From assembly GCA_030617105.1 (NCBI GenBank), contig JAUWWC010000001.1, positions 4,759 through 68,758 of the forward strand: a stretch of DNA of 64,000 bases, given 5' to 3'. Below the pieces are notes generated by a model. The model saw only the letters and a program-made list of their open reading frames with translations, searched no databases and was not told the DNA's origin. The stretch comes from Candidatus Nealsonbacteria bacterium (GTDB lineage: Bacteria; Patescibacteriota; Minisyncoccia; Minisyncoccales; GWA2-38-27). Of the stretch, positions 1 through 64,000 are shown one piece after another. Numbering within the stretch: position 1 is the stretch's first letter; every line of letters starts with the position of its first letter. A program made the position numbers and the translations under genes.

Positions 1-13
1 CCACAGACATTGT

Positions 14-319
14 ATGAGAATTAAAAAAGGTGATACACTATTAATAATTTCTGGGAAAGACAGAGGACGAAAAGGCAAGGTTATAGAAGCTTTTCCAAAA
101 CAAGGCAAGGTTGTTGTTGAGGGTATTAATTTAAGAAAAAAACATATGAAGCCAAAAAAGTCTGGTGAGAAGGGTCAGATTGTAGAAACGCCTGGTCCTC
201 TTGATGTTTCAGATGTCAAACTTATTTGCCCTAAATGCGGAAAAGCAGTAAAGGTAGGATATAAAATAGAGGGGAAGAAGAAATACCGCATTTGCAAAAC
301 ATGCAAACAGGAAATATGA
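14..319 (+). CDS. rplX: 50S ribosomal protein L24 with C-terminal Cys-rich zinc-ribbon extension
   Basis: N-terminal KGDTLLIISGKDRGRKGKV KOW motif; position upstream of L5; C-terminal CPKCG...CKTC. Confidence 0.85.
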   Translation: MRIKKGDTLLIISGKDRGRKGKVIEAFPKQGKVVVEGINLRKKHMKPKKSGEKGQIVETPGPLDVSDVKLICPKCGKAVKVGYKIEGKKKYRICKTCKQEI

Positions 320-879
320 TTATTAAATTAAAAGAAAAATATATAAAAGAAGTAATACCTGCTATGATGGAGAAGTTTGGCTATAAAAACAGAATGGCTG
401 TTCCTAAGATTCAAAAGGTTGTAATAAATACTGGATTTGGCAGAATGATTGTTGGCAAGACCTCAGAAGAGCAGAAAAAGATTTACAAGCTTGTCTTAGA
501 TGATTTAAGTTTAATTTGCGCTCAAAAACCTGTCTTAACCAAGGCAAAAAAGTCAATTTCTGGATTTAAGACAAGACAGGGAATGTCAATCGGGGCTAAG
601 ATTACTTTACGAGGCAGAAAAATGTATGATTTTTTAGAGAGAGTAATCCATATTGCTATTCCTCGTTTTCGGGATTTTCGAGGCATTGACTTGAAATCTT
701 TTGATAAACAAGGGAACCTTACAATTGCTGTTAAAGAACATATTGTCTTTCCTGAAGTTTCTTCAGAAAAAGCTAAGAATATTTTTGGCTTTGAGATTAC
801 CGTGGTTACTACAGCAAAGAACCGTGAACAAAATATAGAATTGTTAAGATTACTAGGATTTCCAATAAAACATGGCTAA
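316..879 (+). CDS. rplE: 50S ribosomal protein L5
   Basis: MIIKLKEKY...[13 protein letters not shown]5 signature; ATGA overlap with rplX stop, so start trimmed from the track ORF (292) to 316. Confidence 0.85.
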
Positions 880-1057
880 GAAATCACAAATCGCAAAATC
901 AAAGAGAAAACCCAAGTTTAGCACAAGAACTGTTCGCCGCTGTTTTAGATGTGGACGAAGAAGAGCGTATATGAGAAAATTTGGACTGTGTCGTATATGT
1001 TTTAGGGAATTAGCGAATAAGGGAGAAATACCCGGCGTTAAAAAAAGTAGCTGGTAA
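872..1057 (+). CDS. rpsZ: 30S ribosomal protein S14 type Z (zinc-binding, 61 aa)
   Basis: 61 aa, CxxC...CxxC ([20 protein letters not shown]); between L5 and S8. Confidence 0.85.
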
Positions 1058-1061
1058 TTTT

Positions 1062-1442
1062 ATGACTGATCCAATAGCAGATATGTTAAATAGAATAAGA
1101 AATGCTCAGGCTGTTTCTAAAGAAATAGTGGATATTCCTTTTTCTAATTTAAAATATGAGATTGCTAAGATTCTAGAAAAACAGGGATTTGTTGACAAAG
1201 TAGAGAAAAAAGGAAGGAAGTCAAGAAAAGCCCTTGAGATTACTTTGAAATATCCTGCTGCGATTTCTGGTTTAAGAAGAATTTCAAAACTAGGCCAAAG
1301 AATTTATACTAGTAGCAAAGAGATTAAACAAACTCGAGGAGGTTATGGCATAAGCATAATCTCTACGCCAAAGGGATTAATGACGAATAAAGAGGCAAAG
1401 AAGAAGAAACTAGGCGGAGAAATTATATGCGAAATATGGTAA
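1062..1442 (+). CDS. rpsH: 30S ribosomal protein S8
   Basis: MTDPIADMLNRIRNA S8 N-terminus; spc order. Confidence 0.85.
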   Translation: MTDPIADMLNRIRNAQAVSKEIVDIPFSNLKYEIAKILEKQGFVDKVEKKGRKSRKALEITLKYPAAISGLRRISKLGQRIYTSSKEIKQTRGGYGISIISTPKGLMTNKEAKKKKLGGEIICEIW

Positions 1443-1446
1443 AAAT

Positions 1447-2013
1447 ATGTCAAGAATAGGTAAAAAACCAATTGAAATGCCAGAAGGCGTTGAAGTCAAG
1501 ATAGAAGATAATATGGTGACTGTTAAAGGTCCGAAGGGAGAACTTCAAAAAGAGATTCGTCCCGAGATTAAAGTTGAAATAAAAGATAATGAGATTCTTG
1601 TTAGTCCTGAGAAAGAAACCAAGAGAACAAAGGCATTTTGGGGTTTGAGCAGAACCCTTATCTCAAACATGATAGAAGGAGTTACTAAAGGTTATGAAAA
1701 GAAATTAGAAATCCAAGGTGTTGGTTATAAAGCTAATTTAGAAGGAGAGGATTTGGTTTTACAGGTAGGCTTTTCCCATCCAACGAACATAAAGAAACCA
1801 GAAGGCATAGAGTTTTCAGTAGAGAAAAACATTATTACTGTTTCTGGGATTAATAAAGAACTTGTTGGTCAAACTGCTGCTAAAATCAGAAAAGTCAGAA
1901 AACCTGAACCTTACAAGGGTAAGGGGATAAGATATTTGGGTGAGGAGGTTCGGAGAAAACCGGGCAAGAAAGTAGCAACCACTGAGGGCGCAGCAGGAGC
2001 AGCAGCGAAATAA
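1447..2013 (+). CDS. rplF: 50S ribosomal protein L6
   Basis: MSRIGKKPIEMPEGVEVK... L6 signature; spc order. Confidence 0.85.
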   Translation: MSRIGKKPIEMPEGVEVKIEDNMVTVKGPKGELQKEIRPEIKVEIKDNEILVSPEKETKRTKAFWGLSRTLISNMIEGVTKGYEKKLEIQGVGYKANLEGEDLVLQVGFSHPTNIKKPEGIEFSVEKNIITVSGINKELVGQTAAKIRKVRKPEPYKGKGIRYLGEEVRRKPGKKVATTEGAAGAAAK

Positions 2014-2014
2014 A

Positions 2015-2047
2015 AAGGCACCAAACCAGATTGATGTTCGGTGCCTT
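2015..2047. terminator. 8-bp GC-containing hairpin (AAGGCACC/GGTGCCTT) between convergent rplF and antisense small ORF; T-run only on the minus-strand side
   Basis: Perfect 8-bp stem read directly; the minus strand continues TTTTATTT after the stem, the plus strand has no T-run. Confidence 0.45.
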
Positions 2048-2065
2048 AAAGAGCTGAAAGTAGCA

Positions 2066-2269
2066 TTAAGCTACACTATTGGAGTAGGAATCATTCTTTA
2101 GGGCCAGTTTACCACCTAAAATGAATAGAGGTATCCCTACAAAAATTACTACCGCTATTGCAATAAATAGACTTTTCGGTTCTCGCGGTAGTACAGGGCA
2201 AAGGAATAATCCTCCCATTGACCCCCAAATCATTAATCCGATCCCAAACCAAAACTTAAACTTACACAT
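2066..2269 (-). CDS. small hydrophobic membrane protein (67 aa), antisense insertion between rplF and rplR
   Basis: Two predicted TM helices; own minus-strand TTGACA-N17-TAAAAT promoter upstream (about 2393-2350) and hairpin+T-run downstream; no homology recognised. Confidence 0.35.
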   Translation of the reverse strand: MCKFKFWFGIGLMIWGSMGGLFLCPVLPREPKSLFIAIAVVIFVGIPLFILGGKLALKNDSYSNSVA

Positions 2270-2386
2270 TTTTAATACCTCCTTTCAAAAGAACAATTTT
2301 TCATTTTTCGATACTAATATCAGTATAACAAATTAAATTATGGTTGTCAAGGGTTTAAAACAAAATTTTAGTAAAAATAGAGTAAA

Positions 2387-2429
2387 TTGTCAAAAAGGGC
2401 TTGACAAAGGTTTTTGGTTTGCTAAAATA
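2387..2429. promoter_or_regulatory. back-to-back divergent promoters sharing palindromic -35 pair TTGTCAA-N7-TTGACAA; plus-strand TTGACA(2401-2406)-N17-TAAAAT(2424-2429) for rplR operon
   Basis: Sigma70-like hexamers with 16-17 bp spacing on both strands read directly. Confidence 0.45.
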
Positions 2430-2484
2430 AATATAGTTAATCCCACCGCTCTCTCGGTTCGCCGGGACGGCGGTTTTAATTTTT

Positions 2485-2805
2485 ATGTTAGAGAAACAGG
2501 AAAAAAGAAAAAGGCGGCATAGGAGGGTGAGAGCAAAGATAAAAGGTACAGCTAAAGTTCCACGTCTTTGCGTTTTTAGATCTTCTAAACATATTTATGC
2601 GCAATTGATTGATGATGAAAAAGGAAAAACTTTATTCGCTGCTAATGGGAAACTTACTGCTGCTAATGAAGTAGGCAAATTAATTGCTAAGAAAGCAATT
2701 GAGAAGAAAATAAATAGAGTTGTGTTTGACAGAGGAGGATATAAATATCATGGCAAGGTTAAGGCCTTAGCAGATGGGGCCAGGGAGGCTGGATTGAAGT
2801 TTTAA
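2485..2805 (+). CDS. rplR: 50S ribosomal protein L18
   Basis: [13 protein letters not shown]...[16 protein letters not shown]18 signature. Confidence 0.8.
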
Positions 2806-2814
2806 TTTTTTAAT

Positions 2815-3321
2815 ATGTTTATTCAAAAAAGACAATTTAGAAGAAGAACATTTGAAAAGAAAAAAGAAGAGTTTGACTCAAAACTCTTGGATTTGGCGCG
2901 TGTCACCCGGGTAACAGCTGGTGGTCGACGTCTTCGCTTTCGGGCAGCAATGGTGATTGGAGACAAGAAAGCAAGAGTTGGTTTTGGAATAGCTAAAGGA
3001 AAAGATGTTGCTCAAGCAGTAGAAAAAGCAACCAGAAAGGCTAAGAAAAACTTGATTAAGGTCCTAATTGTGAATGAGACAATTCCCCATCCAGTAGAAG
3101 CAAAATTTGGAGCAGCCAGAGTTATGTTAAAACCTCAAAGGAAAGGGAGAGGATTGGTAGCAGGAGGAACCATCCGGATTATCTGCACTTTGGCTGGGAT
3201 AAAGAACATTTCTTCAAAAATTATTGGTAGAACAGGAAACAAAATTAATAATGCTAAAGCTACAATTAAAGCGTTAAAAGAATTAAAACATGCAGATACA
3301 TCAACTAAAACCAAAACATAA
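2815..3321 (+). CDS. rpsE: 30S ribosomal protein S5
   Basis: LLDLARVTRVTAGGRRLRFRAAMVIGD S5 dsRBD signature. Confidence 0.85.
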   Translation: MFIQKRQFRRRTFEKKKEEFDSKLLDLARVTRVTAGGRRLRFRAAMVIGDKKARVGFGIAKGKDVAQAVEKATRKAKKNLIKVLIVNETIPHPVEAKFGAARVMLKPQRKGRGLVAGGTIRIICTLAGIKNISSKIIGRTGNKINNAKATIKALKELKHADTSTKTKT

Positions 3322-3712
3322 ATTAAAGAAGAAGAAACGAATAGGACGCGGTGGAAAAAGAGGCACTTATTCTGGCAAAGGAATTAAGGGACAGAAATCC
3401 AGAGCTGGCAGGAAGTTTGCTCCAGTTATCAGAGAATTGATAAAGAAATACCCAAAATTAAGAGGTTATAAATCTAAAAAACGAGATAAGAATCTTGCAA
3501 ATGTTAATATTGGAGATTTAGACAAGAAATTTAAAGAATCAGAGGTTGTGAATCCAAGGGTCTTGATTGAAAAGAGATTAATCCGTAGAATAAAAGGAAA
3601 GATACCTAAAGTAAAGATTTTGGGCAGAGGAGAATTGACAAAGAAGCTGACTATTAAGAATTGCGAAATGTCAAAAAGCGCAAAAGAAAAAATAAATAAT
3701 TATGCTGAATAA
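3290..3712 (+). CDS. rplO: 50S ribosomal protein L15 (directly follows S5; no L30 gene)
   Basis: KRIGRGGKRGTYSGKGIKGQKSRAG L15 signature; overlaps rpsE 3' end. Confidence 0.8.
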   Translation: MQIHQLKPKHKLKKKKRIGRGGKRGTYSGKGIKGQKSRAGRKFAPVIRELIKKYPKLRGYKSKKRDKNLANVNIGDLDKKFKESEVVNPRVLIEKRLIRRIKGKIPKVKILGRGELTKKLTIKNCEMSKSAKEKINNYAE

Positions 3713-4994
3713 ATTACTTCAAGTATTTAAAATAAAAGATTTACGCAAGAAGATTTTGTTTGTTTTAGTGATTTTTGCTATTTTTAGATTAATGGCAAGT
3801 ATTCCAATGCCAGGAGTTAATGCTGAAAACTTAGAGAAATTCTTTGCCAGATTTAAGATGATGGGATTTGTAAGTATTCTTACGGGTGGAGCTCTGAGCA
3901 GATTTTCTATTATTATGCTTGGCATAGGTCCATATATTACTTCAGTTATTATCTTACAGCTTTTAACAATGATTTTTCCTCAGTTAGAGAAAATGTATAA
4001 AGAGGAAGGAGAGGCTGGTCGTAGAAAATTTAATCAATACGGAAGATTGCTAACCATTCCTTTAGCTTTTCTTCAGGGATATGCAATGCTGTCTTGGCTG
4101 CAGCGGCCGCCAGATCCAGTGATTTCTCCTCCGCTTGGCTTATCTGGCACCTTAACTGCTCTTTTAATTATTACTGCAGGAACTGTATTCTTAATGTGGT
4201 TAGGGGAGTTAATCACAGAAAAAGGGATTGGCAATGGAGTTTCCCTTTTAATTTTCGCTGGGATTATTGCCAGTTTCCCAATGAGTATTTTCCAGGCATA
4301 TCAGGATATTTCTCTTGATCCGGCTAAAATCCCTAATTATTTACTATTTTTTGCAATGGCCTTACTTATTGTTACTGGAGTTGTTTTAATTACTGAAGCC
4401 AGGCGCAATATACCAGTTTCTTATGCTAAAAGAGTTAGAGGAACTAAAATGTATGGGGGAGTTTCTACTTATCTGCCTATGAACCTTAATCCAGCTGGAG
4501 TAATCCCTATAATCTTTGCTATGTCAATTTTGCTTTTTCCTGAAATGATTGCTAATTTCTTAGGAGGGACAGCAGGGATGGTAGGTAATGTTGCTGCTAA
4601 CGTAGCTGTTTTTCTGGGAAATCCCTGGGTTCGTGGAAGCCTATACTTTCTCTTGGTTGTGCTTTTCACTTATTTTTATACTGCTGTTACTTTTGACCCG
4701 AAAGCAATTTCCGCGAATCTTCAGAAAATGGGTGGATTTGTGCCAGGCATAAGACCAGGAGAGTCAACTGCTAAATTTATCAAATATATTTTAAATCGGG
4801 TTTTACTGATTGGAGCTTTATTTCTTGCTACAATTGCTGTAATGCCGTCTATTGTTGGAGGAATTACCAGAGTAGAAAATGTTTTTCAGTTCTTTATTGG
4901 AGGAACAGCTTTGTTAATTGTAGTATCAGTTGTTTTGGAAACAATGAAGCAGATTAATTCTCAGCTTCAAATGCGCGAATACGATACATTTTAA
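3702..4994 (+). CDS. secY: preprotein translocase subunit SecY
   Basis: 10 TM segments; conserved SecY layout after L15. Confidence 0.9.
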   Translation: MLNKLLQVFKIKDLRKKILFVLVIFAIFRLMASIPMPGVNAENLEKFFARFKMMGFVSILTGGALSRFSIIMLGIGPYITSVIILQLLTMIFPQLEKMYKEEGEAGRRKFNQYGRLLTIPLAFLQGYAMLSWLQRPPDPVISPPLGLSGTLTALLIITAGTVFLMWLGELITEKGIGNGVSLLIFAGIIASFPMSIFQAYQDISLDPAKIPNYLLFFAMALLIVTGVVLITEARRNIPVSYAKRVRGTKMYGGVSTYLPMNLNPAGVIPIIFAMSILLFPEMIANFLGGTAGMVGNVAANVAVFLGNPWVRGSLYFLLVVLFTYFYTAVTFDPKAISANLQKMGGFVPGIRPGESTAKFIKYILNRVLLIGALFLATIAVMPSIVGGITRVENVFQFFIGGTALLIVVSVVLETMKQINSQLQMREYDTF

Positions 4995-4998
4995 AATT

Positions 4999-5688
4999 AT
5001 GAAAAAACAAGTTATCATTATTCTTGGACCGCCTGGAGCAGGAAAAGGCACTCAAGCCGAGCTTTTAGCTGATAAGCTCAGCTTATATTACTTTGAGACA
5101 AGCAAGATATTAGAGCAGAAATTTAAAGAACCAGATAAGAATTCTATTGAGATTGAAGGAAAGAAATATGATGTTTTGAAAGAAAAGAAATTATGGGAAG
5201 ATGGCATTCTTTGCAGTCCTCCTTTTGTTAGTTATTTAGTAATGGAAAGAGTAAAAAAATTGGCAGGGGAGGGAGAAAGCTTAGTTTTGGCTGGATCTCC
5301 AAGAACCCTATATGAAGGAGAAAGGGTAACTCCTTTGTTAAAAGAGCTTTATGGGCCAGAAAATATTAAAGTGTTTTTGATTGATATTAGCGCTGAAGAA
5401 ACCATTTTTAGAAATACTCATAGAAGGATTTGCGAGTTGATGCGTCATCCAGTTTTGTATAACAAAGAAACAGAGAATCTAAAAATATGTTCTTTAGATG
5501 GTTCTAAATTAATCAGAAGAAAAGGATTAGACGATCCAGAAACTATTAAAGTTCGGCTCAAACAATATAGGGAAAGAACCTTTCCTTTGATTGAACTTTT
5601 TGGAAAACAAGGCATAAAAGTAAACAAAATCAATGGCGAACAATCAGTATCTGATGTTCACAAAGACATTCTAAAAGCAATTAGATGA
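4999..5688 (+). CDS. adk: adenylate kinase
   Basis: P-loop ILGPPGAGKGTQAELL; position after secY. Confidence 0.85.
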   Translation: MKKQVIIILGPPGAGKGTQAELLADKLSLYYFETSKILEQKFKEPDKNSIEIEGKKYDVLKEKKLWEDGILCSPPFVSYLVMERVKKLAGEGESLVLAGSPRTLYEGERVTPLLKELYGPENIKVFLIDISAEETIFRNTHRRICELMRHPVLYNKETENLKICSLDGSKLIRRKGLDDPETIKVRLKQYRERTFPLIELFGKQGIKVNKINGEQSVSDVHKDILKAIR

Positions 5689-6434
5689 TTTCAATAAAAA
5701 CAGAAAAAGAGATTAAGATAATGAGACAGGGTGGGAAGATTTTGGCAGAGATTATGGCAGAACTGGAAAAGAGGGTTGAGCCAGGTATTACCACCAAGTA
5801 TTTAGACAAGGTCGCAACCGACCTTGTTTTAAAATATGGAGCAAAGCCGTCTTTTAAAAACCATCAGGGTTTTCCAGATGCTCTTTGTACTTCAATAAAT
5901 GAAGAGCTTGTCCATTGCATCCCTTCTAACAGAAAATTACAGCAAGGGGATATAATTTCTCTTGATTTGGGTATTTTTTTTAAAGGATTCCATACTGATA
6001 TGGCAATTACAGTTCCAGTTGGAAAAGCTTGTCCAGACGCATTAAGAATAATTAGAGTAACCAAAAAGGCATTAAAAAGAGGAATAAAAAAGGTTAGGCC
6101 AGGCAAAACATTTGGCGATGTAGGCAACACGATTCAGAGATATGTTGAAGACCAGGGATTTAATGTAGTTAGAGATCTTTGCGGTCATGGAATTGGAAAA
6201 GAACTTCATGAAGAGCCACAGGTGCAAAATTATGGTAAAAGAAGAGCAGGTCCTGAAATAAAGCAAGGAATGTGTTTTTGCATTGAGCCGATGGTGGCAA
6301 TAAAAGATTGGCATTTGAAAAAAGCCAAAGACGGCTATGGCTTCCAAACCCGCGACAACTCTCTTTGCGCTCATTTTGAACACACCCTTGCTGTAACCCA
6401 AACCGGCTGCGATGTATTGACAGGTTTAAGATAA
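5685..6434 (+). CDS. map: methionine aminopeptidase type I
   Basis: pita-bread fold motifs (HGIG...E...HFEHT); after adk. Confidence 0.85.
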   Translation: MISIKTEKEIKIMRQGGKILAEIMAELEKRVEPGITTKYLDKVATDLVLKYGAKPSFKNHQGFPDALCTSINEELVHCIPSNRKLQQGDIISLDLGIFFKGFHTDMAITVPVGKACPDALRIIRVTKKALKRGIKKVRPGKTFGDVGNTIQRYVEDQGFNVVRDLCGHGIGKELHEEPQVQNYGKRRAGPEIKQGMCFCIEPMVAIKDWHLKKAKDGYGFQTRDNSLCAHFEHTLAVTQTGCDVLTGLR

Positions 6435-6502
6435 TTTGTTATCATATAAATATCGTTCTTGAAAAAGTAAATACGGAAAGTTTATAAAGAAAGGAAAAAA
6501 AG

Positions 6503-6772
6503 ATGCTGTATATATGTCCAGAATGTAAAACAGAGATTATAATACAAAGATTTTGTTCAAAATGTGGAAAAAAAAGAGTGCCAGCGTTATATCCTCGTTG
6601 TAAATGGTGCTGGAAAACTCTTTGGCCGCATGAAAATTTTTGCACAAGATGCGGACGATCACGTGACGAAGCGCTCAATACTTCCCCTCCGTCTATCAGA
6701 ATTCGTATCAAAGCATGGATATTTGTTTTGTTTGGCAAAAAGGTTGTTCAATCTAAGCAAAACGCTCATTAA
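6503..6772 (+). CDS. small multi-zinc-ribbon protein (three CxxC...CxxC pairs)
   Basis: CPECK...CSKCG, CKWC...CTRCG pairs; followed by strong terminator. Confidence 0.45.
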   Translation: MLYICPECKTEIIIQRFCSKCGKKRVPALYPRCKWCWKTLWPHENFCTRCGRSRDEALNTSPPSIRIRIKAWIFVLFGKKVVQSKQNAH

Positions 6773-6798
6773 AAGCTCGAGTTATAAACTTGCGCTAA

Positions 6799-6830
6799 AG
6801 TCCATTCGTTGAATGGACTTTTTTATTTTT
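6799..6830 (+). terminator. rho-independent terminator (9-bp stem AGTCCATTC/GAATGGACT + T-run)
   Basis: Stem-loop followed by TTTTTTATTTTT read directly. Confidence 0.7.
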
Positions 6831-6855
6831 GGAAATTTTGTGGTAGAATAAAACA

Positions 6856-7902
6856 ATGGTTAAAAAGACTAAAAAGCAAAAACTAAAATTTCCTTCAGAA
6901 CTGAGGATGGATTTAGTTAGTGAAGATTGGGTTGTTATTGCTACTGGCAGAGCAAGAAGACCGGAAACTTTTAAGAAAGAAAAAAGAACTTCTGAAAAAG
7001 TTTCTAAAAAAACTTGTCCTTTTTGCAAGATTAACGGTAAAGAAAGACCAAGTCTTGTTTTTTCTCATGGTAAAAAAGTTCTTTTTAAAACAGGAGAAAT
7101 GCCTAAGGGCTGGACAACTCTTGTTGTTCCTAATAAATTTCCAGCTTTTCTTCCTCATCCTAAATTAAATGAGCGGATAGAGGGCAAGTTATACAAAAAA
7201 ATGAACGCTGTTGGTTTTCACGAAATAGTAATTACTTGCGACCACAGAAAGCAAATGGCTCAATTTTCAGTAAAACAGGTTAAAGAGGTGTTTGATGTTT
7301 ATCAGGAAAGATATTTAAATTTAATGCCTAAAAAGTTTGTTAATCACATTTCTATTTTTCATAATCACGGCAAAGAAGCTGGAGCCTCAATTGTTCATCC
7401 TCACTCTCAAATCATCACCACTCCTCTTATTGATATTGACCTTCAACAGGCACTTTTGCGTGCTCAAAAATATTATAAGAGGAATAAGAAATGCATTTAC
7501 TGCCAGATGAATGAATGGGAGAGAAAATCCAAGAAAAGAATTGTTTTTGAAAATAAAGATTTTTTAGTAATTTGCCCTTTTGCTTCAAAAACTGCTTTTC
7601 AAGTTATTGTTTCGCCAAAAAAACATCTTGCCTGTTTTGAGCGAATAAAAGAAGAACAAAAATGGCAGTTAGCAGAAGCTTTTGGAATAGCTCTAAATAA
7701 GATTTACAAAGGTCTGAATGACCCTGCTTATAATTTTTATTTACATACTGCCCCTTCTGATTGCCGAAATCATAATTACTATCATTGGCACTGGACAATC
7801 TTGCCGAAAACCTCAACTTGGGCAGGATTTGAAATTGGCACCAGAATAGAGATATCTACAATTGAGCCTGAAAAAGCAGCAGAATATCTGAGAAAACAAT
7901 AA
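6856..7902 (+). CDS. galT: galactose-1-phosphate uridylyltransferase (HIT-family GalT-like)
   Basis: CPFC zinc site near N-terminus; VVPNKFPA; HGKEAGASIVHPHSQ (HxHxQ active-site motif). Confidence 0.65.
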   Translation: MVKKTKKQKLKFPSELRMDLVSEDWVVIATGRARRPETFKKEKRTSEKVSKKTCPFCKINGKERPSLVFSHGKKVLFKTGEMPKGWTTLVVPNKFPAFLPHPKLNERIEGKLYKKMNAVGFHEIVITCDHRKQMAQFSVKQVKEVFDVYQERYLNLMPKKFVNHISIFHNHGKEAGASIVHPHSQIITTPLIDIDLQQALLRAQKYYKRNKKCIYCQMNEWERKSKKRIVFENKDFLVICPFASKTAFQVIVSPKKHLACFERIKEEQKWQLAEAFGIALNKIYKGLNDPAYNFYLHTAPSDCRNHNYYHWHWTILPKTSTWAGFEIGTRIEISTIEPEKAAEYLRKQ

Positions 7903-7903
7903 T

Positions 7904-8614
7904 ATGAAACCACTTATTGTTGCAAATTGGAAATGTAATCCAATAACTCAATCTGAAGCTAAAGAGCTTTTTGATTCTATTTCCAAAGGTATTAAAGATA
8001 TTGAAAATGCAGAAACAGTAATCTGTCCGCCATTTATTTATTTGTCTTTATTAAAAGGATTAACTCTTGGAGCGCAGGATTGTTATTTTGAAGAAAAAGG
8101 AGCATATACTGGAGAAGTTTCTGCAGCAATGCTCAAGGATTTAGGCTGTCAGTATATTATTGTTGGTCATTCAGAAAGAAGAAAGCTTTTTGGAGAGAAA
8201 AACAATGATGTGAATAAAAAGGTTTTAGCTGTTTTGGATGCAGGTCTTATTCCTATTCTTTGTGTCGGAGAAACAGAACAAGAAAGAGAACAAGAAAAAA
8301 CAGAAGAGGTTTTGAAAGCAGAACTTGAGATAGGGCTTATTGATGTTCATGATGTGTCAAAAGTAATTGTAGCTTATGAGCCCATTTGGGCTATTGGGAC
8401 TGGCAACCCCTGTGATATAGAAGAAGCTCAGAGAATGAAAGGAATAATTCAAAAAATGGTTTCAAAGAATATTAGGATTCTTTATGGAGGAAGTGTTAAC
8501 AGCGAGAATGCAGAAGGATATTTAAAACAAGCTGAATTTAATGGTCTTCTTGTGGGCGGCGCTTCTTTAAAAGCAAAAGAGTTTATAAAGATAGTAAATA
8601 GGAGCTTATCTTGA
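7904..8614 (+). CDS. tpiA: triosephosphate isomerase
   Basis: ANWKCN, GHSERR, EPIWAIGTG TIM signatures. Confidence 0.85.
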   Translation: MKPLIVANWKCNPITQSEAKELFDSISKGIKDIENAETVICPPFIYLSLLKGLTLGAQDCYFEEKGAYTGEVSAAMLKDLGCQYIIVGHSERRKLFGEKNNDVNKKVLAVLDAGLIPILCVGETEQEREQEKTEEVLKAELEIGLIDVHDVSKVIVAYEPIWAIGTGNPCDIEEAQRMKGIIQKMVSKNIRILYGGSVNSENAEGYLKQAEFNGLLVGGASLKAKEFIKIVNRSLS

Positions 8615-8629
8615 TTTTAAAAGAGAATT

Positions 8630-9172
8630 TTGGTACAATGTTTCATTATGAATAACATAGATTTTAATGGACATTTCTATAATCCAACTAAGGGAAGTCT
8701 ATCAGTTAAGCAAGTAATTGAAGAAATAATAGGATATATTAAGGAAAAACCAGAAAAGTTTTATGACATTATTGTTGGATGTGATTCCTCTTCAGGAGAA
8801 GAGCCGCATTTTCCAGTTGCTGTGGCGGTTTTAAGAAAGGGCGAAGGAGGAAGGTTCTTTCTTAAAAGGATAAAATATCCCCGTGCTTTTAATAGAAAGT
8901 TTATTCATTGGAAAAACAGGATTTTACAAGAAGTTCTATTATCTTGTGAATTAGCTTTGTTCTTAAGAGAAGATTTTCAAAAGAGAATTCAACAAGTAGA
9001 TGATGGAAATCTTCAATATCAATTTAGATATATTCATGCTGATATTGGTGAAAATGGTCAGACAAAAGATATGGTAAAAGAATTAACTGGCCTTATTCGA
9101 GGCAATGGCTTTGAGCCCAAGATTAAACCAGAAGCATATGTAGCGTCTGTTGTAGCAGACCGATATTCATAA
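8630..9172 (+). CDS. YkuK/DUF458-like RNase H-fold protein (alternative start at 8648)
   Basis: IVGCDSSS motif resembling DUF458 ITVGTDSQ; assignment from memory only. Confidence 0.4.
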   Translation: MVQCFIMNNIDFNGHFYNPTKGSLSVKQVIEEIIGYIKEKPEKFYDIIVGCDSSSGEEPHFPVAVAVLRKGEGGRFFLKRIKYPRAFNRKFIHWKNRILQEVLLSCELALFLREDFQKRIQQVDDGNLQYQFRYIHADIGENGQTKDMVKELTGLIRGNGFEPKIKPEAYVASVVADRYS

Positions 9173-9173
9173 T

Positions 9174-10889
9174 ATGACTTCAAAAGAGATTAGGAATAAG
9201 TTTTTGAGATTCTTTGAAAAAAAAGGGCACAAAATAGTGCCCTCGTCTTCTCTTTTGTCTACTGATCCCAGTGTTTTGTTTACTACAGCTGGCATGCAGC
9301 AGTTTAAAGAATATTTCTTAGGAGAGTCATCTCCTTATGGAAACAGAGTTACTTCTTCTCAGAAATGTTTTAGGACTTCAGATATTGAGGAAATCGGGGA
9401 TACAACTCATTTGACTTTTTTAGAAATGCTGGGCAACTTCAGCTTCGGTGATTATTTCAAAAAAGAGTCTATTGAATGGACTCTTGAATTTTTAACTAAG
9501 GTTTGCAAATTGAAAAAAGAAAAGCTTTGGATTACTGCGTTTAAGGGGGATAAAGAGGTTCCTGAAGATAAAGAATCAAGGGAAATCTGGAGAAAATTGG
9601 GATTTCCTGAAAATAGAATTTATGGATTCTCGCGCAAAGATAATTTCTGGGGACCAACTGGTGAGCAAGGGCCTTGCGGGCCGACTACTGAAATTCATTA
9701 TGATTCAACAGGAAAAAGCTGCTCTTTAGGTAAAAAATGCTTGCCAAATTGTAGGTGCGGAAGATTTGTTGAATTATGGAATTTAGTTTTTAATGAATTT
9801 TATCAGGACAAAGATAAAAAACTAACGCCTTTAAAGCAAAAAGGAGTAGATACTGGCATGGGGCTGGAGAGATTAGCCATGGTTGTTCAAAACAAAGCAT
9901 CAGTTTTTGAAACTGATTTATTTTCTTCCACGCCTCAGGCCAAGGCAGAGAGAATTATTGCTGACCATATTAAGGGGTCAGTTTTTTTAGCTTCTGAAGG
10001 CATTATTCCTTCAAATGTTGAACAAGGCTATGTTTTGAGAAGAATCTTGAGAAGGGCAATTCGCTATGGCAAGATTTTGAAAATGCCAAAGAATTTCTTA
10101 ATTCCTTTAGCTCAGAAAGTTATTGAGATTTACAAAGATGTTTACCCAGAAGTTAAATCTAAAGAAACAGATATTTTAACTATTATTCAAAATGAAGAAG
10201 AAAAGTTTGAGAAAACTTTAGAAAGGGGATTAAAAGAATTTGATAAACTAATTAGCAGGAATAAAGATATAAAAGGGGAACAGGCCTTTGACCTTTATCA
10301 GAGTTATGGATTTCCTTTGGAGCTTACTGAAGAATTAGCCAAGGAAAAAGGTTTTAAAGTAGATAAAAAAGGTTTTGAAAAAGCAATAAAGAAACATCAA
10401 GAGATTTCCAGGGCTGGCAAAGAAGCAAAGTTTGGAGGAATAGGTAAAGAGGCAGGATTGGAAGCAGCAAAGCTTCATACAGCTACTCATTTGATGCATC
10501 AGGCATTAAGAGAGGTTTTGGGTAGTCACGTTAAGCAAATGGGTTCAGATATTACTCCTAAACGTCTCCGTTTTGATTTTTCTCATTCTGCTAAAATGAC
10601 AGAGCAGGAGATTAACAAGGTTGAGAAGATTGTTAATCAGAAAATTAAACAGGATTTAGAAGTTAAAAAACAAGAAATGCTTTATTCAGATGCTATAAAA
10701 TCAGGAGCTTTGGCATTTTTCAAAGAGAAATACCCTGAAAAAGTATCGGTTTATTCTATTGGCAAGTTTTCAAAAGAAATTTGCGCTGGTTCTCATGTTA
10801 AGCGCACTTCTGAGCTTGGTAAGTTCAAAATTATTAAAGAAGAATCTTCAAGCGCCGGCATCCGCCGTCTTCGCGCTATTTTAGAATAA
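9174..10889 (+). CDS. alaS: alanyl-tRNA synthetase, short form lacking C-terminal C-Ala domain (571 aa)
   Basis: class II catalytic core, FSFGDYFK; editing-domain HxxxH (HTATHLMH) and CxxxH (CAGSH). Confidence 0.85.
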   Translation: MTSKEIRNKFLRFFEKKGHKIVPSSSLLSTDPSVLFTTAGMQQFKEYFLGESSPYGNRVTSSQKCFRTSDIEEIGDTTHLTFLEMLGNFSFGDYFKKESIEWTLEFLTKVCKLKKEKLWITAFKGDKEVPEDKESREIWRKLGFPENRIYGFSRKDNFWGPTGEQGPCGPTTEIHYDSTGKSCSLGKKCLPNCRCGRFVELWNLVFNEFYQDKDKKLTPLKQKGVDTGMGLERLAMVVQNKASVFETDLFSSTPQAKAERIIADHIKGSVFLASEGIIPSNVEQGYVLRRILRRAIRYGKILKMPKNFLIPLAQKVIEIYKDVYPEVKSKETDILTIIQNEEEKFEKTLERGLKEFDKLISRNKDIKGEQAFDLYQSYGFPLELTEELAKEKGFKVDKKGFEKAIKKHQEISRAGKEAKFGGIGKEAGLEAAKLHTATHLMHQALREVLGSHVKQMGSDITPKRLRFDFSHSAKMTEQEINKVEKIVNQKIKQDLEVKKQEMLYSDAIKSGALAFFKEKYPEKVSVYSIGKFSKEICAGSHVKRTSELGKFKIIKEESSSAGIRRLRAILE

Positions 10890-10916
10890 AAAAGAATTCT
10901 GTGGTAGAATTAACTA

Positions 10917-12047
10917 ATGAGGTTTGATTTTTTGGGGATAAGGAGAAAAAAGGAAAGACTTTTTTTGGTTTTGGATATTGGAACTGAAGCAGTAAAGGTT
11001 TTAATTTGCAGAAAGGGTAATATCAAAGTTGCTATTTTAGGAGCTGCTACTCAATATTTTAAGAGATACAGTGTTTTTAATGGGAAGATTTTTGAAGCAA
11101 ACGTAATAAAGAAAGATATTCTCAAAGCAATTGAACAGGCCCAGGCCCAGGTTCAGGCGCAAGATTTAAAGAAATTACCAGTTTTACTTACTCTAAGCCC
11201 TAATATTCTAAAAGCAAGAGTTAATGGGCAGTCATTTATACAGGATGAAGGCTTGAAGATAAAAATTTCTAAAGCAAAAGAAAAAGCTATTCTCCAGCAG
11301 GTTCTTAAAAAAGCGCAGCAAGAAATTTCTCAAAGATTTAGCAGAGAATTTGGTATTTTAGCAAAAGATATTCACTGGATTAGTTTGAAAATTCTTGAAA
11401 TGAAAATTGATGGCTATCCAGTTTCAAGATTATGCGGATATAATGGGAAGGATTTAGAATTTAGGATCTTGGCTACTTTTTTGTTGAAACACTATCTCAA
11501 AAGCATAAAAAGAATTCTTGAAGATTTAGGATTAAAGATTTCTAAAATAGTTCATTTAGCTGAAAGCCTGCCTATCGCATTAGGAGGTAAGGCAGGGGAT
11601 GGTATTTTCTTTGATATTGGCGGAGAGGCCAGTCAAATTATTTTAGTAAAAGGAGGTAATTTGAAAAAGGTTAGTGAGCTAGGGGTTGGAGGAAAAGCAT
11701 TTTCCCAAAAACTATCTCAATCTTTGGGAATTGATGAGCAATCAGCAAGGATTCTTAAAGAAAGATACGCTAATAAAGTTTTAAGCGGGGAAGTTGGACA
11801 AAGAATTAAAGAGATACTTTTATCAGAGAAGCGAACTTGGCAGCAGGATTTAGAAATGAAGATTAAAGGAATAAATTCATCAAATATTCAGATTTTTGGT
11901 GGATCCAGCTTGCTTCCAGAAATTCAAGAGGTCTTGCCAGGAGCCAAGATTATTTATCCCCAAGATTTTAAAAACATTAAAGACGAAACAAAGAGTTTAA
12001 AAAATCCTCAATATATTCCATCTTTATTCATTTGCTATTATGGGTAA
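10917..12047 (+). CDS. actin-fold ATPase of the FtsA/PilM family
   Basis: LVLDIGTEAVKV and FFDIGGEASQ phosphate-binding motifs of FtsA/PilM; no ftsZ adjacent. Confidence 0.5.
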   Translation: MRFDFLGIRRKKERLFLVLDIGTEAVKVLICRKGNIKVAILGAATQYFKRYSVFNGKIFEANVIKKDILKAIEQAQAQVQAQDLKKLPVLLTLSPNILKARVNGQSFIQDEGLKIKISKAKEKAILQQVLKKAQQEISQRFSREFGILAKDIHWISLKILEMKIDGYPVSRLCGYNGKDLEFRILATFLLKHYLKSIKRILEDLGLKISKIVHLAESLPIALGGKAGDGIFFDIGGEASQIILVKGGNLKKVSELGVGGKAFSQKLSQSLGIDEQSARILKERYANKVLSGEVGQRIKEILLSEKRTWQQDLEMKIKGINSSNIQIFGGSSLLPEIQEVLPGAKIIYPQDFKNIKDETKSLKNPQYIPSLFICYYG

Positions 12048-13284
12048 GAAATTTTTTGACATAATTCCTCCAGAAGAAATTGATTCTTTAGGGAGTAAAA
12101 AACAACAAGAAAAGACAGTGCTAGTTGGGAAAAAGAAAGGATTTTTTCTAAAGAGTTTACTTTTTTGTTTGGTTCTTTTAGTCCTAATAGCAGTTTCAGG
12201 GTTTTTCTTTTTTTCTAAAGTAGAAATTGAGATTTGGCCAAAAACAGATATTTTATCTTTAGAAGAAAATCTTGTTATAGATTTGAATGCAGAGACGTTT
12301 AATTTTAGTGAAAAAATTATTCCAGGCAAGATTTTTATTAATGAGAAATCTGCTTCTCAAGAATTTCCTGCTTCAGGCAGAGTTTTAAAAAAAGAAAAAG
12401 CCACAGGAGTTATCCGAGTTTACAATGCTTATTCTACTTCTGCCAGGACTCTAATACCTTCTCGGTTTGTTTCTGCTGATGGCAAGTTATTCTGGTCTGT
12501 TAAAAGAATAACAATTCCAGGGGCAAGATATGAAAAAGGAAAACTTATTCCTGGTGAGATTGATGTTGAGGTTAAAGCAGCTGAACCAGGAGAAGATTAC
12601 AACATTGGTCCTTCTACTTTTGCTCTTCCTGCCTTAGCTGGCTCTCCGTTATACACCACTATTTATGGAAGGTCATTTTCAGATATGGCCGGAGGCTTTA
12701 TAGACGAAGTTCCCCAGATTAGCCAGGAGGATTTGGAAAAAGCTGAGAATATTTTAATTGAAGAATTAAAAAAAGAAAGCAGAGAGTTTTTCAAAACAAC
12801 TATTCCTAGAGATTTTGTTTTGTTAGATGAAACAATCTCTCAAGAGATTATAGAAACTAATAGCTCTTTGCAAGCAGGAACTGAGGCTGAGTCATTTGTG
12901 TTTCAAGTTAAGATTAAATCAGAAGGAGTTGGCTTTAAAAAATCAAATCTAGAGGATTTTGCTAAAGGTTGTATTAATTTGAATATATCAGAAGGTACAA
13001 GGATTCAGGAAGAGAGTTTAGAAATCAATCATTTTATTTTAGAGCAGAAGATTGATGAAGAGGGTAAAATTGTTTTAAATTTAGAGATTAAAAGCAAAGT
13101 TTATTCAGATATTGATTTAGATAAAGTTAAAAAAGCTCTTTTAGGAAAGTCGCTTAAAGAGGCCAGGATATTTTTAGAAAATCTTCCTGAAGTAACTAAA
13201 ATTGAGCTTAAATCTTGGCCATTCTTAAAGAAGAAAATTCCAGAGGATATGGAAAAGCTTGAGATAAAGCTAAGGATTGACTAA
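12040..13284 (+). CDS. membrane-anchored hypothetical protein (N-terminal cytoplasmic tail, one TM, ~350-aa external domain), translationally coupled to the FtsA/PilM-like gene
   Basis: 8-nt overlap with upstream gene; single TM at aa about 40-60; possible PilN/PilO-like or FtsQ-like role is inference. Confidence 0.5.
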   Translation: MGKKFFDIIPPEEIDSLGSKKQQEKTVLVGKKKGFFLKSLLFCLVLLVLIAVSGFFFFSKVEIEIWPKTDILSLEENLVIDLNAETFNFSEKIIPGKIFINEKSASQEFPASGRVLKKEKATGVIRVYNAYSTSARTLIPSRFVSADGKLFWSVKRITIPGARYEKGKLIPGEIDVEVKAAEPGEDYNIGPSTFALPALAGSPLYTTIYGRSFSDMAGGFIDEVPQISQEDLEKAENILIEELKKESREFFKTTIPRDFVLLDETISQEIIETNSSLQAGTEAESFVFQVKIKSEGVGFKKSNLEDFAKGCINLNISEGTRIQEESLEINHFILEQKIDEEGKIVLNLEIKSKVYSDIDLDKVKKALLGKSLKEARIFLENLPEVTKIELKSWPFLKKKIPEDMEKLEIKLRID

Positions 13285-13326
13285 TTAAAAAAACTTTGCT
13301 ATATTAGATAATTATTAAGTACCTAA

Positions 13327-13551
13327 ATGGCAGAAACTAAGAAAAATGTTTATCGGAAAACGGGTATTGTCTTAGAGGCGCTACCTAGCCTTGATTTTAA
13401 GGTAAAGTTAGATGACGGAAAAGAAATAATTGCTCACCTTGCTGGGAAGCTGAGAATTTATAGGATTAAAGTTTTGCCAGGAGATAAGGTAACAGTAGAG
13501 ATGAGCACTCAGGGTGATACCAGAGGGAGAATTGTATATAGGGGGAAGTAA
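13327..13551 (+). CDS. infA: translation initiation factor IF-1
   Basis: S1-like KVLPGDKVTVEMSTQGDTRGRIVYR. Confidence 0.85.
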   Translation: MAETKKNVYRKTGIVLEALPSLDFKVKLDDGKEIIAHLAGKLRIYRIKVLPGDKVTVEMSTQGDTRGRIVYRGK

Positions 13552-13554
13552 TTT

Positions 13555-13671
13555 ATGAAAGTAAGGCCATCAGTTAAAAAAATATGCAGAGATTGTAAAG
13601 TCGTCCGAAGGAAAGGACGAGTTTATGTAATTTGCAAGAAAAATCCTAAACATAAGCAACGTCAAGGTTAA
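13555..13671 (+). CDS. rpmJ: 50S ribosomal protein L36 (38 aa; not in ORF track)
   Basis: [38 protein letters not shown] translated by hand; C...C...C...H zinc ribbon. Confidence 0.8.
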
Positions 13672-13690
13672 GTACCCGCTCTATAAAATT

Positions 13691-14080
13691 ATGCCAAGAA
13701 TTGCTGGGGTTAATATCCCAAAAGAAAAACAAATAGAGATTGCTCTAACCTATATTTATGGTATAGGTCGTTCTTTGAGTAGAAGAATTTTATCTGAAGC
13801 AGGGGTTGATCCTAGTTGCAGGGCTTCTGAATTAAAAACAGAAGAAATAAATAAGCTTAAAGACATAATTGAAAAAAAATACAAGATTGAAGGAGGGCTT
13901 AGGAGAGAAGTAATGGTGAGTATTAAGAGATTGCGGGATATTGGCTCTTGGCGAGGTATTCGTCATATTAAAGGATTACCAGTTAGAGGCCAAAGAACAC
14001 GGACTAATACCAGAACCATTCGTGGGAATGTGAGAAAGACAGTAGGGTCTGGAAGAAAAGCAGCACCAGAACCAAAGTAA
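13691..14080 (+). CDS. rpsM: 30S ribosomal protein S13
   Basis: MPRIAGVNIPKEKQIEIALTYIYGIG. Confidence 0.85.
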   Translation: MPRIAGVNIPKEKQIEIALTYIYGIGRSLSRRILSEAGVDPSCRASELKTEEINKLKDIIEKKYKIEGGLRREVMVSIKRLRDIGSWRGIRHIKGLPVRGQRTRTNTRTIRGNVRKTVGSGRKAAPEPK

Positions 14081-14088
14081 ATAATATT

Positions 14089-14541
14089 ATGGGTAAAAAA
14101 AGAATTGTTGCAAAAACTGAAGAAGAGTTGTTAAAAGAAACAGAAAGAGTAGAAGCTGGGATGAAGAAAGAAATTAAAACTAAAAAACCTTCAAAAACAA
14201 AAGAGGGCAAGATTTGCATTTCTTCTTCATATAACAATACTCTAATTACTTTAACTGACCTTCATGGTAATGTTTTAACCTGGGCTAGTGCTGGCTCAAT
14301 TGGTTTTAAAGGAACAAAAAAAGCCACTCCTTTTGCTGCTTCAAAGGTTGCAGAAGCAATATCTCTTGCAGCTAAAAGATTAGGAATTGAGAAAATAGCG
14401 GTTTTAGTAAAAGGAATTGGTTCTGGCCGGGAATCAGCTATTAGATCTTTAGCTGTTCATGGCTTAGAGATTGTTTCTATTAGCGATATTACGCCAGTAC
14501 CACATAATGGTTGCAGGCCGCCAAAAGTCAGGAGAGTTTAA
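14089..14541 (+). CDS. rpsK: 30S ribosomal protein S11
   Basis: S11 signature; alpha-operon order. Confidence 0.85.
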   Translation: MGKKRIVAKTEEELLKETERVEAGMKKEIKTKKPSKTKEGKICISSSYNNTLITLTDLHGNVLTWASAGSIGFKGTKKATPFAASKVAEAISLAAKRLGIEKIAVLVKGIGSGRESAIRSLAVHGLEIVSISDITPVPHNGCRPPKVRRV

Positions 14542-14551
14542 AAGTTTAAAA

Positions 14552-15181
14552 ATGAGGGATAAGAAATGTAAAATTTGCAGACGGTTAGGAGTAAAGCTCT
14601 TTTTAAAGGGTGAACGTTGTTTATCTCCGAAATGTCCAATGATAACAAAACCCTATGCTCCTGGAGAAAAAGGCAAAAAGAGAACTAGGCCTCCTTCTGA
14701 GTATGGCAAGGAATTAAGAGAGAAGCAAAAACTAAAAAACTGGTATAATTTAAAAGAGAGGCAATTTAGAAAATATGTAAAAGAAGTTCTTGAAAAGCGA
14801 GGAAAAGTAGAAGATGCCGGAGCTTTACTAATAAGAAAATTAGAAAGCCGTTTAGATAATGTGGTTTTTCGGATGGGATTTACTCCTTCTCGTGTTCAGG
14901 CCAGGCAAATTGTCAACCATGGTCATTTTTTGGTCAATGGAAAAAAGGTTAATATTCCATCTTATCAAGTTAAAAAAGGAGATAAGATTAGTTTGCAACC
15001 CAGCTCTCATAAGAAAGTTATGTTTCAAAATCTTCCAACAATCTTAAAGAAATACCAAGCTCCTTCTTGGATTAAAGTTAATATTGAGAAATTAGAAGGA
15101 GAAATTGTTGGCCAGCCTAATTTAGAAGAAGCAGGCCTGCCAGCTGAAATTTCTACTATCTTTGAGTTTTATTCACGATAA
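14552..15181 (+). CDS. rpsD: 30S ribosomal protein S4 (zinc-finger type); start trimmed to MRDKKCKIC
   Basis: CKICRRLG...CLSPKC zinc knuckle; S4 RNA-binding domain. Confidence 0.85.
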   Translation: MRDKKCKICRRLGVKLFLKGERCLSPKCPMITKPYAPGEKGKKRTRPPSEYGKELREKQKLKNWYNLKERQFRKYVKEVLEKRGKVEDAGALLIRKLESRLDNVVFRMGFTPSRVQARQIVNHGHFLVNGKKVNIPSYQVKKGDKISLQPSSHKKVMFQNLPTILKKYQAPSWIKVNIEKLEGEIVGQPNLEEAGLPAEISTIFEFYSR

Positions 15182-15185
15182 CATA

Positions 15186-15263
15186 ATGCGAATGACGCGA
15201 ATTACTATGCGAATGACGCGAATAAATATTCGTAGCATTCGCATATCATTCGTAGATTCGCAT
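15186..15263 (+). promoter_or_regulatory. structured repeat element in rpsD-rpoA spacer: 2x ATGCGAATGACGCGAAT followed by 2x CGTAG(C)ATTCGCAT (complementary), predicting a long nested imperfect hairpin
   Basis: Direct and inverted repeats read directly; ATTCGCAT is the reverse complement of ATGCGAAT. Confidence 0.5.
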
Positions 15264-15272
15264 TAAATTTAT

Positions 15273-16031
15273 ATGATTTTACTTCCCAAATCGCCTAAAA
15301 TTATTAATAAAAAAGAGGACTCTGCTCGTTTTGAAATTGAAGCGCTCTATCCTGGATATGGAGTAACTATTGGCAATTCTCTTAGAAGAGTTTTGCTTTC
15401 TTCTTTGTCAGGAGCAGCTGTTACCCAAATGAAAATTAAAGCGGTTCAGCATGAATTCTCAACAATATCAGGTGTTTCAGAAGATGTAATTACTATTGCA
15501 ATGAATTTAAAGCAGTTGAGATTTAAAATGCATACTGATGAACCACAAAAAGTAAGCTTAAAGATAAAAGGCGAGAAAAAAGTGAAAGGTTCTGATTTTA
15601 AATTCTCTAGCCAGGTTGAATTAATAAATAAGTCCTGTCACATTGCTACTTTAACTAGTAAAAAAGCAGAATTAGACATGGAAATTCAAATTGAAAAAGG
15701 TATTGGATATGAGCCAGTTGAGCGAAGGAAAAAGCAAAAGAAATTAGAAATCGGAGTAATTCCCATTGATGCCATTTTTACTCCTATTAAAAGAGTGAGT
15801 TATAAAGTGGAGAATATGCGGGTAGGGGAGAGGACTGATTTTGACAGACTATATTTAGATATTAAAACTGATGGAACAATTACTCCTGAAGATGCATTCT
15901 TTCAGGCCTCAGACATTTTAGTAAAGCACTTTTCCTTATTTGCTGGACTTTCCAAAGTTGTAAAAATGCAAAAAGAAAAGAAAGTAGTTAAAAAGCCTGC
16001 TAAAAAGAAAGAACCAAAGAAAAAAAAGTAA
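15273..16031 (+). CDS. rpoA: DNA-directed RNA polymerase alpha subunit, N-terminal domain only with Lys-rich tail (no recognisable alpha-CTD)
   Basis: RpoA NTD signature ([17 protein letters not shown]); 252 aa ending [13 protein letters not shown]. Confidence 0.8.
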
Positions 16032-16032
16032 T

Positions 16033-16380
16033 ATGCGGAAACTTAAACAAGGCAGAAAATTATCAAGAAAAAGAAATCAGCGGAAAGCTCTGTTAAAATC
16101 TTTAGCACAAGCCCTTTTTTTACATAACAAGATAAAAACTAGTGAGGCAAAAGCCAAAGAGCTTTCCAGGTTTGCTGAGAAATGCATAACCCGAGCAAAG
16201 AAAGGAGATTTGAATTCCAGAAGAATCTTAGCAAAGTATTTCTCAAAAGATTTAGTCAAAAGATTGATTGATGAGATTGGACCAAAGTATAAGAATAGAA
16301 AAGGGGGATATACAAGAATTATTAAATTGGGTCCTAGAAAAAGTGATGGTGCCAGGATAGCGATAATAGAATTAGTATGA
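16033..16380 (+). CDS. rplQ: 50S ribosomal protein L17
   Basis: L17 signature; after rpoA. Confidence 0.85.
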
Positions 16381-16724
16381 AAAGAGAAACTCATACAATT
16401 GATGCTAGCGGCAAGATTTTGGGCCGTTTCGCTACTGAAATTGCTGTTTTGCTTCGCGGCAAAAACAAACCCGATTTTATTCCTAACAAAGACATGGGTG
16501 ATTTTGTAGTTGTTAAAAATATTAATAAGATTGAAGTCACTGGCAAGAAACTTGAGAAGAAAATTTATTATCATCACTCTGGATATTTAGGAGGATTGAA
16601 AGAAACCCCATTGAAGAAACTTTTTGAGAAAGATCCAGGAGAGGTTTTAAAAAGAGCAGTTTTCGGCATGCTGCCTAAGAATAAGTTACGAGCTAAGCAA
16701 ATTAAAAGATTAAAGTTTGAATAA
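16377..16724 (+). CDS. rplM: 50S ribosomal protein L13
   Basis: [22 protein letters not shown]. Confidence 0.85.
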
Positions 16725-17200
16725 TGGAAAAAGCTAAAAAAACTAAAACAAAAAAGAAGACAAGTAGTAAAAAGAAAGTTGAGAAACGCAAAAAGCCAAG
16801 AGCTAAACCAGCTAAGTATTTTGAAGCAGTTGGCAGGAGAAAAACATCTGTGGCTCGGGTTCGGCTTTTTACTCAGGGAGATAAAACAATTATGATTAAT
16901 GGAAAATCGTATAAAGAATATTTTCCTGGTTTAGAGCTTCAGCAGATTGTAGATACTGCTTTAGATAAAATGAAAGCTCTTGATAAGTTTATGGTTTCAG
17001 CTAAGGTAAAAGGGGGAGGAGTTCATTCTCAAGCTGAAGCTGTTAGGCATGGAATTTCCAGGGCTCTTGTGAAGTTTAATCCTGAGTTTCGCAAACGGCT
17101 TAGGCGAGCTGGATATTTAACCCGTGATCCCAGAATGCGGGAAAGAAAGAAATTCGGATTAAAGCGCGCCCGCAGAGGCCCGCAATGGTCTAAGAGATAA
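16724..17200 (+). CDS. rpsI: 30S ribosomal protein S9 with ~30-aa Lys-rich N-terminal extension
   Basis: AVGRRKTSVARV...RDPRMRERKK...; K-rich N-terminus. Confidence 0.85.
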   Translation: MEKAKKTKTKKKTSSKKKVEKRKKPRAKPAKYFEAVGRRKTSVARVRLFTQGDKTIMINGKSYKEYFPGLELQQIVDTALDKMKALDKFMVSAKVKGGGVHSQAEAVRHGISRALVKFNPEFRKRLRRAGYLTRDPRMRERKKFGLKRARRGPQWSKR

Positions 17201-17206
17201 TAAAAA

Positions 17207-17240
17207 ATCCCTCTGAAAATCAGGGGGATTTTTGCTTTTT
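17207..17240 (+). terminator. rho-independent terminator after rpsI
   Basis: TCCCTCTG...CAGGGGGA stem followed by TTTTTGCTTTTTT. Confidence 0.6.
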
Positions 17241-17252
17241 TACTGCTTTTTA

Positions 17253-17615
17253 CTACTCTCTGTTGAATTTATATTTGATTTTGCATTGTTGGGCTCTAAA
17301 ACGATTTAGATGTTTAAATCCTGCAGGTAAATCTGATTCCAGTGTTTCTCCATTGAAGCTTAAATCAACAGGATATATACAAGCGACTTCCCAAGTTTTT
17401 GCTTGTGGGTTCTCTTGTACACAGAAAGAAAGATTGTGTTTTTGGCCCAAATCAAGAATCAGAACAGATACATCAACTACACCTTCACAACGTTTCATCG
17501 TTCTAATATTGAGCCCTTTTTTACAAGGAAGGCCAACTTGATGAGCAAATTGAAGTGCGAAGTCAACAGCTGTTAGATCTATTGCCATAACATCGGTGTT
17601 TCTAATAGAATTCAT
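17253..17615 (-). CDS. hypothetical protein (120 aa), start MNSIRNTDV with strong SD AGGAGGTG
   Basis: ORF plus canonical RBS 5 nt upstream; no family recognised. Confidence 0.5.
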   Translation of the reverse strand: MNSIRNTDVMAIDLTAVDFALQFAHQVGLPCKKGLNIRTMKRCEGVVDVSVLILDLGQKHNLSFCVQENPQAKTWEVACIYPVDLSFNGETLESDLPAGFKHLNRFRAQQCKIKYKFNRE

Positions 17616-17725
17616 TTTACACCTCCTGGGCATCACGCCCAATTTACTGCCATCACGGCAGAAAGGTTAATAATGTGGTTTGAAACGAACTAATACTACT
17701 TACAGTATACACCCATATTTAGTTT

Positions 17726-17778
17726 TTGTCAAGAGCTGGTGCTGGGGATTTGACCTTTGTTTATAAATAGATTAAAAT
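17726..17778. promoter_or_regulatory. divergent promoter pair with palindromic -35s (TTGTCAA...TTGACC); plus-strand -10 TAAAAT 17773-17778 gives near-leaderless start for the Cas4-like gene; minus-strand TTGACA-N17-TATACT for the 120-aa gene
   Basis: Hexamers and spacing read directly. Confidence 0.45.
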
Positions 17779-17786
17779 GATATTGT

Positions 17787-18470
17787 ATGTTAAAAGAAAT
17801 TATTGATAAATATTATTTGGATAGGCAGAGGAATAAAGAACAGCGTCATTTTTATATCAGTGACGCTGGCAAGTGTTCTCGGGCAGTGTTTTTTAAATTT
17901 AAAAACGCTCCCAGAAAAGAAATGGGAGCAAATATCTTGAGATTATTTGATCATGGAGACCATATGCACAAGCTTATAATGAAGTCTTTATTAAGCACTA
18001 GAGATATTCATGTCGTGGCTTCTGAAGTAAATATTGCTCCACAAGAGATAATTTCAGGCAGAGCCGACGCCATAATTAGTGATGGAAAGCAACTCTATGT
18101 TTTAGACATTAAAAGCATGAATAGTATGATTTTCAGAAATTTGATACAGGCAAAAGAGGAAAACGTTGAGCAGCTTCAATTATACTTGCATTATTTTAAA
18201 ATACCTAAGGGAATCCTGCTTTATGTTGATAAAGATAAGTTAGAGCTGAAAGAGTTTATAGTAAGCTATAATCAAATCCAAGCAGAAAGTCTTTTGAAAC
18301 AGTTAACTGTTCTTAAAAAACAAATTGATTCTAACACTATTCCTTCACGTCTTGCCGATTATCCAGATGGTTGGCAGTGTAATTATTGCCAGTTTAGAGA
18401 AATCTGTGATATGGGAGCTCCAGATGAAATGAAATGGGACGATTTTAAACAAAAAATAGAGTCTCAATAA
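17787..18470 (+). CDS. Cas4-like / RecB-family PD-(D/E)xK nuclease with 4-Cys Fe-S cluster signature (DUF83-like), stand-alone
   Basis: N-terminal Cys (SDAGKCSR), GRADAII (motif II), VLDIKS (D-x-K), QLQLY (QxxxY), C-terminal CNYCQFREIC (Cx2Cx5C). Confidence 0.6.
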   Translation: MLKEIIDKYYLDRQRNKEQRHFYISDAGKCSRAVFFKFKNAPRKEMGANILRLFDHGDHMHKLIMKSLLSTRDIHVVASEVNIAPQEIISGRADAIISDGKQLYVLDIKSMNSMIFRNLIQAKEENVEQLQLYLHYFKIPKGILLYVDKDKLELKEFIVSYNQIQAESLLKQLTVLKKQIDSNTIPSRLADYPDGWQCNYCQFREICDMGAPDEMKWDDFKQKIESQ

Positions 18471-18533
18471 ATAATTAACAAAATAAAAATTAAAAAGGAG
18501 CTTAGCTTCTTTTTAGTTTGGGAGATTTTGGCC

Positions 18534-18660
18534 TTGACAAGGTTCTTTAATAGGGGTTTAATGCATTAGAGACAAGATGGTCTTGTTTCAAGGTGTAAAG
18601 TTCTTTGAAAATTGAAAAAGTAAAAAAAACAGAAATTTTAGAAAAGAAAGGAGAATAGAA
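18534..18660 (+). promoter_or_regulatory. conserved promoter + 5'-UTR hairpin element, copy 1 (TTGACA-N17-TTTAAT; hairpin ACAAGA-TGG-TCTTGT at 18572-18586; AATTGAAA...AGGAG before ATG)
   Basis: Shared with copies at 22931-23017 and 25777-25864; stem sequences differ but stay complementary. Confidence 0.5.
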
Positions 18661-19623
18661 ATGGAAAAAAGAATAATGGCAAGAAATATTGCATGGTTTT
18701 GTGTTTTGCTTGCTGTATTAGGTAGTTTGATTTGGTTCAATAATCTTAGTATAGCTTTGCAATGGAATCCAAAAGCAGGTCATGGATTTGAATATCATGG
18801 TCCAATCTCTTATTTTGATCGTTTTGCAGTAGATTTTTCTACAGTTAGCACTCTTGTACCTTTTTTTGGGATGTGCCTTATTGCAAGAGGATTTTTCAGT
18901 ATTGCTAAAGCCAAAGAAAAGACTAATTGTTCAAAGGTCTTTCCATTTTTTGTGAATTACGAACGTATTATGGTTGCCTTAGGATTGATGGGAACGGTCT
19001 GGGGGCTTATTATGATTGGGTATTACCCATCTGAACAAGTCCAAATGTCACAGTTGATAAATTGTTTGAGAACCGCTCTTTATTCAACTTTAATTGCCTT
19101 GATTTGGGTGTTTCTTATTGTTATACCACTTAGATATAGTATGCAGCGAGCTTATAGAAGTATTTCTGGTTACCAGGTCTTAAAACCTAATGAGACTATT
19201 ATTTCCCTTTTAGGAGACCTCAGTTCAGCAGCTTCAGGCCTTACTGAGACCATAAATGAAACCAGTAGTACTTTTAGCCAGCTTAAGAATGAAGTCTCAG
19301 GAGCTAAAAAGGAATTTCAAGAAGTTGATAAGTTGATAGCAGAGATCAAAGGTAAGGCTGAAGGTGTATTTGATAAAGCTCAGGAGTCCTTTAACCAGAT
19401 AAGTTCTGGATCTCGGGCTTGGCAGCGAGCTGCAGAAAAACAGCAAAAAGCTGCTGAGGCGCAAGAAGCATTTTTCCAGCAATTAACCAATGAGTTGGAC
19501 AAAGTAATAAAAGAAAGGGATGAATTAAAAGGAAAATTAGACCAAACAAAACAAGAATTAGTTGAAGTAAAAAGCAAATTCCGTAGATTAAGGGATTTTG
19601 TTAGAGGAATAGTTGGAAAATAG
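18661..19623 (+). CDS. MotA/TolQ/ExbB-family proton-channel protein with ~165-aa C-terminal coiled-coil tail
   Basis: 4 hydrophobic segments; ALGLMGTVWGLIMIG matches TolQ/ExbB G-L-x-G-T-V-W-G signature; following TM resembles TolQ TM3; heptad-rich K/E tail. Confidence 0.6.
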   Translation: MEKRIMARNIAWFCVLLAVLGSLIWFNNLSIALQWNPKAGHGFEYHGPISYFDRFAVDFSTVSTLVPFFGMCLIARGFFSIAKAKEKTNCSKVFPFFVNYERIMVALGLMGTVWGLIMIGYYPSEQVQMSQLINCLRTALYSTLIALIWVFLIVIPLRYSMQRAYRSISGYQVLKPNETIISLLGDLSSAASGLTETINETSSTFSQLKNEVSGAKKEFQEVDKLIAEIKGKAEGVFDKAQESFNQISSGSRAWQRAAEKQQKAAEAQEAFFQQLTNELDKVIKERDELKGKLDQTKQELVEVKSKFRRLRDFVRGIVGK

Positions 19624-19636
19624 AAAGGAGCAAAAA

Positions 19637-20503
19637 ATGGAAGATTTATTAGAACGGGTAGGAACACTTTTTGGTGCTGAAAAAGAGGAAGAAGTGTCTA
19701 CGGCTGAAACTTTTGAGTTATTGTGTCAGATTGCTTTGGCTCTACTAATAATCTTTGTTATGGCTAATACTATTTTTAGAGGTAGAGCTCAGGCACAGAT
19801 TGATGAAAGTAGAGGTAGGCAAGGTGTTCTTGAAGATGAAAATAGAAGATTTAGACAAGCAGATCCAAATATTGCAAGCTATGAGAGAGCAATGATGGAT
19901 GTACAAAAACAGAAGCTTCTTTTGGCATTAGAAAAGATTGAAAATACCCTTCGTGATGATTTCGGGATTGATCATTTTGCACCAAAAGATCGCAGTACTC
20001 ATGAAAGTAAGTATTTAATGAACGATCTTCTTTCAGGGGAAAAAGTAATTAATGAGCGGTTTAAACAAGCTTGTATTATTGCTAAACAAGTTTTCTTAGA
20101 CAGAAAAAAATTGCGACAGAACTGGTGTGATAGGATACCTTTGGTTGAGCCAGGATTAGTATTTGATAGTACTCCAGAAAAACAATCAATTATTACAAAC
20201 CCTGAAGTTATAAGTCCGGAAAATGAAATATTGGTATTTCAGGAGATTGCTAATAGAATAGAAGGGATATATGCTGATTGTTGCGATATGCAGCGCATGG
20301 CCCTTTCTTATCTGCAGGAGTATTATTATGAACATACAGAATTACTAAAAGGAACTGAATTTGATAAGAACTTAAATAATGATGTATCTTCAGCATCAGA
20401 CAAGGAAAAACGAAGACTTATGTTGCAACGTAGTCAAGAATTGTATATGTATATAAAATCACTTTTTGAAAAACAGAATGTACCACTGCTTAGCGGAGTT
20501 TAA
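19637..20503 (+). CDS. single-pass membrane protein (N-in, TM aa about 25-45, ~240-aa C-terminal domain), candidate TolR/ExbD/MotB-like partner of the upstream channel
   Basis: Start at ATG 19637 with AAAGGAG SD, abutting stop of upstream gene; TM lacks canonical Asp but is preceded by Glu; topology only. Confidence 0.45.
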   Translation: MEDLLERVGTLFGAEKEEEVSTAETFELLCQIALALLIIFVMANTIFRGRAQAQIDESRGRQGVLEDENRRFRQADPNIASYERAMMDVQKQKLLLALEKIENTLRDDFGIDHFAPKDRSTHESKYLMNDLLSGEKVINERFKQACIIAKQVFLDRKKLRQNWCDRIPLVEPGLVFDSTPEKQSIITNPEVISPENEILVFQEIANRIEGIYADCCDMQRMALSYLQEYYYEHTELLKGTEFDKNLNNDVSSASDKEKRRLMLQRSQELYMYIKSLFEKQNVPLLSGV

Positions 20504-20536
20504 GCACGACGGTCATTAAGAAAGGAAGGTGCAAGA

Positions 20537-22885
20537 ATGAGATCCGCAAGAAAAAAACCTGTTATTACAATAGCTTTGTTTGTAGTTATCAGCGCCTTGC
20601 TCCCTGGAAGATTTTGCCTAGGGAGCAAGGGCGAATTATCAGCAAAAAAAGCTAATGCAAGATTGTATGCTAAGATGCATATTAATAAACTTTGCGAGCA
20701 AGCAAGAAAACAAGAAGTTGATGTTAATGATCTCTGTGAGAAAATGCTGCAGAATCCAGCTAAATATCAAAACAGAAGACAGGCCTGGGATAACTTAAAG
20801 CAGGAACAAACTCAGATGTTTACTGATTGGTATCAAAAGGAAGTGAAACTTGTTTTACAGGCAATTGACCGGAACTACTTTACTAAAGAAGAGCGAGATG
20901 CTTTTCTAAAACCTCTAGACGAAGTAGTTAAGGACTATCTTGATAAGAATTTTGGCAAAAGCCATACAGATGGAACAACAGTATTTGGCAAAGCAAGAAA
21001 AAAAGCTTATGAAAGCCAACTCAATAAGCTGACAAAAGATGTTTATCCCACAGAAAGCGAAGTTGATACAGCTGTGGCTAAAAGACAGCTCAATAACTTG
21101 CGGATTAAAATATTGAATCAGCTTATTAAAAAACAAAAAGAACCTGTTTTTTCAGAAAATGTAAGTACGCTTAGCAGCGATTTCGTTAATCCCATACTTG
21201 ACGATGCTAAAAAGCAATTAGAAAAACAAGGTTCAATTGTGACCGGTTCTTCTGGCGCTAGTTATGTTGTGCCGGAAGATATCAGGAATTTCATCAGCAG
21301 GGAGATTACTACTTATCAGAACAAGCTTAAGCAGGAAAAGCAGGGAAAAACAATAGCCAATAAGGTCTATAAGATGTTTCCTTCAGTTAAGAAGAAAGTT
21401 GATGATGAGGCAGGCAAAATCGCTATCAAAAGATTTCGCAATGCTATATCTGAAATGAATTTGTCAGTTGACAAGAAGGTTTTAAAAAAGCTGATAAGCG
21501 GGAGCTTATCAGTTCATGCTGACAAAGATAAAAGCTGGAGCACTTGCTTGAAACGTTTTCGACAAGATATTGTTAACAAAGCCATTGATAATCATGCAGT
21601 CAAGGCTCCAAAAGACAAACAATCTGATTTTCGCAACTTTCTGTCATCACTTATTTCAAACAGTGATCAATCTTGCAAAGATGCTATGAATAAACTGGTT
21701 GATAGAAGCTTGAAGCAGGAGTTTGATCGTATACGAAAAGAGATTGCTCAGCAGCAATTCAGAGATTTCTTTGGACCGCTTGAACAAGGTTCTTGGCCTT
21801 CTTCAGAAAAAGCAGATGAGCTGATTGACAAATGGTACAATAAATCAGTGAACATATCTGAATCTGAAGCTTTGAAAATGCCTGATGTTTCATCAAGGTC
21901 CTTTAATTCTAAAGACCTGCTTAAAGAGACCATTGAAATGGTTCGCGAAGCAGAAGAAGCAGGAATAAAAACAGGACTTGATGCTCTGAGGAGCCAGATG
22001 AGCACGGTTGAGAGACTTGAGTTTCAAGTCAAGAGCCAAATTAGAAATATGAGAGATCTCACTATTGAGAAGGTTATAGAGATTTACACACAAAAAGTAA
22101 ATTCATCTTGGTCTTCCAAGGATTATCCCCATCTTTTTACCCGAACTCAAAAGGAAATTAAAAGGCGAGCTAAGGATATTTTAGATTTAGAGATTGCTCG
22201 TCAGCGTCAGATTGCTAATGACAAAGCTAAAGCTGATAAAGCTCGAGCCGATGCTAAAGCCAGAGCTCAGCTTGAAGATAAAGGCAGGTCTGACATACTT
22301 GGCTTGGAAGATTCTGACAAGCCAGGAAAACCAGGTGGAGGAGGAGATCCTAATAAGTCAGGAAAACCAGGTGGTGGCACGCCTGATACTTTTGGCGGTC
22401 CTCCGGGGGGAAAAGGACCTGCAAAAGAACAAGAGGAACCGGGGGATCAAATGCCAGATGTTATTCTTGATTTTGGCTACGAAAGTGGAAAAGTTTATGC
22501 TGACATAATGTTTCCCAAAGAATCAAAAGACAAGCTTAGACTTTTTATGGATCTCAGTGTCAACCTTAATTCGTCTAACATGGTTATTGCTCGAAAGCTT
22601 TTTGCTGATTGGCTTAAAGACGCTGTCAAGAAAAGCAAAAAAGACCAGCAAGACATAAATTTCTATGTTTTTGCCCGAGTTTTTCACGGAAGTTCTGTGT
22701 TATACAGCATGGTTTATTATTTCAGAGAGTGCTTGATAAAAGCTTTAGAAGATACTGGTGATAAAAGAATAAAAATTCACTGGTATGACAGGCTTTTTTA
22801 TGGTTCTTCTGATATTGAGAAATACAGGGGTAAGCCTATTTTGCCTCCTAAGTTTGATAAAAAACTTATGCCGAGATTGGTATAA
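20537..22885 (+). CDS. large membrane-anchored or secreted protein with TolA/TonB-like architecture: N-terminal signal/anchor, ~600-aa K/E/A-rich alpha-helical region, Gly/Pro-rich spacer, ~150-aa C-terminal globular domain
   Basis: N-terminal hydrophobic segment; ANDKAKADKARADAKARAQ helical repeats; KPGKPGGGGDPNKSGKPGGGTPDTFGGPPGGKGP spacer. Confidence 0.5.
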   Translation: MRSARKKPVITIALFVVISALLPGRFCLGSKGELSAKKANARLYAKMHINKLCEQARKQEVDVNDLCEKMLQNPAKYQNRRQAWDNLKQEQTQMFTDWYQKEVKLVLQAIDRNYFTKEERDAFLKPLDEVVKDYLDKNFGKSHTDGTTVFGKARKKAYESQLNKLTKDVYPTESEVDTAVAKRQLNNLRIKILNQLIKKQKEPVFSENVSTLSSDFVNPILDDAKKQLEKQGSIVTGSSGASYVVPEDIRNFISREITTYQNKLKQEKQGKTIANKVYKMFPSVKKKVDDEAGKIAIKRFRNAISEMNLSVDKKVLKKLISGSLSVHADKDKSWSTCLKRFRQDIVNKAIDNHAVKAPKDKQSDFRNFLSSLISNSDQSCKDAMNKLVDRSLKQEFDRIRKEIAQQQFRDFFGPLEQGSWPSSEKADELIDKWYNKSVNISESEALKMPDVSSRSFNSKDLLKETIEMVREAEEAGIKTGLDALRSQMSTVERLEFQVKSQIRNMRDLTIEKVIEIYTQKVNSSWSSKDYPHLFTRTQKEIKRRAKDILDLEIARQRQIANDKAKADKARADAKARAQLEDKGRSDILGLEDSDKPGKPGGGGDPNKSGKPGGGTPDTFGGPPGGKGPAKEQEEPGDQMPDVILDFGYESGKVYADIMFPKESKDKLRLFMDLSVNLNSSNMVIARKLFADWLKDAVKKSKKDQQDINFYVFARVFHGSSVLYSMVYYFRECLIKALEDTGDKRIKIHWYDRLFYGSSDIEKYRGKPILPPKFDKKLMPRLV

Positions 22886-22890
22886 ATTCA

Positions 22891-22930
22891 AGGAGCTAAC
22901 TCTTAAAATAAGAGTTAAGCTCCTTTTTTC
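22891..22930 (+). terminator. rho-independent terminator (13-bp stem GGAGCTAACTCTT/AAGAGTTAAGCTCC + T-run)
   Basis: Read directly after stop at 22885. Confidence 0.7.
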
Positions 22931-23017
22931 TTGACAAAGTTATTTATAGGATGTTTAATGCAATAGAGGCAAGAAGGTCTTGTCTTTAGCACTTTAACAA
23001 TTGAAAGGAGACAGAAA
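22931..23017 (+). promoter_or_regulatory. conserved promoter + 5'-UTR hairpin element, copy 2 (TTGACA 22931-22936; hairpin GCAAGA-AGG-TCTTGT 22969-22983; AATTGAAAGGAG)
   Basis: Aligned by eye with copies 1 and 3. Confidence 0.5.
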
Positions 23018-24655
23018 ATGAATAAAAGAATTTTCTTGATAATTGTTATACTTTTTCAGATAGGAAAAGTTAGTGTAGCTAATTATCCGCCAAGAGTTAA
23101 AATTCAGAATCCAACAAGTGGTTCAAAATTTAAACTTGACGAAGAAATTGTTTTTAGAGGAATTGCAGTTGATTTAGAAGATGGAGAATTACCAGAAAAA
23201 AATCTTACTTGGACATCTGATTTAGATATTTATATTGGTCAAGGTAATTCATTGACCTATAAGGGTCTTTCAGTTGGTCCTCATATTGTTATGTTAACAG
23301 CATTTGATTCAGAGGGTTCTGTAGGCAGAGATTCAGTTTTTATTACAATACAAGACCCTAAGATCACTAAACCTATTGTTAAGAAACCCAAAAAGGAACC
23401 TAAAACTGGACCTGAAGGACCTAAACTTGAAGAGCTTGAACCAGGGGCGCCATCTATTGAATTTCTTTTTGTGCCTTCTTTTCGCAGTTTCGAAGATCTT
23501 ACAGGCAGAGTATTGAGTGCTGACCCTAATAATTTTGCTGTTGCTGTTTATATTATGAAAGATGGTCTTTGGTGGAGTAAGCGGGTAGGCAAGATTAATA
23601 GAGAGGGCAGATGGATTTGTGATATTACGACAGCTGAACGTGATGAAGTAGCGCTTAAAATCCTTGTCTATCTTGTTCCAAGCGATTTTAAACCCCCGTT
23701 AGCTTCTGGCAATTTTCAGCTTTCTCATGAATTAGAGAAAAATAGTGTAGCAAAAATAGAAGTACTTCGGAAAATAAGAATGCCCAAGGTAACGTTACAG
23801 TCAAAAAGGGAGCCAGAAATCAAGAAGATCCGCAAAAAGCCAGAACCTAAAGGTCCAATAGAGGCATTGGGAGAGCTTTTGATTCGGTTGCTGCCTAAAG
23901 AAAAGCAAACAACAGAGACTCTGAAAAGATATCTCCCTTTAGCAGTTGGCAACAAATGGACCTATCAGAGAACCGTTTACAAGAGCGATGAAGTTTTTCA
24001 TTACAGAAAGCAAATTATTGAGAAACCTGGCTGGAATAGTCCCCCTCGAGGAGCTGTCTATTTTACCCTCGGCCGGACAATAGAAAAGATGCCCCAGAGT
24101 TCTCTAGAGACATATAGCATTTCTAATTCTACTCTAACAGACAAATTTGCATCCTGGGACGTAGAAATTGAAGGGACTATTCCTAGAGATGGAAGATACT
24201 CCTCACTTTATATTAAAGAGGAGCCAAATGTTAAATGGCTTTATGTTGATGGAGGTGTTTGGGAACTAATGCAAGGTGAATATTTAGGCGCTGAGACCAT
24301 AAGTCAGACTTGGCTAGCGGTCTTAGAGCCAGGGATAATAATTTCTGACTCAGCAAAAGAAGGGGAGATACCTTTCTGGGCAATAGGAGCAGTTTTAATC
24401 CCAGAAAAAATCACTACCCCGGCTGGAAAATTCTCAAGCTGCTTGAAGAATTGCACTATGATTAGAGGTCAAAATTTGAAAGAAGTATTATTAAAAGATA
24501 TGCCTCCTGAGTATTCAGAACAGGAAGATGGTTTTGGAAACTTCACGACCATATCTTTTTATGCGGAAGATGTTGGCTTGATCAAAGAGGTTCAGTATAA
24601 CTCCAAAGGGGAACTTGTATATGAATTAGCGTTAATCGAATATAAGGTAAATTGA
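23018..24655 (+). CDS. secreted multi-domain protein (signal peptide; Ig-like N-domain; domain shared with the GH17-like protein; C-terminal domain shared with the downstream paralog)
   Basis: RGRVLSADPNNFAVAVYIM...WICDITT aligns with 25865 product; PLAVGNKWTY and YELAL motifs align with 24778 product. Confidence 0.55.
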   Translation: MNKRIFLIIVILFQIGKVSVANYPPRVKIQNPTSGSKFKLDEEIVFRGIAVDLEDGELPEKNLTWTSDLDIYIGQGNSLTYKGLSVGPHIVMLTAFDSEGSVGRDSVFITIQDPKITKPIVKKPKKEPKTGPEGPKLEELEPGAPSIEFLFVPSFRSFEDLTGRVLSADPNNFAVAVYIMKDGLWWSKRVGKINREGRWICDITTAERDEVALKILVYLVPSDFKPPLASGNFQLSHELEKNSVAKIEVLRKIRMPKVTLQSKREPEIKKIRKKPEPKGPIEALGELLIRLLPKEKQTTETLKRYLPLAVGNKWTYQRTVYKSDEVFHYRKQIIEKPGWNSPPRGAVYFTLGRTIEKMPQSSLETYSISNSTLTDKFASWDVEIEGTIPRDGRYSSLYIKEEPNVKWLYVDGGVWELMQGEYLGAETISQTWLAVLEPGIIISDSAKEGEIPFWAIGAVLIPEKITTPAGKFSSCLKNCTMIRGQNLKEVLLKDMPPEYSEQEDGFGNFTTISFYAEDVGLIKEVQYNSKGELVYELALIEYKVN

Positions 24656-24777
24656 AAGGAGCGGAAAATGATTAAGAGAATTTTTCAAAAGAAAGGAGGA
24701 TTGAAACGAAAAGGATTGTAATTGTTTTAGAGAAATAGAAACAGAAACCCTTTAGGAAAACATGAAAGGAGAAAAAA

Positions 24778-25731
24778 ATGAAGACTCTACTAAAAAATGT
24801 AAAGTTAGTTATTTTGGTTGTTTTTGTGGCTCTGGCTTCTTTATTCTTTTTTGAAAGAAAGCCTAGTGAGGCTTCTAACCAGCCAACTGAGATCAGGATG
24901 AAAGAGCGAAAGACAGTAGAGAAAGCTACCACTACTGAAAATTTTATCCCCGGTACCTATGATCCAAGATTACTTATGCCCCTAGCTCTTGGAAATAGCT
25001 GGACCTACGGTTGGAAAAGTGCTGCTGTATCGACCTTAAAAGAAGTAGAATCCAAAGATAAGGCAATTTTTAGGGGTCTAAGCTGGTACTCATTTGGTGG
25101 AAAGAGTGTGCTGGCCAGATGCTATGGCTATAAAGCAAAAGCCCATAAGGAAACTTACACCCTTATCCGACAGGATGGCGATCACTATTTCTTTACTATT
25201 TCTATTGATCCCAAGGTACCTTCAGAACAGATACGCGATGGCAGATTTGAAGATTCTGTTGAGAATTGCTGGACCTGGTGGGACCTTAGGCAAGGCTCTT
25301 ACGGTTCAATGGGAATGACTGAGTCCATAAAACGGAATTGGGGTATCCATAGAGATTATCTTCTTGGCAAACAAGCTGAATTGCCAGATGATTTTCCAGC
25401 AGACCACCGCAACGCTATTCACATTGAGTTTACAGAAGGTGAGTGGGGCGATAGTTGGTTGGAATTTGCTTATTCTAAAAATCCCTGTAGATATGTATAC
25501 AAAACCATGGGTAATGAAGTTAAGGTAGCTGCTGGAACATTCAAAAACTGTATTGAAGCGATTGAGAAGGTTCATAAGGATGCCGAAGAGAAAAGCCCCC
25601 TGGTCTGGGAGACCCATATATTCTGGGCTCCTGAGGTAGGCAAGGTCTGGGAATACCAGAGGCTTGCTGATGGTACCATAACCTATGAGTTGGAGCTCCT
25701 AAAATTTGTTCCAGCCCAAAAGAAAAAATAG
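24778..25731 (+). CDS. secreted protein, paralog of the C-terminal domain of the 23018 product
   Basis: Signal/TM at N-terminus; PLALGNSWTY...YELEL shared motifs. Confidence 0.55.
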   Translation: MKTLLKNVKLVILVVFVALASLFFFERKPSEASNQPTEIRMKERKTVEKATTTENFIPGTYDPRLLMPLALGNSWTYGWKSAAVSTLKEVESKDKAIFRGLSWYSFGGKSVLARCYGYKAKAHKETYTLIRQDGDHYFFTISIDPKVPSEQIRDGRFEDSVENCWTWWDLRQGSYGSMGMTESIKRNWGIHRDYLLGKQAELPDDFPADHRNAIHIEFTEGEWGDSWLEFAYSKNPCRYVYKTMGNEVKVAAGTFKNCIEAIEKVHKDAEEKSPLVWETHIFWAPEVGKVWEYQRLADGTITYELELLKFVPAQKKK

Positions 25732-25740
25732 GCAAAATAG

Positions 25741-25776
25741 GTGTCAGATTTATTTTCTGGCACCTCTTTTTTTCGC
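25741..25776 (+). terminator. rho-independent terminator (GGTGTCAG...CTGGCACC stem with one G-U, then T9)
   Basis: Read directly. Confidence 0.6.
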
Positions 25777-25864
25777 TTGACAAAGCATTGATAAGATATA
25801 TGCTATAAAAGAGAGATAAGGCGGTCTTATCTCAAGATTAAGAACCTTAAAAATTGAAAGGAGA
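25777..25864 (+). promoter_or_regulatory. conserved promoter + 5'-UTR hairpin element, copy 3 (TTGACA 25777-25782; hairpin GAGATAAG-GCGGT-CTTATCTC 25813-25833; AATTGAAAGGAG)
   Basis: Aligned by eye with copies 1 and 2. Confidence 0.5.
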
Positions 25865-27766
25865 TTGAAAATGGAAAAGAGAGTCTTTTTAATGATTGTT
25901 ACGATAGTGTTAGTTTTGAATTATTTTGTTCCTGTTGTATGTGGAGCAGAATCTGTGCCTGCAATCGGGCTCACTTATGTGCCGAAATATGGCAGTACTG
26001 AGAACTTGCGAGGCAGAGTATTAAATGCCAATTCTAAAGATTTTGCTGTTGCTGTTTATATTATGGTAGATCGTTTTTGGTGGACCAAGCCTTATTGGGA
26101 CAGCCCGATAACAGAAATTAATGATGATGGAACCTGGGTTTGTGATATTACCACTGGCGGTATTGACGAGACCGCCACCAGGATTGCTGCTTATCTTATT
26201 CCAGCTGATTACAAGCCTTCTTTGATCAGCTGGAATTTTCAGCTTCCTCAAGATCTGGAAGAGAAAGCTTTAGCAAAAGCAGAGGCAAGGCGGGATGTAT
26301 TAGGCAAAGTGTCGATAATACCTAGAGTTGAAGCAGAGTCCAAGATAGATATCAGGGAAAGAGATGTTGATAAACTGAAAGGTGTATGTTACGGACCTTT
26401 TCGTGATAATGAGAATCCTGATATGGGCATCCTTCCGTTTCTTGATGAGTTGAATCCTGATATTGGGTTTATTCCCAAGGTAGCCAGGGCAATTAGGACA
26501 TATGGTTGTACCAATACGCTTGGTAATATTCCTGCATTGTGCGAGAAAATTGCTATAGACTGCTATCCCGGGGCTTGGCTTGGTAAGTACAAAGCAGAAA
26601 ATAGAGAAGAAATTGAAAGTTTCATCCAGATTGCTAATCAGAACCTCAATTGTGTTAAAGCTCTAATTGTGGGAAATGAGGTTCTGCTGAGAGAAGATAT
26701 GACCGGGGAAGAGTTGATTTTCTACATCAGGGAACTGAAAAAAACAGGAGTTCCTGTGACAACCGCAGACATATGGAGAGTTTGGCTCATGCACCCAGAG
26801 CTTGCCGATGAGGTTGACTTTTTAATGGTTCATATCCATCCCTACTGGGAAGGAATATCAATAGGGGATGCTGCAAATTATGTTATACAGCGCTGGAATG
26901 CCATGAAGAAACGTTTTCCCGGCAAAAGGATTGTGATAGGTGAAACAGGATGGCCCTCTGAAGGTAAAACAATAGGTAAAGCCATAGCCAGTCCAGAAAA
27001 CCAGGCAAGATTTTTTAAAGAGTTTACTCAGTTAGCTGAAAAGGAACGGATTGAATACTTCTATTTTGAGCTATTTGATGAACTCTGGAAAGATAAATTT
27101 GAAGGTAAAGCTGGAGCTCATTGGGGGATCTACAATTCAGATGGTTCATTAAAAGATCATATGAAAGATCTGATTCCTACCCAAGCCCTCGAAGGGATTA
27201 GCCGGCCTCTAAGAGAAGTTGCTAAAGTTAAGGTCAGTGCTCCTCTTATTGTTTACAGGGATGCTGGTTCAGAAGAAAATAGCTTCCAGCCATCGGGTTG
27301 GATGGGTGATAGCGAGTGCATAGATTTGGACAAGGCCTGTGAGATAAACCCTTATGCTGGTAAGACCTGTATCCGTATTAGCTTCAAAGCTGCTCGATTC
27401 CTCTCCTGGGGTTGGGCTAGTATTTATTGGCAGTATCCTTTAAACAACTGGGGTAAATATCCTGGCTATGAGCTGTCAGGAGCTAACAAGCTTAGCTTCT
27501 GGGCTCGAGGCGAGAAAGGCAATGAAAAAGCAGAGTTTAAGACAGGAGGGATTAGGAGTTGGGTTCCAACAGAGTTCCGTCGCGATTCCTTTGGTCCTGT
27601 CTCTACTGGCGTCATGAAACTTACTCCAGAATGGAAAAAATATATCATTGACCTAAAAGGTAAAGACATGAGTAGTGTGATTGGCGGCTTTTGCTGGACA
27701 ACTAATCGTTGGTGGAATCCCAAAGGTTGCACGATTTACTTAGATGATATTCAGTTTGAACCATAA
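25865..27766 (+). CDS. secreted glycoside hydrolase family 17-like (beta-1,3-glucanase-like) protein with N-terminal domain paralogous to the 23018 product and a ~200-aa C-terminal probable carbohydrate-binding domain
   Basis: KGVCYGPF, LIVGNEVLL (acid/base Glu) and IGETGWPSEG (nucleophile Glu) GH17 motifs; signal peptide. Confidence 0.6.
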   Translation: MKMEKRVFLMIVTIVLVLNYFVPVVCGAESVPAIGLTYVPKYGSTENLRGRVLNANSKDFAVAVYIMVDRFWWTKPYWDSPITEINDDGTWVCDITTGGIDETATRIAAYLIPADYKPSLISWNFQLPQDLEEKALAKAEARRDVLGKVSIIPRVEAESKIDIRERDVDKLKGVCYGPFRDNENPDMGILPFLDELNPDIGFIPKVARAIRTYGCTNTLGNIPALCEKIAIDCYPGAWLGKYKAENREEIESFIQIANQNLNCVKALIVGNEVLLREDMTGEELIFYIRELKKTGVPVTTADIWRVWLMHPELADEVDFLMVHIHPYWEGISIGDAANYVIQRWNAMKKRFPGKRIVIGETGWPSEGKTIGKAIASPENQARFFKEFTQLAEKERIEYFYFELFDELWKDKFEGKAGAHWGIYNSDGSLKDHMKDLIPTQALEGISRPLREVAKVKVSAPLIVYRDAGSEENSFQPSGWMGDSECIDLDKACEINPYAGKTCIRISFKAARFLSWGWASIYWQYPLNNWGKYPGYELSGANKLSFWARGEKGNEKAEFKTGGIRSWVPTEFRRDSFGPVSTGVMKLTPEWKKYIIDLKGKDMSSVIGGFCWTTNRWWNPKGCTIYLDDIQFEP

Positions 27767-27773
27767 CAAAATA

Positions 27774-27806
27774 AAGCCCTCTTAGGATAATCCTTAGAGG
27801 GCTTTT
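27774..27806. terminator. bidirectional terminator between convergent genes (near-perfect 15-bp palindrome flanked by A-run and T-run)
   Basis: AAAGCCCTCTTAGGA-TAA-TCCTTAGAGGGCTTT read directly. Confidence 0.7.
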
Positions 27807-27846
27807 TATGTACTTATTTTAAGACTATATGTTTAACTTTAGCGAA

Positions 27847-29118
27847 TCAAGGAGTTAATTCTTCTGAAGTGTAAAGGTTCCCTTCAGATAAAATATATAG
27901 CTTTTTATTAGCCCAGAAGATTTTAGGTTCTTTAAACTCAGTCAGGTCAACTATATTTATTCTATCTCGGTCGTCGATTTCGACGACTTTTATTTTATCT
28001 CCAGCATTAAAGATTAAATAATGGTTTGTATACCAGAAAACATTATCAATTCTCTCTGAGAAACGTGTTATAAATAGTTTTTCTCCAGGTTCCTTTTGTG
28101 GCTGGTCATATTTCTTTTCTAAGAATAAAACCCAGATTTCATAATTATTGAAATAAGCCATTTTTCTTGAATCAGGAGAGAATTTGAGATCTTTAATTGG
28201 TTCAAAGAGTTTTTGGAAAGATTTTTTACTTTCATCAAAAATATATAAAATATCATTTTCTTCCAAGAGAATATGAGAGTTGGAAGCTCTGATTTTATAT
28301 TTTGTTTCTTGTTTAACCTCAAAAGGAATCAGATTTAATCTTTCTTGGTTTTTGAAAACAAAGCCAGCTATGTCAAGATAGTAAATATCTTTGTTAGAAA
28401 TAAAGAGGGTAATTACATTTTTCAGTTCTGGGGCAGGGTCCAAGAAGGCTTGTTCAGGCCATTCTAAAAAACCAATAGAGGTCAAAACAGGAGGACTTTT
28501 ATCTATATCTAAAACATAATAATTTATTGTTTCTTTAAGGCCAACTTTCAGCAAGATTTTTTTTGAATCTGGAGAAAATCTTATATCAAACAACTCTACT
28601 TCTTCTTTTGATATGTCTTCTTCATCAATGAGATGGCTTTTGACATTTTTATCTATTTCAAAAAGCTTTAAAGACCAGCCAGGGCTTTTTAAGATTATCT
28701 TTTTCTTGTCTGGAGAAAAGAAAAAGTCCCTTACCCCTTTTGTTATTATTGTAAAGCCTGGGTTTTCTGGGATTAAGACGATATTTTTTGCTTCAGTAGC
28801 CTCTCTTTTCCTTATTTCTAATGTTTTCTCCCACTTATGAAATCCTTGTTTTTTAACCTCCACCTTATATTCTTTAGCCAAGAGATTTTCAATAAGTACT
28901 GAGCCAAAGAAGAAGTCAGTTTTCTCTTTTAGTTCTCCATTAAGATAAATTTCAGCGCTCCGTGGCCAGACCTTGAAATAGAAAATTCCTGGCTGGGTGA
29001 TTTTTTTGGTTTCCCAGTCAAAACGCCAGCCCAGGCAATACAAAACAGCTAAAGGAGCAATAATTAGAAATAAAATTAACAAAGATAAAAATAGAATAGT
29101 CCGCGTTTTATAAGTCAT
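27847..29118 (-). CDS. membrane-anchored protein with PEGA-like domain and TolB-like beta-propeller repeats
   Basis: N-terminal TM; VWPRSAEIYLNGE...KVEVKKQGFHKWE PEGA-like; repeated FSPDSKK/FSPDSRK propeller-like motifs. Confidence 0.5.
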   Translation of the reverse strand: MTYKTRTILFLSLLILFLIIAPLAVLYCLGWRFDWETKKITQPGIFYFKVWPRSAEIYLNGELKEKTDFFFGSVLIENLLAKEYKVEVKKQGFHKWEKTLEIRKREATEAKNIVLIPENPGFTIITKGVRDFFFSPDKKKIILKSPGWSLKLFEIDKNVKSHLIDEEDISKEEVELFDIRFSPDSKKILLKVGLKETINYYVLDIDKSPPVLTSIGFLEWPEQAFLDPAPELKNVITLFISNKDIYYLDIAGFVFKNQERLNLIPFEVKQETKYKIRASNSHILLEENDILYIFDESKKSFQKLFEPIKDLKFSPDSRKMAYFNNYEIWVLFLEKKYDQPQKEPGEKLFITRFSERIDNVFWYTNHYLIFNAGDKIKVVEIDDRDRINIVDLTEFKEPKIFWANKKLYILSEGNLYTSEELTP

Positions 29119-29187
29119 AGATATTTTTTAATTTTACCTTAAATTTTTACCCTTGCCAAGTTTTTGATTTTAGATTAAGATAGGAAT

Positions 29188-30459
29188 ATGGAAGAGAAGT
29201 TTATCATTCAAGGAGGCAATCCTTTAAAAGGAGAAGTTGAAATAAGAGGAGCAAAAAATGCTGCTTTCCCTATATTAGCAGCTTCTGTTTTAACCAAAGA
29301 AACTTGTGTTATTGATAACATTCCTTTGATTGAGGATGTTTTCAAAATGATAAAAATTCTTGAAAAGATGGGAGCTGAAATTTCTTGGACAGGGAAGAGA
29401 AAAATTGAAATAAATTCTTCAAAAGTTAGACCTTCAAAAATTCCTTTTAATCTTGTAGCATGTTTTAGAGGGTCTGTTTTAGTTTTAGGAGGATTATTGG
29501 GTCGTTTCAATAGAGTAAAGATTCCTTCTCCTGGCGGGTGCCTTATTGGGGCAAGGCCTATTGATACTCATTTAGATGCTTTTGAGCAAGCAGGGGTTAG
29601 AGTTTCTCCAGAGAGCGGATTTTATTGCTTTGAAAAGAGAAAAGAGGACAAAGCAATTGAGGTTATTCTTAAAGAAATAAGCGTTACAGCAACAGAGAAT
29701 ATGCTTTTGTTTGCTGCTGCTAATTCTAAGAAAACAGTTATTAAGATAGCTGATCAGGATTATCAGGTTCAAGATTTGATTAAAGTTCTTGAGAAAATGG
29801 GTGCTGAAATTAAACACTCTGGAGTTAGGGAATTAGAAATTATTGGAAAGAAAAGATTAAAAGGATTTAAACACTTTATAATGTATGATCCTATTGAAGC
29901 AGGCACTTTTATTATTGCAGCTTTGGCAACAAGAGGACAAGTAATAATTAAAAATGCTGAATTATCCTTTCTTAGTTTATTTTTAAAAAGATTAAAGGAC
30001 TTCGGCGCTAATTTTAAAATATTAGATTCAAAAACTATTAGAGTTTTACCTTCAAAAAAGCTTAAAATTGATAAAATTCAAAGTTTACCCTACCCTGGTA
30101 TTCATTCTGATTTGCAGCCAGAATTAGGCGTATTGGCAACTCAGACGAAAGGTGCCACTTTAATACATGATCCTTTGTTTGAAGGTAGATTAAGATATCT
30201 TAATGAGTTAAATAAGATGGGAGCTGATATTATTTTCTGCGATCCTTATAGAGCTATTGTTTATGGTCCAAGCCAGCTTCAGGCAATTGAGATGCCTAGT
30301 TCAGACATTAGGGCTGGAGCAGCAATGATTATTGCAGGACTTATCGCAAAAGGAACAACTGTTATTCATAATGTTTATCAGATTGATAGAGGGTATGAAA
30401 AGATAGAAGAGCGTCTTCAGAAATTAGGAGCAGATATAAAAAGAAGAATCCAAAAGTAA
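29188..30459 (+). CDS. murA: UDP-N-acetylglucosamine 1-carboxyvinyltransferase
   Basis: IRGAKNAAFPILAASVL EPT-fold N-terminus, 423 aa. Confidence 0.85.
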   Translation: MEEKFIIQGGNPLKGEVEIRGAKNAAFPILAASVLTKETCVIDNIPLIEDVFKMIKILEKMGAEISWTGKRKIEINSSKVRPSKIPFNLVACFRGSVLVLGGLLGRFNRVKIPSPGGCLIGARPIDTHLDAFEQAGVRVSPESGFYCFEKRKEDKAIEVILKEISVTATENMLLFAAANSKKTVIKIADQDYQVQDLIKVLEKMGAEIKHSGVRELEIIGKKRLKGFKHFIMYDPIEAGTFIIAALATRGQVIIKNAELSFLSLFLKRLKDFGANFKILDSKTIRVLPSKKLKIDKIQSLPYPGIHSDLQPELGVLATQTKGATLIHDPLFEGRLRYLNELNKMGADIIFCDPYRAIVYGPSQLQAIEMPSSDIRAGAAMIIAGLIAKGTTVIHNVYQIDRGYEKIEERLQKLGADIKRRIQK

Positions 30460-30460
30460 T

Positions 30461-31468
30461 ATGTTTATTAAGAAAATTGGCATTGATTTAGGAACCTGCA
30501 ATTCAGTGGTTTTTACTCCTAAAAAAGGAGTGGTTTTGACTGAACCTTCAGTAGTAGCAGTTACTCTTGCTGAAAACAAAATTCTGGCTGTAGGTCAAGA
30601 AGCAAAAGAAATGACTGGTCGAACACCTGATACGATTAGGATTTATAGACCTTTAAAAGATGGAGTAATTGCTGATTATAGAGTTACTGAAGCAATGCTG
30701 AGATATTTTGTTAAGAGAGCAGCAAGAAGTTTTAGGTTTTTTAAACCAGAGCTTTTAGTTGGAGTACCAGCTGGTATCACTTCTACTGAGAAAAGAGCAG
30801 TGATTGAAGCTGGGATGGCAGCTGGAGCTAAGGGAGTTTACGTTGCTAAAGAGCCAATTTTAGCTGCAATTGGGGCTGGCATTCCTATTAATTCTTGTTC
30901 AGGCCATATGATTGTTGATATTGGCGGAGGGACTTCAGAAGTAGCTGTGATTTCTCTTGGCGGGATAGTAACTTGCAGTTCTCTTAGAGTAGCTGGAGAT
31001 AAAATGGACCAGGCAATTTCCAATTACATCAAGAAGAAGTATAATCTGGCTATTGGTGAACAGACAGCTGAAGAGATAAAGATAAAAATTGGCACAGCTT
31101 TGCCAGAGAAGGAAGAGAAAGAAATGGAAATCAGGGGCAGGAATTTAATTTCTGGCTTGCCTCAGAACATTAAGATTAGTTCTAACGAGGTTTGTGAGGC
31201 AATTTCTGACCGGCTTGATGAAATTGTTCAGATAGTTAAGGCAGTTTTAAGAGAGACGCCTCCTGAGCTTTCAGCTGATATTATGGATAAAGGAATGATT
31301 CTTTCAGGCGGGGGAGCATTGGTTAGAAATATTGATGGACTTATTGCTCGGGCTACTGGAGTTCCTTGTTTTTTAGCTGAAGATCCATTGCTTTGCGTTG
31401 CAAAAGGACCAGGAGTAGTGCTGGAGAGTCTTGAAGCATATAAGAAGAGTATAATGACTAAAAAGTGA
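30461..31468 (+). CDS. mreB: rod shape-determining protein MreB
   Basis: IGIDLGTCNSVVF, DIGGGTSEVAVISLGG actin-fold motifs. Confidence 0.8.
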   Translation: MFIKKIGIDLGTCNSVVFTPKKGVVLTEPSVVAVTLAENKILAVGQEAKEMTGRTPDTIRIYRPLKDGVIADYRVTEAMLRYFVKRAARSFRFFKPELLVGVPAGITSTEKRAVIEAGMAAGAKGVYVAKEPILAAIGAGIPINSCSGHMIVDIGGGTSEVAVISLGGIVTCSSLRVAGDKMDQAISNYIKKKYNLAIGEQTAEEIKIKIGTALPEKEEKEMEIRGRNLISGLPQNIKISSNEVCEAISDRLDEIVQIVKAVLRETPPELSADIMDKGMILSGGGALVRNIDGLIARATGVPCFLAEDPLLCVAKGPGVVLESLEAYKKSIMTKK

Positions 31469-31469
31469 T

Positions 31470-32216
31470 ATGACCGCTCATCAGAAACAATGGCAATTTT
31501 TAAAAAAATCAGTTGAGCTTGGGAAACTTCCCCATGCTCTTTTGTTCTATGGCCAACAGGGCTTAGGGAAAAAAGCATTAGCAATTGAGTTTTCCAAGTT
31601 TCTTATCAAGGAAATAAGTCCTCCTGATTTTATTTTAATTGAACCTCAAGGCAAAGAAATCCAGATTGCTCAAATAAGAAACCTTATACAAAAACTTTGT
31701 TTCAAACCGTATTTAGCTGATTTTAAAATTGCAGTTATAAATAAAGCTCACTTAATGACCCAAGAATCTCAAAACTGCTTTTTAAAGTTTCTTGAGGAGC
31801 CAACAGATAAAACATATTTAATTCTAATAACGGAATATCCTGCAATGCTTGTTCCAACTATTCTTTCCCGGGTTCAGAAAATTAGGTTTTTTCCTGAAAA
31901 GGGTTTTGAAATTGAGGATAATAAAGAGCTGATTTCAGATTTAGTAAAGATAACTAAATCTGATTTAGCATCTCGCTTTCAATATGCTAAGAATGTTTCA
32001 TTAGAGGATTTGAAAGAAACTTTAGATACCTGGCTAAGATATTTCAGAAAGATATTCATTAACAGATTAACCGGGCAAAGAATAGAAGATTTTAATCAGT
32101 ATTCTTTATCTAAACTAAAAGAGATTATAAGGCATATTCAATCCACAAAATTTCTAATCTCCACCACTAACACCAACCCCCGCCTCGCTTTAGAAATTTT
32201 GCTAATGGAATTTTAA
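31470..32216 (+). CDS. holB: DNA polymerase III delta-prime subunit-like AAA+ clamp-loader protein
   Basis: HALLFYGQQGLGKKALA Walker-A-like, 248 aa. Confidence 0.55.
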   Translation: MTAHQKQWQFLKKSVELGKLPHALLFYGQQGLGKKALAIEFSKFLIKEISPPDFILIEPQGKEIQIAQIRNLIQKLCFKPYLADFKIAVINKAHLMTQESQNCFLKFLEEPTDKTYLILITEYPAMLVPTILSRVQKIRFFPEKGFEIEDNKELISDLVKITKSDLASRFQYAKNVSLEDLKETLDTWLRYFRKIFINRLTGQRIEDFNQYSLSKLKEIIRHIQSTKFLISTTNTNPRLALEILLMEF

Positions 32217-32315
32217 AATCATTGACCAATTCGTCTAATTTGTTTAATATATAATTAGTTACCGAAGATCTTTCGGTTTTAACAAGTAAATAATTTCAGA
32301 AAGGAGCAAAAGATA

Positions 32316-32627
32316 ATGAAAGAACATATTGGAGAATTGATTATAGGAATATTTCGAGGCGTATTTAGAATTTCATCATGGATTACTCAAAAAAATTGCA
32401 TCCTGGGATTTAGCTGGTTATTTATAGTAGCCTTTGGAAGTTGTATGCTGATGAACTACTTTGGGAAAGTAGCCTCTGGATGGAGGATATACTCTGGATT
32501 AGGGTTAGGAATAGGATTCGCTGCTGTGGCAACAGTGATTATAGTAATTACATGTTTGGGTTTTCTTTATGGTTCTGGAAAAATTAAAGAAGAAATCAAC
32601 CCAGATAGTCAGAAAGCTTGGGGTTAA
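32316..32627 (+). CDS. small membrane protein (103 aa)
   Basis: three hydrophobic segments; good SD AGGAG. Confidence 0.4.
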   Translation: MKEHIGELIIGIFRGVFRISSWITQKNCILGFSWLFIVAFGSCMLMNYFGKVASGWRIYSGLGLGIGFAAVATVIIVITCLGFLYGSGKIKEEINPDSQKAWG

Positions 32628-32692
32628 TAAAATCCCAAGCTTTTTTTGTTTTGCTCGACAGGGGATGGATTTTTTGTTATTATAAAATATCT

Positions 32693-33250
32693 ATGGAATA
32701 CAAGGAGATTATTGATAAAATTAAGCCGGAGATGGAGAAAGTTATTAGTTTCTTAGAAAGGGAATTGGCTAAGATTAGGACTGGCAGGGCTTCGGTTTCT
32801 TTGATTGAAGATATAGTTGTTGAATGTTTTGGCCAGAAGTTTCCTTTAAAGCAATTAGCAGCAATATCTTCTCCAAGCCTTAAGCAGATTGTTATTCAAC
32901 CCTGGGATAAGTCATATATTGAGCCAATTGAGAAAGCGGTTTCTCAATCAAGCTTGGGAGCAGCTCCAATTGTTGATAAAGATTTAATTCGTATTTCTTT
33001 GCCTCCTTTAAGTGAAGAGTATAGAAATAATTTACTTAGAATTCTTTCAGAAAAGCAAGAAGAGGCAAGGAAAACAATAAGGCATTGGAGAGGAGAGGGC
33101 TGGGAGGAAGTTCAAGAGAAAACCAAAGATGGAGAGATTAGAGAGGATGATAAATTTAGAGCTAAAGATGAACTTCAGGATTTAATTGATGAGTATAATA
33201 AGAAGATAGAGGAAATGGGAGAGAGGAAGAAAAAAGAAATATTAGAGTAA
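32693..33250 (+). CDS. frr: ribosome recycling factor (start trimmed to MEYKEIID)
   Basis: RTGRASVSLIEDIVVECFGQK...LKQLAAIS RRF signature. Confidence 0.8.
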   Translation: MEYKEIIDKIKPEMEKVISFLERELAKIRTGRASVSLIEDIVVECFGQKFPLKQLAAISSPSLKQIVIQPWDKSYIEPIEKAVSQSSLGAAPIVDKDLIRISLPPLSEEYRNNLLRILSEKQEEARKTIRHWRGEGWEEVQEKTKDGEIREDDKFRAKDELQDLIDEYNKKIEEMGERKKKEILE

Positions 33251-33251
33251 T

Positions 33252-34337
33252 ATGATATTAATAATTGTTACAGCTTTTTTTAGCCTCATTGGGTTAATAA
33301 TATTGCATGAATTAGGTCATTTTGTTTTAGCTAAAAAGTTTGGAGTAAAGGTTGAAGAGTTTGGCTTGGGTTATCCTCCCAGATTGTTTGGAAAGAAAAT
33401 AGGGGAGACAATTTATTCTTTAAATCTTTTGCCTTTTGGTGCTTTTGTTAAGATTTATGGTCAGGAAAAAAGAGCAAAGGGGCCTCGGAGTTTTGGTGCT
33501 AAACCTTTTTGGCAGAAAGCTCTTATCATATTAGGCGGGGTTGTAAGTTTCTGGATAGTTGCTGCAATTTTATTAAGCATTGTAATGGGACTTGGTGTTC
33601 CATCAATGATAGATGATGAAGAAGGCGGTATTTTAAAAGATCCTAAAGTTCAGATTATTAGTATTGTTTCTAATTCTCCAGCTGAACAAGCAGAATTAAA
33701 ACTTGGAGATGCAATTAAAAATGTTAAATGTCAGATATTAGATGCTGAAATCAATAAGGTGAAAGAGGTTCAAGAATCAATTGACATTTGCAAAGGACAA
33801 GAAACTGTTTTAACAATTCAAAGAGGAAGGGATATTTTTGATGTTTCTTTAATTCCAAGGATTTCTCATCCCAAAGAAGAAGGTCCAATGGGAGTAGCCT
33901 TAGTTAGAACAGCTTTAAAATCCTATCCTTGGTATCAAGCTCCAAATGAAGGAACTAAAGCTACAGCAGCTTTAACAATAGCAGTAATTAGAGGATGGGG
34001 AATGGTTTTTTCAAGTTTATTTCAAGGCAAGGGAATTCCTCCTGGCGTTGAGATTGGAGGGCCAGTGAGAATCTTTGAACTTTTTGTTGATGTAGGAACC
34101 TTAGGAGTAAATTATTTCTTGCAGTTTATAGCTTTAATTTCTATTTCTCTTGCTTTAATTAATATCCTGCCTATTCCAGCCTTGGACGGCGGCTGGTTGT
34201 TATTTCTTGTTATTGAAAAATTAAGGGGAAAGCCATTAAATGATAAGATTGTTCAGAAGATCAGTATTACTTTCTTTTTCTTATTAATTGCTTTAATGAT
34301 TTGGATTACAATAAAAGATATTATTAGATTGTTTTAA
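33252..34337 (+). CDS. rseP: RIP site-2 metalloprotease RseP-like
   Basis: HELGHF zinc motif in TM1, PDZ-like middle, LDGG motif near C-terminus. Confidence 0.75.
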   Translation: MILIIVTAFFSLIGLIILHELGHFVLAKKFGVKVEEFGLGYPPRLFGKKIGETIYSLNLLPFGAFVKIYGQEKRAKGPRSFGAKPFWQKALIILGGVVSFWIVAAILLSIVMGLGVPSMIDDEEGGILKDPKVQIISIVSNSPAEQAELKLGDAIKNVKCQILDAEINKVKEVQESIDICKGQETVLTIQRGRDIFDVSLIPRISHPKEEGPMGVALVRTALKSYPWYQAPNEGTKATAALTIAVIRGWGMVFSSLFQGKGIPPGVEIGGPVRIFELFVDVGTLGVNYFLQFIALISISLALINILPIPALDGGWLLFLVIEKLRGKPLNDKIVQKISITFFFLLIALMIWITIKDIIRLF

Positions 34338-34343
34338 AATAAT

Positions 34344-35588
34344 ATGAAACAGTCAAAACTTTTTTATAAAACAATGAAAAAAGCTCCAAAAGCAGCTGAG
34401 ATTGCTTCTCATAAGTTATTATTGAGAAGTGATTTTATTTCTCAACTTGCTTCAGGCATTTATACTTTTCTTCCTTTAGGATACAAGGTTCATCAGAAAA
34501 GAGAGAGTATTATTAGACAGGAAATGGATTCAATCGGAGGCCAGGAGATTTTTATGCCTTCTTTTCAGCCAAAAGAACTTTGGCAGAAAACAGGTCGTTG
34601 GGTCAATATGGATCCTCCTCTTTTTAAAATAAAAGATAGGCACAAGAAAGAGTTTGCATTAGGTTCAACCCATGAAGAAGTAATTACAGATTTAGTTAAA
34701 GATAGAATTCAATCATATAAGGATCTTCCTTTAGCTCTTTATCAGATTCAGAATAAGTTTAGAAATGAAATGCGTTTTACAGGAGGTCTTTTACGCGCAA
34801 GAGAATTTGTAATGAAGGACCTTTATAGTTTTCATACTGATAATAATGATTTAGAAAAGTTCTTTAATAAGGTTCTCAAAGCTTATGACAAAATTTATAA
34901 CAGATGTGGCTTGAAAGCTGTGAAAAGCGAAGCATCTGGAGGAGTGTTTACCAAAGAGAAAACCTATGAGTTTCAGGTATTGTCAGAAATAGGGGAAGAT
35001 AGAATAATTCATTGTGAAAAATGCAATTGGGCAATGAATTTAGAAAACATAAACAAAAACAAGATGCCTAAGAGGTGCCCAGAATGTAATGGTAAAGTAG
35101 TTAAGAAGAATTCTATTGAAGTGGGCCATACTTTTAAACTGGGAACAAAGTATTCCAAAGACCTTAATCTTTATTTCAAAGGCAAAAAGGGAGAAAATAG
35201 ATTAGTATTAATGGGATGTTATGGAATTGGCATAGGAAGGTTAATGGCAACAGTTGTTGAAATTAATCATGATGATAAAGGAATTATTTGGCCAGAAGAG
35301 GTGGCTCCTTTTCAGGTTCATTTAATTCAGATTGAGGATAATCAGAAAGTTAGAAAAGCAGCAGAGAAGCTGTATAAAGATTTACAAAACAAAGGAGTTG
35401 AAGTACTATATGATGATAGAACCGATAAGAGTGCTGGAGAGAAGTTTGCTGAAGCAGATTTAATTGGAATTCCAATTCGGCTGGTTGTGAGCGAAAAAAC
35501 ATTGAAAAAGAACTCTCTAGAGGTTAAAAATAGAGATAAAAATAAAGTATGCTTAATAAAATTTTCTCATATATCTCAAATAATATAG
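34344..35588 (+). CDS. proS: prolyl-tRNA synthetase (short form, with Cys4 zinc site)
   Basis: class II motifs, FRNEMRFTGGLLRAREF; CEKC...CPEC. Confidence 0.8.
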   Translation: MKQSKLFYKTMKKAPKAAEIASHKLLLRSDFISQLASGIYTFLPLGYKVHQKRESIIRQEMDSIGGQEIFMPSFQPKELWQKTGRWVNMDPPLFKIKDRHKKEFALGSTHEEVITDLVKDRIQSYKDLPLALYQIQNKFRNEMRFTGGLLRAREFVMKDLYSFHTDNNDLEKFFNKVLKAYDKIYNRCGLKAVKSEASGGVFTKEKTYEFQVLSEIGEDRIIHCEKCNWAMNLENINKNKMPKRCPECNGKVVKKNSIEVGHTFKLGTKYSKDLNLYFKGKKGENRLVLMGCYGIGIGRLMATVVEINHDDKGIIWPEEVAPFQVHLIQIEDNQKVRKAAEKLYKDLQNKGVEVLYDDRTDKSAGEKFAEADLIGIPIRLVVSEKTLKKNSLEVKNRDKNKVCLIKFSHISQII

Positions 35589-36601
35589 CCATTGACTTAG
35601 GAACTGCGAATTCTTTGGTTTATGTTCAGGGCAAGGGGATAGTTATTAATGAACCTTCAGTAGTTGCAATAAACAAGAAAACAGGCCAGATTTTGGCAAT
35701 TGGTGAAGAAGCTAAGAAAATGGTTGGCCGGACTCCAGCTCATATTGTAGCTACCAGGCCTTTGGTTGACGGAGTGGTTTCTGATTTTGAGGTTACAGAG
35801 CAAATGCTCAAGTATTTTATTGAGAAGGTTCACAAAAGAAAATTTATCCTAGGCCCCCGTCCTCGAGTTATTGTTGGTATTCCTTATGGAGTTACTGAAG
35901 TTGAGAAGAAGGCAGTTCGTGATGCTACTAAAAATGCTGGAGCAAGAGATGTTTTTTTGATAGAAGAGCCAATGGCAGCAGCTATTGGGGCAAGGTTAGC
36001 AGTTCAGGAAGCTGGCGGCAACTTTGTTGTTGATATTGGAGGAGGGACAACTGAAGTAGCAGTAATTTCTCTTGGAGGAGTAGTTATTGCCAAGAGCTTG
36101 CGCATTGCTGGAGATAGGCTTAATGAAGATATAATTCAGTTTGCTCAAGATGAGTATAAGTTGTTAATAGGAGAGAGGGGAGCTGAAGAGGTTAAAATTG
36201 GAATCGGCTCTGCTTATCCTTTAAAAGAAAAAAGAGAGCTTCCCTTGAGAGGAAGAAATCTAATTACTGGTCTGCCAGAAGAGATTTTGGTTAATGATGA
36301 AGATATTAGAAAGGCCTTGAGCAAGTCAGTAAAGCAGATTGTTACAGCTATAAAAACTACAGTAGAAGAAACCCCGCCTGAACTTTTAGCTGATATTATG
36401 GCAAAAGGGATTCATTTAGCAGGCGGTGGCAGTTTGCTTAAAGGATTAAGTATTTTAATCCAAGAAGAGGTGAAGATTCCTGTTAAAATTATTGAGGATC
36501 CAATGACTGTAATGGTTAGGGGAGCAGGAATGGTTTTAGAAGATCTTGATGGATTGCATGAGATATTAGCTGAGACAGAAGAAATGGAACCACCAAGATA
36601 A
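35549..36601 (+). CDS. mreB: rod shape-determining protein MreB, second paralog
   Basis: IAIDLGTANSLVYV, DIGGGTTEVAVISLGG. Confidence 0.8.
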   Translation: MLNKIFSYISNNIAIDLGTANSLVYVQGKGIVINEPSVVAINKKTGQILAIGEEAKKMVGRTPAHIVATRPLVDGVVSDFEVTEQMLKYFIEKVHKRKFILGPRPRVIVGIPYGVTEVEKKAVRDATKNAGARDVFLIEEPMAAAIGARLAVQEAGGNFVVDIGGGTTEVAVISLGGVVIAKSLRIAGDRLNEDIIQFAQDEYKLLIGERGAEEVKIGIGSAYPLKEKRELPLRGRNLITGLPEEILVNDEDIRKALSKSVKQIVTAIKTTVEETPPELLADIMAKGIHLAGGGSLLKGLSILIQEEVKIPVKIIEDPMTVMVRGAGMVLEDLDGLHEILAETEEMEPPR

Positions 36602-36628
36602 TAATTTTTAATTTTTAATTTTAAAACT

Positions 36629-36934
36629 ATGATATCCCAAGAAGATACTAAACATATAGCTAAGTTAGCTAGATTAGGTTTGAAAGAAGCCGAGATTAAG
36701 AAGTTCCAGAAAGAGCTTTCTTCAATTTTGAATTACTTTAATTTGTTAAAAAAGGTTGATGTTTCAAATGTTGAACCAACTTTTCACCCAGGTGAGAATT
36801 ATTTCAAAGAAAGATTAGACATAATGAGGCAGGATAAAGCGGAATCTGAAAAACCCGAGAAAGTAAATAAACTCATTGAAGCTGCTCCTGACAAGAAAAA
36901 AAGACACATTAAAGTTAAGGCAGTGTTTAAATGA
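36629..36934 (+). CDS. gatC: Asp/Glu-tRNA(Asn/Gln) amidotransferase subunit C
   Basis: ~100 aa, VKHIAKLARL-like N-terminus; precedes gatA with 4-nt overlap. Confidence 0.7.
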   Translation: MISQEDTKHIAKLARLGLKEAEIKKFQKELSSILNYFNLLKKVDVSNVEPTFHPGENYFKERLDIMRQDKAESEKPEKVNKLIEAAPDKKKRHIKVKAVFK

Positions 36935-38331
36935 ACAATTTAACTATAAGCCAAGCTCATAAAGGACTTTTAGAAAAGAAATTTTCAGCATTAGAATTAA
37001 CCAAGTTATTTTTAAATAAGATTAAGAAGCAGGATAAAAAGATTTCTGCTTTTTTAACAATTACTGACGATTTAGCTCTTTCTCAGGCAAAACAAGTTGA
37101 TAAATTGATTTCAGACAATAAAAAGATTCCAATTTTAGCTGGAATTCCTTTGGCTGTTAAAGATAACATATTAGTTGATGGGGTAAAAGCAACTTGCGCT
37201 TCTAAAATCCTTGAAAACTACATTGCTCCTTATGATGCAACCTGTATTAAGAAACTTAAACAACCTGGAGCTGTAATTTTAGGGAAAACCAATCTGGACG
37301 AATTTGCTATGGGTTCTTCAACAGAACATTCTGCCTTTTCTCCGACTAAAAATCCCAATGATTTGACCCGAGTGCCTGGAGGAAGTTCTGGAGGGTCAGC
37401 AGCAGCTGTTTCTGCTGATTTATGCTGTTATGCCCTTGGTTCTGACACAGGCGGCTCCATTAGGCAGCCAGCTTCTTTTTGCGGGGTAGTTGGATTAAAG
37501 CCAACCTATGGAGCAGTTTCCCGTTATGGTTTAATTGCTTTTGCTTCTTCTTTAGATCAAATTGGTCCTATTACAAAGACAGCAGAGGATGCGCAGATTG
37601 TATTTAAAGCTATTTCTGGAAAGGACAAGAAAGATTCAACATCAGTAGAGCTATCAGAGACCCGGGTCTCTGTAAAGCTCAAAGATTTACGAATTGGTAT
37701 TCCCAAAGAATATTTTATTAAAGGAATGGATTCAGAGGTAGAAAAGATAATTAGACAAGCAATTAAAAAAATACAAGAAATAGGAGCAAAGGTTGAAGAA
37801 ATCAGTTTGCCTCATACAGAATATGGATTAGCTGTTTATTACCTTATTATGCCTTCTGAGGCTTCAGCTAATTTAGCAAGATATGATGGAGTTAAATACG
37901 GGTTATCCAAATCTGCTAAAGATTTGTTAAATGTATATTTGGATAGCAGGGCAGGGGGGTTTGGAGATGAGGTTAAGAGGAGGATTATGCTGGGCACATA
38001 TGCATTATCTGCAGGTTATTACGACGCATATTATTTGAAAGCTCAGAAAGTTAGGACTTTGATTAAGCATGATTTTGATAAGGCCTTTAACAAAGTTGAT
38101 GCTATTTTTACTCCTACTTCTCCATTTCCGGCTTTCAAGCTTGGAGAAAAGATTAAAGATCCTGTTTCAATGTATCTTTCTGATATCTTTACTGCTTGTG
38201 TAAATTTAGTGGGTCTGCCAGCTGTTTCTATGCCAGTTGGGTTTGCAGGAAAACTTCCAGTTGGTTTGCAGATTATTGGAAAGCCATTTGAAGAAAATAA
38301 AATATTAGAAATTAGCAAGGTCTATGGATAA
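36931..38331 (+). CDS. gatA: Asp/Glu-tRNA(Asn/Gln) amidotransferase subunit A (amidase signature family)
   Basis: GGSSGGSAAAV amidase signature; KDN catalytic context. Confidence 0.85.
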   Translation: MNNLTISQAHKGLLEKKFSALELTKLFLNKIKKQDKKISAFLTITDDLALSQAKQVDKLISDNKKIPILAGIPLAVKDNILVDGVKATCASKILENYIAPYDATCIKKLKQPGAVILGKTNLDEFAMGSSTEHSAFSPTKNPNDLTRVPGGSSGGSAAAVSADLCCYALGSDTGGSIRQPASFCGVVGLKPTYGAVSRYGLIAFASSLDQIGPITKTAEDAQIVFKAISGKDKKDSTSVELSETRVSVKLKDLRIGIPKEYFIKGMDSEVEKIIRQAIKKIQEIGAKVEEISLPHTEYGLAVYYLIMPSEASANLARYDGVKYGLSKSAKDLLNVYLDSRAGGFGDEVKRRIMLGTYALSAGYYDAYYLKAQKVRTLIKHDFDKAFNKVDAIFTPTSPFPAFKLGEKIKDPVSMYLSDIFTACVNLVGLPAVSMPVGFAGKLPVGLQIIGKPFEENKILEISKVYG

Positions 38332-38824
38332 TATATTTTCTATTATAACATCTGCAACATTTTTATTTTATCTAAAGATTGCTTTCATAATTATTGGCGC
38401 GCTTTTCTCGCTTGCTATTGTTTTTCTTCTTTCAAAAAACACTTGGTTTAAGCGCCGCTTTTTAGAGGATTGGACAGAATTCTTTATTTATCGTCCATTT
38501 GGAGTAAAGAAAACCTTTAAGCAATGGGCTAAAGTTTTGAAAAGATTGGATACTGGCAAAGAAGCAGATTATAAATTGGCTTTAATTGAGGCAGACAGTT
38601 TGCTTAATGATATTTTGAAGAAAATAGGATATAAGGGCAAGACAATGGCAGAGATGTTAGAGCAGCTTGATTCAAAAACTTTGCCTAATATAGAGCAGAT
38701 TTGGAAGACTCATAAAATACGTAATAATGTTGTTCATGACCCAGATTATAAGTTGAGTTTGGAGGATGCAAGAAAAGCGCTGGGAATCTACGAAAAAACC
38801 TTCAGGGATTTAGAGATGTTTTGA
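38324..38824 (+). CDS. hypothetical membrane-anchored protein (166 aa)
   Basis: N-terminal TM; no family recognised. Confidence 0.5.
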   Translation: MDNIFSIITSATFLFYLKIAFIIIGALFSLAIVFLLSKNTWFKRRFLEDWTEFFIYRPFGVKKTFKQWAKVLKRLDTGKEADYKLALIEADSLLNDILKKIGYKGKTMAEMLEQLDSKTLPNIEQIWKTHKIRNNVVHDPDYKLSLEDARKALGIYEKTFRDLEMF

Positions 38825-38833
38825 TTAAAAAGC

Positions 38834-38869
38834 AAAGCCTGGCTTATCGGTACCGATAAGCCAGGCTTT
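38834..38869. terminator. perfect 36-nt palindrome (18-bp stem centred on GGTACC), probable bidirectional terminator
   Basis: AAAGCCTGGCTTATCGGT/ACCGATAAGCCAGGCTTT read directly. Confidence 0.6.
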
Positions 38870-38908
38870 TAGCTTTCCTTGATTTTTTTATAAAAATATA
38901 ATATAATG

Positions 38909-39190
38909 GGCCTGCGGGGTGGAGAAGTAGTATCTTGCGAGGCCCATAAACTTTTTGTGGCCCAGAGTAGTAATATTCTGCGGAAAAATTCTCTAAATTG
39001 CTGGAAAGCCCATAAGGGTAATCAGCAGCCAAGGTCGTCTAGGGCGACAAGGTTCAGAGACTATAATGGGAACTTCCTTTTTAAAAGGAAGATGGTATAG
39101 TCCGTTCCATCTAGAAATAGATGGCTAACATTAAAGAACCTCGAGACACAGGTGCAATTCCTGTCCCCGCGACTAGTATTCTTTAGAATT
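38909..39190 (+). ncRNA. candidate structured non-coding RNA of unknown class, downstream of a TATAAT box at 38903-38908
   Basis: ~280 nt without convincing ORF; multiple GC-rich local stems (GGGCC...GGCCC, CCCATAAGGG); identity not established. Confidence 0.25.
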
Positions 39191-39191
39191 T

Positions 39192-39977
39192 ATGAATTGG
39201 TCAATACAGGAAGAAAATAAACTTCGGGAACTTTATTTGAATACTTCACTTACTTTGAGTGAAATCGCCAAGAAGTTGGGACGAACTCCTCCAGCATTAA
39301 ATAATAGATTGGCCAAGATGAAAGTTAAAAGAAGGTTGACTCCAAATTCTAAACATCCTAAAAGAATAACCCCAGCTTTGGCAAGAATTCATGCTCATAT
39401 TTGTGGAGACGGATGCATTTATAGTTATCAAGCGAGAGATGATTATGGTTATTGGGCAAAATATCGAAAGAACACTATGCGTATTAGATATAATCTTAGT
39501 TATTGTAATACCAATAATGATCTTTTAAAAGAATTTAAAACAGATATTTATGAAGTGTTTGGGGTAAGAGGAAAGAAAATACATCAAAACGCAATTATTG
39601 TAGATTCAAAAAGGATTTGGGAATTTTTAAGAAATATGGGCGCGGGCGATTCGTTTAGTTGGTATATTCCAAAAGAAATTAGCAATGGTTCAAAAGAAGT
39701 AATGAAAAATTGGATTAGAGCATTTTTTGATGATGAAGCCTATTTTAATGATAGTGGTAGAATCAGAGTAAAATGTGTTAATAAACAAGGACTTAAACAA
39801 CTTACTAAAATGGTTAATAATTTTGTTCCTTGTAATCTTAGACCAAAGAGAGGTTCTTACTGGGGTAAAACTTTTTGTATAAGTATAAGCAAAAAAGACG
39901 CTCCAAAGTTTTTTTCGAAAATAGGATCAATTCGTTATAAGCCGGGGAGTAGAATGGTATCTAAGGCCGTCTCATAA
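39192..39977 (+). CDS. LAGLIDADG-family homing endonuclease-like protein with N-terminal HTH; 3' end runs into tRNA-Met
   Basis: HTH LTLSEIAKKLGRTPPALNNRLAKM; two LAGLIDADG-like motifs (AHICGDGCIY and RAFFDDEAYF); stop codon lies in the tRNA anticodon loop. Confidence 0.5.
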   Translation: MNWSIQEENKLRELYLNTSLTLSEIAKKLGRTPPALNNRLAKMKVKRRLTPNSKHPKRITPALARIHAHICGDGCIYSYQARDDYGYWAKYRKNTMRIRYNLSYCNTNNDLLKEFKTDIYEVFGVRGKKIHQNAIIVDSKRIWEFLRNMGAGDSFSWYIPKEISNGSKEVMKNWIRAFFDDEAYFNDSGRIRVKCVNKQGLKQLTKMVNNFVPCNLRPKRGSYWGKTFCISISKKDAPKFFSKIGSIRYKPGSRMVSKAVS

Positions 39978-40011
39978 GCGGTCAAAGTGGGTTCGATTCC
40001 CGCTCCCGGCA
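39941..40011 (+). tRNA. tRNA-Met-like (anticodon CAT) with short D-loop and short variable loop
   Basis: Hand fold: acceptor GCCGGGG/TCCCGGC, D-stem TAGA/TCTA, anticodon loop CTCATAA, T-arm GTGGG-TTCGATT-CCCGC, discriminator A. Confidence 0.5.
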
Positions 40012-40014
40012 CAT

Positions 40015-40088
40015 GCGGGTGTAGCTCAATTGGATAGAGCCCTGGATTGTCGATCCAGTGATTGCCGGTTCGAGTCCGGTCGCCCGCG
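40015..40088 (+). tRNA. tRNA-Asp (anticodon GTC)
   Basis: Hand fold: acceptor GCGGGTG/CGCCCGC, D-arm GCTC-AATTGGATA-GAGC, anticodon arm CTGGA-TTGTCGA-TCCAG, T-arm GCCGG-TTCGAGT-CCGGT. Confidence 0.8.
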
Positions 40089-40095
40089 CATAGAT

Positions 40096-40587
40096 ATGCC
40101 ACTCACACCATTTCATTGGGGGCCAAGTTCTTGGATAGGACTAGCTCTATTTAAGATTTTAGATTTTCCAGCTCTGATGATGGCTAGTGTTGTAGTTGAT
40201 ATAGAACCCTTTTGTGTTCTTTTATTTAATTTGAATTATCCTCTTCATGGATTTTTTCATAGTGTTTTGGGTGGTTCAATATTGGCAATTTTAACAGCTG
40301 TAGTTTTATATTTTTTGCAAGGCAAGATTAAAAAAATAATGGCTGTTTTTAAATTAGCTCAGGACTCGTCATTTAAAAAAATCCTCGTCACCTCATTTTT
40401 CGGTGTTTATTTCCATATTCTTTTAGATTCATTTCTCTATAGCGAGATAAAGCCATTTTATCCTTTAGAAATTAATCCATTTTTAGGATTATTTTCTGTC
40501 TCCCAAATTTATCTTTTCTGCGCCCTCTCCTTCTTAGTTGGAATTCTGCTTTACTTGATTAAACTAGCAAGAAGTAAAAATAATTGA
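40096..40587 (+). CDS. polytopic membrane protein, possibly DUF4184/YdjM-like membrane-bound metal-dependent hydrolase (start trimmed out of the tRNA)
   Basis: MPLTPFHWGP N-terminus and His-containing TM segments; family assignment is a weak recollection. Confidence 0.45.
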   Translation: MPLTPFHWGPSSWIGLALFKILDFPALMMASVVVDIEPFCVLLFNLNYPLHGFFHSVLGGSILAILTAVVLYFLQGKIKKIMAVFKLAQDSSFKKILVTSFFGVYFHILLDSFLYSEIKPFYPLEINPFLGLFSVSQIYLFCALSFLVGILLYLIKLARSKNN

Positions 40588-40681
40588 CAAACAATTTAAA
40601 TATTGCTAAAAATAGTATTAGAATTTTGTTCTTTGAAAGTTGAATAAAGTATTAATGTTTAAAATTGAAAAGAGGTGAAAA
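40584..40681 (+). promoter_or_regulatory. promoter + leader, copy A of a duplicated ~75-nt element (TTGACA 40584-40589; 39-nt identical core 40599-40637)
   Basis: ATATTGCTAAAAATAGTATTAGAATTTTGTTCTTTGAAA identical to 40927-40965. Confidence 0.5.
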
Positions 40682-40894
40682 ATGGCGGAAAGACATGAAG
40701 GATTAAAACCAGAACAAATTGATAAGGTAGTAGATGATCGCATTGAAGGCGCAATTGAGAAGCTACAAGAACATGTGGCATCGAACCTGGGCAGCTATGA
40801 AAATTTCTTACAGACCGAATTATCTTGGATTGAGACAGAAAAAGAACGCCGAAAAATAAAAGCTAAACCAATGCCAGGTGCCGTTGAGCTATAA
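40682..40894 (+). CDS. small acidic hypothetical protein (70 aa)
   Basis: ORF with AGAGGTG SD; shares its promoter/leader with the downstream pyr cluster. Confidence 0.45.
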   Translation: MAERHEGLKPEQIDKVVDDRIEGAIEKLQEHVASNLGSYENFLQTELSWIETEKERRKIKAKPMPGAVEL

Positions 40895-40911
40895 GTTCAG
40901 CGGCTTTTTTG

Positions 40912-41004
40912 TTGACAAAAAGTTCATATATTGCTAAAAATAGTATTAGAATTTTGTTCTTTGAAAATTGAATAGTTAATGTTTAGAAAGAAAGGGAGAT
41001 TAAG
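40912..41004 (+). promoter_or_regulatory. promoter + leader, copy B of duplicated element (TTGACA 40912-40917; core 40927-40965)
   Basis: See copy A. Confidence 0.5.
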
Positions 41005-41964
41005 ATGTATATAAGAATTGATCCGCACGTACATGGCAGAGATGATGAAGATGCATACAAAGAAACCATAGTTCATGTTTTTAGGGTTGCAAACGAGCAA
41101 GGTGTTACGGTGATTTTTGATATGCCCAATACATATCGGCCGGTTAAATCGGAAGCAGATGTTCTAAGAAGATTAAGTTTGGTTCCAAGAGAAGAGAAAG
41201 ATAATTACTTCTTATATCTCGGTTTAACAGCCAATGAAGATCAACTCGTAGAAGCTGTATCCGTTTATAACAAATATAAACAAGTTATTGGATTTAAACT
41301 CTATGCTGGCAAATCAGTAGGAAATTTATCTGTTACAGATCCAGAAAAACAGTTTGGGATTTACAAAGTTCTTACAGGTTTGAACTATACAGGAGTTTTA
41401 GCTGTTCATTGCGCAAGAAAGGATTTGCTAAAACTAGACCTTTGGGATCCTTCAAATCCAATTTCTCATTCATTCGCAAACCCGAAAGAAGCTGAGATAG
41501 AGGATGTAAAAGACCAGATAAGATCTGTTAAAAAAACAGGTTTTCAAGGCACTTTGCATATTGTTCATGTTTCGTGTCTGGGATCAGTGGAATTGATAAA
41601 TAGCGCAAGAGGGGATATTAAGATTACTTGCGGAGTAACGCCTCATCATATTATGTGGGATAACAGACAATTAAGTACACCTGATGGTTTGCTTTATAAA
41701 ATGGATCCTCCGTTAAGAAGCAGACCAGATGTATCAGATCTAATAGAGTGTTTAAAAGCAGGTCAAATAGACTGGATTGAAACAGATCATGCCCCGCATC
41801 CTATCAGCGAGAAGTTATACCCACCTTATCTTTCAGGATATCCTTCTCTGTGTCTTTACAAAGATTTTGTAGAGAACTTTTTACCAAGTATCGGTATAAG
41901 CGAAGAACAGATAAGAAAATTAACACATGACAATATTTGTAAAACCTTTGGTTTGAAGATTTGA
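41005..41964 (+). CDS. pyrC: dihydroorotase-like amidohydrolase (short, 319 aa)
   Basis: DPHVH metal-binding start and ETDHAPH motif typical of dihydroorotase; pyr gene neighbourhood. Confidence 0.55.
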   Translation: MYIRIDPHVHGRDDEDAYKETIVHVFRVANEQGVTVIFDMPNTYRPVKSEADVLRRLSLVPREEKDNYFLYLGLTANEDQLVEAVSVYNKYKQVIGFKLYAGKSVGNLSVTDPEKQFGIYKVLTGLNYTGVLAVHCARKDLLKLDLWDPSNPISHSFANPKEAEIEDVKDQIRSVKKTGFQGTLHIVHVSCLGSVELINSARGDIKITCGVTPHHIMWDNRQLSTPDGLLYKMDPPLRSRPDVSDLIECLKAGQIDWIETDHAPHPISEKLYPPYLSGYPSLCLYKDFVENFLPSIGISEEQIRKLTHDNICKTFGLKI

Positions 41965-41981
41965 GAAAGGAGAAGATAGAT

Positions 41982-42848
41982 ATGATTGCACTTTCCAATG
42001 GACATAAGTTTGAATATATGGCAGCAAGTGGAGCTTTGGCTCTTGATGGAAAAGGATGGTTCCATGAACAACCGCTTCGTTGGGCCAAATTAATTGATCC
42101 ATCTCTGTTTACAGTAGTAGCTAAGACACTTACTTATAAGCGAAGAAAGGGGAATTACCGTTCCTTTTCGCCTTGGCGATGTATCCGTTTGATACCCGAC
42201 GGAGTAGTGAATGTTGTTGGGCTTACAAATCCAGGGATTGATTGGTTTTGTAGAAAAATTGGACCTACAATAGACTGTAAAAGAATCGCTTTAGTTGGTT
42301 CAATTCTTTCTGATAAGATAAATGAGCTTGTTGCGATGACAAAAATGCTCAATAAATTTGATTTAGTTGCCTTGGAATTGAATTGGTCATGTCCAAATAT
42401 TGAAGGAGATTTATTAGAGAATAGCCAGAAGGTGATAGAAGGGTGTAAGGCAGTAAAAAAAGTAAGTCGTTTTCCTTCAATTCTTAAACTTTTAGTAGTT
42501 CATGATATAAAATCAATTCTCCCTGAAGTTAAGGGAATTGTTGAAGCAATTTCGATAAACAGCGTTCCCTGGGCGGTTATTTTTCCAAACAAGAAAAGTC
42601 CTCTTGCTCATTTAGGAGGCGGAGGAGTTTCAGGAAAAATCGCCCAGCCCCATACCTGGGATTTTGTTAAGCGGCTTGTTGACAGTACAGATATTCCTGT
42701 TATTGGTCCAAGCGTCTGGGACTATAAGGATATACAGAAATTGAGAGATATTGGAGCAAAAGCAATAAGCTTTGGCTCAATCTTCCTTAGATATCCTTGG
42801 CGCCCTACACAGTTTGTTCGAAAAGATATGAAAAGAAACCAAAATTAA
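41982..42848 (+). CDS. pyrD: dihydroorotate dehydrogenase (class 1-like catalytic subunit); start at ATG 41982 with AAGGAG SD
   Basis: VGLTNPG, ELNWSCPN, GGGGVSG motifs. Confidence 0.7.
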   Translation: MIALSNGHKFEYMAASGALALDGKGWFHEQPLRWAKLIDPSLFTVVAKTLTYKRRKGNYRSFSPWRCIRLIPDGVVNVVGLTNPGIDWFCRKIGPTIDCKRIALVGSILSDKINELVAMTKMLNKFDLVALELNWSCPNIEGDLLENSQKVIEGCKAVKKVSRFPSILKLLVVHDIKSILPEVKGIVEAISINSVPWAVIFPNKKSPLAHLGGGGVSGKIAQPHTWDFVKRLVDSTDIPVIGPSVWDYKDIQKLRDIGAKAISFGSIFLRYPWRPTQFVRKDMKRNQN

Positions 42849-42866
42849 ATTGAAAGGAAAAATGCT

Positions 42867-43625
42867 ATGAAGAAAGAATTAAAACCAGAAGAGCGGTTGA
42901 TAGTGGCTGCGGATTATTCTCCAAAAGACTACGGAGGCATCCAAGGCGTCAAAGAAAAGGTTATAACTTTAGCAGAGAGCTTGGAAGGACTCGGAGTTTA
43001 TATCAAAGTAAACTCAATTTTACGAGCACTTGGTTATGATCTGATTACAAAATTGCATGACCTCGGACTTAAGGTTTTTGCTGATCTTAAGCTTATCGAC
43101 ATTCCGAACACTATGAAAACTGACGGAGAATTGTTGGCTGAAGTAGCGCCAGAAATTCTTACAGTAATGTGTTGTGCTGGTATTGATGGCATGAACGCTG
43201 TTCAAAAAAATACAGGGACAGCAACCGAAGTTCTTGGAGTAACGGTTCTGACCAGTCTTAACGAAGAAGAATGCCAAGCAATTTTTACTTGTTCAACAAG
43301 AGCCGGAGTTCTCAGATTTGCCCGCATGGCACAATTGGCTGGACTTGGCGGTCTCATTCTTTCGCCAAAAGAAGTAGAAGTTGTAAGGGGTAGATTTGAG
43401 TTAATGCTTACACTTAATACGCCGGGCGTAAGGCCTGAATGGTTTATTGCTGATAGCGACGACCAAGTCAAAGCCAGAACATTAACCCCAAGGAAAGCTA
43501 TTCTGTATGGAGCAGAAAGAATAGTAATGGGAAGACCTATTGTGAAGGATCGAAATCCAAAGGAAGCAACGGAAAAAACCTTACAAGAAATTGAACAGGC
43601 ATTGGAAGAGAAAGGAGGTGATTAA
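42867..43625 (+). CDS. pyrF: orotidine 5'-phosphate decarboxylase
   Basis: LIVAADY and DLKLIDIPNT motifs. Confidence 0.75.
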   Translation: MKKELKPEERLIVAADYSPKDYGGIQGVKEKVITLAESLEGLGVYIKVNSILRALGYDLITKLHDLGLKVFADLKLIDIPNTMKTDGELLAEVAPEILTVMCCAGIDGMNAVQKNTGTATEVLGVTVLTSLNEEECQAIFTCSTRAGVLRFARMAQLAGLGGLILSPKEVEVVRGRFELMLTLNTPGVRPEWFIADSDDQVKARTLTPRKAILYGAERIVMGRPIVKDRNPKEATEKTLQEIEQALEEKGGD

Positions 43626-43627
43626 TT

Positions 43628-44341
43628 ATGTTGCCGACGCTTATTTATGATCCAAGACGTTACGATGATAAGATTTTGAGTGCAGAAGAAATTCTTAAAT
43701 GGTTTGATCTTTACGATGCAGTTTGGGTTTATGATTCTACTGATCCGAAAGCTCCTCATGCTGAATTGAGTGGAGGAAAATGCAGTAATGGTTTTTTTGA
43801 CTGCATGAGAGTACTTTGTAATCCAAAGCTTTGTGAGATTCTTGCGCTTCAACTTGTTAGAAAACTGAAAGAAGCTGGAATAGGAGAAGTTGACTGGGTT
43901 ATTGGTTCTCCTTATGCTGCTATTACTTTTTCTCATGAAGTAGCAAAAGGGTTTGGAGCTGTTCATGGATTTACTGAGAAAGATCCAATAGTAATTCCTA
44001 CTGATCCCAAAAGGAAAAGAATGCTTTGGCGAAGAATGCAAATTCCTAAAGATGCAATTGTTCTTCAGGCAGAAGAACTTATTACAACAAGCGGCACTTT
44101 TAAGGAAGTTCGTCGAGCAGTGGAACAAGGGAATTACGAACCAATTAAATGGTTGCCTGTTGTTGGGACGCTTGTGCATCGTCCTTCAAAGCTTCCAGTA
44201 GATTACAATGGAATAAACATAGTTTCTTTAATCGAAACAGAGGTTTGGGCGGTTGAGCAAAAAGATTGTCCATTATGTAAAATGGGCTCTCCTCGTTATC
44301 AAGCGAAAAGCAACTGGGAAAAATTAACAGGTAAGGCCTAA
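43628..44341 (+). CDS. pyrE: orotate phosphoribosyltransferase-like (type I PRTase)
   Basis: VLQAEELITTSGT PRPP-binding motif; pyr context. Confidence 0.65.
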   Translation: MLPTLIYDPRRYDDKILSAEEILKWFDLYDAVWVYDSTDPKAPHAELSGGKCSNGFFDCMRVLCNPKLCEILALQLVRKLKEAGIGEVDWVIGSPYAAITFSHEVAKGFGAVHGFTEKDPIVIPTDPKRKRMLWRRMQIPKDAIVLQAEELITTSGTFKEVRRAVEQGNYEPIKWLPVVGTLVHRPSKLPVDYNGINIVSLIETEVWAVEQKDCPLCKMGSPRYQAKSNWEKLTGKA

Positions 44342-44366
44342 AAAAGCAAAAAATATACACAAACAC

Positions 44367-44400
44367 AGCCGTTGGATATAATATATCAACGGCTTTTTTT
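44367..44400 (+). terminator. rho-independent terminator after pyr cluster
   Basis: GCCGTTGGATAT...ATATCAACGGC stem + T-run. Confidence 0.7.
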
Positions 44401-44461
44401 ATTGTTTTTTATCCACAATTTCTGCCTTGATTTTGAGGTGATTTTAAGGTAAAATGGAGGA

Positions 44462-45223
44462 ATGAACAAGTCCTCTAAATTTGATGTTACAGTACCTGGT
44501 GAAAAATATGAGGTTGGTCATTTGCATCCTTTGACTTTGGTTAAGAGAAAGATTGAAGAGATTTTCCAAGCAATGGGTTTTTCTGTAATTGAGGGTCCTG
44601 AAATTGAAAATGAATGGTATAACTTTGATGCTTTAAATATTCCTAAAGAGCATCCAGCCCGTGACCTTTGGGATACATTTTATTTGAAAAATGGAAAACT
44701 TTTAAGAACTCATACAAGTCCAGTGCAGATTCGTTATATGGAAAAGCATCAACCGCCATTCAGGATTATTGTTCCTGGAAGGATTTTTAGGCATGAAGCA
44801 ACTGATGCCAGCCATGAGACTAATTTTTATCAGGTAGAGGGATTAATGGTTGGAAAGGATATTTCAGCAGCTAACTTTAAAGCAATTATTCAGGAGTTTT
44901 TTTCAAGATTTTTTGGAAAGAAAGTTAAGGCCCGCTTAAGGCCAAGCTTTTTTCCATTTACAGAGCCGAGTTTTGAAGTAGATATGACTTGTTTGGTTTG
45001 TCAGGGGAAAGGATGCAGTACTTGTTTAAGAACTGGATGGATAGAATTAATGGGAGCAGGAATGGTTCATCCAAATGTTTTAAAAGCAGGAGGTATAAAT
45101 CCTAAGAATTGGCAGGGATTTGCTTTTGGAATAGGAATGGATAGATTAGCAATGATGAAATATAAGATAAATGATATTAGATTATTTTATTCAGGAGATT
45201 TAAGGTTTCTTAAGCAGTTTTAA
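44462..45223 (+). CDS. pheS: phenylalanyl-tRNA synthetase alpha subunit, catalytic core only (253 aa)
   Basis: class II motifs; FRHEATDASHETNFYQVEG; C...C zinc knuckle. Confidence 0.85.
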   Translation: MNKSSKFDVTVPGEKYEVGHLHPLTLVKRKIEEIFQAMGFSVIEGPEIENEWYNFDALNIPKEHPARDLWDTFYLKNGKLLRTHTSPVQIRYMEKHQPPFRIIVPGRIFRHEATDASHETNFYQVEGLMVGKDISAANFKAIIQEFFSRFFGKKVKARLRPSFFPFTEPSFEVDMTCLVCQGKGCSTCLRTGWIELMGAGMVHPNVLKAGGINPKNWQGFAFGIGMDRLAMMKYKINDIRLFYSGDLRFLKQF

Positions 45224-45226
45224 ATT

Positions 45227-45988
45227 GTGAAAAATAGACAAAAATCTTTTACAATAATTGAACTTTTGCTAGTAATAGCTATTATTGGAGTTTTGGCAAG
45301 TCTTGTTTTTGTATCTATCAAAGGAGTTATGGAAATAGCCGGAATTGCTGGAGGTATTCAATTTGGCAGTAGTGTTTATCATGGTTTAGGAGCTTATGCA
45401 GTAGGAATTTGGGATTTTGATGAGGAAGCATTTCCAGTTAAAGATAGAAGTGGTAATGGAAATGATGGTAATTGTACGAGTTGTCCTGATTTTACAACCG
45501 AGACCCCAAATAAGAAAGGTTATGCCCTAGAATTCAATGGAAGCGATGATTGTATTGAAATACCTGATTCAGATACTTTAGATGGTATGGATGTTATAAC
45601 AATTGAGCTTTGGATAAAACCGTATGAAAAAGAAACAAAACAAAAATATGTTTTCAAAGAGCATTGTTATGAGTTTTTTTACGAGGCATCAAAGAACCAT
45701 TTAGAATTTAAAGTACATCATGATAACAAGAGCTCTATGGCACGCGCTGATGTTAGTATCAATATTGAAGAATGGCATCATTTAGTCGCAATTTACAATG
45801 GCTCAGAAATTAAAATATTTTTAGATGCCAAGCAGCTTTCTTTAGACAAACATGATATAAAAGGGGGAGCTGTAAAGGATAGTGATAAAACACTATATTT
45901 AGGTTGCAAAAAAAAGAAAGAATATTATAAAGGCATTATGGATAATGTTAAAATATATGAAAAAACCTTTAAGCTTAGCCCAGATTGA
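45227..45988 (+). CDS. type IV pilin/pseudopilin-like protein (GTG start) with C-terminal LamG/concanavalin-like domain
   Basis: KSFTIIELLLVIAIIGVLAS prepilin N-terminus (G/F-T-x-x-E); LamG-like beta-rich C-domain; wedged between pheS and pheT. Confidence 0.55.
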   Translation: MKNRQKSFTIIELLLVIAIIGVLASLVFVSIKGVMEIAGIAGGIQFGSSVYHGLGAYAVGIWDFDEEAFPVKDRSGNGNDGNCTSCPDFTTETPNKKGYALEFNGSDDCIEIPDSDTLDGMDVITIELWIKPYEKETKQKYVFKEHCYEFFYEASKNHLEFKVHHDNKSSMARADVSINIEEWHHLVAIYNGSEIKIFLDAKQLSLDKHDIKGGAVKDSDKTLYLGCKKKKEYYKGIMDNVKIYEKTFKLSPD

Positions 45989-46026
45989 AAAACTTTATGC
46001 CAAAGGAATAAAAAATAGAAGATTTT

Positions 46027-47979
46027 ATGATTTTTTCTTATAACTGGTTAAAAGATTATATTAAAAAATTGCCAAAACCAGAAAAGCTGGCACAGATTTT
46101 GACTATGCACAGTTTTGAAGTAGAGGAAGTTAAGAAAGTTGGCAAGGATTATGTTTTAGATATAGATATATTGCCAAATAGGGGACCCGACTGTTTTTCA
46201 CATATTGGAATTGCTAGAGAAATAGCAGCGGTTTTAGCTTTGAAGTTTAAACTTAAGGATATAAAAATAAAAGAGAATGAGAAAAAAACCAAAGACTTTA
46301 TTTCAGTAAATGCTAAAGATGATTGTATTCGCTATACTGCTAAAGTTATTACTGATGTAAAAGTTGGGTCTTCTCCAAAATGGATTCAGGAAAGATTAAA
46401 AGTTTGCGGGTTGCGGTCTATTAACAATATTGTAGATGCTGCAAACTATGTAATGTTGGAAACAGGTCAACCACTTCATGCTTTTGATTTGGATAAGATT
46501 GAGGGCAAAAAAATTATTGTTAGAAGAGCAAAAAAGGGAGAGAAGATTATTAGTTTAGACAATCAAAGATATAACTTAGATAGCGATATTTTAGTTATTG
46601 CAGACGCAAAAAATCCCTTGGCTATTGCTGGGATTAAAGGAGGAAAGAAAGCTGAAATAGATAAGAAAACAAAAACCATTGTTTTAGAGTCAGCTAATTT
46701 TGATTCCAGAGTTGTTCGGAGGGGTTCACAAAAACTAGGCTTGAAAACTGATGCTTCTTGGCGCTTTGAACATGGTCTTGATCCAAATCTAACAGAATTA
46801 GCAATAAATAGAGTAGCTAAATTAATTCAAGAAATTGCTAAGGGAAAAGTTGCTTCTGGTTTGGTTGATTTTTATCCTAAAAAAGTTTTGCCAAAGAAAA
46901 TAAAGTTGGACTTGAAATATGTTGAGAAATTACTAGGAAAAAAGATTCCCAAAAAAGAAATTAAAAGAATTTTAGAAAGCTTAGGATTCAAATACAAAGG
47001 GAATATCGTGGAAGTCCCTACTTTTAGATTGGATATTTCTTTGCAAGAAGATTTAATTGAAGAGATTGGCAGGATTTATGGATATGAGAAAATCTCTGCT
47101 GCTTTTCCTGTTGCTTGTTTAATTCCTCCAAAGAGAAACTTTGAGATTTTCTGGGAGAATATGACCAAAGATATTTTAAAAGAACTTGGATTTACTGAAG
47201 TATATAATTATTCTTTTATTAATGAGGAACAAACCAAGGTTTTTAAGGGCGCTATTGAGATAGAAAATCCAATGAGCAAGGAACAGAAATATTTAAGGCC
47301 GAGTTTAATTCCAAATCTATTAAAAAATATTAAAGAGAACCTCAAGCATTTTAAAGAAATTAAAATATTTGAATTAGGTAAGATATTTGACAGCCAAGGG
47401 GAAAAACAAATGTTAACTGGAGCAACTAGTGATAGTTTTTATCAGGCAAAAGGAGCAGTTGATACTTTATTGAACAAATTGGGAATTAGCGATATTTATT
47501 ATGATGAATATCATCCAGGTTCTTTTTGGCAGAAAGGAAAATGCGCTGAGATTAAAGTTAGTGGAGAAAAAATTGGTTGTTTGGGACAAATATCAGCTGA
47601 CAGAGACCGGGTCTCTGTTGTTGTCTTTGATATTGATTTTGAAGAATTAGCAAAACTCTGCTCAGAAGAGCACGAGTATCAGCCAATTTCTCAATACCCA
47701 GCAGCTGTCCGTGATTTGGCAATTTTAGTGCCAATAGATATCAAAGTTGTAGATGTATTGAATAAGATTAATATTGCTGGAGGCGCTTTAGTTAGAGATG
47801 TTGACCTTTTTGATATTTATGAAGGAGAAAGCATTGGTCAAGGAAAGAAGAATTTGGCTTTTCATATAATTTATCAAGCAGAGGATAGAACACTAAGTAC
47901 CCAAGAAATAAACAAGATGCAAGATAAAATTATTAAAGCGTTGGAAAGCGAGCCTGCTTGGCAAGTTCGACGACAATAA
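46027..47979 (+). CDS. pheT: phenylalanyl-tRNA synthetase beta subunit (650 aa, reduced)
   Basis: MIFSYNWLKDYI N-terminus; B3/4 and B5 regions. Confidence 0.85.
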   Translation: MIFSYNWLKDYIKKLPKPEKLAQILTMHSFEVEEVKKVGKDYVLDIDILPNRGPDCFSHIGIAREIAAVLALKFKLKDIKIKENEKKTKDFISVNAKDDCIRYTAKVITDVKVGSSPKWIQERLKVCGLRSINNIVDAANYVMLETGQPLHAFDLDKIEGKKIIVRRAKKGEKIISLDNQRYNLDSDILVIADAKNPLAIAGIKGGKKAEIDKKTKTIVLESANFDSRVVRRGSQKLGLKTDASWRFEHGLDPNLTELAINRVAKLIQEIAKGKVASGLVDFYPKKVLPKKIKLDLKYVEKLLGKKIPKKEIKRILESLGFKYKGNIVEVPTFRLDISLQEDLIEEIGRIYGYEKISAAFPVACLIPPKRNFEIFWENMTKDILKELGFTEVYNYSFINEEQTKVFKGAIEIENPMSKEQKYLRPSLIPNLLKNIKENLKHFKEIKIFELGKIFDSQGEKQMLTGATSDSFYQAKGAVDTLLNKLGISDIYYDEYHPGSFWQKGKCAEIKVSGEKIGCLGQISADRDRVSVVVFDIDFEELAKLCSEEHEYQPISQYPAAVRDLAILVPIDIKVVDVLNKINIAGGALVRDVDLFDIYEGESIGQGKKNLAFHIIYQAEDRTLSTQEINKMQDKIIKALESEPAWQVRRQ

Positions 47980-48010
47980 TTTCTAATTTCTAATTTCTAA
48001 TTTCTAATTT
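47977..48010 (+). repeat. (TAATTTC)x4.7 tandem heptamer microsatellite immediately upstream of gyrB start
   Basis: read directly: taatttc taatttc taatttc taatttc taattt ATG. Confidence 0.9.
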
Positions 48011-49957
48011 ATGCCTAAGAAAAAAACTACTAAAAAACCAAAAAAGAAAGAAACAGGTTATACTGCTGAAGATATTTATGTTTTAAAAGGTCTGGAGCCG
48101 GTTAGAAGAAGGCCGGCAATGTATATTGGTTCAACTGGTTCTGATGGCTTGCACCACTTAGTCTGGGAGGTTTTAGATAATGGTTTAGACGAATGCCTGG
48201 CTGGTTATGCAAAAAACATTGAGATTATTCTTTTGCCTGGGAATAGAGTTAGAACAACTGATGATGGTAGAGGCATTCCAGTAGAGAAGCATCCTCAGAC
48301 AAAGAAGTCAGCTTTAGAAACAGTAATGACTACTTTGCATGCTGGAGGTAAGTTTGGAGGCAAGGCATATCAAGTGGCTGGCGGTCTGCATGGAGTAGGT
48401 GTTTCAGTTGTTTGCGCTTTGTCTAATTATATGAAAGCTGAGGTTTGTCGTGGAGGAGCTAGATATGGTCAGGAGTATTCCAAAGGCAAGGCAAAGACAA
48501 AGGTTAAAAAGATAGGTTCTTGCAGGCAGACAGGAACAACTGTTTTATTTGAGCCAGATCCAGAAATCTTTAAAGAGATTAAGTTTAATGCAAAAAGGAT
48601 TTTAAAGCATCTGCGGCAGCAAGCCTATTTAACTAAAGGAATTAGAATAACCTTTAAAGATGAAAGAGAAAAAGAAAAGACAAGTTATAGTTTCTATTTT
48701 GAAGGCGGTCTTGCCTCATATATTAAATATTTGACTCATGGTTCTGCACCACGTAATCCTAATGTTTTTTACTGCTATGGTGAGAAAAATGGAATGGTTG
48801 TTGAGGCATCTTTTCAGTATACTGAAGAATATGAATATTATGAAGAAGGTTTTGCTAATAATATCCATACTGAAGAAGGAGGCACTCACTTGACTGGATT
48901 TAGAACTGCTTTAACCAGGACTTTTAATGACTATGCTAAGAGGAATGATTTTCTTAAAGAATCAGATGATAATTTATCAGGTGATGATGTTAGGGAGGGT
49001 TTAACTGGAGTTGTTGCAGTAAAGATAAAAGAGCCGCAGTTTGAAGGTCAAACCAAGGCAAAGTTAGGTAATCCAGAAGCCAAACTTATAGTAGACCAAG
49101 TCGTTTCTGAACATCTAACTGATTTCTTAGAAAGGAATCCTCAAGATGCTAAAGCCATTATTGAGAAGTGCATTTTATCTTCTCGTGCTAGAAAGGCGGC
49201 AAGAGCAGCTAGAGAAACTGTGTTAAGGAAAGGAGTTTTAGAAGGCCTTGCCTTGCCTGGGAAGTTAGCTGATTGCGCTTCAAAAAAGCCTGAAGAATCG
49301 GAGCTATTTGTAGTGGAAGGCGAGAGTGCCGGAGGTAGTGGAAAGCAAGGCCGGGATAGAAGGTTTCAGGCAATTTTGCCTCTTAAGGGCAAAATCTTAA
49401 ACGTTGAAAGAGCCAGAATAGATAGAATCTTATCTTCAAAAGAGATTAGAGCTTTAATTATTGCTTTAGGAACTGCTATTGGCGAAGACTTTGACATTGA
49501 AAAAGCAAGATATCACAAAATTATTATAATGGCTGATTCTGATTCGGATGGAAATCATATCAGAACCTTACTTTTGACTCTTTTCTTTCGTTATTTCAGA
49601 CCCATAATTGAAAAAGGTTATCTTTATATCGCCCAACCTCCACTTTATAAGATTCAATCAGGAAAGAGAATTGAATATACTTACACTGAAGATGGGAAAA
49701 AGAAAACTTTAGATTTACTGAAAAAAGAAAAAATAACAAATCCTTCCATTCAAAGATATAAAGGTTTGGGAGAAATGAATCCAGAAGAGTTATGGCACAC
49801 AGCAATGGATCCAGAAAAGCGGACTTTATTACAGATTACTATTGAGGATGCTAAAGAAGCAGACAGGATTTTTGATACTTTAATGGGAGAAGAGGTTCCT
49901 CCAAGAAAGAAATTCATCCAAACCTATGCCAAGAAGGTAAAGAACCTTGACATTTAG
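48011..49957 (+). CDS. gyrB: DNA gyrase subunit B (type IIA topoisomerase ATPase subunit)
   Basis: GHKL ATPase N-domain (LHHLVWEVLDN), TOPRIM (EGESAGGS), 648 aa. Confidence 0.85.
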   Translation: MPKKKTTKKPKKKETGYTAEDIYVLKGLEPVRRRPAMYIGSTGSDGLHHLVWEVLDNGLDECLAGYAKNIEIILLPGNRVRTTDDGRGIPVEKHPQTKKSALETVMTTLHAGGKFGGKAYQVAGGLHGVGVSVVCALSNYMKAEVCRGGARYGQEYSKGKAKTKVKKIGSCRQTGTTVLFEPDPEIFKEIKFNAKRILKHLRQQAYLTKGIRITFKDEREKEKTSYSFYFEGGLASYIKYLTHGSAPRNPNVFYCYGEKNGMVVEASFQYTEEYEYYEEGFANNIHTEEGGTHLTGFRTALTRTFNDYAKRNDFLKESDDNLSGDDVREGLTGVVAVKIKEPQFEGQTKAKLGNPEAKLIVDQVVSEHLTDFLERNPQDAKAIIEKCILSSRARKAARAARETVLRKGVLEGLALPGKLADCASKKPEESELFVVEGESAGGSGKQGRDRRFQAILPLKGKILNVERARIDRILSSKEIRALIIALGTAIGEDFDIEKARYHKIIIMADSDSDGNHIRTLLLTLFFRYFRPIIEKGYLYIAQPPLYKIQSGKRIEYTYTEDGKKKTLDLLKKEKITNPSIQRYKGLGEMNPEELWHTAMDPEKRTLLQITIEDAKEADRIFDTLMGEEVPPRKKFIQTYAKKVKNLDI

Positions 49958-50007
49958 AAAATAAAAAAAGCCCCTTAGGTTTCACCTAAAGAGCTTATAT
50001 TCAGAAC

Positions 50008-50406
50008 CTATAAAAGATAGAATCTTAAATCTAAAGCGTCTATTATGGGCCATCCGATTATCCATAGGCCCATAAAGAACTCGTATATTACAGGTCTTTG
50101 ATATGGCGTGATTCGCGTGCCAAAAATTATAGCTCCGGAACAAAAAAGAACAAAGCAAGCTAAGCTTAAAAATATAAGTTTCCTAGAGCGTATGTTGACT
50201 ATCATTAATATCTTATTTAGTAATGATGATATAAACCAGATTATCACCAATATGCTTAGCAGAACTGTAAATTTATACTGATATTCTCCTGGATCTGTTT
50301 TTTGGTAAGATGCGAATATTCCAAGAAACATGATCAAGATGGATACGATCCCTGTTATTCGTCTTACATCTATTCTTCTCCTTCTTCCTTTCCATGTTGT
50401 CCACAT
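50008..50406 (-). CDS. hypothetical membrane protein (132 aa, 4 TM)
   Basis: hydrophobic segments; own minus-strand promoter from palindromic -35 at 50497-50503. Confidence 0.45.
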   Translation of the reverse strand: MWTTWKGRRRRIDVRRITGIVSILIMFLGIFASYQKTDPGEYQYKFTVLLSILVIIWFISSLLNKILMIVNIRSRKLIFLSLACFVLFCSGAIIFGTRITPYQRPVIYEFFMGLWIIGWPIIDALDLRFYLL

Positions 50407-50496
50407 TTTTTTCTCCTTTCTTAATAAACTTCTTTTATTTTTTTTGTAAAAGTGCTTTTCTAAATTCTAGTTAGATTGTATTATATTATTAAATTT

Positions 50497-50537
50497 TTGT
50501 CAAGAAAATTGACAGCACCATTATTTTCGGTTAATAT
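50497..50537. promoter_or_regulatory. divergent promoters with palindromic -35 pair TTGTCAA-GAAAA-TTGACA; plus-strand TTGACA(50509-50514)-N17-TAATAT for secE-nusG-rplK
   Basis: read directly; same architecture as 2387-2407 and 17726-17754. Confidence 0.45.
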
Positions 50538-50581
50538 AAGCATAGCTTAATTATTATAAGTATACTCAATTATAAAAAACT

Positions 50582-50782
50582 ATGAAAATTAGTAATTTGC
50601 CTAAAAAACTCGTTAGTTTCTTAAAAGAGGTAAAACTTGAGATGAAGAAAGTTAATTGGCCTACTAAGAAAGAAACTATAAAATATACTTTAATTATTAT
50701 TGCGGTTTCAATTGCTGTAGCTGTGTTTTTAGGCGGTCTGGATTATATATTCTCAACAATATTAAATAAATTTGTTTTATAA
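50582..50782 (+). CDS. secE: preprotein translocase subunit SecE
   Basis: 66 aa, single C-terminal TM; precedes nusG. Confidence 0.7.
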   Translation: MKISNLPKKLVSFLKEVKLEMKKVNWPTKKETIKYTLIIIAVSIAVAVFLGGLDYIFSTILNKFVL

Positions 50783-51327
50783 TGCCTAAGCAGAGATTAC
50801 CACAACAAAAAAACTGGTATGTAATTCATACTTATTCTGGTTATGAAGATGCAGTTGCTAAAAACCTTAAGCAAAGGGTGGAGTCATTGGGCATGGAAGA
50901 TAAGATTTTTAATGTCTTGGTGCCAAAAGAGAAAAAGATTAAGATTAAAAGCGGTAAAAGAAAAACAGTTGAAGAAAAGATTTATCCAGGTTATGTTTTG
51001 GTTGAAATGATTGTTACTGATGATTCTTGGTATGTTGTCAGAAACACTCCTAATGTAACTGGTTTTGTTGGGGTGGGTACCACGCCAGTGCCAGTTTCAC
51101 CAAAAGAAGTGGAAACTTTGCAGGCAAGAATGGGCGTAGAAACTCCTCAGTATAAGATTGAGGTTAAGCCAGGGGATTCAGTAAAGATTATTGATGGCCC
51201 TTTTAAAGATTTTGATGGCAAGGTTTCAGAAATTGATGAAGCGAGGGGAAAGATAAAAGTTTTGGTAAATATGTTTGGCAGAGATACTCCTGTTGAGTTG
51301 GACTCTTTACAGATTAAAAAGCTTTAA
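50782..51327 (+). CDS. nusG: transcription termination/antitermination factor NusG
   Basis: NGN domain (WYVIHTYSGYE) and KOW (GDSVKIIDGPFKDFDGKV). Confidence 0.85.
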   Translation: MPKQRLPQQKNWYVIHTYSGYEDAVAKNLKQRVESLGMEDKIFNVLVPKEKKIKIKSGKRKTVEEKIYPGYVLVEMIVTDDSWYVVRNTPNVTGFVGVGTTPVPVSPKEVETLQARMGVETPQYKIEVKPGDSVKIIDGPFKDFDGKVSEIDEARGKIKVLVNMFGRDTPVELDSLQIKKL

Positions 51328-51330
51328 AAT

Positions 51331-51756
51331 ATGGCAAAAAAAGTTATCGCAATTATCAAGCTTCAAATTCCAGCTGGTCAAGCAACCCCTGCTCCTCCAG
51401 TAGGGCCTTCTTTAGCTCAGCATGGACTAAATATTGCAGAATTCTGCCAGAAGTTTAATGATGCAACAAAAAATCAAACAGGTTTTACTGTGCCAGTAGA
51501 GATTACAGTTTATCAAGATAGAACTTATGATTTCAAGACAAAACAGCCACCAGCTGCAGAGCTTCTGAAAAAGGCAGCTGCAATTGAGAAGGGTTCTGGA
51601 GTGCCGAATAAAACAAAAGTTGCTAAAATTACAAAAGCCCAACTCAAAGAGATTGCACAAAAGAAAATGCCTGACTTAAACACTACTGACATTGAGCAGG
51701 CAATGAAAATCATTGAAGGCACTGCGAAGAACATGGGTATAGAAATAGAAAAATAA
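51331..51756 (+). CDS. rplK: 50S ribosomal protein L11
   Basis: [27 protein letters not shown]11 signature. Confidence 0.85.
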
Positions 51757-51767
51757 TTTCTTATTAC

Positions 51768-52286
51768 ATGAAAGAGTCCCCAAAAATAAATAATAAACAA
51801 TCTAGATATATTCGCCCAACTTGGGATGAATATTTTCTGAGCTTATTAGAGCCTTTAGGAAGAAGGGGAACCTGTGATCGAGGTCGCAGCGGCGCTGTTA
51901 TTGTAAGCAAGGCTAATACAATTTTAGCCACAGGTTATGTGGGATCGCCGCCGGGTCAGCCGCATTGCGATGAAGTCGGCCATATGATGGTGAAGGTTAT
52001 TGACGAGGAGGGAAATCAGTCCCAGCACTGTGTAAGAACCCTGCATGCAGAAGAAAATGCCATTTTGCAGTGTGCTAAAGACGGGGTAAAGCTTGAGGGA
52101 GCAACAGTTTATTGCAAAATGGTACCTTGTTATAACTGCAGCATGAGAATAGTGCGCGTAGGTATAAAGAGGGTGGTAGCACAAAAAAGATACCACGCAG
52201 ATCAGTTGTCAGTGGAATTATTTAAAAGTGCCGGCGTTAAAATATCCATAGTTGATAACACAATGGAAAAATACGCCCGACAGTAA
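51768..52286 (+). CDS. dCMP deaminase / CMP-dCMP deaminase zinc-binding family
   Basis: HAEENAI ... PCYNCS zinc-binding motifs. Confidence 0.75.
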   Translation: MKESPKINNKQSRYIRPTWDEYFLSLLEPLGRRGTCDRGRSGAVIVSKANTILATGYVGSPPGQPHCDEVGHMMVKVIDEEGNQSQHCVRTLHAEENAILQCAKDGVKLEGATVYCKMVPCYNCSMRIVRVGIKRVVAQKRYHADQLSVELFKSAGVKISIVDNTMEKYARQ

Positions 52287-52347
52287 GAACCTCGCCTTTG
52301 GCGAGAACCTTGATTCGTCATTGTAAAACATATAATCTTGAATTAAA

Positions 52348-53064
52348 ATGCTCAAAAATCAATATCCGGGAAAATTTATAGTTCTTGAGGGCTTAGATGG
52401 GTCAGGAAAATCAACCCAATCTAAATTATTGATTAGGCATTTGAAAAGCAAAGGATATAAAGTAGAAACAATTGATTTTCCTCGGCACGGTGAAAAACCA
52501 GCCTGGTTGGTAGATGAATATCTAAGAGGTAAATATGGTACTGCAGAAGAAGTGGGACCTTACAGGGGTTCTATTTTTTATGCTTGTGACAGATATGATG
52601 CTGGTTTCAAAATAAGAAAATGGTTAAAAGATGGGAAAATAGTTATTGCTGATAGATATCTTGCTTCAAACATAGGTCATCAAGGTGGCAAGATAAAAAA
52701 TAAAAAAGAAAGAAAAAAATACTTTGACTGGCTCTATCATTTAGAATACGAAATCTTAAAAATTCCTAAGCCTGACTATAATTTTATTCTTAAAACCTCG
52801 CCTAAATTTTCTTTAAAACTAGCTCATAAAATAACTGACAAAGAAAAAAAAGCAAGAAGAAAAGCTTACTTAGGCAGAAGCGATAAAAGAGATATTCATG
52901 AAAAGGACAAAAAGCACTTGGAAGATACTTTAAAATCGTATTTACATGCAGCTAAAGAATTTCCAAAGGAGTTCAAAGTTATAGAATGTATAGAAAATAA
53001 TAAATTATTATCTCCAGAAGTAATTCATGAGAAAATTTGGAAATTAATGAAGGAAATATTATAA
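52348..53064 (+). CDS. tmk: thymidylate kinase
   Basis: LEGLDGSGKSTQ P-loop, DRY motif. Confidence 0.8.
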   Translation: MLKNQYPGKFIVLEGLDGSGKSTQSKLLIRHLKSKGYKVETIDFPRHGEKPAWLVDEYLRGKYGTAEEVGPYRGSIFYACDRYDAGFKIRKWLKDGKIVIADRYLASNIGHQGGKIKNKKERKKYFDWLYHLEYEILKIPKPDYNFILKTSPKFSLKLAHKITDKEKKARRKAYLGRSDKRDIHEKDKKHLEDTLKSYLHAAKEFPKEFKVIECIENNKLLSPEVIHEKIWKLMKEIL

Positions 53065-53067
53065 CCT

Positions 53068-54693
53068 ATGGAGATAACAGAACAAGATAAATACTTATTA
53101 GAGCCGTTTTTTACTAATTTAGATAAATCGGTTTTTGCAGTGAGTTTTTTACCTCCAGAAGTGATTGGCGCTTTATGTTCCAGAACAAGCAGAGCTAAAC
53201 AGGACTTGAGAATGATATTCTTGAATGAGTTTATAAAACCCTTTATTGAAGAGGAAAGCGAATATGGAAAATCTCTAAAAGCTTTAATTGATTTTCTGCA
53301 TAAATATCCCATAGAACTTATTTTTTCAAATCCAAAAGGCAGAGAATTCTATATCAAATGGCTTGCTCAATTTGGAGATGATTCTATTGCCCAGATGGCA
53401 GGTACCCACCTTATATATTCAGGCATTTCCCAAATAACTATAAAGCATTTTGAGGATATGCGTCTTGGCATTGCTCCTATTGAGAAATCAACCCGTTATG
53501 TTGATTATTCATCTAAGGTTAATAATCAATACCGCTATTATACTGATCCAAGTTTAGAAAAGATGGGTTTGATTGAAGAATATAAAGAAGTAATGGATAA
53601 TCTTTTTGAAACATATGGTTCATTATTGCAGAAATACCTTGAACATTTGAAAAAGCAATATCCTGGAGAAAAAGAAAGCTTATTAAAAACAAAAGCATTT
53701 GATGTTAATAGAAAGCTTTTGCCAAATGCAACTCTTAGCCAGGTTTCTTTTTTTGGTAATGGCCAGGCATTTGAGTATTTAATAAATAGGTCTTTAGACC
53801 ATAAGTTAGGAGAAATACAATGGGCAGGCAAAAGAGCTTTTGAAGAGTTAAGTAAAATTATCCCTGCTTTTTTGAGAAGAGTAAAGAGTGAGGAATCTAA
53901 AGAATACAGGAACTATTTGTCAGAGAGGGGAGAGAGAATTCAGAAATCGCTTGAGCAAATTACTTGGAAAAAAGAGATAACATCATCTGAAGCTTCAGTT
54001 AAATTGCTTGATTTTGACCCAGATGGTGAGAATAAGATAATTGCTGGATTGCTTTATTTAGAACTTCACGAGCCATATGAGAATATTCTTCAGAAAGTAA
54101 GACGTTTATCAAATGAAAATAAAGAGAGAATTCTTCAAGAGGTTCTAAAAGACAGGAAGTTTAAATATTATAAGGTGCCAAGGGCTTTTGAAAATACTTA
54201 TTTGAGGTTTGAAATTGTAATGAATACTGGTGCTTGGCGTGATTTGCATCGTCATCGCATCCATACTCAATATAGGGAAAGATTTAATATCTATAATGGT
54301 TTTGATATACCAGAAGAGCTTAAACAAGCTAATCTTGATTCAGAATATGTTTCAGCAATAAAAAGAACTGAAGAATTGTTTAAGAAAATAGAGAAAATTG
54401 ACCCAGATATTGCTCAATATTGCTGTACCCTTGCTCATAAAGTAAGATTTATCCAGTATCAAAACTTAAGGTCCTTCTTTTGGGAAACAGAACTTAGAAC
54501 CATTCCTGAAGGACATCCTGATTACAGAAAAATAGAGCAGGAAAAGATAAAATTAGTTCAGAAAATATACCCTTTAATTGGGAAATACCTCTTGGTGGAT
54601 ATGGGAACTTATGACTTTGCTCGGCGCAGAGATGCCGAACAAATTCAAAAAAAAGAACAAGAATTAAAATCATGGAATATAAGCCAACAATAG
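53068..54693 (+). CDS. thyX: ThyX-like flavin-dependent thymidylate synthase, double-length (541 aa)
   Basis: WRDLHRHR (RHR motif) in C-terminal half; neighbourhood of dCMP deaminase and tmk. Confidence 0.45.
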   Translation: MEITEQDKYLLEPFFTNLDKSVFAVSFLPPEVIGALCSRTSRAKQDLRMIFLNEFIKPFIEEESEYGKSLKALIDFLHKYPIELIFSNPKGREFYIKWLAQFGDDSIAQMAGTHLIYSGISQITIKHFEDMRLGIAPIEKSTRYVDYSSKVNNQYRYYTDPSLEKMGLIEEYKEVMDNLFETYGSLLQKYLEHLKKQYPGEKESLLKTKAFDVNRKLLPNATLSQVSFFGNGQAFEYLINRSLDHKLGEIQWAGKRAFEELSKIIPAFLRRVKSEESKEYRNYLSERGERIQKSLEQITWKKEITSSEASVKLLDFDPDGENKIIAGLLYLELHEPYENILQKVRRLSNENKERILQEVLKDRKFKYYKVPRAFENTYLRFEIVMNTGAWRDLHRHRIHTQYRERFNIYNGFDIPEELKQANLDSEYVSAIKRTEELFKKIEKIDPDIAQYCCTLAHKVRFIQYQNLRSFFWETELRTIPEGHPDYRKIEQEKIKLVQKIYPLIGKYLLVDMGTYDFARRRDAEQIQKKEQELKSWNISQQ

Positions 54694-56114
54694 GCCTGGA
54701 AATACATGTAGAGCTTAAGACAAAGAGTAAGATGTTTTGTTCTTGCAAGAATGACCCAGACGAGAAAAGGCCTAATTTTAATATTTGTCCTGTTTGCACT
54801 GCGCAACCAGGTAGCTTGCCAGTTATTAATAAGGAAGCAGTAAGAAAAACAATAAAAACCGGGTTAGCTTTGAATTGTTCTATTCCTAAAGAATCAAAAT
54901 TTGATAGGAAAAATTATTTCTATCCTGATTTGCCAAAAGGTTACCAGATATCTCAGTATGATAAGCCATTCTGCAAACAAGGATTTTTGGAAGTTGATGG
55001 TAAGAAAATCCGTATAACAAGAGTTCATCTTGAAGAAGATACTGGAAGATTAGTTCACGAGAAGGGCAGTTCTTTAGTTGATTTTAATAGAGCTGGGATT
55101 CCTTTAATGGAAATGGTTACTGAGCCAGATTTATTTTCAGCAAAACAGGCAAAGAAATTTGCTCAAGAACTAAAATTAATTTTAAGATATCTTGATGTTT
55201 CTGACGCTGATATGGAAAAAGGCCAGATGCGGGTTGAAGTGAATATTAGTTTGAGCAAGGATAAGAAAATGGGGACAAAAGTAGAGATTAAGAATTTGAA
55301 TTCATTTAGAAGCGTTGAACAATCTATTGATTATGAAATTGAAAGACAAGCAGAGCTTTTAGATAAAGGGGAAAAGATTATTCAGGAAACTCGTGGCTGG
55401 GATGAGAAAAAAGGAAAAACAGTCAGTCAGAGGGAAAAAGAAGAAGCTCATGACTATAGATATTTCCCAGAGCCTGATTTGCCAACAATTCATTTAGATA
55501 AGAAGTTTGTTCAGGATATTCAAGGAGAAATCCCTGAACTTCCTCAAGCAAAAAGAATAAGATTGGCTTATGAATATAATTTAGATGAAAAGGTAGTTGA
55601 GATTTTCACTTCTAACAAAGATTTAGGCGAGTATTTTGAAAAAGTAATGTCAGAATTGAGCAATTGGTTGAAGAAAGTTGATCAGCAGAGATTAGTTAAG
55701 CTTGCTGTAAATTATATTACTACTGATTTTTGGTCATTGTTTGGAAAAGCTTCAATTTCTGAATTAGAAGATAAAATTACTCCAGAGAATTTTGCTGAAT
55801 TGGGTAGTTTGATTTATAAAGGAGAAATATCAAGCAAGATTGCTAAGCAGGTTTTGACAGAAATGTTTAAGACAAGAGCTGATCCTTCTCATATTATTGA
55901 AGAAAAAGGTTTAACTCAGGTAACTGATATAAAAGAGATTGAGGGAGTTATTAAAGATGTAATTTCTAAAAATCCCAAAGCAGTTGAAGATTATAAAAAA
56001 GGAAAACAAAATGCCCTGCAGTTTTTAGCAGGGCAGGTAATGGTCGTCACTCGCGGCCGCGCCAAACCAGACATAGTGCAAGAGTTATTGAAGAAACTTC
56101 TAGCAAAAAGCTAA
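54672..56114 (+). CDS. gatB: Asp/Glu-tRNA(Asn/Gln) amidotransferase subunit B
   Basis: [25 protein letters not shown] N-terminus, 480 aa. Confidence 0.85.
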   Translation: [480 protein letters not shown]

Positions 56115-56133
56115 AAACCAAGTTTCAAAAATC

Positions 56134-56168
56134 AAAACCAGGTTTCTGACGAAGTGAAACCTGGTTTT
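56134..56168. terminator. perfect 13-bp hairpin (AAAACCAGGTTTC/GAAACCTGGTTTT) between convergent gatB and miaA
   Basis: read directly; T-rich on both sides. Confidence 0.7.
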
Positions 56169-56176
56169 TAGATTTT

Positions 56177-57070
56177 TCAGAAACTCGGTTTTGCTTTTTT
56201 GATAACTTTAATAGCTTCCTTATAATCCTTAATCCAGTAAATTCTTTTATCTCTTTTGAACCAGGTCATTTGACGTTTGGCAAAATGTTCGCTTTCTTTT
56301 TGAATTCTATCTGTCATTTCTTTTTTAGTAATTTTGTTTTGAAGATATAAAGCGATATATTTATATTCCAAACCAAACTCTTCCAAACGTTTCCAAGAAA
56401 CACCTGATTTTCTTAACTTTTTAACTTCAGCTATCATTCCTTGCTTTAATCTTTTTAATAATCTTTTTCTAATTCGTTCTTTAAGTTCTTCAGGGTCTTT
56501 TTTTACACCAAGTATTAAAACTTCAAATTGAGGTTTATTTTTTTTGAGCAATGGAACTGGTTTTTTAGTTTTAATAACAATTTCTAATGCTCTTATTAAT
56601 CTTCTTTTATTTTTACTTTCAATGCTTTTAGCTCGACGAGGATCAAGCTTTTTCAGCATTTTAAAAAGTTCTTGGATACTTTTCTTCTCAAGCTTTTTTC
56701 TTAATTTCCAGTCTGGTTTTATTGAAGGAATAATAATGCCGTCTATTACTGCTTGGATATAAAAGCCGGTTCCTCCAACTAAAAATGGGATTTTGCTTTT
56801 CTTTTGTATTTCATTTATTGCTTTTAGAGCCAGTTTCTTATATTGAGTAACAGTGAATTTTCTTTTTGGAGATGTGACATCCAAAAGATGATGGGGCATA
56901 CCCTCCATTTCTTTTTTTGTAATTTTGCCGGTTCCAATGTCCATTCTTTTATATACTTGTCTTGAATCAGCAGAAACAACCTCGCCATCAAATTTTTTAG
57001 CAAGTTTAATTGATAAATCTGTCTTTCCTGAAGCCGTCGGTCCCAAAATGACAATTAGTTTGTTTGTCAT
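56177..57070 (-). CDS. miaA: tRNA dimethylallyltransferase
   Basis: IVILGPTASGKT P-loop, ADSRQVYKRMDIGT. Confidence 0.85.
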   Translation of the reverse strand: MTNKLIVILGPTASGKTDLSIKLAKKFDGEVVSADSRQVYKRMDIGTGKITKKEMEGMPHHLLDVTSPKRKFTVTQYKKLALKAINEIQKKSKIPFLVGGTGFYIQAVIDGIIIPSIKPDWKLRKKLEKKSIQELFKMLKKLDPRRAKSIESKNKRRLIRALEIVIKTKKPVPLLKKNKPQFEVLILGVKKDPEELKERIRKRLLKRLKQGMIAEVKKLRKSGVSWKRLEEFGLEYKYIALYLQNKITKKEMTDRIQKESEHFAKRQMTWFKRDKRIYWIKDYKEAIKVIKKAKPSF

Positions 57071-57147
57071 ATTCTTAAAAGTATGTTATGTTTTAATTAG
57101 AAGCTCTTTAACATCAATATAACGATTAAAATACAAGGAGATAAAAA

Positions 57148-57504
57148 ATGGAAAAGTTTGGATCTTTTATAAGCGTTTTGCTTGGTCTCTGTGTTGTTAT
57201 ATTTATTGCTCCTTTTTTATGGTTATTTCTTTTTTTCTTGGGATTATTTGTTGGCGGTTCGTTAGCTGAACATTTGAATAAACATATTAAAGGGAAGTTG
57301 ATTCAGAAAATGATTACCTTTTTTATGGTTTTATTCTTTTTGTTTCTTGCTCTGTGGATTATCATCATATGTATTTCAAACCTAAATTGGATTTGTGCTG
57401 TTGCTTTTGTTGCTATGTTAATTTTTACCTGTTTGCATCTGTGTGTTTTCGGTTGCGTTCTCGGTTTTGTTTCATTAAAGAAGGGAGTGCGAAAGCTGTT
57501 CTAA
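57148..57504 (+). CDS. small membrane protein (118 aa, Cys-rich TM segments)
   Basis: 3-4 hydrophobic segments; AGGAG SD. Confidence 0.4.
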   Translation: MEKFGSFISVLLGLCVVIFIAPFLWLFLFFLGLFVGGSLAEHLNKHIKGKLIQKMITFFMVLFFLFLALWIIIICISNLNWICAVAFVAMLIFTCLHLCVFGCVLGFVSLKKGVRKLF

Positions 57505-57525
57505 TTCAGAGCAGCTTTTTTCTTT

Positions 57526-58524
57526 TTAGGTTCCAGGCAAGGGCGTTGGTGATTTTTGTTTTAAGGTTTTTTCTAAGATTTTTTCCCGGCGTTTTTTTTC
57601 TTTTTGAGAAACATTATCTTTTAATTTAGCTGCTGCTGTGCCTGATCGGGGAGAATATCTTGAAATATAAGCTATATCATATTTGATTTCTTTAAATAAT
57701 TTTACTGTATTTTCAAATTGCTTTTTTGTTTCTCCAGGGAAACCAACAATTACATCTGTTGACAAGTTTATATTTGGAATTTTGCTTCTGATTTTCTTAA
57801 CTAATTTTTTATATTGGGCAACTGTATAGGGTCGATTCATTTTCTTTAAAATTTCATCATCTCCTGATTGAACCGGCAAATTTAAGTATTTTGCTACTTT
57901 TTTGCATTCTGCCATTGCTTTAATTAAATCATCTGAAAAATCCTTTGGATGCGAAGAAGTAAATCTTATCCAAAACTTGCCAGGTATACTGTTAATTTTT
58001 CTTAATAGTTTAGAAAAGGGGATATCTGAATAAGAGTTTACGTTTTGTCCCAAAAGCCAGATTTCTTTATATCCTTGCTTAACTAATTTTTTTACTTCAT
58101 AGATAATTTCATCAGCTGGTCTTGAAATTTCTCTTCCTCGAGTATATGGAACAACACAATAAGCGCAGAAATTATTACATCCAGTCATTATCGGAACAAA
58201 TGCCTTAATATTATCTGAGTATTTTTGTTTATTTTTAGTAAATTCTTTAATATCAATAATTTCATCAAAATATTTACTAAACTTTTTTCTATCTTTTTTT
58301 AAAATACATCCAGTTAAGATGCTCTTTTTCTCTTTTATTTTCGGCAGTAAACCATAAACTCTATCAACTGCTGACTGCCTCACCGAGCACATATTCACCA
58401 CAACTAAATCAGCTTTTTTAATATCTAAAGCTCGTTTATATCCTTTATTTTCTAAAACCGCTGCAATCTTCTCTGAATCTGCTTTATTCATTTGGCACCC
58501 AAAAGTAACTAAAAAGTATTTCAT
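57526..58524 (-). CDS. radical-SAM methylthiotransferase of the MiaB/RimO family, short form (no obvious TRAM domain); start trimmed to MKYFLVTFGCQMN
   Basis: UPF0004 N-domain FGCQMN; CNNFCAYC radical-SAM motif. Confidence 0.75.
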   Translation of the reverse strand: MKYFLVTFGCQMNKADSEKIAAVLENKGYKRALDIKKADLVVVNMCSVRQSAVDRVYGLLPKIKEKKSILTGCILKKDRKKFSKYFDEIIDIKEFTKNKQKYSDNIKAFVPIMTGCNNFCAYCVVPYTRGREISRPADEIIYEVKKLVKQGYKEIWLLGQNVNSYSDIPFSKLLRKINSIPGKFWIRFTSSHPKDFSDDLIKAMAECKKVAKYLNLPVQSGDDEILKKMNRPYTVAQYKKLVKKIRSKIPNINLSTDVIVGFPGETKKQFENTVKLFKEIKYDIAYISRYSPRSGTAAAKLKDNVSQKEKKRREKILEKTLKQKSPTPLPGT

Positions 58525-58578
58525 ACAAATCATTTTACAATAAAAAAACAGCCCTTTCAAGGGCTATTTTTAATGTTA

Positions 58579-60162
58579 TCAATGTATCTTCTCCTTTTTT
58601 TCTTTGAGAAAGTAGCGCCATTGTTCAATGAATTCCACAAAAACAGCGAATGGCATATCTATTAACGCGCTGAAAAAGACAGCTATTACATTGTATCTTT
58701 TCCATTTATTTGTAAGCCATTTTCCTAATTGAATAACTGGAACAGCAAATGGGTCAATAAAGAAATGGAATAATGTTTCTTTTTCTTCAATTACTTGCAG
58801 CTCTTTTGCTCTTTGTCTGATTTTTGCTCCAGCAAAAGCAATCAATGATAAGAAAACAACAAATATTACATAAGAGAGGGGAGGGAAGTTTACTTGGTAA
58901 AGGCCCCACACTATTAGAGCAAGAATAGCAATGAATCCTAAAAGATAGAAAAGATTAATAAAGGCCTCAAATATAATGTTTCTTTTTCTGAATTTCTTTA
59001 TTTCATAAACATCTTTTTCATCTTTTCCATAAACAGTTTTCATAACTTCCATTAATACTTTGCCAAGATTTTCTCTTTTGGGCGGTTTAATTGTTATAAC
59101 TAATAAAAACATTAAAAAGGTGGGGCCTAGAATATCTATTGTGATAGCACTGGGTTTAAAGAAATATCCAGTAATCCATATATTAAAGGGCATTTCTATG
59201 AGCAGAAGAGAAACAATATTAGTAAGAAAAATTGATAAAGTTGCATAAAAAGCAGCTCGTCCTAATCTTTTCTTTAATGTTTTAACTCTCTCATTGTAAT
59301 GAGCTGTAATTAATGCTTCTAATAATTCTGGGTCTGAAAGTTTTTCTTTAGCTTCTGTTGGATTTTTAGAAAGAACATCTCCTAAAAGCAGAAAAGGGGT
59401 ATCATATTTTTCGCAGATTTGGTAAAACTTATCACTTAGAGGATGACTAAGATCTCTTTCTATGTTTTCTTTGACTGAATAAATATTTTGATTTGCCCAG
59501 TCAGCATATTTGTGTTTAAAAAGATGATAACTAATTACCGGAGCATCTAATTTGAACAGAGCCCGTTGCACAGCAATATATGTTTGAGTATTCTTTTCTT
59601 GTTCGCTAATTTTGATTTTTTCGCTTAGTTTAATTCTTTGATTTATTATTTCAAACATATAGGTAATAAGAGCTCTCTCTTTAATAGAAGGGCTGAGAAT
59701 TTCTTCTATTTCGCATGCAGCAATTCCTGAAATCCAGCTGTAGAGTTGGAGTTTTGACTTTTTAGGGCCAGATTGAGCTTGATTTAGAATAAAGATATAT
59801 TTATCAATTGTTTTTTGAACTTCTTGAATTTTTGATTCTTCAATCTTGTCGTTTGGAAAATGACCGCCTCTAATCAATTCTAAAACCAGGGGTTCGGCAA
59901 TTAGTTTTTGAGAAAAGTTTCCATTACTTAAATCTAATTGAGAAAAGAGTCGTCTTTTTAGAATCCTTTCAATTGCTCTTCTTTTTAAAAGATGCTCTTC
60001 TTTCCAGTCAATAATCCCTCTTATCTTTTCATAAAAAGCAGCTACTTTTGAAGCAACTTCATCAACATGAATAGTAGTTATTCCTTGTTTTGGCTGAAAG
60101 GATTGATACCACTGCTGATATCTGGATATTAGTTTTTGAGTTGGTTGGGATAATTGGGTCAT
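58579..60162 (-). CDS. hypothetical protein: ~300-aa cytoplasmic N-domain plus C-terminal polytopic membrane domain (527 aa)
   Basis: ORF, 5-6 C-terminal TM segments; 4-nt overlap with thrS start; no family recognised. Confidence 0.5.
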   Translation of the reverse strand: MTQLSQPTQKLISRYQQWYQSFQPKQGITTIHVDEVASKVAAFYEKIRGIIDWKEEHLLKRRAIERILKRRLFSQLDLSNGNFSQKLIAEPLVLELIRGGHFPNDKIEESKIQEVQKTIDKYIFILNQAQSGPKKSKLQLYSWISGIAACEIEEILSPSIKERALITYMFEIINQRIKLSEKIKISEQEKNTQTYIAVQRALFKLDAPVISYHLFKHKYADWANQNIYSVKENIERDLSHPLSDKFYQICEKYDTPFLLLGDVLSKNPTEAKEKLSDPELLEALITAHYNERVKTLKKRLGRAAFYATLSIFLTNIVSLLLIEMPFNIWITGYFFKPSAITIDILGPTFLMFLLVITIKPPKRENLGKVLMEVMKTVYGKDEKDVYEIKKFRKRNIIFEAFINLFYLLGFIAILALIVWGLYQVNFPPLSYVIFVVFLSLIAFAGAKIRQRAKELQVIEEKETLFHFFIDPFAVPVIQLGKWLTNKWKRYNVIAVFFSALIDMPFAVFVEFIEQWRYFLKEKKEKIH

Positions 60163-61844
60163 ATTTTATCAATAAATTTGTCAATCTTCATTTCTCCAAT
60201 GTCGCCTTTTCCTCTTTGTCTGATTCTAACTGATTTATTTTCCATTTCTTTATCTCCGACAACTAAAATATATGGGATTTTCTGGATTTCACCTTGCCTG
60301 ATTTTCTTAGAAACTGTTTCATTTTCATCTTTCACTTCTATCCTAAAGAGATTTAGTTCTTTTTCAACTTCTTTGGCATATTTTTTGTGGCGAGCGCCTA
60401 CCGGGATTATCCAGATTTGAACAGGAGAAAGCCATAAAGGTAGAGCGCCTTCATAGTGTTCCAATAAAACACCAATAAACCTTTCCAAAGAGCCTAGTAA
60501 AGCCCGATGAATTAGAATTGGTTCTTTCTTTTTACCTTTCTTGTCAATATATGAAATATTAAATGCTTTTGGCAGGTTAAAATCAATCTGGAAGGTGCTG
60601 CACTGCCAGGGTCTTCCTATAGAATCTTTGATTTTTATATCAATCTTAGGACCGTAAAAGATTCCTCCTTCAGGGTCAGTTTGATATTTTAGTTTTAATT
60701 TGTCACAGGCGTATTTTAAGGAATTAGTAGCTTTTTGCCACATTTTCAGAGTACCCATGAATTTCTTGGGTCTGGTAGATAAATAGATCTCATAATCTTT
60801 AAACCCAAATGTTTTAAGAATTTTAAGTCCATACTTTAACATTGAAGTTAGCTCATTGCTTAATTGGTCAGGAGCACAAAAGATGTGAGCATCATCCTGG
60901 GTAAAGCCGCGAACTCTGGTTAATCCATGCAAAACTCCTGATTTTTCGTATCTATAAACAGTTCCTAACTCAGCAAACTTTATAGGCAAATCCTTATAAC
61001 TTCTGATTTTTGATTGATAAACTTTAATATGGAAAGGACAGTTCATTGGTTTTAGTAGATATTCTTCTTTATCAATTTTAATAGGGGCGTAGATGTTTTC
61101 TCTGTAGAAATCCCAGTGTCCAGAAGTTTTCCAAAGAGAAAGTTTGCCAATATGAGGAGTAGTTAGCCATTCATAACCCTGAGAGGTTAACTCTTCATAT
61201 AAATAGTTTTCAATAATATGACGGAGAATAGTTCCTTTGCCATGCCAGAGAGGAAGACCAGCCCCAACTTCTTCATTAATGCTGAATAGTTCTAATTTTT
61301 GTCCTAATTTTCTATGATCTCTTTTTTCTGCTTCTTGCTGGATTTTTAAATATTTATCCAATTCTTTCTTCGTTTCAAAAGCAACTCCATAGATTCTGGT
61401 GAGCATTTTATTTTTTTCATCACCTTTCCAATAAGCACCAGCAAGCTTTGTTAACTTAAATGCATTTGGATTTATTTCTTTGCTTGACTTGACATGAGGC
61501 CCCTTGCACAAATCAATAAAATCTCCTGTCTGATAAATTGACAGAGACTTGGTCTCTGATAGCTCTAATTTGTAGGGTTGAGTTTTGAATATTTTTTTCG
61601 CTTCTTTTTTTGAGATTTTTTTCTTTTTGAATTTAATATCTTTTCTAATTATTTCTTTCATTTTCTTTTCAATCTTTGGTAAGTCAGTATCAGAGATTTT
61701 TAACTTGTCAAAATCATAATAAAAGCCATTTTCAATCGCTGGCCCAATGCCAAACTTCACTCTAGGATAGAGTTCCTTCACAGCAGCTGCTAAAATATGC
61801 GCTAAAGAATGACGAATAATATCAAGTTTCATATATTTCTTCAA
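60159..61844 (-). CDS. thrS: threonyl-tRNA synthetase, short form lacking N-terminal TGS domain
   Basis: HSLAHILAAAV editing-domain start; class II core; anticodon-binding C-domain. Confidence 0.85.
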   Translation of the reverse strand: MKKYMKLDIIRHSLAHILAAAVKELYPRVKFGIGPAIENGFYYDFDKLKISDTDLPKIEKKMKEIIRKDIKFKKKKISKKEAKKIFKTQPYKLELSETKSLSIYQTGDFIDLCKGPHVKSSKEINPNAFKLTKLAGAYWKGDEKNKMLTRIYGVAFETKKELDKYLKIQQEAEKRDHRKLGQKLELFSINEEVGAGLPLWHGKGTILRHIIENYLYEELTSQGYEWLTTPHIGKLSLWKTSGHWDFYRENIYAPIKIDKEEYLLKPMNCPFHIKVYQSKIRSYKDLPIKFAELGTVYRYEKSGVLHGLTRVRGFTQDDAHIFCAPDQLSNELTSMLKYGLKILKTFGFKDYEIYLSTRPKKFMGTLKMWQKATNSLKYACDKLKLKYQTDPEGGIFYGPKIDIKIKDSIGRPWQCSTFQIDFNLPKAFNISYIDKKGKKKEPILIHRALLGSLERFIGVLLEHYEGALPLWLSPVQIWIIPVGARHKKYAKEVEKELNLFRIEVKDENETVSKKIRQGEIQKIPYILVVGDKEMENKSVRIRQRGKGDIGEMKIDKFIDKI

Positions 61845-64000
61845 CTTGTTCTGCTATTATTTTAGGTATGTTGTTTCGGTCGTCAACTCTTCCTGAAATA
61901 AAGACAATTTTGTTTTTTTGAAAAACAGTAGGATTTCTTTCAATTACTCCTGGGAAAACCACTATCTCTGTTTTATCAGTTAAGTCCTCTAATTTAACAA
62001 AAAGCATTGGCTGGCCCTTGCGAGTAATAATTTTTTTAATCCCAGAAATTATTCCTCCAACTCTAACCCTGGAATTCACCAAGCCGTTCTTGATTTCAGC
62101 CAAAGATACGGTTTTTCTCTGAAGAATACTTTTAAAATCTTCTAAAGGATGAGAGCTCACATAGAGACCTAACAGTTCTTTTTCCCAGCTTAGTTTTTCA
62201 AAGTTTGTTGCTGGAGCAGCTTGTTCCAAATTTATATTATTACTAAAAGCATTTTCATCAAAAAGACCTTTTTGTCCGTTCATTCTGCTTTTTTGAGATT
62301 CTTTTGACCATTCTAACAACCTTTCTAAATTATGCAATAATTTATTCCTTTCTGCAAATTCATCAAAGGCTCCAGCTTTAATCAAACTCTCTAATGACTT
62401 TTTATTTAAATCTTTGGAATTAACTCTTTGAACAAAATCTTCAATGCTTTTGAAACGACCATTGTTTTTTACTTCTTCAACAGTCACATCAATTACATTC
62501 TCACCAACATTTTTAATAGCCAAAAGCCCAAATCTTATCTTATTCTCTTTTGGAACTACTGTAAAGTTTTTCAAGCTTTCATTAATATTCGGAGCAAGGA
62601 CCTCAATTTTCATTCTTTTACATTCTTCAATTAAAACAGCAGTCCTTTCAATATCTATTTTTTCAGAGGTTAGAAGAGAAGCCATAAATTCAACTGGGTA
62701 ATGAGCTTTCAGATAAGCGGTCTGATAGGCAATAGTGGCATAGGCCGTAGAATGACTTTTATTAAATCCGTAATGTGCAAAAGGTAAAACCCATTGCCAG
62801 ATTTTTTGGGCAACATCTTCTTCAATCCCATTTTTTATCATTCCTTTAATGAACTTTTCTTCCTGGCCGTGAAGCAAGCTTTCTATCTTTTTCCCAACAG
62901 CTTTTCTTAAAATGTCAGCCTCAGCAAGAGTGAAACCTGCCAATTGCTGAGCAATCTGCATTAACTGTTCCTGAAAAATACAAATACCCTGAGTTTTTTC
63001 TAAAATTGGTTTTAGTTTGGGATGCAGATATTCTATTCTCTGTTTTTTATGTTTTCTAGCAATATAGTCAGGGATAAACTGGATTGGACCTGGTCTGTAA
63101 AGCGCAATCATAGCAACAATATCTTCAAATTCAGTAGGTTCTAATTGCTTTAAATATCTTGTCATTCCATCACCCTCTAATTGGAATATGCCTTTTGTAT
63201 GTCCTTTTTGCAAAAGTTTAAATGTTTCTCTGTTATCAAAAGGAATATTTTCAATATCCACTTTAAGTCCATTTCTAAGAACATATATTCGTGACAAGGT
63301 ATCTTCTATAATAGTTAGGTTTTTCAGGCCTAGAAGGTCCATTTTTAAAAGTCCTAAGTCCTCAATTGAATGCATTTCGTATTGAGTAACAATGTTTTCG
63401 TCGTTTTGCGTAGGACGTTGAAGAGGGATTAAATTGGAAAGTGGTTGGTCAGATATTACTATTCCGCAAGCATGAGTTGAGGCGTGACGGGCTACTCCTT
63501 CCAGTTTTTTCGCTAAATTAATTAGTTTTTTTGCTTGTTCATCAGTTTGATAAATGTTTTTGAATTCATCAACTTTTTTTAAGGTTTCATCTAAGTTAAA
63601 GCCAAAAGGAATCATTTTTGCAATCTGGTCGCAATAAGAATAAGCATAGCCCAAAGCGCGGCCAACATCTCTAATTACAGCCCTGGCAGCCATTGTTCCA
63701 AAAGTAATTATCTGAGCGACCTTGTCTTTTCCATATTTTTGAGCAATATATTCAATAACTTCATCTCTTCTTCTGTCAGTGAAATCAAGATCAATGTCAG
63801 GCATTGATATTCTTGCTGGGTTTAAGAATCTTTCAAACAAAAGATTATTTTTAAGAGGGTCAACATTAGTGATATTTAGTAGATAAGAAACCAGAGAACC
63901 CGGAGCTGAACCTCTTCCTGGGCCAACAACAATTCTTTGTTGTTTAGCCCAGTTAACAAAATCCTGAACAATTAAAAAATAGGAGGCAAAGCCAGTTTGT
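61822..64000 (-). CDS. dnaE: DNA polymerase III alpha subunit (DnaE), C-terminal ~725 aa; gene continues beyond window end
   Basis: PDIDLDF, fingers/palm motifs, OB-fold C-terminus; ORF open to window edge. Confidence 0.8.
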   Translation of the reverse strand, partial: QTGFASYFLIVQDFVNWAKQQRIVVGPGRGSAPGSLVSYLLNITNVDPLKNNLLFERFLNPARISMPDIDLDFTDRRRDEVIEYIAQKYGKDKVAQIITFGTMAARAVIRDVGRALGYAYSYCDQIAKMIPFGFNLDETLKKVDEFKNIYQTDEQAKKLINLAKKLEGVARHASTHACGIVISDQPLSNLIPLQRPTQNDENIVTQYEMHSIEDLGLLKMDLLGLKNLTIIEDTLSRIYVLRNGLKVDIENIPFDNRETFKLLQKGHTKGIFQLEGDGMTRYLKQLEPTEFEDIVAMIALYRPGPIQFIPDYIARKHKKQRIEYLHPKLKPILEKTQGICIFQEQLMQIAQQLAGFTLAEADILRKAVGKKIESLLHGQEEKFIKGMIKNGIEEDVAQKIWQWVLPFAHYGFNKSHSTAYATIAYQTAYLKAHYPVEFMASLLTSEKIDIERTAVLIEECKRMKIEVLAPNINESLKNFTVVPKENKIRFGLLAIKNVGENVIDVTVEEVKNNGRFKSIEDFVQRVNSKDLNKKSLESLIKAGAFDEFAERNKLLHNLERLLEWSKESQKSRMNGQKGLFDENAFSNNINLEQAAPATNFEKLSWEKELLGLYVSSHPLEDFKSILQRKTVSLAEIKNGLVNSRVRVGGIISGIKKIITRKGQPMLFVKLEDLTDKTEIVVFPGVIERNPTVFQKNKIVFISGRVDDRNNIPKIIAEQVEEIYET

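What the first reader, a model, noticed from the sequence alone, without database searches (positions are those of the whole stretch)
17201..29120. ~12-kb accessory island between rpsI and murA: candidate undescribed proton-motive-force-coupled envelope or defence module
The island starts at the terminator after rpsI and ends where housekeeping resumes at murA. It encodes a stand-alone Cas4-like nuclease, a MotA/TolQ/ExbB-family channel with a coiled-coil tail, a single-TM partner, a 782-aa TolA/TonB-like anchored protein, three paralogous secreted proteins (one GH17-like) and a PEGA/beta-propeller membrane protein. Three of its transcription units carry copies of one conserved promoter plus 5'-UTR hairpin element, which suggests a single regulon. 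No integrase, transposase or CRISPR array is present, so it is not an obvious mobile element. I do not recognise the gene set as any named system. The nearest analogies are Tol-Pal or ExbB-ExbD-TonB (unexpected in a presumably outer-membrane-less CPR-type cell) and the anti-phage Zorya system, whose ZorA is a MotA homolog with a long tail, but ZorC/ZorD equivalents are absent.
Basis: partly seen in the sequence, partly recalled or inferred. Interest (0 to 1): 0.85.

Follow-up and report, generated by a model that had tools for sequence, protein, structure and literature searches.

The report
Unstudied TolQ-like three-gene envelope module
The region holds a real, widely conserved but undescribed three-gene set built around a relative of the proton-driven TolQ/ExbB/MotA motor proteins; its partner protein lacks the acidic residue that known motors of this sequence family need, and here it shares a control element with secreted sugar-cutting proteins, but its function is still unknown.

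Summary
The 12-kb block is not one system and is not a recent accessory island: two relatives at 50-68% protein identity have the same rpsI...murA order.

The core is a 4.2-kb cassette.
- A is a MotA/TolQ/ExbB-family protein, closest to TolQ, with a cytoplasmic coiled-coil tail.
- B is a single-pass protein whose membrane helix aligns with the ExbD/TolR helix but carries Gln where their essential Asp sits.
- C is a secreted, roughly 600-residue helical protein.

A-B-C are adjacent in essentially every locus long enough to show them, about 90 in all. Most are in Kiritimatiellia, Lentisphaerae and Verrucomicrobia, among housekeeping genes. A few are in other phyla, and one is in a prophage. B and C match no Pfam, NCBIfam, PADLOC or PHROGs model and no solved structure.

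In this lineage one promoter plus 5' RNA hairpin heads the A-B-C operon and two secreted-protein units (one GH17), so these are probably co-regulated.

PADLOC hits and genomic context do not support a defence role. C lacks the TolA/TonB anchor motif, and the missing Asp makes ordinary proton coupling doubtful.

Verdict: a new variant of the 5:2 motor-type complexes, probably acting in the envelope, function unproven.

The parts
17203..17233 (+). Intrinsic terminator after rpsI; left boundary of the block. Also serves the convergent small minus-strand gene.
   Evidence: 14-bp stem followed by a T-run; sequence.
17253..17618 (-). It has an RBS (GGAGG) and a near-consensus promoter at 17732-17704. 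Not part of the module.
   Evidence: ORF; promoter TTGACA-17-TATACT, 11 of 12 matches. No hit in Pfam, NCBIfam or PHROGs. Absent from the same spot in L090.
17787..18470 (+). Stand-alone Cas4-family PD-(D/E)XK nuclease with four Cys. A neighbour in this lineage only, not part of the conserved cassette.
   Evidence: PF12705 2.5e-7. PADLOC Cas4 1.2e-12. NCBIfam cas4 scores 41 bits, below the cut-off of 65. PHROG 1990 8e-28. Adjacent to the cassette only in L001 and L090.
18533..18590 (+). Copy 1 of the shared promoter (TTGACA-17 nt-TTTAAT) plus 5'-terminal RNA hairpin; heads the A-B-C operon.
   Evidence: (family D4).
18661..19623 (+). A: MotA/TolQ/ExbB-family protein. It has 4 predicted TM helices, pore motifs LGLxGTVWG and TALxST, and a cytoplasmic coiled-coil tail of about 160 aa.
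   Evidence: PF01618 is above its cut-off, and 28 of 28 family members match it. A TM-only profile hits only TolQ, ExbB and MotA in the PDB. D58, T112, T138, S142 and T143 are invariant in 88 sequences.
19637..20503 (+). B: single-pass membrane protein. Its ExbD/TolR-like TM helix has Gln at the Asp position, followed by an all-helical domain of about 230 aa outside the membrane.
   Evidence: No family or PDB hit.
20537..22885 (+). C: secreted 782-aa protein. Order: signal peptide, conserved helical body (about 35-580), Gly-rich disordered linker (580-637), alpha/beta C-terminal domain (640-755).
   Evidence: The C-terminal domain is absent from the PVC members.
22890..22929 (+). Terminator after C.
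   Evidence: Long hairpin followed by a T-run, read directly from the sequence.
22930..22987 (+). Copy 2 of the promoter plus 5' hairpin; heads the S545-S317 unit.
23018..24655 (+). S545: secreted protein. Its middle domain is shared with GH17 and its C-terminal DUF3108-like domain is shared with S317.
   Evidence: Orthologues in L090 and L091.
24778..25731 (+). S317: secreted or anchored protein, a paralogue of the S545 C-terminal domain. Probably co-transcribed with S545.
   Evidence: No terminator or promoter element lies between the two genes.
25739..25765 (+). Terminator after S317.
25777..25834 (+). Copy 3 of the promoter plus 5' hairpin; heads the GH17 gene.
25871..27766 (+). Secreted GH17-family enzyme (beta-1,3-glucan-active family). 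Both catalytic-Glu motifs are present (GNEV, GETGWPS). Its N-terminal domain is shared with S545, and it has an extra C-terminal domain.
   Evidence: PF00332 2.3e-13; motifs read from the translation. GH17-like genes follow A-B-C in L003, L004/5, L008, L009, L090 and L091.
27774..27808 (.). Bidirectional terminator between GH17 and the convergent PEGA gene.
   Evidence: Sequence.
27847..29118 (-). Membrane-anchored PEGA plus beta-propeller-like protein. It sits next to murA in relatives too. Not part of the cassette.
   Evidence: Weak PEGA and DPPIV_N hits. Orthologues next to murA in L090 and L091.

Best explanation
The finding contains a self-contained three-gene cassette, A-B-C (18661-22885). 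It most likely builds a TolQ/TolR-type '5:2' inner-membrane complex. A pentamer of A would surround the membrane helices of a B dimer. The helical ectodomain of B and the secreted helical protein C would form the part outside the membrane, and the coiled-coil tails of A would project into the cytoplasm. I think it works in the cell envelope (mechanical or conformational coupling between the membrane and a surface layer), not in phage defence.

In this lineage it is probably co-regulated, through a shared promoter and 5' mRNA hairpin, with secreted proteins that include a GH17 beta-1,3-glucan enzyme. The local job would then be to build, remodel or hold on to a surface or extracellular glucan.

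Shown:
- A belongs to the MotA/TolQ/ExbB family.
- A, B and C are strictly adjacent in about 90 loci.
- Gln is invariant in the TM helix of B.
- C carries a signal peptide.
- The cis-element is shared and shows RNA-type covariation.
- The block is syntenic in relatives.

Inferred:
- The 5:2 assembly.
- That B's helix sits in A's pore.
- That C binds B.
- The envelope role and the link to glucan.

Because the pore Asp is replaced by Gln, proton flow cannot follow the canonical route. Either another group takes over (the invariant Asp58 of A is a candidate) or the complex does not rotate.
For: A is a genuine family member:
- PF01618 is above its cut-off, and 28 of 28 relatives match it.
- A TM-only profile finds only TolQ (E 0.005), ExbB and MotA among 177,635 PDB sequences. 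GLiGTvWG aligns to TolQ GLFGTVWG.
- The Thr/Ser residues at the positions of the pore ring are invariant in 88 sequences.

The TM helix of B aligns in the same register to ExbD and to TolR, with Gln opposite Asp25 and Asp23.

Cassette conservation:
- It is present in all 8 metagenome contexts examined.
- It is present in about 75 of 80 GTDB species loci.
- A, B and C are the only gene clusters shared by more than 9 loci.

C proteins have signal-peptide-like N-termini throughout.

In PVC genomes the flanking genes are housekeeping: argH, purE, NAD synthase, obg, lipid A acyltransferase.

The cis-element has 3 copies in the window against 0 expected. It sits at orthologous positions in L090 and L091. 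The 9-bp stem is kept in 7 of 7 copies, with one C:G to U:A swap and several G:U pairs, which fits an RNA structure.

A GH17 gene follows the cassette in 7 loci from several lineages, including a prophage.
Against: - The 5:2 assembly and the B-in-A geometry rest on analogy.
No B member hits Pfam ExbD or MotB.
- Without the Asp, a motor function is questionable.
- The folds of B and C have no informative structural neighbours, so nothing ties them to a specific envelope process.
- The GH17 link is absent from the majority PVC clade.
- The C-terminal domain of C is also absent there.
- The host's envelope type is unverified.
Confidence: 0.5

Rival explanations
1. Zorya-like anti-phage system. 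A-B would sense envelope damage and signal through the A tail to a cytoplasmic effector, here the adjacent Cas4-like nuclease, by analogy with type II Zorya (ZorA-ZorB-ZorE).
For: - A has a C-terminal cytoplasmic coiled-coil tail, as ZorA does, and its best PADLOC hit is ZorA2 (E 2.3e-6).
- A nuclease gene lies directly upstream here and in L090.
- The cassette occurs in varied contexts in several phyla. One copy lies between phage replication genes and a serine recombinase, and one lies near a PIN/MazE pair.
Against: - B has no peptidoglycan-binding domain and no Asp. The Zorya structure paper calls Asp26 universally conserved and essential (PMC11946911).
- B has no PADLOC hit. C has only one weak REase_II hit (3e-4), and C is secreted, unlike ZorC, ZorD and ZorE.
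- The Cas4-like gene is outside the hairpin-marked units and is absent from every other lineage's cassette.
- The PVC copies sit among housekeeping genes.
- Only 1 of 2.9 million viral contigs carries the cassette.
Confidence: 0.1
2. A divergent but ordinary Tol-Pal or Ton system. A would be TolQ/ExbB, B would be TolR/ExbD, and C would be a TolA/TonB-type, PMF-energised force transducer reaching an outer layer.
For: - The nearest solved relatives of A are TolQ proteins.
- The gene order, channel then single-TM protein then long extended protein, mirrors tolQRA.
- In this subfamily C has TolA-like architecture: a hydrophobic N-terminus, a long helical region, a Gly-rich linker and a globular C-terminal domain.
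- A 2025 survey found that some PVC bacteria lack recognisable TolA and TonB (PMC12204202).
Against: - The essential Asp of TolR/ExbD is Gln or Asn in 97% of 80 family members, and Gln in 116 of the 120 aligned representatives.
- The N-terminus of C looks like a cleaved signal peptide, is not conserved, and has no SHLS/His motif.
- Most family members lack the linker and the C-terminal domain.
- No tolB, pal or TonB-dependent receptor gene is linked.
- No NCBIfam TolQ, ExbB, TolR or ExbD model matches.
Confidence: 0.15
3. A non-rotary 'pseudo-motor'. The TolQR-like scaffold would have lost ion coupling and would serve as a static trans-membrane anchor or sensor, linking an extracytoplasmic helical assembly (B ectodomain plus C) to a cytoplasmic coiled-coil platform.
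For: - The pore residue cannot be protonated, yet it is almost invariant (Gln), so it is under selection for something other than proton shuttling.
- A more distant B-like subfamily, with the motif WNxFVQILLPL, also keeps the Gln.
- The tail of A varies in length and has coiled-coil character.
Against: - The whole set of pore-lining motifs of A is 100% conserved in 88 sequences (G108, G111, T112, G115, T138, S142, T143). A mere scaffold would not need this.
- A also has an invariant Asp58 that could supply a protonatable group.
Confidence: 0.2

Closest known systems
TolQ-TolR(-TolA) of the Tol-Pal system
   Same: A is a MotA/TolQ/ExbB-family protein whose best solved relatives are TolQ. The GLxGTVWG and ALxxT pore motifs are conserved. 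The adjacent gene encodes a single-pass protein with a TolR-like TM helix, and a third gene encodes a long extended protein.
   Different: The TM helix of B has Gln instead of Asp23, and B lacks the TolR periplasmic domain. C is secreted, has no SHLS anchor helix, and is unrelated in sequence and fold. A has an extra N-terminal TM helix and a coiled-coil tail of 110-250 aa. No tolB or pal gene is linked.
ExbB-ExbD-TonB
   Same: The same superfamily for A and the same three-gene logic. The TM helix of B aligns to ExbD FIDVMLVLLIIFMVA.
   Different: No Asp25 equivalent, no TonB-like Pro-rich or C-terminal domain, and no TonB-dependent receptors nearby. ExbB is a weaker match than TolQ (E 0.19 against 0.005).
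Zorya ZorA-ZorB
   Same: A MotA-like subunit with a C-terminal cytoplasmic coiled-coil tail. The ectodomain of the partner is fused to its TM helix without a flexible linker. There is a weak PADLOC ZorA2 hit.
   Different: The tail is much shorter than ZorA's tail, which projects about 70 nm into the cytoplasm. B has no OmpA-like peptidoglycan-binding domain and no Asp26. There are no ZorC, D, E, F or G equivalents. The third component is secreted. The PVC copies are not in defence islands.
GldL-GldM / PorL-PorM (type IX secretion and gliding motor)
   Same: Architectural analogy. The inner subunit is a single TM helix continuing into a long helical periplasmic domain. From my own knowledge (Hennell James et al. 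2021), the axle protein GldM also lacks the Asp, and the key acidic residue sits on the outer subunit GldL. The top, non-significant Foldseek hits of the B model were GldLM and PorM chains.
   Different: No sequence or significant structural similarity (E 0.35, TM-score 0.14). A belongs to the MotA/TolQ/ExbB Pfam family, whereas GldLM is reported to lack obvious sequence homology to MotAB. No T9SS genes are linked.
TolQR-linked vWA 'force transducers' of PVC bacteria and Proteobacteria (Mol Biol Evol 2025, PMC12204202)
   Same: These are recently proposed, uncharacterised TolQ-like motor modules, also found in PVC bacteria, with a non-TolA/TonB partner.
   Different: Those partners carry a vWA domain. 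They either keep the SHLS/His anchor or carry a trans-pore helix with the conserved Asp. Here there is no vWA domain, no His anchor, and Gln instead of Asp.

Membership tests
MotA/TolQ/ExbB proton-channel superfamily (protein A) | Match to Pfam PF01618 at or above the gathering score. | tested here: met
   25.1 bits against a cut-off of 22.9 for the window protein. 28 of 28 family members match, best E 3.8e-8.
MotA/TolQ/ExbB proton-channel superfamily (protein A) | Conserved Thr/Ser ring in the last two TM helices (TolQ T145/T178; ExbB T148/T181). | tested here: met
   T112, S142 and T143 are invariant in 88 sequences. GLiGTvWG aligns with TolQ GLFGTVWG. The residues are named in PMC12215075.
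MotA/TolQ/ExbB proton-channel superfamily (protein A) | Forms a pentamer around a dimer of the partner (5:2). | not testable with these tools
   Only single-chain prediction was available.
ExbD/TolR/MotB/ZorB-type axle subunit (protein B) | Encoded next to the channel gene; a single N-terminal TM helix. | tested here: met
   B follows A in 79 of 87 loci. The TM helix is seen.
ExbD/TolR/MotB/ZorB-type axle subunit (protein B) | Essential protonatable Asp in the TM helix (ExbD D25, TolR D23, MotB D32, ZorB D26). | tested here: not met
   Gln in 97% of 80 family members, with Asn in a few. Of 120 aligned representatives: 116 Gln, 2 Asn, 1 Glu, 1 Asp.
ExbD/TolR/MotB/ZorB-type axle subunit (protein B) | Profile match to ExbD (PF02472), or a MotB plug or OmpA-like peptidoglycan-binding domain. 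| tested here: not met
   0 of 23 members hit any such Pfam model at E up to 10. No NCBIfam or PDB hit. The model is all-helical.
Tol-Pal / Ton systems (whole module) | TolA/TonB-type transducer with an uncleaved TM anchor carrying the SHLS/His motif. | tested here: not met
   The N-termini of C are variable signal-peptide-like segments ending in small-x-small sites (CLG|S, SAG|N) with no conserved His. SignalP was not available, so cleavage itself is inferred.
Tol-Pal / Ton systems (whole module) | Linked tolB/pal or TonB-dependent receptor genes. | tested here: not met
   No gene cluster other than A, B and C is shared by more than 9 of 87 loci.
Zorya anti-phage system | ZorA with a long cytoplasmic tail plus ZorB with Asp and a peptidoglycan-binding domain. 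| tested here: not met
   A gives a weak ZorA2 hit (2.3e-6) and has a short tail. B has no PADLOC hit, no Asp and no peptidoglycan-binding domain.
Zorya anti-phage system | Type-specific soluble effectors (ZorC/D, ZorE, ZorF/G). | tested here: not met
   No PADLOC hit to any Zor effector among the 8 proteins scanned. C is secreted.
CRISPR-associated Cas4 (gene 17787-18470) | Scores above the Cas4 equivalog cut-off and lies next to cas genes or a CRISPR array. | tested here: not met
   TIGR00372 scores 41.4 bits against a cut-off of 65. No array in the window. The best matches are phage Cas4-domain exonucleases. It belongs to the wider PD-(D/E)XK/Cas4 fold family.
Glycoside hydrolase family 17 (gene 25871-27766) | Pfam PF00332 match and the two catalytic Glu motifs. 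| tested here: met
   PF00332 scores 50.9 bits against a cut-off of 28.2, although only the last third of the model aligns. The motifs IVGNEV and GETGWPS were read in the translation. Activity was not tested.

The most novel reading that the evidence does not exclude
A-B-C defines a new class of TolQ/MotA-type complexes that works without the Asp that published structural work calls universally conserved and mechanistically essential. Either it uses a different ion path (for example the invariant Asp58 of the outer subunit) or it transmits conformational signals without rotating. Its output would go both to a secreted helical partner outside the membrane and to a coiled-coil bundle inside. It would be a standard envelope machine of Kiritimatiellia, Lentisphaerae and Verrucomicrobia that has also been passed to CPR-type and other bacteria and to a prophage.
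Probability: 0.3. Interest if true: 0.85.

Novelty: new variant of a known kind. Interest (0 to 1): 0.62.

Why it matters
The 5:2 ion-driven complexes (MotAB, ExbBD, TolQR, GldLM, ZorAB) are few, and each turned out to power a major process: motility, nutrient import, envelope integrity, secretion or immunity.

This would be another conserved member. It is found in more than 90 species-level genomes, mostly little-studied gut and rumen PVC bacteria. Its two partner proteins belong to no described family.

Its axle helix carries Gln where the sequence-related motors (MotB, ExbD, TolR, ZorB) need Asp. That gives a sharp, testable question about how, or whether, such complexes can work without the canonical proton carrier.

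Its presence in a probable CPR genome, next to co-regulated secreted glucan-active proteins, also offers a handle on the poorly understood cell surface of these organisms.

Tried and rejected
- Family scans of all island proteins (PADLOC, PHROGs, NCBIfam). Only the Cas4-like, A and GH17 proteins gave meaningful hits.
- PDB sequence searches with family profiles. B gave none and C gave only noise. The full-length A profile was swamped by coiled-coil hits, so I repeated it with a TM-only alignment.
- The afdb50 library was not available.
- B and C are not paralogues (hhalign probability 0.2%).
- I considered C as an all-alpha polysaccharide enzyme because of its many invariant polar and aromatic residues. 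I rejected this because no toroid or lysozyme-like fold match appeared.
- Viral collection scan. It found one contig, the same element as L009, so this is not a phage-typical module.
- Literature searches for this family in CPR, Kiritimatiellia or Akkermansia. No description was found.
- Naming the source organism. The cluster look-up gave no names and the murA look-up found nothing.
- The idea that the hairpin is a DNA operator palindrome. This is less likely than an RNA stem, because several copies keep pairing only through G:U.

Full report
**What is there.** Between rpsI (ends 17200, terminator 17203-17233) and murA (starts 29188) lie nine genes.
- A small minus-strand gene (17253-17618) with its own near-consensus promoter.
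- A Cas4-family PD-(D/E)XK nuclease (17787-18470).
- A (18661-19623).
- B (19637-20503).
- C (20537-22885).
- Two secreted proteins: S545 (23018-24655) and S317 (24778-25731).
- A secreted GH17 enzyme (25871-27766).
- A convergent PEGA/beta-propeller membrane protein (27847-29118).

A is MotA_ExbB, 25.1 bits against a cut-off of 22.9. GH17 is PF00332 at 2e-13. The nuclease is PDDEXK_1/Cas4. The PEGA and propeller hits are weak. B, C and S317 have no Pfam, NCBIfam, PADLOC or PHROGs family; the only hit among them is one weak REase_II match on C, 3e-4 in PADLOC. The 'three paralogues' are mosaic. S545 shares one domain with GH17 (44% identity, E 2e-32) and another with S317 (E 1e-5). The window has no CRISPR-like array.

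**The cis-element.** Upstream of A, S545 and GH17 there is a TTGACA-17 nt-TTTAAT-type promoter, followed within a few bases by a stem-loop. The pattern AGAGRYAAG-N2-6-TCTTRT occurs three times in the 64-kb window, only at these sites, against 0 expected in 100 shuffles. The same element sits at the orthologous positions in two related contigs. Across seven copies all nine stem pairs are kept. One pair switches C:G to U:A in three copies, and four pairs vary through G:U. This fits an RNA hairpin at the very 5' end of the transcripts better than a DNA operator. I read it as a shared expression signal, either a 5' stabiliser or a regulator target, that ties the A-B-C operon to the S545-S317 and GH17 units. 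The Cas4-like gene, the small gene and the PEGA gene do not carry it.

**The real unit is a three-gene cassette.**
- A has only 35 relatives at E no higher than 0.001 in the 5.8-billion-protein collection.
- All eight metagenomic contexts I fetched show the same order: A, then a protein of 270-295 aa, then a protein of 740-783 aa. The surroundings are otherwise unrelated.
- A scan of one genome per GTDB species found 93 loci, of which 80 were kept. In about 75 of the 80, profiles of B and C hit the next two genes. The exceptions are mostly contig ends.
- Clustering of all neighbouring ORFs found no other real (non-overlapping) gene family shared by more than 9 of 87 loci.

The carriers are mainly Kiritimatiellia, Lentisphaerae/Victivallales and Verrucomicrobia MAGs from guts and rumens. 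There are also a Desulfosarcina, a Brocadiaceae and a few unnamed bacteria. B-like proteins form only 153 clusters at 50% identity among 1.84 billion representatives.

**The block is not a recent island.** Two contigs whose C proteins are 50-57% identical to the window's have the same layout: (rpsI - Cas4-like -) A-B-C - S545-like - (S317) - GH17 - ... - PEGA - murA - mreB - holB. L090 shows the whole order. L091 starts just upstream of A, and its first codons (..CTFC..) may be the end of a Cas4-like gene. L090 has a few extra genes between GH17 and PEGA. The only compositional signal in the window is a mild G+C rise over S317 and GH17. So the arrangement is ancestral to this clade. Across phyla the cassette has clearly moved. 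In L009, A-B-C-GH17 lies between phage replication genes and a serine recombinase, and IMG/VR lists that contig as viral. It is the only such case among 2.9 million viral contigs.

**Protein A.** All 28 aligned relatives match PF01618. A profile of the membrane part alone finds, in the whole PDB, only TolQ (E 0.005), ExbB (0.19) and MotA (about 1). The TolQ motif GLFGTVWG aligns with A's GLxGTVWG. In 88 non-identical family members these residues are invariant:
- G108, L109, G111, T112 and G115 in TM3.
- T138, A139, S142, T143 and A146 in TM4.
- D58, S60, T64 and P67 in TM2.

T112 and T143 correspond to the threonine ring that contacts the essential Asp of TolR/ExbD in the cryo-EM structures (PMC12215075). 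After TM4 comes a coiled-coil tail of variable length, about 110 to 250 residues, which must be cytoplasmic. That feature recalls ZorA, and PADLOC's ZorA2 model gives a weak hit (2.3e-6).

**Protein B.** B has a short acidic N-terminus, one TM helix and an all-helical domain of about 230 residues. The AlphaFold2 model has pLDDT 81, and the TM helix runs on without a break to residue 75. Its helix, LCQIALALLIIFVMA, aligns in the same register to E. coli ExbD FIDVMLVLLIIFMVA and to TolR LLDVLLVLLLIFMA. This puts Gln opposite Asp25 and Asp23. That position is Gln in 97% of 80 family members, with Asn in a few. Among 120 aligned representatives it is Gln in 116, Asn in 2, Glu in 1 and Asp in 1. 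These include a more distant subfamily with the motif WNxFVQILLPL. No member hits Pfam ExbD, MotB or OmpA. The Zorya structure paper calls this Asp 'universally conserved and mechanistically essential' in 5:2 motors (PMC11946911). From my own knowledge, GldLM is the one exception: there the acidic residue sits on the outer subunit. So a canonical proton relay through B is excluded. The invariant Asp58 of A is a candidate substitute, but I could not place it in three dimensions.

**Interpretation.** The best-supported reading is a TolQR-like membrane complex with a new axle protein and a secreted partner, working in the envelope. In this lineage it is probably co-expressed with secreted beta-1,3-glucan-active proteins.

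The defence reading is weak.
- B has no PADLOC hit, and C has only one weak REase_II hit, 3e-4.
- C is extracytoplasmic.
- The Cas4-like gene is linked only in this lineage and lies outside the regulon-like element.
- In PVC genomes the cassette is flanked by argH, purE, NAD synthase, obg and lipid A acyltransferase genes.

The Tol/Ton reading fails on the Asp, on the anchor motif and on the lack of linked partner genes. A non-rotary 'pseudo-motor' stays open, but it sits uneasily with the perfect conservation of A's pore motifs.

**Host.** The window is compact housekeeping DNA at about 35% G+C. There is no L30 between S5 and L15, the AlaRS is short, there are two MreB genes, and S9 has a Lys-rich extension. 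This is compatible with CPR/Patescibacteria. I could not obtain a name for the source, so the claim that the system is 'unexpected in an outer-membrane-less cell' remains unverified.

**Known or new.** I found no description in the searchable literature. The nearest is a 2025 survey that proposes other uncharacterised TolQR-linked 'vWA force transducers' in PVC bacteria. Those keep the Asp or the His anchor and have a different partner domain (PMC12204202). I therefore rate this a new variant of a known kind. It is of clear interest to people working on 5:2 motors and PVC or CPR envelopes, but its function is still inferred.

Noticed in passing
window 38911-39170: A group I intron (Rfam RF00028, 84 bits, 38938-39124) interrupts the anticodon loop of an initiator-like tRNA-Met(CAU). 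The exons read GCGGGGTGGAG...GGCCCATAA and ...CCTCGAGACACAGGTGCAATTCCTGTCCCCGC. ARAGORN did not report this tRNA.
   Followed up: partly
window 17253-17732 (minus strand): A small 121-aa gene with RBS GGAGG and a near-perfect promoter (TTGACA-17-TATACT). It lies between the rpsI terminator and the Cas4-like gene. It has no homologue in the libraries searched and is absent from the same spot in relative L090.
   Followed up: partly
L009 1-21020 (JGI 3300032046; also IMG/VR UViG L092): An A-B-C-GH17 copy lies inside an apparent prophage or integrative element. The element carries RusA, DUF669, AAA_24, DUF3799, a sigma factor and a helicase with an intein on one side, and a serine recombinase on the other.
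   Followed up: partly
proteins P0145-P0211: A second, more distant B-like subfamily of about 300 aa. Its TM motif is (V/I)WN(L/V)FVQILLPLxLIL, and it also keeps the Gln. Its gene context could not be looked up with the tools allowed.
   Followed up: no
window 40584-40660 and 40912-40990: Two near-identical promoter-like repeats (TTGACAAA...ATATTGCTAAAAATAGTATTAGAATTTTGTTCTTTGAAA), about 330 nt apart, just downstream of tRNA-Asp.
   Followed up: no
window 2014-2484: An unusually long gap of about 470 nt between rplF (L6) and rplR (L18) in the ribosomal protein operon. It holds promoter-like TTGACA sites on both strands and a 67-aa hydrophobic minus-strand ORF (2066-2269).
   Followed up: no
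window 2815-3712; 9174-10889; 30461-31468 and 35549-36601: Signs of a reduced genome. rpsE overlaps rplO with no rpmD (L30) between them, the AlaRS is a short 571-aa form, and there are two MreB paralogues.
   Followed up: partly
L010 11868-14432: In the Victivallales chromosome OY787460.1 the gene after B does not match the C profile as one ORF. Instead there is a 325-aa minus-strand ORF and a 507-aa plus-strand ORF. This may be a disrupted or replaced C.
   Followed up: no

Follow-up and report, generated by a model that had tools for sequence, protein, structure and literature searches.

The open reading frame at 17787..18470 of the window (the whole 64-kb stretch of DNA that was analysed) is confirmed, from its sequence, as the gene of a stand-alone Cas4-family PD-(D/E)xK nuclease with a predicted Fe-S cluster. 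It is a core gene of Nealsonbacteria-like Parcubacteria and forms the downstream end of the rplM-rpsI operon. The best explanation, which we consider probable, is that it encodes a solo-Cas4, i.e., a vertically inherited core nuclease that would constitutively process DNA ends for repair or recycling. The gene and its key residues are located as follows:

17787..18470, plus strand: solo Cas4-family nuclease gene, 227 amino acids plus stop codon, ATG start
17874..17876, plus strand: codon of Cys30, N-terminal ligand of the predicted [4Fe-4S] cluster, present in 86/86 homologues and aligned with SSO0001
17967..18185, plus strand: catalytic core with H61, E80, D94, D107-x-K109 and Q129xxxY133, from the 4IC1 alignment and homologue conservation
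18378..18407, plus strand: C198-x2-C201-x5-C207, C-terminal Fe-S cluster cysteines, present in 86/86 homologues and aligned with SSO0001

Profile searches, which the original prediction had proposed as a check, were performed with the 227-aa protein. In Pfam it matched PDDEXK_1 (PF12705) with 31.3 bits (cut-off 22) and Cas_Cas4 (PF01930) with 22.9 bits (cut-off 22.7), the latter being borderline. The Cas4 models of PADLOC matched as well (best 1.2e-12), and with the nuclease as query the PHROG annotations 'Cas4-domain exonuclease' (8e-28) and 'CRISPR/Cas system associated' (3e-27) were retrieved, the closest PHROG families being 1990 and 1706 (1e-27). On the NCBIfam model TIGR00372, the CRISPR Cas4 equivalog, the nuclease scored 41.4 bits and stays below the trusted cut-off of 65. 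Relatives are publicly annotated either as 'PD-(D/E)XK nuclease family protein' or as 'Dna2/Cas4 domain-containing protein'.

The only solved structure retrieved by sequence was the Cas4 protein SSO0001 (4IC1), with 8e-10. In the HMMER alignment with this protein, for which the residue roles were taken as summarised in PMC13621843, the metal site is matched by H61, D94, D107 and K109, located in the motifs G57-D-H-M-H61, G91-R-A-D94 and D107-I-K109, and H61 aligns with the metal-ligand histidine of SSO0001. The RecB QhxxY motif is matched by Q129-L-Q-L-Y133 and the cluster cysteines by Cys30 and C198-x2-C201-x5-C207. The complete Cas4/DUF83 motif set that had been predicted (an N-terminal Cys, G-x-x-D, D-x-K, QxxxY and Cx2Cx5C) is present. 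C30, D94, K109, Q129, Y133, C198, C201 and C207 are shared by all 86 sequences; at position 107, 82 of them have Asp and 4 have Glu, and H61 is conserved in 80, with Q or P in the other 6. The key residues are invariant or nearly so in relatives down to ~25% identity.

An AF2 model built from an alignment of 61 diverse homologues reached a pLDDT of 96.2 and a pTM of 0.90, and in this model the nuclease has the Cas4 fold. The top four Foldseek matches of the model in the PDB were chains of 4IC1 (E 2.5e-11 to 1e-9, TM 0.6-0.67), followed by type I-C Cas4, MGME1, ACE1, lambda exonuclease, AdnAB and EXO5. A separate AF2 model from 22 close homologues was discarded (pLDDT 60.7, with the N-terminal 92 residues below 50).

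The nuclease motifs, the four cysteines of the predicted cluster, the scores above the profile cut-offs and the fold all place the protein in the Cas4 family sensu lato. For CAS-Cas4 the score on TIGR00372 is too low, the window has no array, and the gene is flanked by rpsI and by housekeeping or island genes, the conserved housekeeping neighbours recurring in the 81 loci described below. As is characteristic of solo-Cas4, the gene lies outside cas loci and mobile elements and is mostly vertically inherited, with one in-situ allele swap seen. A fragment of a RecB/AddB helicase-nuclease was rejected, as the protein is full-length (about 227-235 amino acids), occurs in more than 200 species and has no adjoining helicase. 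All 120 homologues among the matches listed stand alone with a length of 226-250 amino acids, and no helicase, fused or adjacent, was seen for the nuclease gene in the loci inspected.

In a scan of one genome per species a relative was detected in 210 genomes, from which 80 loci were retrieved. The window proteins were compared with the fetched loci by tblastn, resulting in 81 non-redundant loci from about 80 species of Nealsonbacteria-like Parcubacteria. Assemblies labelled Patescibacteria, Parcubacteria, Nealsonbacteria and Gribaldobacteria contain the identical protein or homologues that share 70-88% identity with it. Complete Nealsonbacteria genomes with the gene are CP179887.1, CP179888.1, CP179889.1 and OY969803.1, whereas two more distant Cas4-like representatives (P0125, P0131) lie on contigs too short to show their gene context. 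'Saccharibacteria', which stands in many MAG titles, was read as a generic label because the loci are collinear with Nealsonbacteria. The usual gene order is infA-rpmJ-rpsM-rpsK-rpsD-rpoA-rplQ-rplM-rpsI, followed by the Cas4-like gene, the PEGA-like gene on the minus strand and (murA)-mreB-holB-frr. In the window the conserved neighbours are:

16377..17200, plus strand: rplM-rpsI, conserved upstream neighbours, with rpsI upstream in 68/70 loci
27847..29118, minus strand: gene of a PEGA/beta-propeller-like envelope protein (weak Pfam matches), convergent downstream neighbour in 65/66 loci

When enough flank was available, rpsI was located upstream on the same strand (68 of 70 loci) with a median gap of ~60 nt and many gaps of ~4 nt, a spacing that is operon-like. 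The PEGA-like gene follows immediately downstream in 65 of 66 loci, often with an overlap of the two 3' ends; in the window an inserted cassette parts the two genes. In a relative at 46% identity the link to rpsI is lost, and the PEGA-like gene, mreB, holB and frr are retained as neighbours. As this relative keeps the downstream synteny, the position is old.

Across the loci, the Cas4-like protein has a median identity of 69.5% to its counterpart in the window, compared with 69.6% for rplM, 67.9% for rplQ, 65.6% for rpsI, 62.6% for murA and about 45% for the PEGA-like protein and holB. Pairwise dN/dS values of the nuclease range from 0.04 to 0.13 and lie inside the range of the ribosomal protein genes, with a value of 0.29 for one very close pair. 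Purifying selection on the nuclease is as strong as on ribosomal proteins, and such constraint indicates the behaviour of a housekeeping enzyme and not of a defence-island gene. An assignment of the gene to an accessory or defence island is not supported, given the fixed core position after rplM-rpsI and this ribosomal-protein-like selection.

By their flanking genes L058 and L062 are the loci most closely related to the window. Their flanks show 84-87% DNA identity to the window, whereas the nuclease gene itself reaches 72% at the DNA level and 65% at the protein level. For L062 the dS of the nuclease gene is 1.79, compared with 0.36-1.09 for the neighbouring genes. The allele of L058 and L062 clusters with L064, L067 and L049, and the window allele with L003, L005 and L092, which is consistent with the divergence of the window's own flanks. 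The breakpoints of the swap coincide with the gene ends, and each of the two alleles is complete. It seems that recombination replaced the allele in situ, with the L058/L062 lineage as the most likely recipient, and therefore inheritance is not strictly vertical.

In most relatives rpsI lies almost directly before the nuclease gene, whereas in the window a hairpin and a minus-strand gene intervene:

17203..17233, plus strand: terminator-like hairpin after rpsI, 14-bp stem followed by a T-run
17253..17615, minus strand: small gene with AGGAGG Shine-Dalgarno sequence, no family match
17732..17704, minus strand: promoter of the small gene, near-consensus TTGACA-17-TATACT
17750..17778, plus strand: putative sigma70-like promoter of the nuclease gene, TTGACC-17-TAAAAT, 10/12 matches in a consensus scan

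The small minus-strand gene is also present in L058 and L092. In this genome the hairpin would separate transcription of the nuclease gene from that of the ribosomal operon, and the insertion of the divergent gene together with the rpsI terminator may have given the nuclease its own, probably near-leaderless, promoter. The putative promoter ends 8 nt before the nuclease ATG and no Shine-Dalgarno sequence is visible in front of the gene. L058 keeps both hexamers and their spacing, with a distance of 6 nt to the ATG. A leaderless or near-leaderless mRNA, with a predicted start near 17785-17787, is plausible; the near-leaderless promoter that had been predicted stays a consensus match. An Rfam search of 17180..17820 gave nothing near any gathering score. 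As a separate observation on RNA genes, ARAGORN with intron search missed an intron-split tRNA, which was called only after in-silico removal of the intron.

The insertion that parts the nuclease gene from its usual downstream neighbour is:

18661..27766: MotA cassette (island), six genes, between the nuclease and PEGA-like genes

According to the original prediction the nuclease may be an effector of this adjacent MotA-like (here also considered as Zorya-like) module. The MotA-like gene lies on the strand of the nuclease gene at a distance of 190 nt, and Zorya systems use nuclease effectors. In PADLOC the MotA-like protein gave a weak ZorA2 match (2.3e-6), and the island proteins gave generic coiled-coil matches to SMC-like models; a ZorA2 match of this strength is insufficient to label the island as Zorya. 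However, the six island genes were detected by tblastn in none of the 81 Cas4-like loci, so that the proposed check for co-occurrence with the MotA-like genes in relatives gave a negative answer, and L092, in which the nuclease is 83% identical to that of the window, is without the cassette. The cassette is rare: among 5.8 billion proteins no more than 35 homologues of the MotA-like protein were found (best 48% identity). Three unrelated contigs, one of them from a Brocadiaceae MAG, keep the MotA-like gene together with genes for 296-aa and 782-aa proteins (and in two of the three a GH17-like gene), and on none of them was a Cas4-like gene found in the 9 kb upstream or in the 3.5-9 kb of contig present downstream. 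Towards the right of the island (~24-28 kb) the G+C content rises to 0.40-0.42, compared with ~0.35 in the backbone, and the nuclease and PEGA-like genes are adjacent everywhere else, which argues for an insertion between them. The cassette is a lineage-specific insertion of ~9.3 kb beside a core gene, and the association expected of a Zorya- or MotA-linked effector was found neither in the 81 loci nor on the three cassette contigs. We therefore regard an effector function in this module as highly improbable. The predicted placement at the edge of the island is literally true, but the gene belongs to the conserved flank and not to the island. 'Cas4 next to MotA-like module' is a tempting mis-annotation and does not describe a new defence system here.

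That the nuclease is a stand-alone Cas4 without CRISPR-Cas context was borne out within the 64-kb window: no CRISPR-like array was found by TRF or by a direct-repeat scan, and cas1 and cas2 had no match among the scanned ORFs, their predicted absence from the left part (1..13284) being inferred from synteny only. The gene could be left over from a CRISPR-Cas adaptation module that has decayed, or encode a Cas4 acting in trans for a CRISPR locus elsewhere, and besides the Cas4 homology it speaks for this that at least one Nealsonbacteria genome carries a type V system with cas4-cas1-cas2 (bioRxiv 10.1101/2022.04.20.488981). However, the score on TIGR00372 is 41 against 65 bits, the same non-CRISPR neighbourhood is found across the 81 loci and the window has no array. 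Moreover, solo-Cas4 branches are separate from CAS-Cas4 (PMC5704561), and CRISPR-Cas has been reported in only ~2.4% of Parcubacteria and Microgenomates, whereas the nuclease is encoded in 210 species genomes. A CRISPR-derived origin or function is thus very improbable. Still less credence is given to a recombination exonuclease borne by a prophage or another mobile element. The best profile matches are PHROG families and homologues occur in 172 phage records, but identity to the phage homologues does not exceed 28%, no phage genes surround the nuclease gene and the chromosomal synteny is conserved.

The ribosomal-protein-level conservation and the fixed operon position are the reasons why DNA-end processing in recombinational repair or genome maintenance is favoured; the core position is next to highly expressed genes. 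By analogy to SSO0001 and the solo-Cas4 of M. mazei the protein would be a Mn2+/Mg2+-dependent DNA nuclease that degrades or resects DNA ends, and it is probably a large oligomer. Its expression would be constitutive, together with the translation apparatus, and it may provide recombinogenic ends for RecA-type repair and/or clear and recycle linear DNA. A gene for a 3-methyladenine DNA glycosylase, located directly 3' of the nuclease gene in 6 of ~66 loci, is a weak hint at a link to repair. Alternatively, the place of the nuclease gene in a ribosomal protein operon could point to a function related to RNA.

The main alternative to genome maintenance is an innate defence or DNA-scavenging nuclease directed against linear DNA that enters the cell from phages, plasmids or uptake, with a possible function in nucleotide salvage. 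The closest profiles are those of phage- or defence-type Cas4-like exonucleases (PHROG 1990 and 1706, PADLOC Cas4), and CPR bacteria are mostly without CRISPR-Cas. Other members of the Cas4 family do act in defence, e.g., ACE1 with pAgo (PMC12094033). The discordant, in-situ-swapped allele in the two nearest relatives and the insertions that occurred twice beside the nuclease gene (in the window and in L072) would also fit. On the other hand, identity and dN/dS equal those of ribosomal proteins and do not point to an arms race, and the constraint on the two alleles is the same. In nearly all species the gene occupies a fixed place in a core operon, and it has no partner gene for self/non-self discrimination. 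We consider such a defence or scavenging function possible but unlikely.

A genome-maintenance function may also be more far-reaching. CPR bacteria rarely carry CRISPR-Cas and may lack RecBCD (PMC6509639), and on RecBCD in Parcubacteria and AddAB in CPR the literature searched held only indirect statements. An essential, constitutive genome-maintenance nuclease of Parcubacteria that is co-transcribed with ribosomal proteins and replaces the missing RecBCD/AddAB resection, or that feeds salvage from imported DNA, is a speculative extension which we judge rather doubtful. If true, the solo-Cas4 proteins that are enriched in CPR and DPANN genomes would thereby obtain their first defined physiological role, and the swapping of alleles between lineages would point to a further function in self/non-self discrimination. 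That a large solo-Cas4 subfamily of Parcubacteria is a core gene argues for housekeeping DNA processing over a defence-island role, and the subfamily offers biochemists a clearly delimited set of proteins to study.

Among cas-like genes, those for solo-Cas4 are the most frequent in CPR bacteria and DPANN archaea, in which CRISPR-Cas is mostly missing. They have been described as over-represented in these genomes and vertically inherited, and 'defense or repair' was suggested as their function (Hudaiberdiev et al. 2017, PMC5704561). The nuclease best fits this class, and its kind is thus already known, as solo-Cas4 of Parcubacteria have been reported there. The window gene shares with them the stand-alone form, the location outside cas loci, a CPR host with a small genome, mainly vertical inheritance and moderate-to-strong purifying selection. 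Unlike in that description, the window gene is fixed after rplM-rpsI and conserved like ribosomal proteins; the word 'ribosomal' is absent from the main text of PMC5704561, so that a ribosomal-protein context is not mentioned there. The fixed position at the rplM-rpsI tail, the ribosomal-protein-like conservation and the in-situ allele swap were not found described. In comparison with the sequence sets of the same study, the higher score on PF12705 (31 bits) than on PF01930 (23 bits) puts the nuclease at the border of 'Cas4' and 'Cas4-like'.

The PD-(D/E)xK fold is shared with the nuclease domains of RecB, AddB and AdnAB and with phage Cas4-like and lambda-type exonucleases, which act in end resection, and AddB shares with Cas4 a module that binds an Fe-S cluster (PMC5704561). 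Unlike these enzymes, the nuclease has neither a helicase, fused or adjacent, nor a recombinase partner, and its phage relatives are at most 28% identical. SSO0001 of Sulfolobus solfataricus (4IC1), a toroidal nuclease according to the title of Lemak et al. 2013 (cited in PMC13621843), is the best match in both sequence and fold and has the same His/Asp/Asp(Glu)-x-Lys metal site, QxxxY motif and cluster of 1+3 cysteines. However, the identity is ~25%, and SSO0001 is CRISPR-associated whereas the window gene has no cas neighbours. The solo-Cas4 of M. mazei Go1 is a [4Fe-4S], Mn/Mg-dependent dsDNA nuclease that cleaves linear dsDNA, nicks supercoiled DNA and forms an oligomer of ~318 kDa (PMC12501428). 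This protein is archaeal and, according to a section heading of PMC12501428, has no RecB motif, whereas the window protein, compared with it by description, contains the full D...D-x-K...QxxxY set. As both are solo members of the Cas4 family with four conserved cysteines, the M. mazei enzyme may serve as a working model for the activity of the Parcubacteria nuclease.

The solo Cas4-family nuclease gene of the window (17787..18470, plus strand, 227 aa) was compared with its counterparts in related loci. In two of these, L058 and L062, an apparent allele replacement in situ was observed, corresponding to window 17786..18457. The flanks of both loci share 84-87% DNA identity with the window, whereas the nuclease gene itself reaches only 72% at the DNA and 65% at the protein level. 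In the comparison with L062 its dS is 1.79, against 0.36-1.09 for the neighbouring genes. The alleles fall into two clades, A (the window, L003, L005 and L092) and B (L058, L062, L064, L067 and L049), and are intact in both.

Between the conserved upstream neighbour rpsI and the nuclease gene lies a small gene that is common to the window, L058 and L092 only:

17253..17745, minus strand, small gene of about 120 aa

A family search with it returned no match. The gene has a near-consensus promoter at 17732..17704 and a 5' leader of 82 nt, which by our own count in alignment A4 is about 93% identical to L058 and thereby more conserved than the coding part. On the minus strand the leader contains two 5-bp hairpins with a 5-nt loop in common, GGGC-GUGAU-GCCC and CUGCC-GUGAU-GGCAG, and one of the stems carries a compensatory change from G-C to A-T in L058. 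The leader may serve as an operator or as a regulatory element at the RNA level.

On the downstream side, a 3-methyladenine DNA glycosylase gene (Pur_DNA_glyco) is located directly 3' of the nuclease gene and on the same strand in six related loci (L009, L021, L037, L044, L051 and L075), which weakly ties the nuclease gene to DNA repair. In a further relative, L072 (CP179887.1, 10681..18733), the interval between the nuclease gene and its convergent PEGA-like neighbour holds, at the same site, an insertion other than that of the window and about 8 kb long. Judged by their sequences, the proteins it encodes resemble NifB/NifX and MinD-type ATPases that carry ferredoxin inserts. The interval may be an insertion hotspot.

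Further features of the window are a tRNA gene with a group I intron and two ORFs:

38913..about 39175, tRNA gene with group I intron at 38938..39124 (Rfam RF00028, 84 bits)
53068..54693, plus strand, ThyX (Thy1) homologue of 541 aa
61822..63840, minus strand, DnaE-type polymerase ORF

The tRNA was called by ARAGORN only once the intron had been removed in silico, and its anticodon is Leu or Phe, according to the exact splice sites. The ThyX homologue has about twice the usual ThyX length and matches in two stretches, the better one in its C-terminal half; a duplication or fusion of ThyX may have produced it. The DnaE-type ORF starts at profile position 89 in the DNA_pol3_alpha domain and lacks the N-terminal PHP part. 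The cause may be an intein, a splitting of the gene, a frameshift or a fault in the assembly.

In the window itself, the nuclease gene is followed by an inserted cassette:

18661..27766, inserted cassette of about 9.3 kb, encoding
MotA/ExbB-like protein, 320 aa, with coiled-coil tail and weak ZorA2 match (2e-6)
296-aa protein with a hydrophobic segment, probably membrane-spanning
782-aa protein, coiled-coil, Gly/Pro-rich
633-aa protein with Glyco_hydro_17 domain
two further proteins of 545 aa and 317 aa

The G+C content rises to 0.40-0.42 in the right-hand part (about 24-28 kb). Among 5.8 billion proteins only 35 homologues of the MotA-like protein were found. Its gene forms a recurrent unit with those of the 296-aa and 782-aa proteins on three unrelated contigs (L089-L091), one of them from a Brocadiaceae MAG, and the GH17-like gene is also present on two of the three. 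The cassette more closely resembles a machine of the envelope or cell surface than a defence system built on a nuclease.

Follow-up and report, generated by a model that had tools for sequence, protein, structure and literature searches.

Paralogous promoter-leader modules with a conserved, predicted 5'-terminal stem-loop in an envelope and secreted-protein gene cluster of a Nealsonbacteria-like bacterium

Three neighbouring transcription units of a tiny CPR bacterium, read as Nealsonbacteria-like, carry just downstream of their promoters a hairpin that is maintained by selection as a sense-strand RNA structure and is restricted to one gene cluster. It appears that these are paralogous promoter-leader modules whose stem-loop, at the predicted 5' end of the mRNA, would stabilise the transcript; we give this reading, in which both the start site and the stabilising function are predicted, a probability of about 0.5. 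CPR (Patescibacteria) bacteria cannot be cultured alone, and to our knowledge their cis-regulatory RNAs and mRNA turnover are almost unexplored. A leader hairpin supported by covariation offers a handle for reporter or metatranscriptome tests, as well as a marker for a conserved envelope/secretion cluster.

Layout of the three units

The window, the whole stretch of 64,000 nucleotides analysed, contains a lineage-specific cluster of cell-envelope and secreted-protein genes that consists of a MotA/ExbB-like trio, a secreted 545-aa protein with a 317-aa paralogue, and a GH17-domain protein. Unit 1 (the MotA-like operon, copy c1), unit 2 (the secreted protein, c2) and unit 3 (GH17, c3) start at 18534, 22931 and 25777 on the + strand, and each presents the same order of terminator, TTGACAA, weak -10, 9-bp hairpin, RBS and ATG (Table 1). 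The three copies and the shared -35/hairpin/RBS layout of the preliminary description are thus present. A reading of the cluster as anti-phage defence was set aside: the MotA-like protein has only a weak ZorA2 match, a neighbouring gene has Cas4-like matches, and the cluster is vertically conserved beside rpsI.

Table 1. Features of the three units, with positions in the window; stability is given as folding energy with z-score, and bits refer to the covariance model.
Feature	Position	Strand	Basis or remark
Terminator-like A/T-flanked hairpin, 3' end of the Cas4-like gene unit	18492..18514	+	AAAAAGGAGC-TTA-GCTTCTTTTT, read from sequence
Unit 1 promoter: -35 TTGACA (18534-18539), 17-nt spacer, -10 TTTAAT (18557-18562)	18534..18562	+	kept in 9/9 orthologues
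Unit 1 hairpin GAGACAAGA-UGG-UCUUGUUUC, predicted 5' end of MotA-like operon mRNA	18569..18589	+	fold, covariation, covariance model; -9.6 kcal/mol, z -3.4; 37.7 bits
Second conserved leader box AGTTCTTTGAAAA, unit 1 only	18599..18611	+	unit-1 leader alignment
SD GGAG and ATG of MotA/ExbB-like gene (18661-19623)	18650..18663	+	
288-aa and 782-aa genes after the MotA/ExbB-like gene	to 22885	+	
Intrinsic terminator of unit 1	22890..22929	+	long stem then TTTTTT, read from sequence
Unit 2 promoter: -35 TTGACA, 17 nt, -10 TTTAAT	22931..22959	+	
Unit 2 hairpin GAGGCAAGA-AGG-UCUUGUCUU, preceding the secreted 545-aa gene (23018-24655)	22966..22986	+	two G.U pairs; -11.2 kcal/mol, z -3.8; 37.9 bits
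Intrinsic terminator closing unit 2, 3' of the 317-aa gene	25739..25773	+	terminator scan
Unit 3 promoter: -35 TTGACA, 16 nt, -10 TATGCT	25777..25804	+	
Unit 3 hairpin GAGAUAAGG-CGG-UCUUAUCUC, preceding the GH17-domain gene (25871-27766)	25813..25833	+	also written GAGAUAAG(G)-CGG-(U)CUUAUCUC; -9.6 kcal/mol, z -4.0; 35.8 bits

The core AAGNNGGTCTTRT occurs three times, against 0.03 occurrences expected by chance. The stems are complementary in all three copies, as had been proposed, but they are longer than first described, each comprising 9 bp and opening with GAG. No hairpin of comparable kind is found at the other promoter-like intergenic sites of the window, a looser motif search there (3 mismatches) returned only chance-level matches, and a scan of the whole window at Rfam gathering scores found a group I intron and two tRNAs and nothing at the three elements. 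The whole leaders do not fold with significant stability (z -0.7 to -1.9), leaving a larger, riboswitch-like structure unsupported. An intrinsic terminator or attenuator was rejected because AAGG, UUAGC and AAGAU, with no U-tract, come directly after the stems; a terminator-like shape is seen only on the minus strand of c3, towards which no gene converges.

The sequences that flank the hairpin are less distinctive. The distance from the start of the -35 to GGTCTT is 45, 45 and 46 nt in c1, c2 and c3, and the promoter plus hairpin of unit 2 is 81% identical to that of unit 1 over 54 nt. The -35 and the RBS, listed in the preliminary description as part of the common layout, are both generic for this genome, which the hairpin is not. 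TTGACAARG has 6 matches where 1.8 are expected, the additional sites being a promoter at 2401 and the intragenic positions 1192 and 3635, while AATTGAAAGGAG is a common RBS context with another exact occurrence at 24650 and one-mismatch occurrences at 19619, 40663, 42848 and 59963(-). The promoter box thought to be common to all three units, TTTAATGCAWTAGAG, holds for c1 and c2 and is missing from c3. Copy c1 carries AATTGAAAAAG, its true SD lying 40 nt further downstream. In several orthologues the second box of the unit 1 leader is predicted to base-pair around the SD; a helix sequestering the SD or the AUG through this box was rejected, as its register is inconsistent among orthologues.

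Selection on a sense-strand RNA helix

The comparison set comprises 15 copies from 10 lineages, namely those of the window and 12 further copies on nine related Nealsonbacteria-like contigs. One contig, L030, was reached via protein homology only, and its copy scores 24.6 bits under a covariance model blind to it. Across the 15 copies pairing of the helix is kept in 97.0% of cells, compared with 38-56% in slid controls. Aligning more copies had been proposed as a check for covariation, and this yielded compensatory double changes in 4 of the 9 pairs, with a covariation score that was reached by none of 500 shuffles; RNAalifold independently recovers the identical helix. The 12 distinct hairpins have folding energies of -6.4 to -12.7 kcal/mol, and at most 1 in 200 shuffles is equally stable.

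The preliminary description had left open whether the element is a selected RNA structure or a palindromic operator. The selected structure stands, and the alignment supports a sense-strand RNA over a DNA palindrome because compensatory and wobble changes preserve pairing and because the two strands fold differently. A dimeric repressor bound at about +1 to +21, making the three units a transcriptional regulon, would explain an inverted repeat whose spacing from the promoter is constant (45-46 nt, counted from the -35) as well as the high conservation of primary sequence, promoter spacer included. This reading is nevertheless improbable, as 21 of the 135 pair cells are G.U wobbles, which would be G.T in DNA terms, and only one is A.C, a strand-asymmetric pattern of change. 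In unit 2 of L015 and L016 the RNA pairs fully although 3 of the 9 positions differ between the two half-sites. The sense strand folds to a lower minimum free energy than the antisense strand in 12 of 12 hairpins (e.g., -6.4 vs 0.0 and -11.2 vs -3.4 kcal/mol), and no helix-turn-helix regulator was found nearby.

The similarity of the copies could in principle be a functionless trace of recent promoter duplication together with the genes. Units 2 and 3 do contain paralogous genes (44% identity in an alignment of 141 residues), whose RBS and start regions agree at 78% of positions, and a second promoter pair is duplicated in the window (40584 and 40912). Such a relic is very improbable, given that substitutions preserve pairing and that the element is kept across lineages whose synonymous sites are saturated. 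Mean identity is 76% over the 57-nt promoter and hairpin, 48% at four-fold degenerate sites of the downstream gene, and 31% in the 40 nt that precede the -35. Between the window and L004 or L016 the hairpin shows 100% identity despite saturated four-fold sites. Among the 9 aligned orthologues of unit 1, conservation starts exactly at CTTGACAA and does not extend upstream of the -35.

This degree of conservation extends to the TAGRGG promoter spacer, which hints at sequence-specific recognition or recent recombination. Stem and promoter are far more conserved than neutral sites, the AAG...CUU core of the stem is nearly invariant, and the same element precedes functionally linked, syntenic units, as would be expected if the hairpin RNA were bound by a protein or sRNA that acts in trans and is dedicated to the post-transcriptional co-regulation of the cluster as a small regulon. 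We regard such a factor as possible but unlikely. Both the sequence and the size of the loop vary freely, neither GGA nor another common single-stranded motif is present, and no RNA-binding protein gene was recognised within the cluster. The constant NGG loop of the preliminary description does not survive the comparison, the 15 copies having nine loops of 3 or 5 nt (UGG, AGG, CGG, GAA, UUG, GUA, AAAAA, AAAAG and AAUAG).

Restriction of the element to one cluster

A covariance-model search of ~251 kb of the clade finds copies only at the MotA-like / secreted-protein / GH17 cluster, the next best match scoring at most 16.3 bits. A spread to dozens of unrelated genes, which had been named beforehand as a refutation, was not seen in this search, and as it gave only promoter-linked copies, a dispersed repeat of the REP or MITE kind was rejected. 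A DNA pattern scan of genome contigs gave 13 loci, of which the sole true relative was L004, matched only at this cluster. In metagenome contigs a promoter-only pattern matched, apart from one chance site, only equivalents of the L016 and L023 loci, and the scan of viral contigs gave a single chance match, which was without the hairpin.

The element is also unevenly distributed among relatives. The unit 3 promoter is found only in the window and L004 lineages, and relatives have units 2 and 3 joined as one operon. Unit 2 works without the hairpin in L020, L023 and L026, which counts against a trans-acting factor and against a stabiliser alike. Distant homologous clusters (L024, L025, L031 and L032, the last two at ~42% GC) are without the element.

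The claim that the hairpin links these genes into one regulon is therefore weak, because all three copies belong to a single conserved gene cluster as paralogous promoter modules, none further was found in the ~251 kb, and unit 2 can be without the hairpin in relatives. The cognate regulator that had been sought was not found, no helix-turn-helix or regulator domain being detected in the neighbouring genes with Pfam, NCBIfam or PADLOC; a regulator may still be encoded at a distant locus. A broader proposal holds that the cassette is a control module recognised sequence-specifically by some RNA- or DNA-binding factor and copied to new operon boundaries, where it would coordinate a CPR-specific surface apparatus (a MotA/ZorA-like stator-type trio and secreted glucanase-like proteins), possibly for episymbiotic host contact; this we consider a doubtful prospect.

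A predicted 5'-end protector and its counterparts

The most likely role of the hairpin is that of an ordinary protector of the mRNA 5' end and not of a genome-wide regulon mark, because a sense-strand RNA is selected, its predicted position is at the 5' end, and its loop is free to vary. The module would consist of a sigma-70-type promoter with a 21-nt stem-loop encoded at the predicted transcription start, and would drive the envelope/secreted-protein cluster. The hairpin would then lie at the mRNA 5' end with 0-3 unpaired nucleotides, where it may hinder 5'-end-dependent decay of the RppH, RNase J or RNase E type and thus lengthen the half-life of the mRNA. It begins 6-8 nt past the best -10 hexamer, from which the start site is predicted. 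Transcription usually starts after a 5-bp discriminator at a YRR "start" element (PMC12641261), which here reads T-A-G. Hairpins at the 5' end are established stabilisers, and the RppH of B. subtilis requires at least two unpaired 5' nucleotides (PMC3997798). No genes for RNase J, RNase Y or RppH lie within the 64-kb window.

Several observations argue against a stabiliser. The -10 TTTAAT does not have the canonical A at -11, an alternative extended -10 in c3 (TGcTATAAA) would put the start within the stem, and the primary sequence is conserved beyond the needs of a purely structural role. The nascent hairpin could instead act in transcription, through promoter-proximal pausing, through promoter escape or by constraining the initial transcribed sequence. 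The hairpin falls exactly within the initial transcribed region, which in Terrabacteria is typically AG-rich (PMC12641261), and its purine-rich 5' arm fits this pattern. Such a role is quite improbable, since the stem is without a U-tract or pause-like downstream element, and a preference for certain initial sequences leaves the compensatory changes in the 3' arm unexplained.

Among known systems, the target hairpins of CsrA/RsmA are likewise small leader hairpins, and the three window copies have G-rich triloops. CsrA/RsmA targets present GGA in the loop. This type was rejected, as the window loops are NGG and not GGA, and orthologues have GAA, UUG, GUA or AAAAA in their place. LacI-type operators that overlap +1 share the ~21-bp inverted repeat and the fixed position just past the -10, whereas the half-sites here diverge by G.T-type changes that keep only the RNA pairing, and no regulator gene was found. 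In H. pylori, a 5'-UTR stem-loop near +4 of vacA is reported to influence expression of this secreted-protein gene (PMC4843948); it resembles the present element as a promoter-proximal 5'-UTR hairpin, in an unrelated sequence and organism.

If the reading as a protector is true, the hairpin opens no new class of mechanism and belongs to a known kind of 5' stabiliser. In the leaders of E. coli ompA and papA and of B. subtilis aprE and ermC, a short stable hairpin sits at or near the mRNA 5' end, a position that is predicted here, upstream of a strong SD; the sequence of the loop is unimportant, in keeping with the nine loops of the present copies, and in either case the structure would block RppH, RNase J or RNase E (PMC3997798). 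The present element bears no sequence relation to these leaders, its start site and half-life effect are predictions only, and it is set apart from them by its CPR host, its triplication within one cluster and the unusual conservation of its stem sequence.

The promoter-hairpin layout and its parts

Three transcription units of the window, a bacterial chromosome segment (G+C 35%) with almost all genes on the plus strand and with housekeeping content such as a ribosomal-protein operon, aminoacyl-tRNA synthetases, gyrB and dnaE, share a common upstream layout: unit 1 (MotA-like operon, copy c1), unit 2 (a secreted 545-aa protein and a 317-aa protein, c2) and unit 3 (GH17-domain protein, c3). Each layout runs from a terminator-like hairpin through TTGACAA(R)G, a 16-17-nt spacer and a weak -10 (TTTAAT in two, TATGCT in one) to a stem-loop that starts with GAG 6-8 nt past the -10, and is followed by an A-rich leader, a GGAG Shine-Dalgarno (SD) sequence and ATG. 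The triplication described earlier is upheld: the layout recurs at all three sites, the hairpin core AAGNNGGTCTTRT has three matches in the window versus 0.03 expected, and the 30-nt hairpin segments have predicted energies of -9.6 to -11.2 kcal/mol (z-scores -3.4 to -4.0). The hairpins of the preliminary description thus stand, but its stem length does not, since all stems are 9 bp and longer than stated.

Coordinates of the three layouts and their stems in the window
Feature	Position	Strand	Stem-loop	Basis
Common layout, unit 1	at 18534	+		read from sequence
Common layout, unit 2	at 22931	+		read from sequence
Common layout, unit 3	at 25777	+		read from sequence
c1 stem	18569-18589	+	GAGACAAGA-UGG-UCUUGUUUC	
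c2 stem	22966-22986	+	GAGGCAAGA-AGG-UCUUGUCUU	
c3 stem	25813-25833	+	GAGAUAAG(G)-CGG-(U)CUUAUCUC	

TTGACAARG has six matches versus 1.8 expected, one at another promoter (2401) and two within coding sequence, and TTGACAA(A) is also used by other credible promoters of the window; AATTGAAAGGAG, with one mismatch allowed, has seven versus 1.9 expected, internal RBSs and other genes among them. As both recur elsewhere, they reflect the promoter and RBS that this organism generally uses. Only c1 and c2 have the TTTAATGCAWTAGAG box. Of some 20 intergenic sites that resemble promoters, only c1-c3 have a stable hairpin where transcription is predicted to start; a different hairpin at 32261-32277 is a partial exception.

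At that site (32222-32280), which lies before a 103-aa ORF (32316-32627), promoter-like TTGACC, 17 nt and TAATAT lead into TTAG and then the unrelated stem-loop ACCGAA-GAUCU-UUCGGU, with UUUUAAC next. This may be another start-proximal hairpin, or else a terminator out of place. A further promoter-plus-leader class is present twice (40584-40646 and 40912-40974, TTGACAAA...TGCTAAAAATAGTATTAGAATTTTGTTCTTTGAAARTTGAATA, 92% identity over 63 nt), before a small ORF and an amidohydrolase-like gene; it has a GTTCTTTGAAA box in common with the unit-1 leader, and no hairpin. At 2030-2480, what appears to be a small minus-strand ORF with hydrophobic stretches, judged by eye, separates rplF from rplR in the ribosomal-protein operon; it has its own minus-strand promoters at 2350 and 2393, and past it lie a new plus-strand promoter at 2401 (TTGACAAAG, 16 nt, TAAAAT) and a G+C-rich hairpin before rplR. 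A group I intron (84 bits for Rfam RF00028, 38938-39124) apparently splits an initiator-type tRNA(CAU) gene (38908-39190), the 5' half (GCGGGGUGGAG...CCCAUAA) preceding the intron and the 3' half (...CCUCGAG...CCCCGCGA) following; a 261-aa ORF with no Pfam match lies 3' of the gene (39192-39977).

Relatives of the gene cluster

When one genome per species was scanned with the pattern, the only true relative to emerge was the Candidatus Nealsonbacteria MAG L004, with syntenic matches at units 1 and 3 and a diverged copy at unit 2. The family of the unit-1 782-aa protein comprises only 10 clusters among 5.8 billion proteins, whose contigs (L015-L023) conserve the gene order ribosomal proteins, Cas4-like PD-(D/E)XK, MotA-like, ~290-aa, ~780-aa, secreted ~550-aa and GH17; MotA-like homologues led to one further lineage, L030. 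In more distant homologous clusters (L024, L025, L031, L032) no such element was found. A 27-nt covariance model, searched against 166 kb and a further 85 kb of clade and distant homologues, returned only known copies above 24 bits (next best match at most 16.3 bits), the strict pattern matched the L004 genome at the same cluster only, and a promoter-only pattern added nothing new from metagenomes. As far as the searched sequence extends, the copies are thus tied to a single gene cluster, and a dispersed or broad regulon is not supported. No Rfam family matches it, and no description was found in the literature on Nealsonbacteria and CPR promoters; the element is restricted to a narrow CPR clade.

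The unit-2 and unit-3 proteins are paralogues (44% identity, 141 aligned residues), the 317-aa protein is similar to the C-terminal domain of the 545-aa protein, and the best reading of the three copies is that local duplication spread a promoter-leader module, which makes them paralogues. At 24650-24722, the RBS AATTGAAAGGAG precedes a 17-codon ORF, MIKRIFQKKGGLKRKGL*, which looks like a relic of a paralogous signal-peptide start (MNKRIF/MEKRVF, 545-aa/631-aa proteins), evidence for past duplication or rearrangement involving units 2 and 3. The element is dispensable at unit 2, where L020, L023 and L026 keep the promoter as far as ...TAGAG, with a precise gap of about 17 nt in place of the hairpin. 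The unit-3 terminator and promoter occur in the window and L004 lineages only; in other lineages the GH17 gene comes immediately after its upstream neighbour, separated from it by no more than an RBS.

Unit 1 encodes a conserved trio (18661-22885) beside a Cas4-like gene (17787-18470): a MotA/ExbB-like protein with a coiled-coil tail and a weak ZorA2 match (E 2e-6), a 288-aa protein with apparently one N-terminal hydrophobic segment (judged by eye), and the 782-aa protein with a Gly/Pro-rich repeat. In relatives the trio always adjoins rpsI and a solo Cas4-like PD-(D/E)XK gene; L031 and L032 (~42% GC) have a MotA-like gene followed by two genes of similar size, with GH17 nearby in L032.

Selection on the helix

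Fifteen promoter-plus-hairpin copies align without gaps through the stem. Standard pairs fill 97.0% of pair cells versus 38-56% with the 3' arm slid by 1-3 columns, and both sides change at four of nine pairs: 38/56 (A-U to G-C), 39/55 (G-C to A-U), 41/53 (U-A and C-G) and 43/51 (A-U to G-C). The covariation score was matched in none of 500 shuffles (15 copies; also computed with 14 sequences), and RNAalifold independently recovered the identical helix. Two of the double changes come from L030, itself found via protein homology and scoring 24.6 bits (E 2.5e-4) by a covariance model built without it. Duplication of the modules would accommodate a hairpin that is merely its neutral relic; with these compensatory changes we regard that as very improbable.

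The preliminary description had left open an RNA structure or a palindromic operator. G.U cells number 21 versus a single A.C cell, because where only one arm has changed, the substitution is nearly always A-to-G on the 5' side or C-to-U on the 3' side; the L015 and L016 unit-2 arms, GAGAUGAG(A) and (U)CUUGUCUU, form a complete RNA helix with three wobbles, and differ at 3 of 9 positions when read as DNA half-sites; and in all 12 distinct hairpins the sense strand has the better predicted fold of the two strands. Such asymmetries argue for selection on the sense transcript and do not fit a DNA palindrome or cruciform. The promoter spacer is conserved as well (TAGRGG directly 5' of the -10), which is not explicable by RNA structure; a DNA operator is nevertheless improbable.

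Across unit-1 orthologues, the 57 nt from -35 to stem end average 76% identity, compared with 48% at four-fold degenerate sites of the downstream gene and 31% in the 40 nt upstream of -35; in the alignment of the leaders, conservation begins exactly at CTTGACAA. The hairpin is identical between the window and L004 or L016 (module identity 91-93%), where the MotA-like proteins share only 34% identity, indicating either that primary sequence is constrained beyond pairing or that the module was exchanged by recombination. The window's MotA-like protein is nearer to L021 and L030 (42-49%), its 782-aa protein groups with L015 and L016 (65-67%), and this mosaic is suggestive of recombination inside the cluster.

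A second conserved box, (G)TAAAGYTCTTTRAAAAT (18599-18611), follows the hairpin in every unit-1 orthologue, with two copies in L021. Several orthologues show predicted pairing between the box and the region of the SD or start codon: GUUCUUU with GGAGAAU in the window, and the variant GUUCAUU with AAUGAAC at AUG in L019. L022 has the same complementarity (GAUGAAC), yet its predicted fold pairs the box with AAUGAA upstream. The box could form a translational-control helix whose register varies among orthologues.

A proposed role at the 5' end of the transcript

The NGG loop, formerly taken as constant, is confined to the window copies (UGG, AGG, CGG), a local coincidence; orthologues have GAA (L004 unit 2), UUG (L016 unit 2, L019, L020), GUA (L022), AAAAA (L021), AAAAG (L015 unit 2) or AAUAG (L030). 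Loop-specific recognition, for example of the CsrA type, is consequently unlikely. In view of the variable loops, we consider a site for an RNA-binding regulator rather unlikely.

Start sites follow a 5-bp discriminator with a Y-R-R 'start' element (PMC12641261), and transcription is predicted to begin within T-A-G, at the A or the G, either immediately 5' of the first stem base or on it; this would leave c1 and c2 with 0-1 unpaired 5' nucleotides and c3 with 1-3. Hairpins at the 5' terminus are a classic means of stabilising mRNA in both E. coli and B. subtilis, and B. subtilis RppH requires at least two unpaired 5' nucleotides (PMC3997798). As the hairpin is structure-selected, loop-indifferent and at the predicted extreme 5' end, a predicted role as 5'-terminal stabiliser is the best fit, with a probability of about 0.5. 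Counting against it are a -10 without A at -11, an alternative -10 in c3 and the strong conservation of primary sequence. The 5' arm is purine-rich, matching the AG-rich initial transcribed regions of Terrabacteria (PMC12641261), which may add a sequence constraint; that the hairpin acts co-transcriptionally, a reading that its place at the predicted start would allow, is quite improbable beside the stabiliser role. The element would behave similarly to the 5' stem-loops of the ompA, papA, aprE and ermC type, to which it has no sequence relation.
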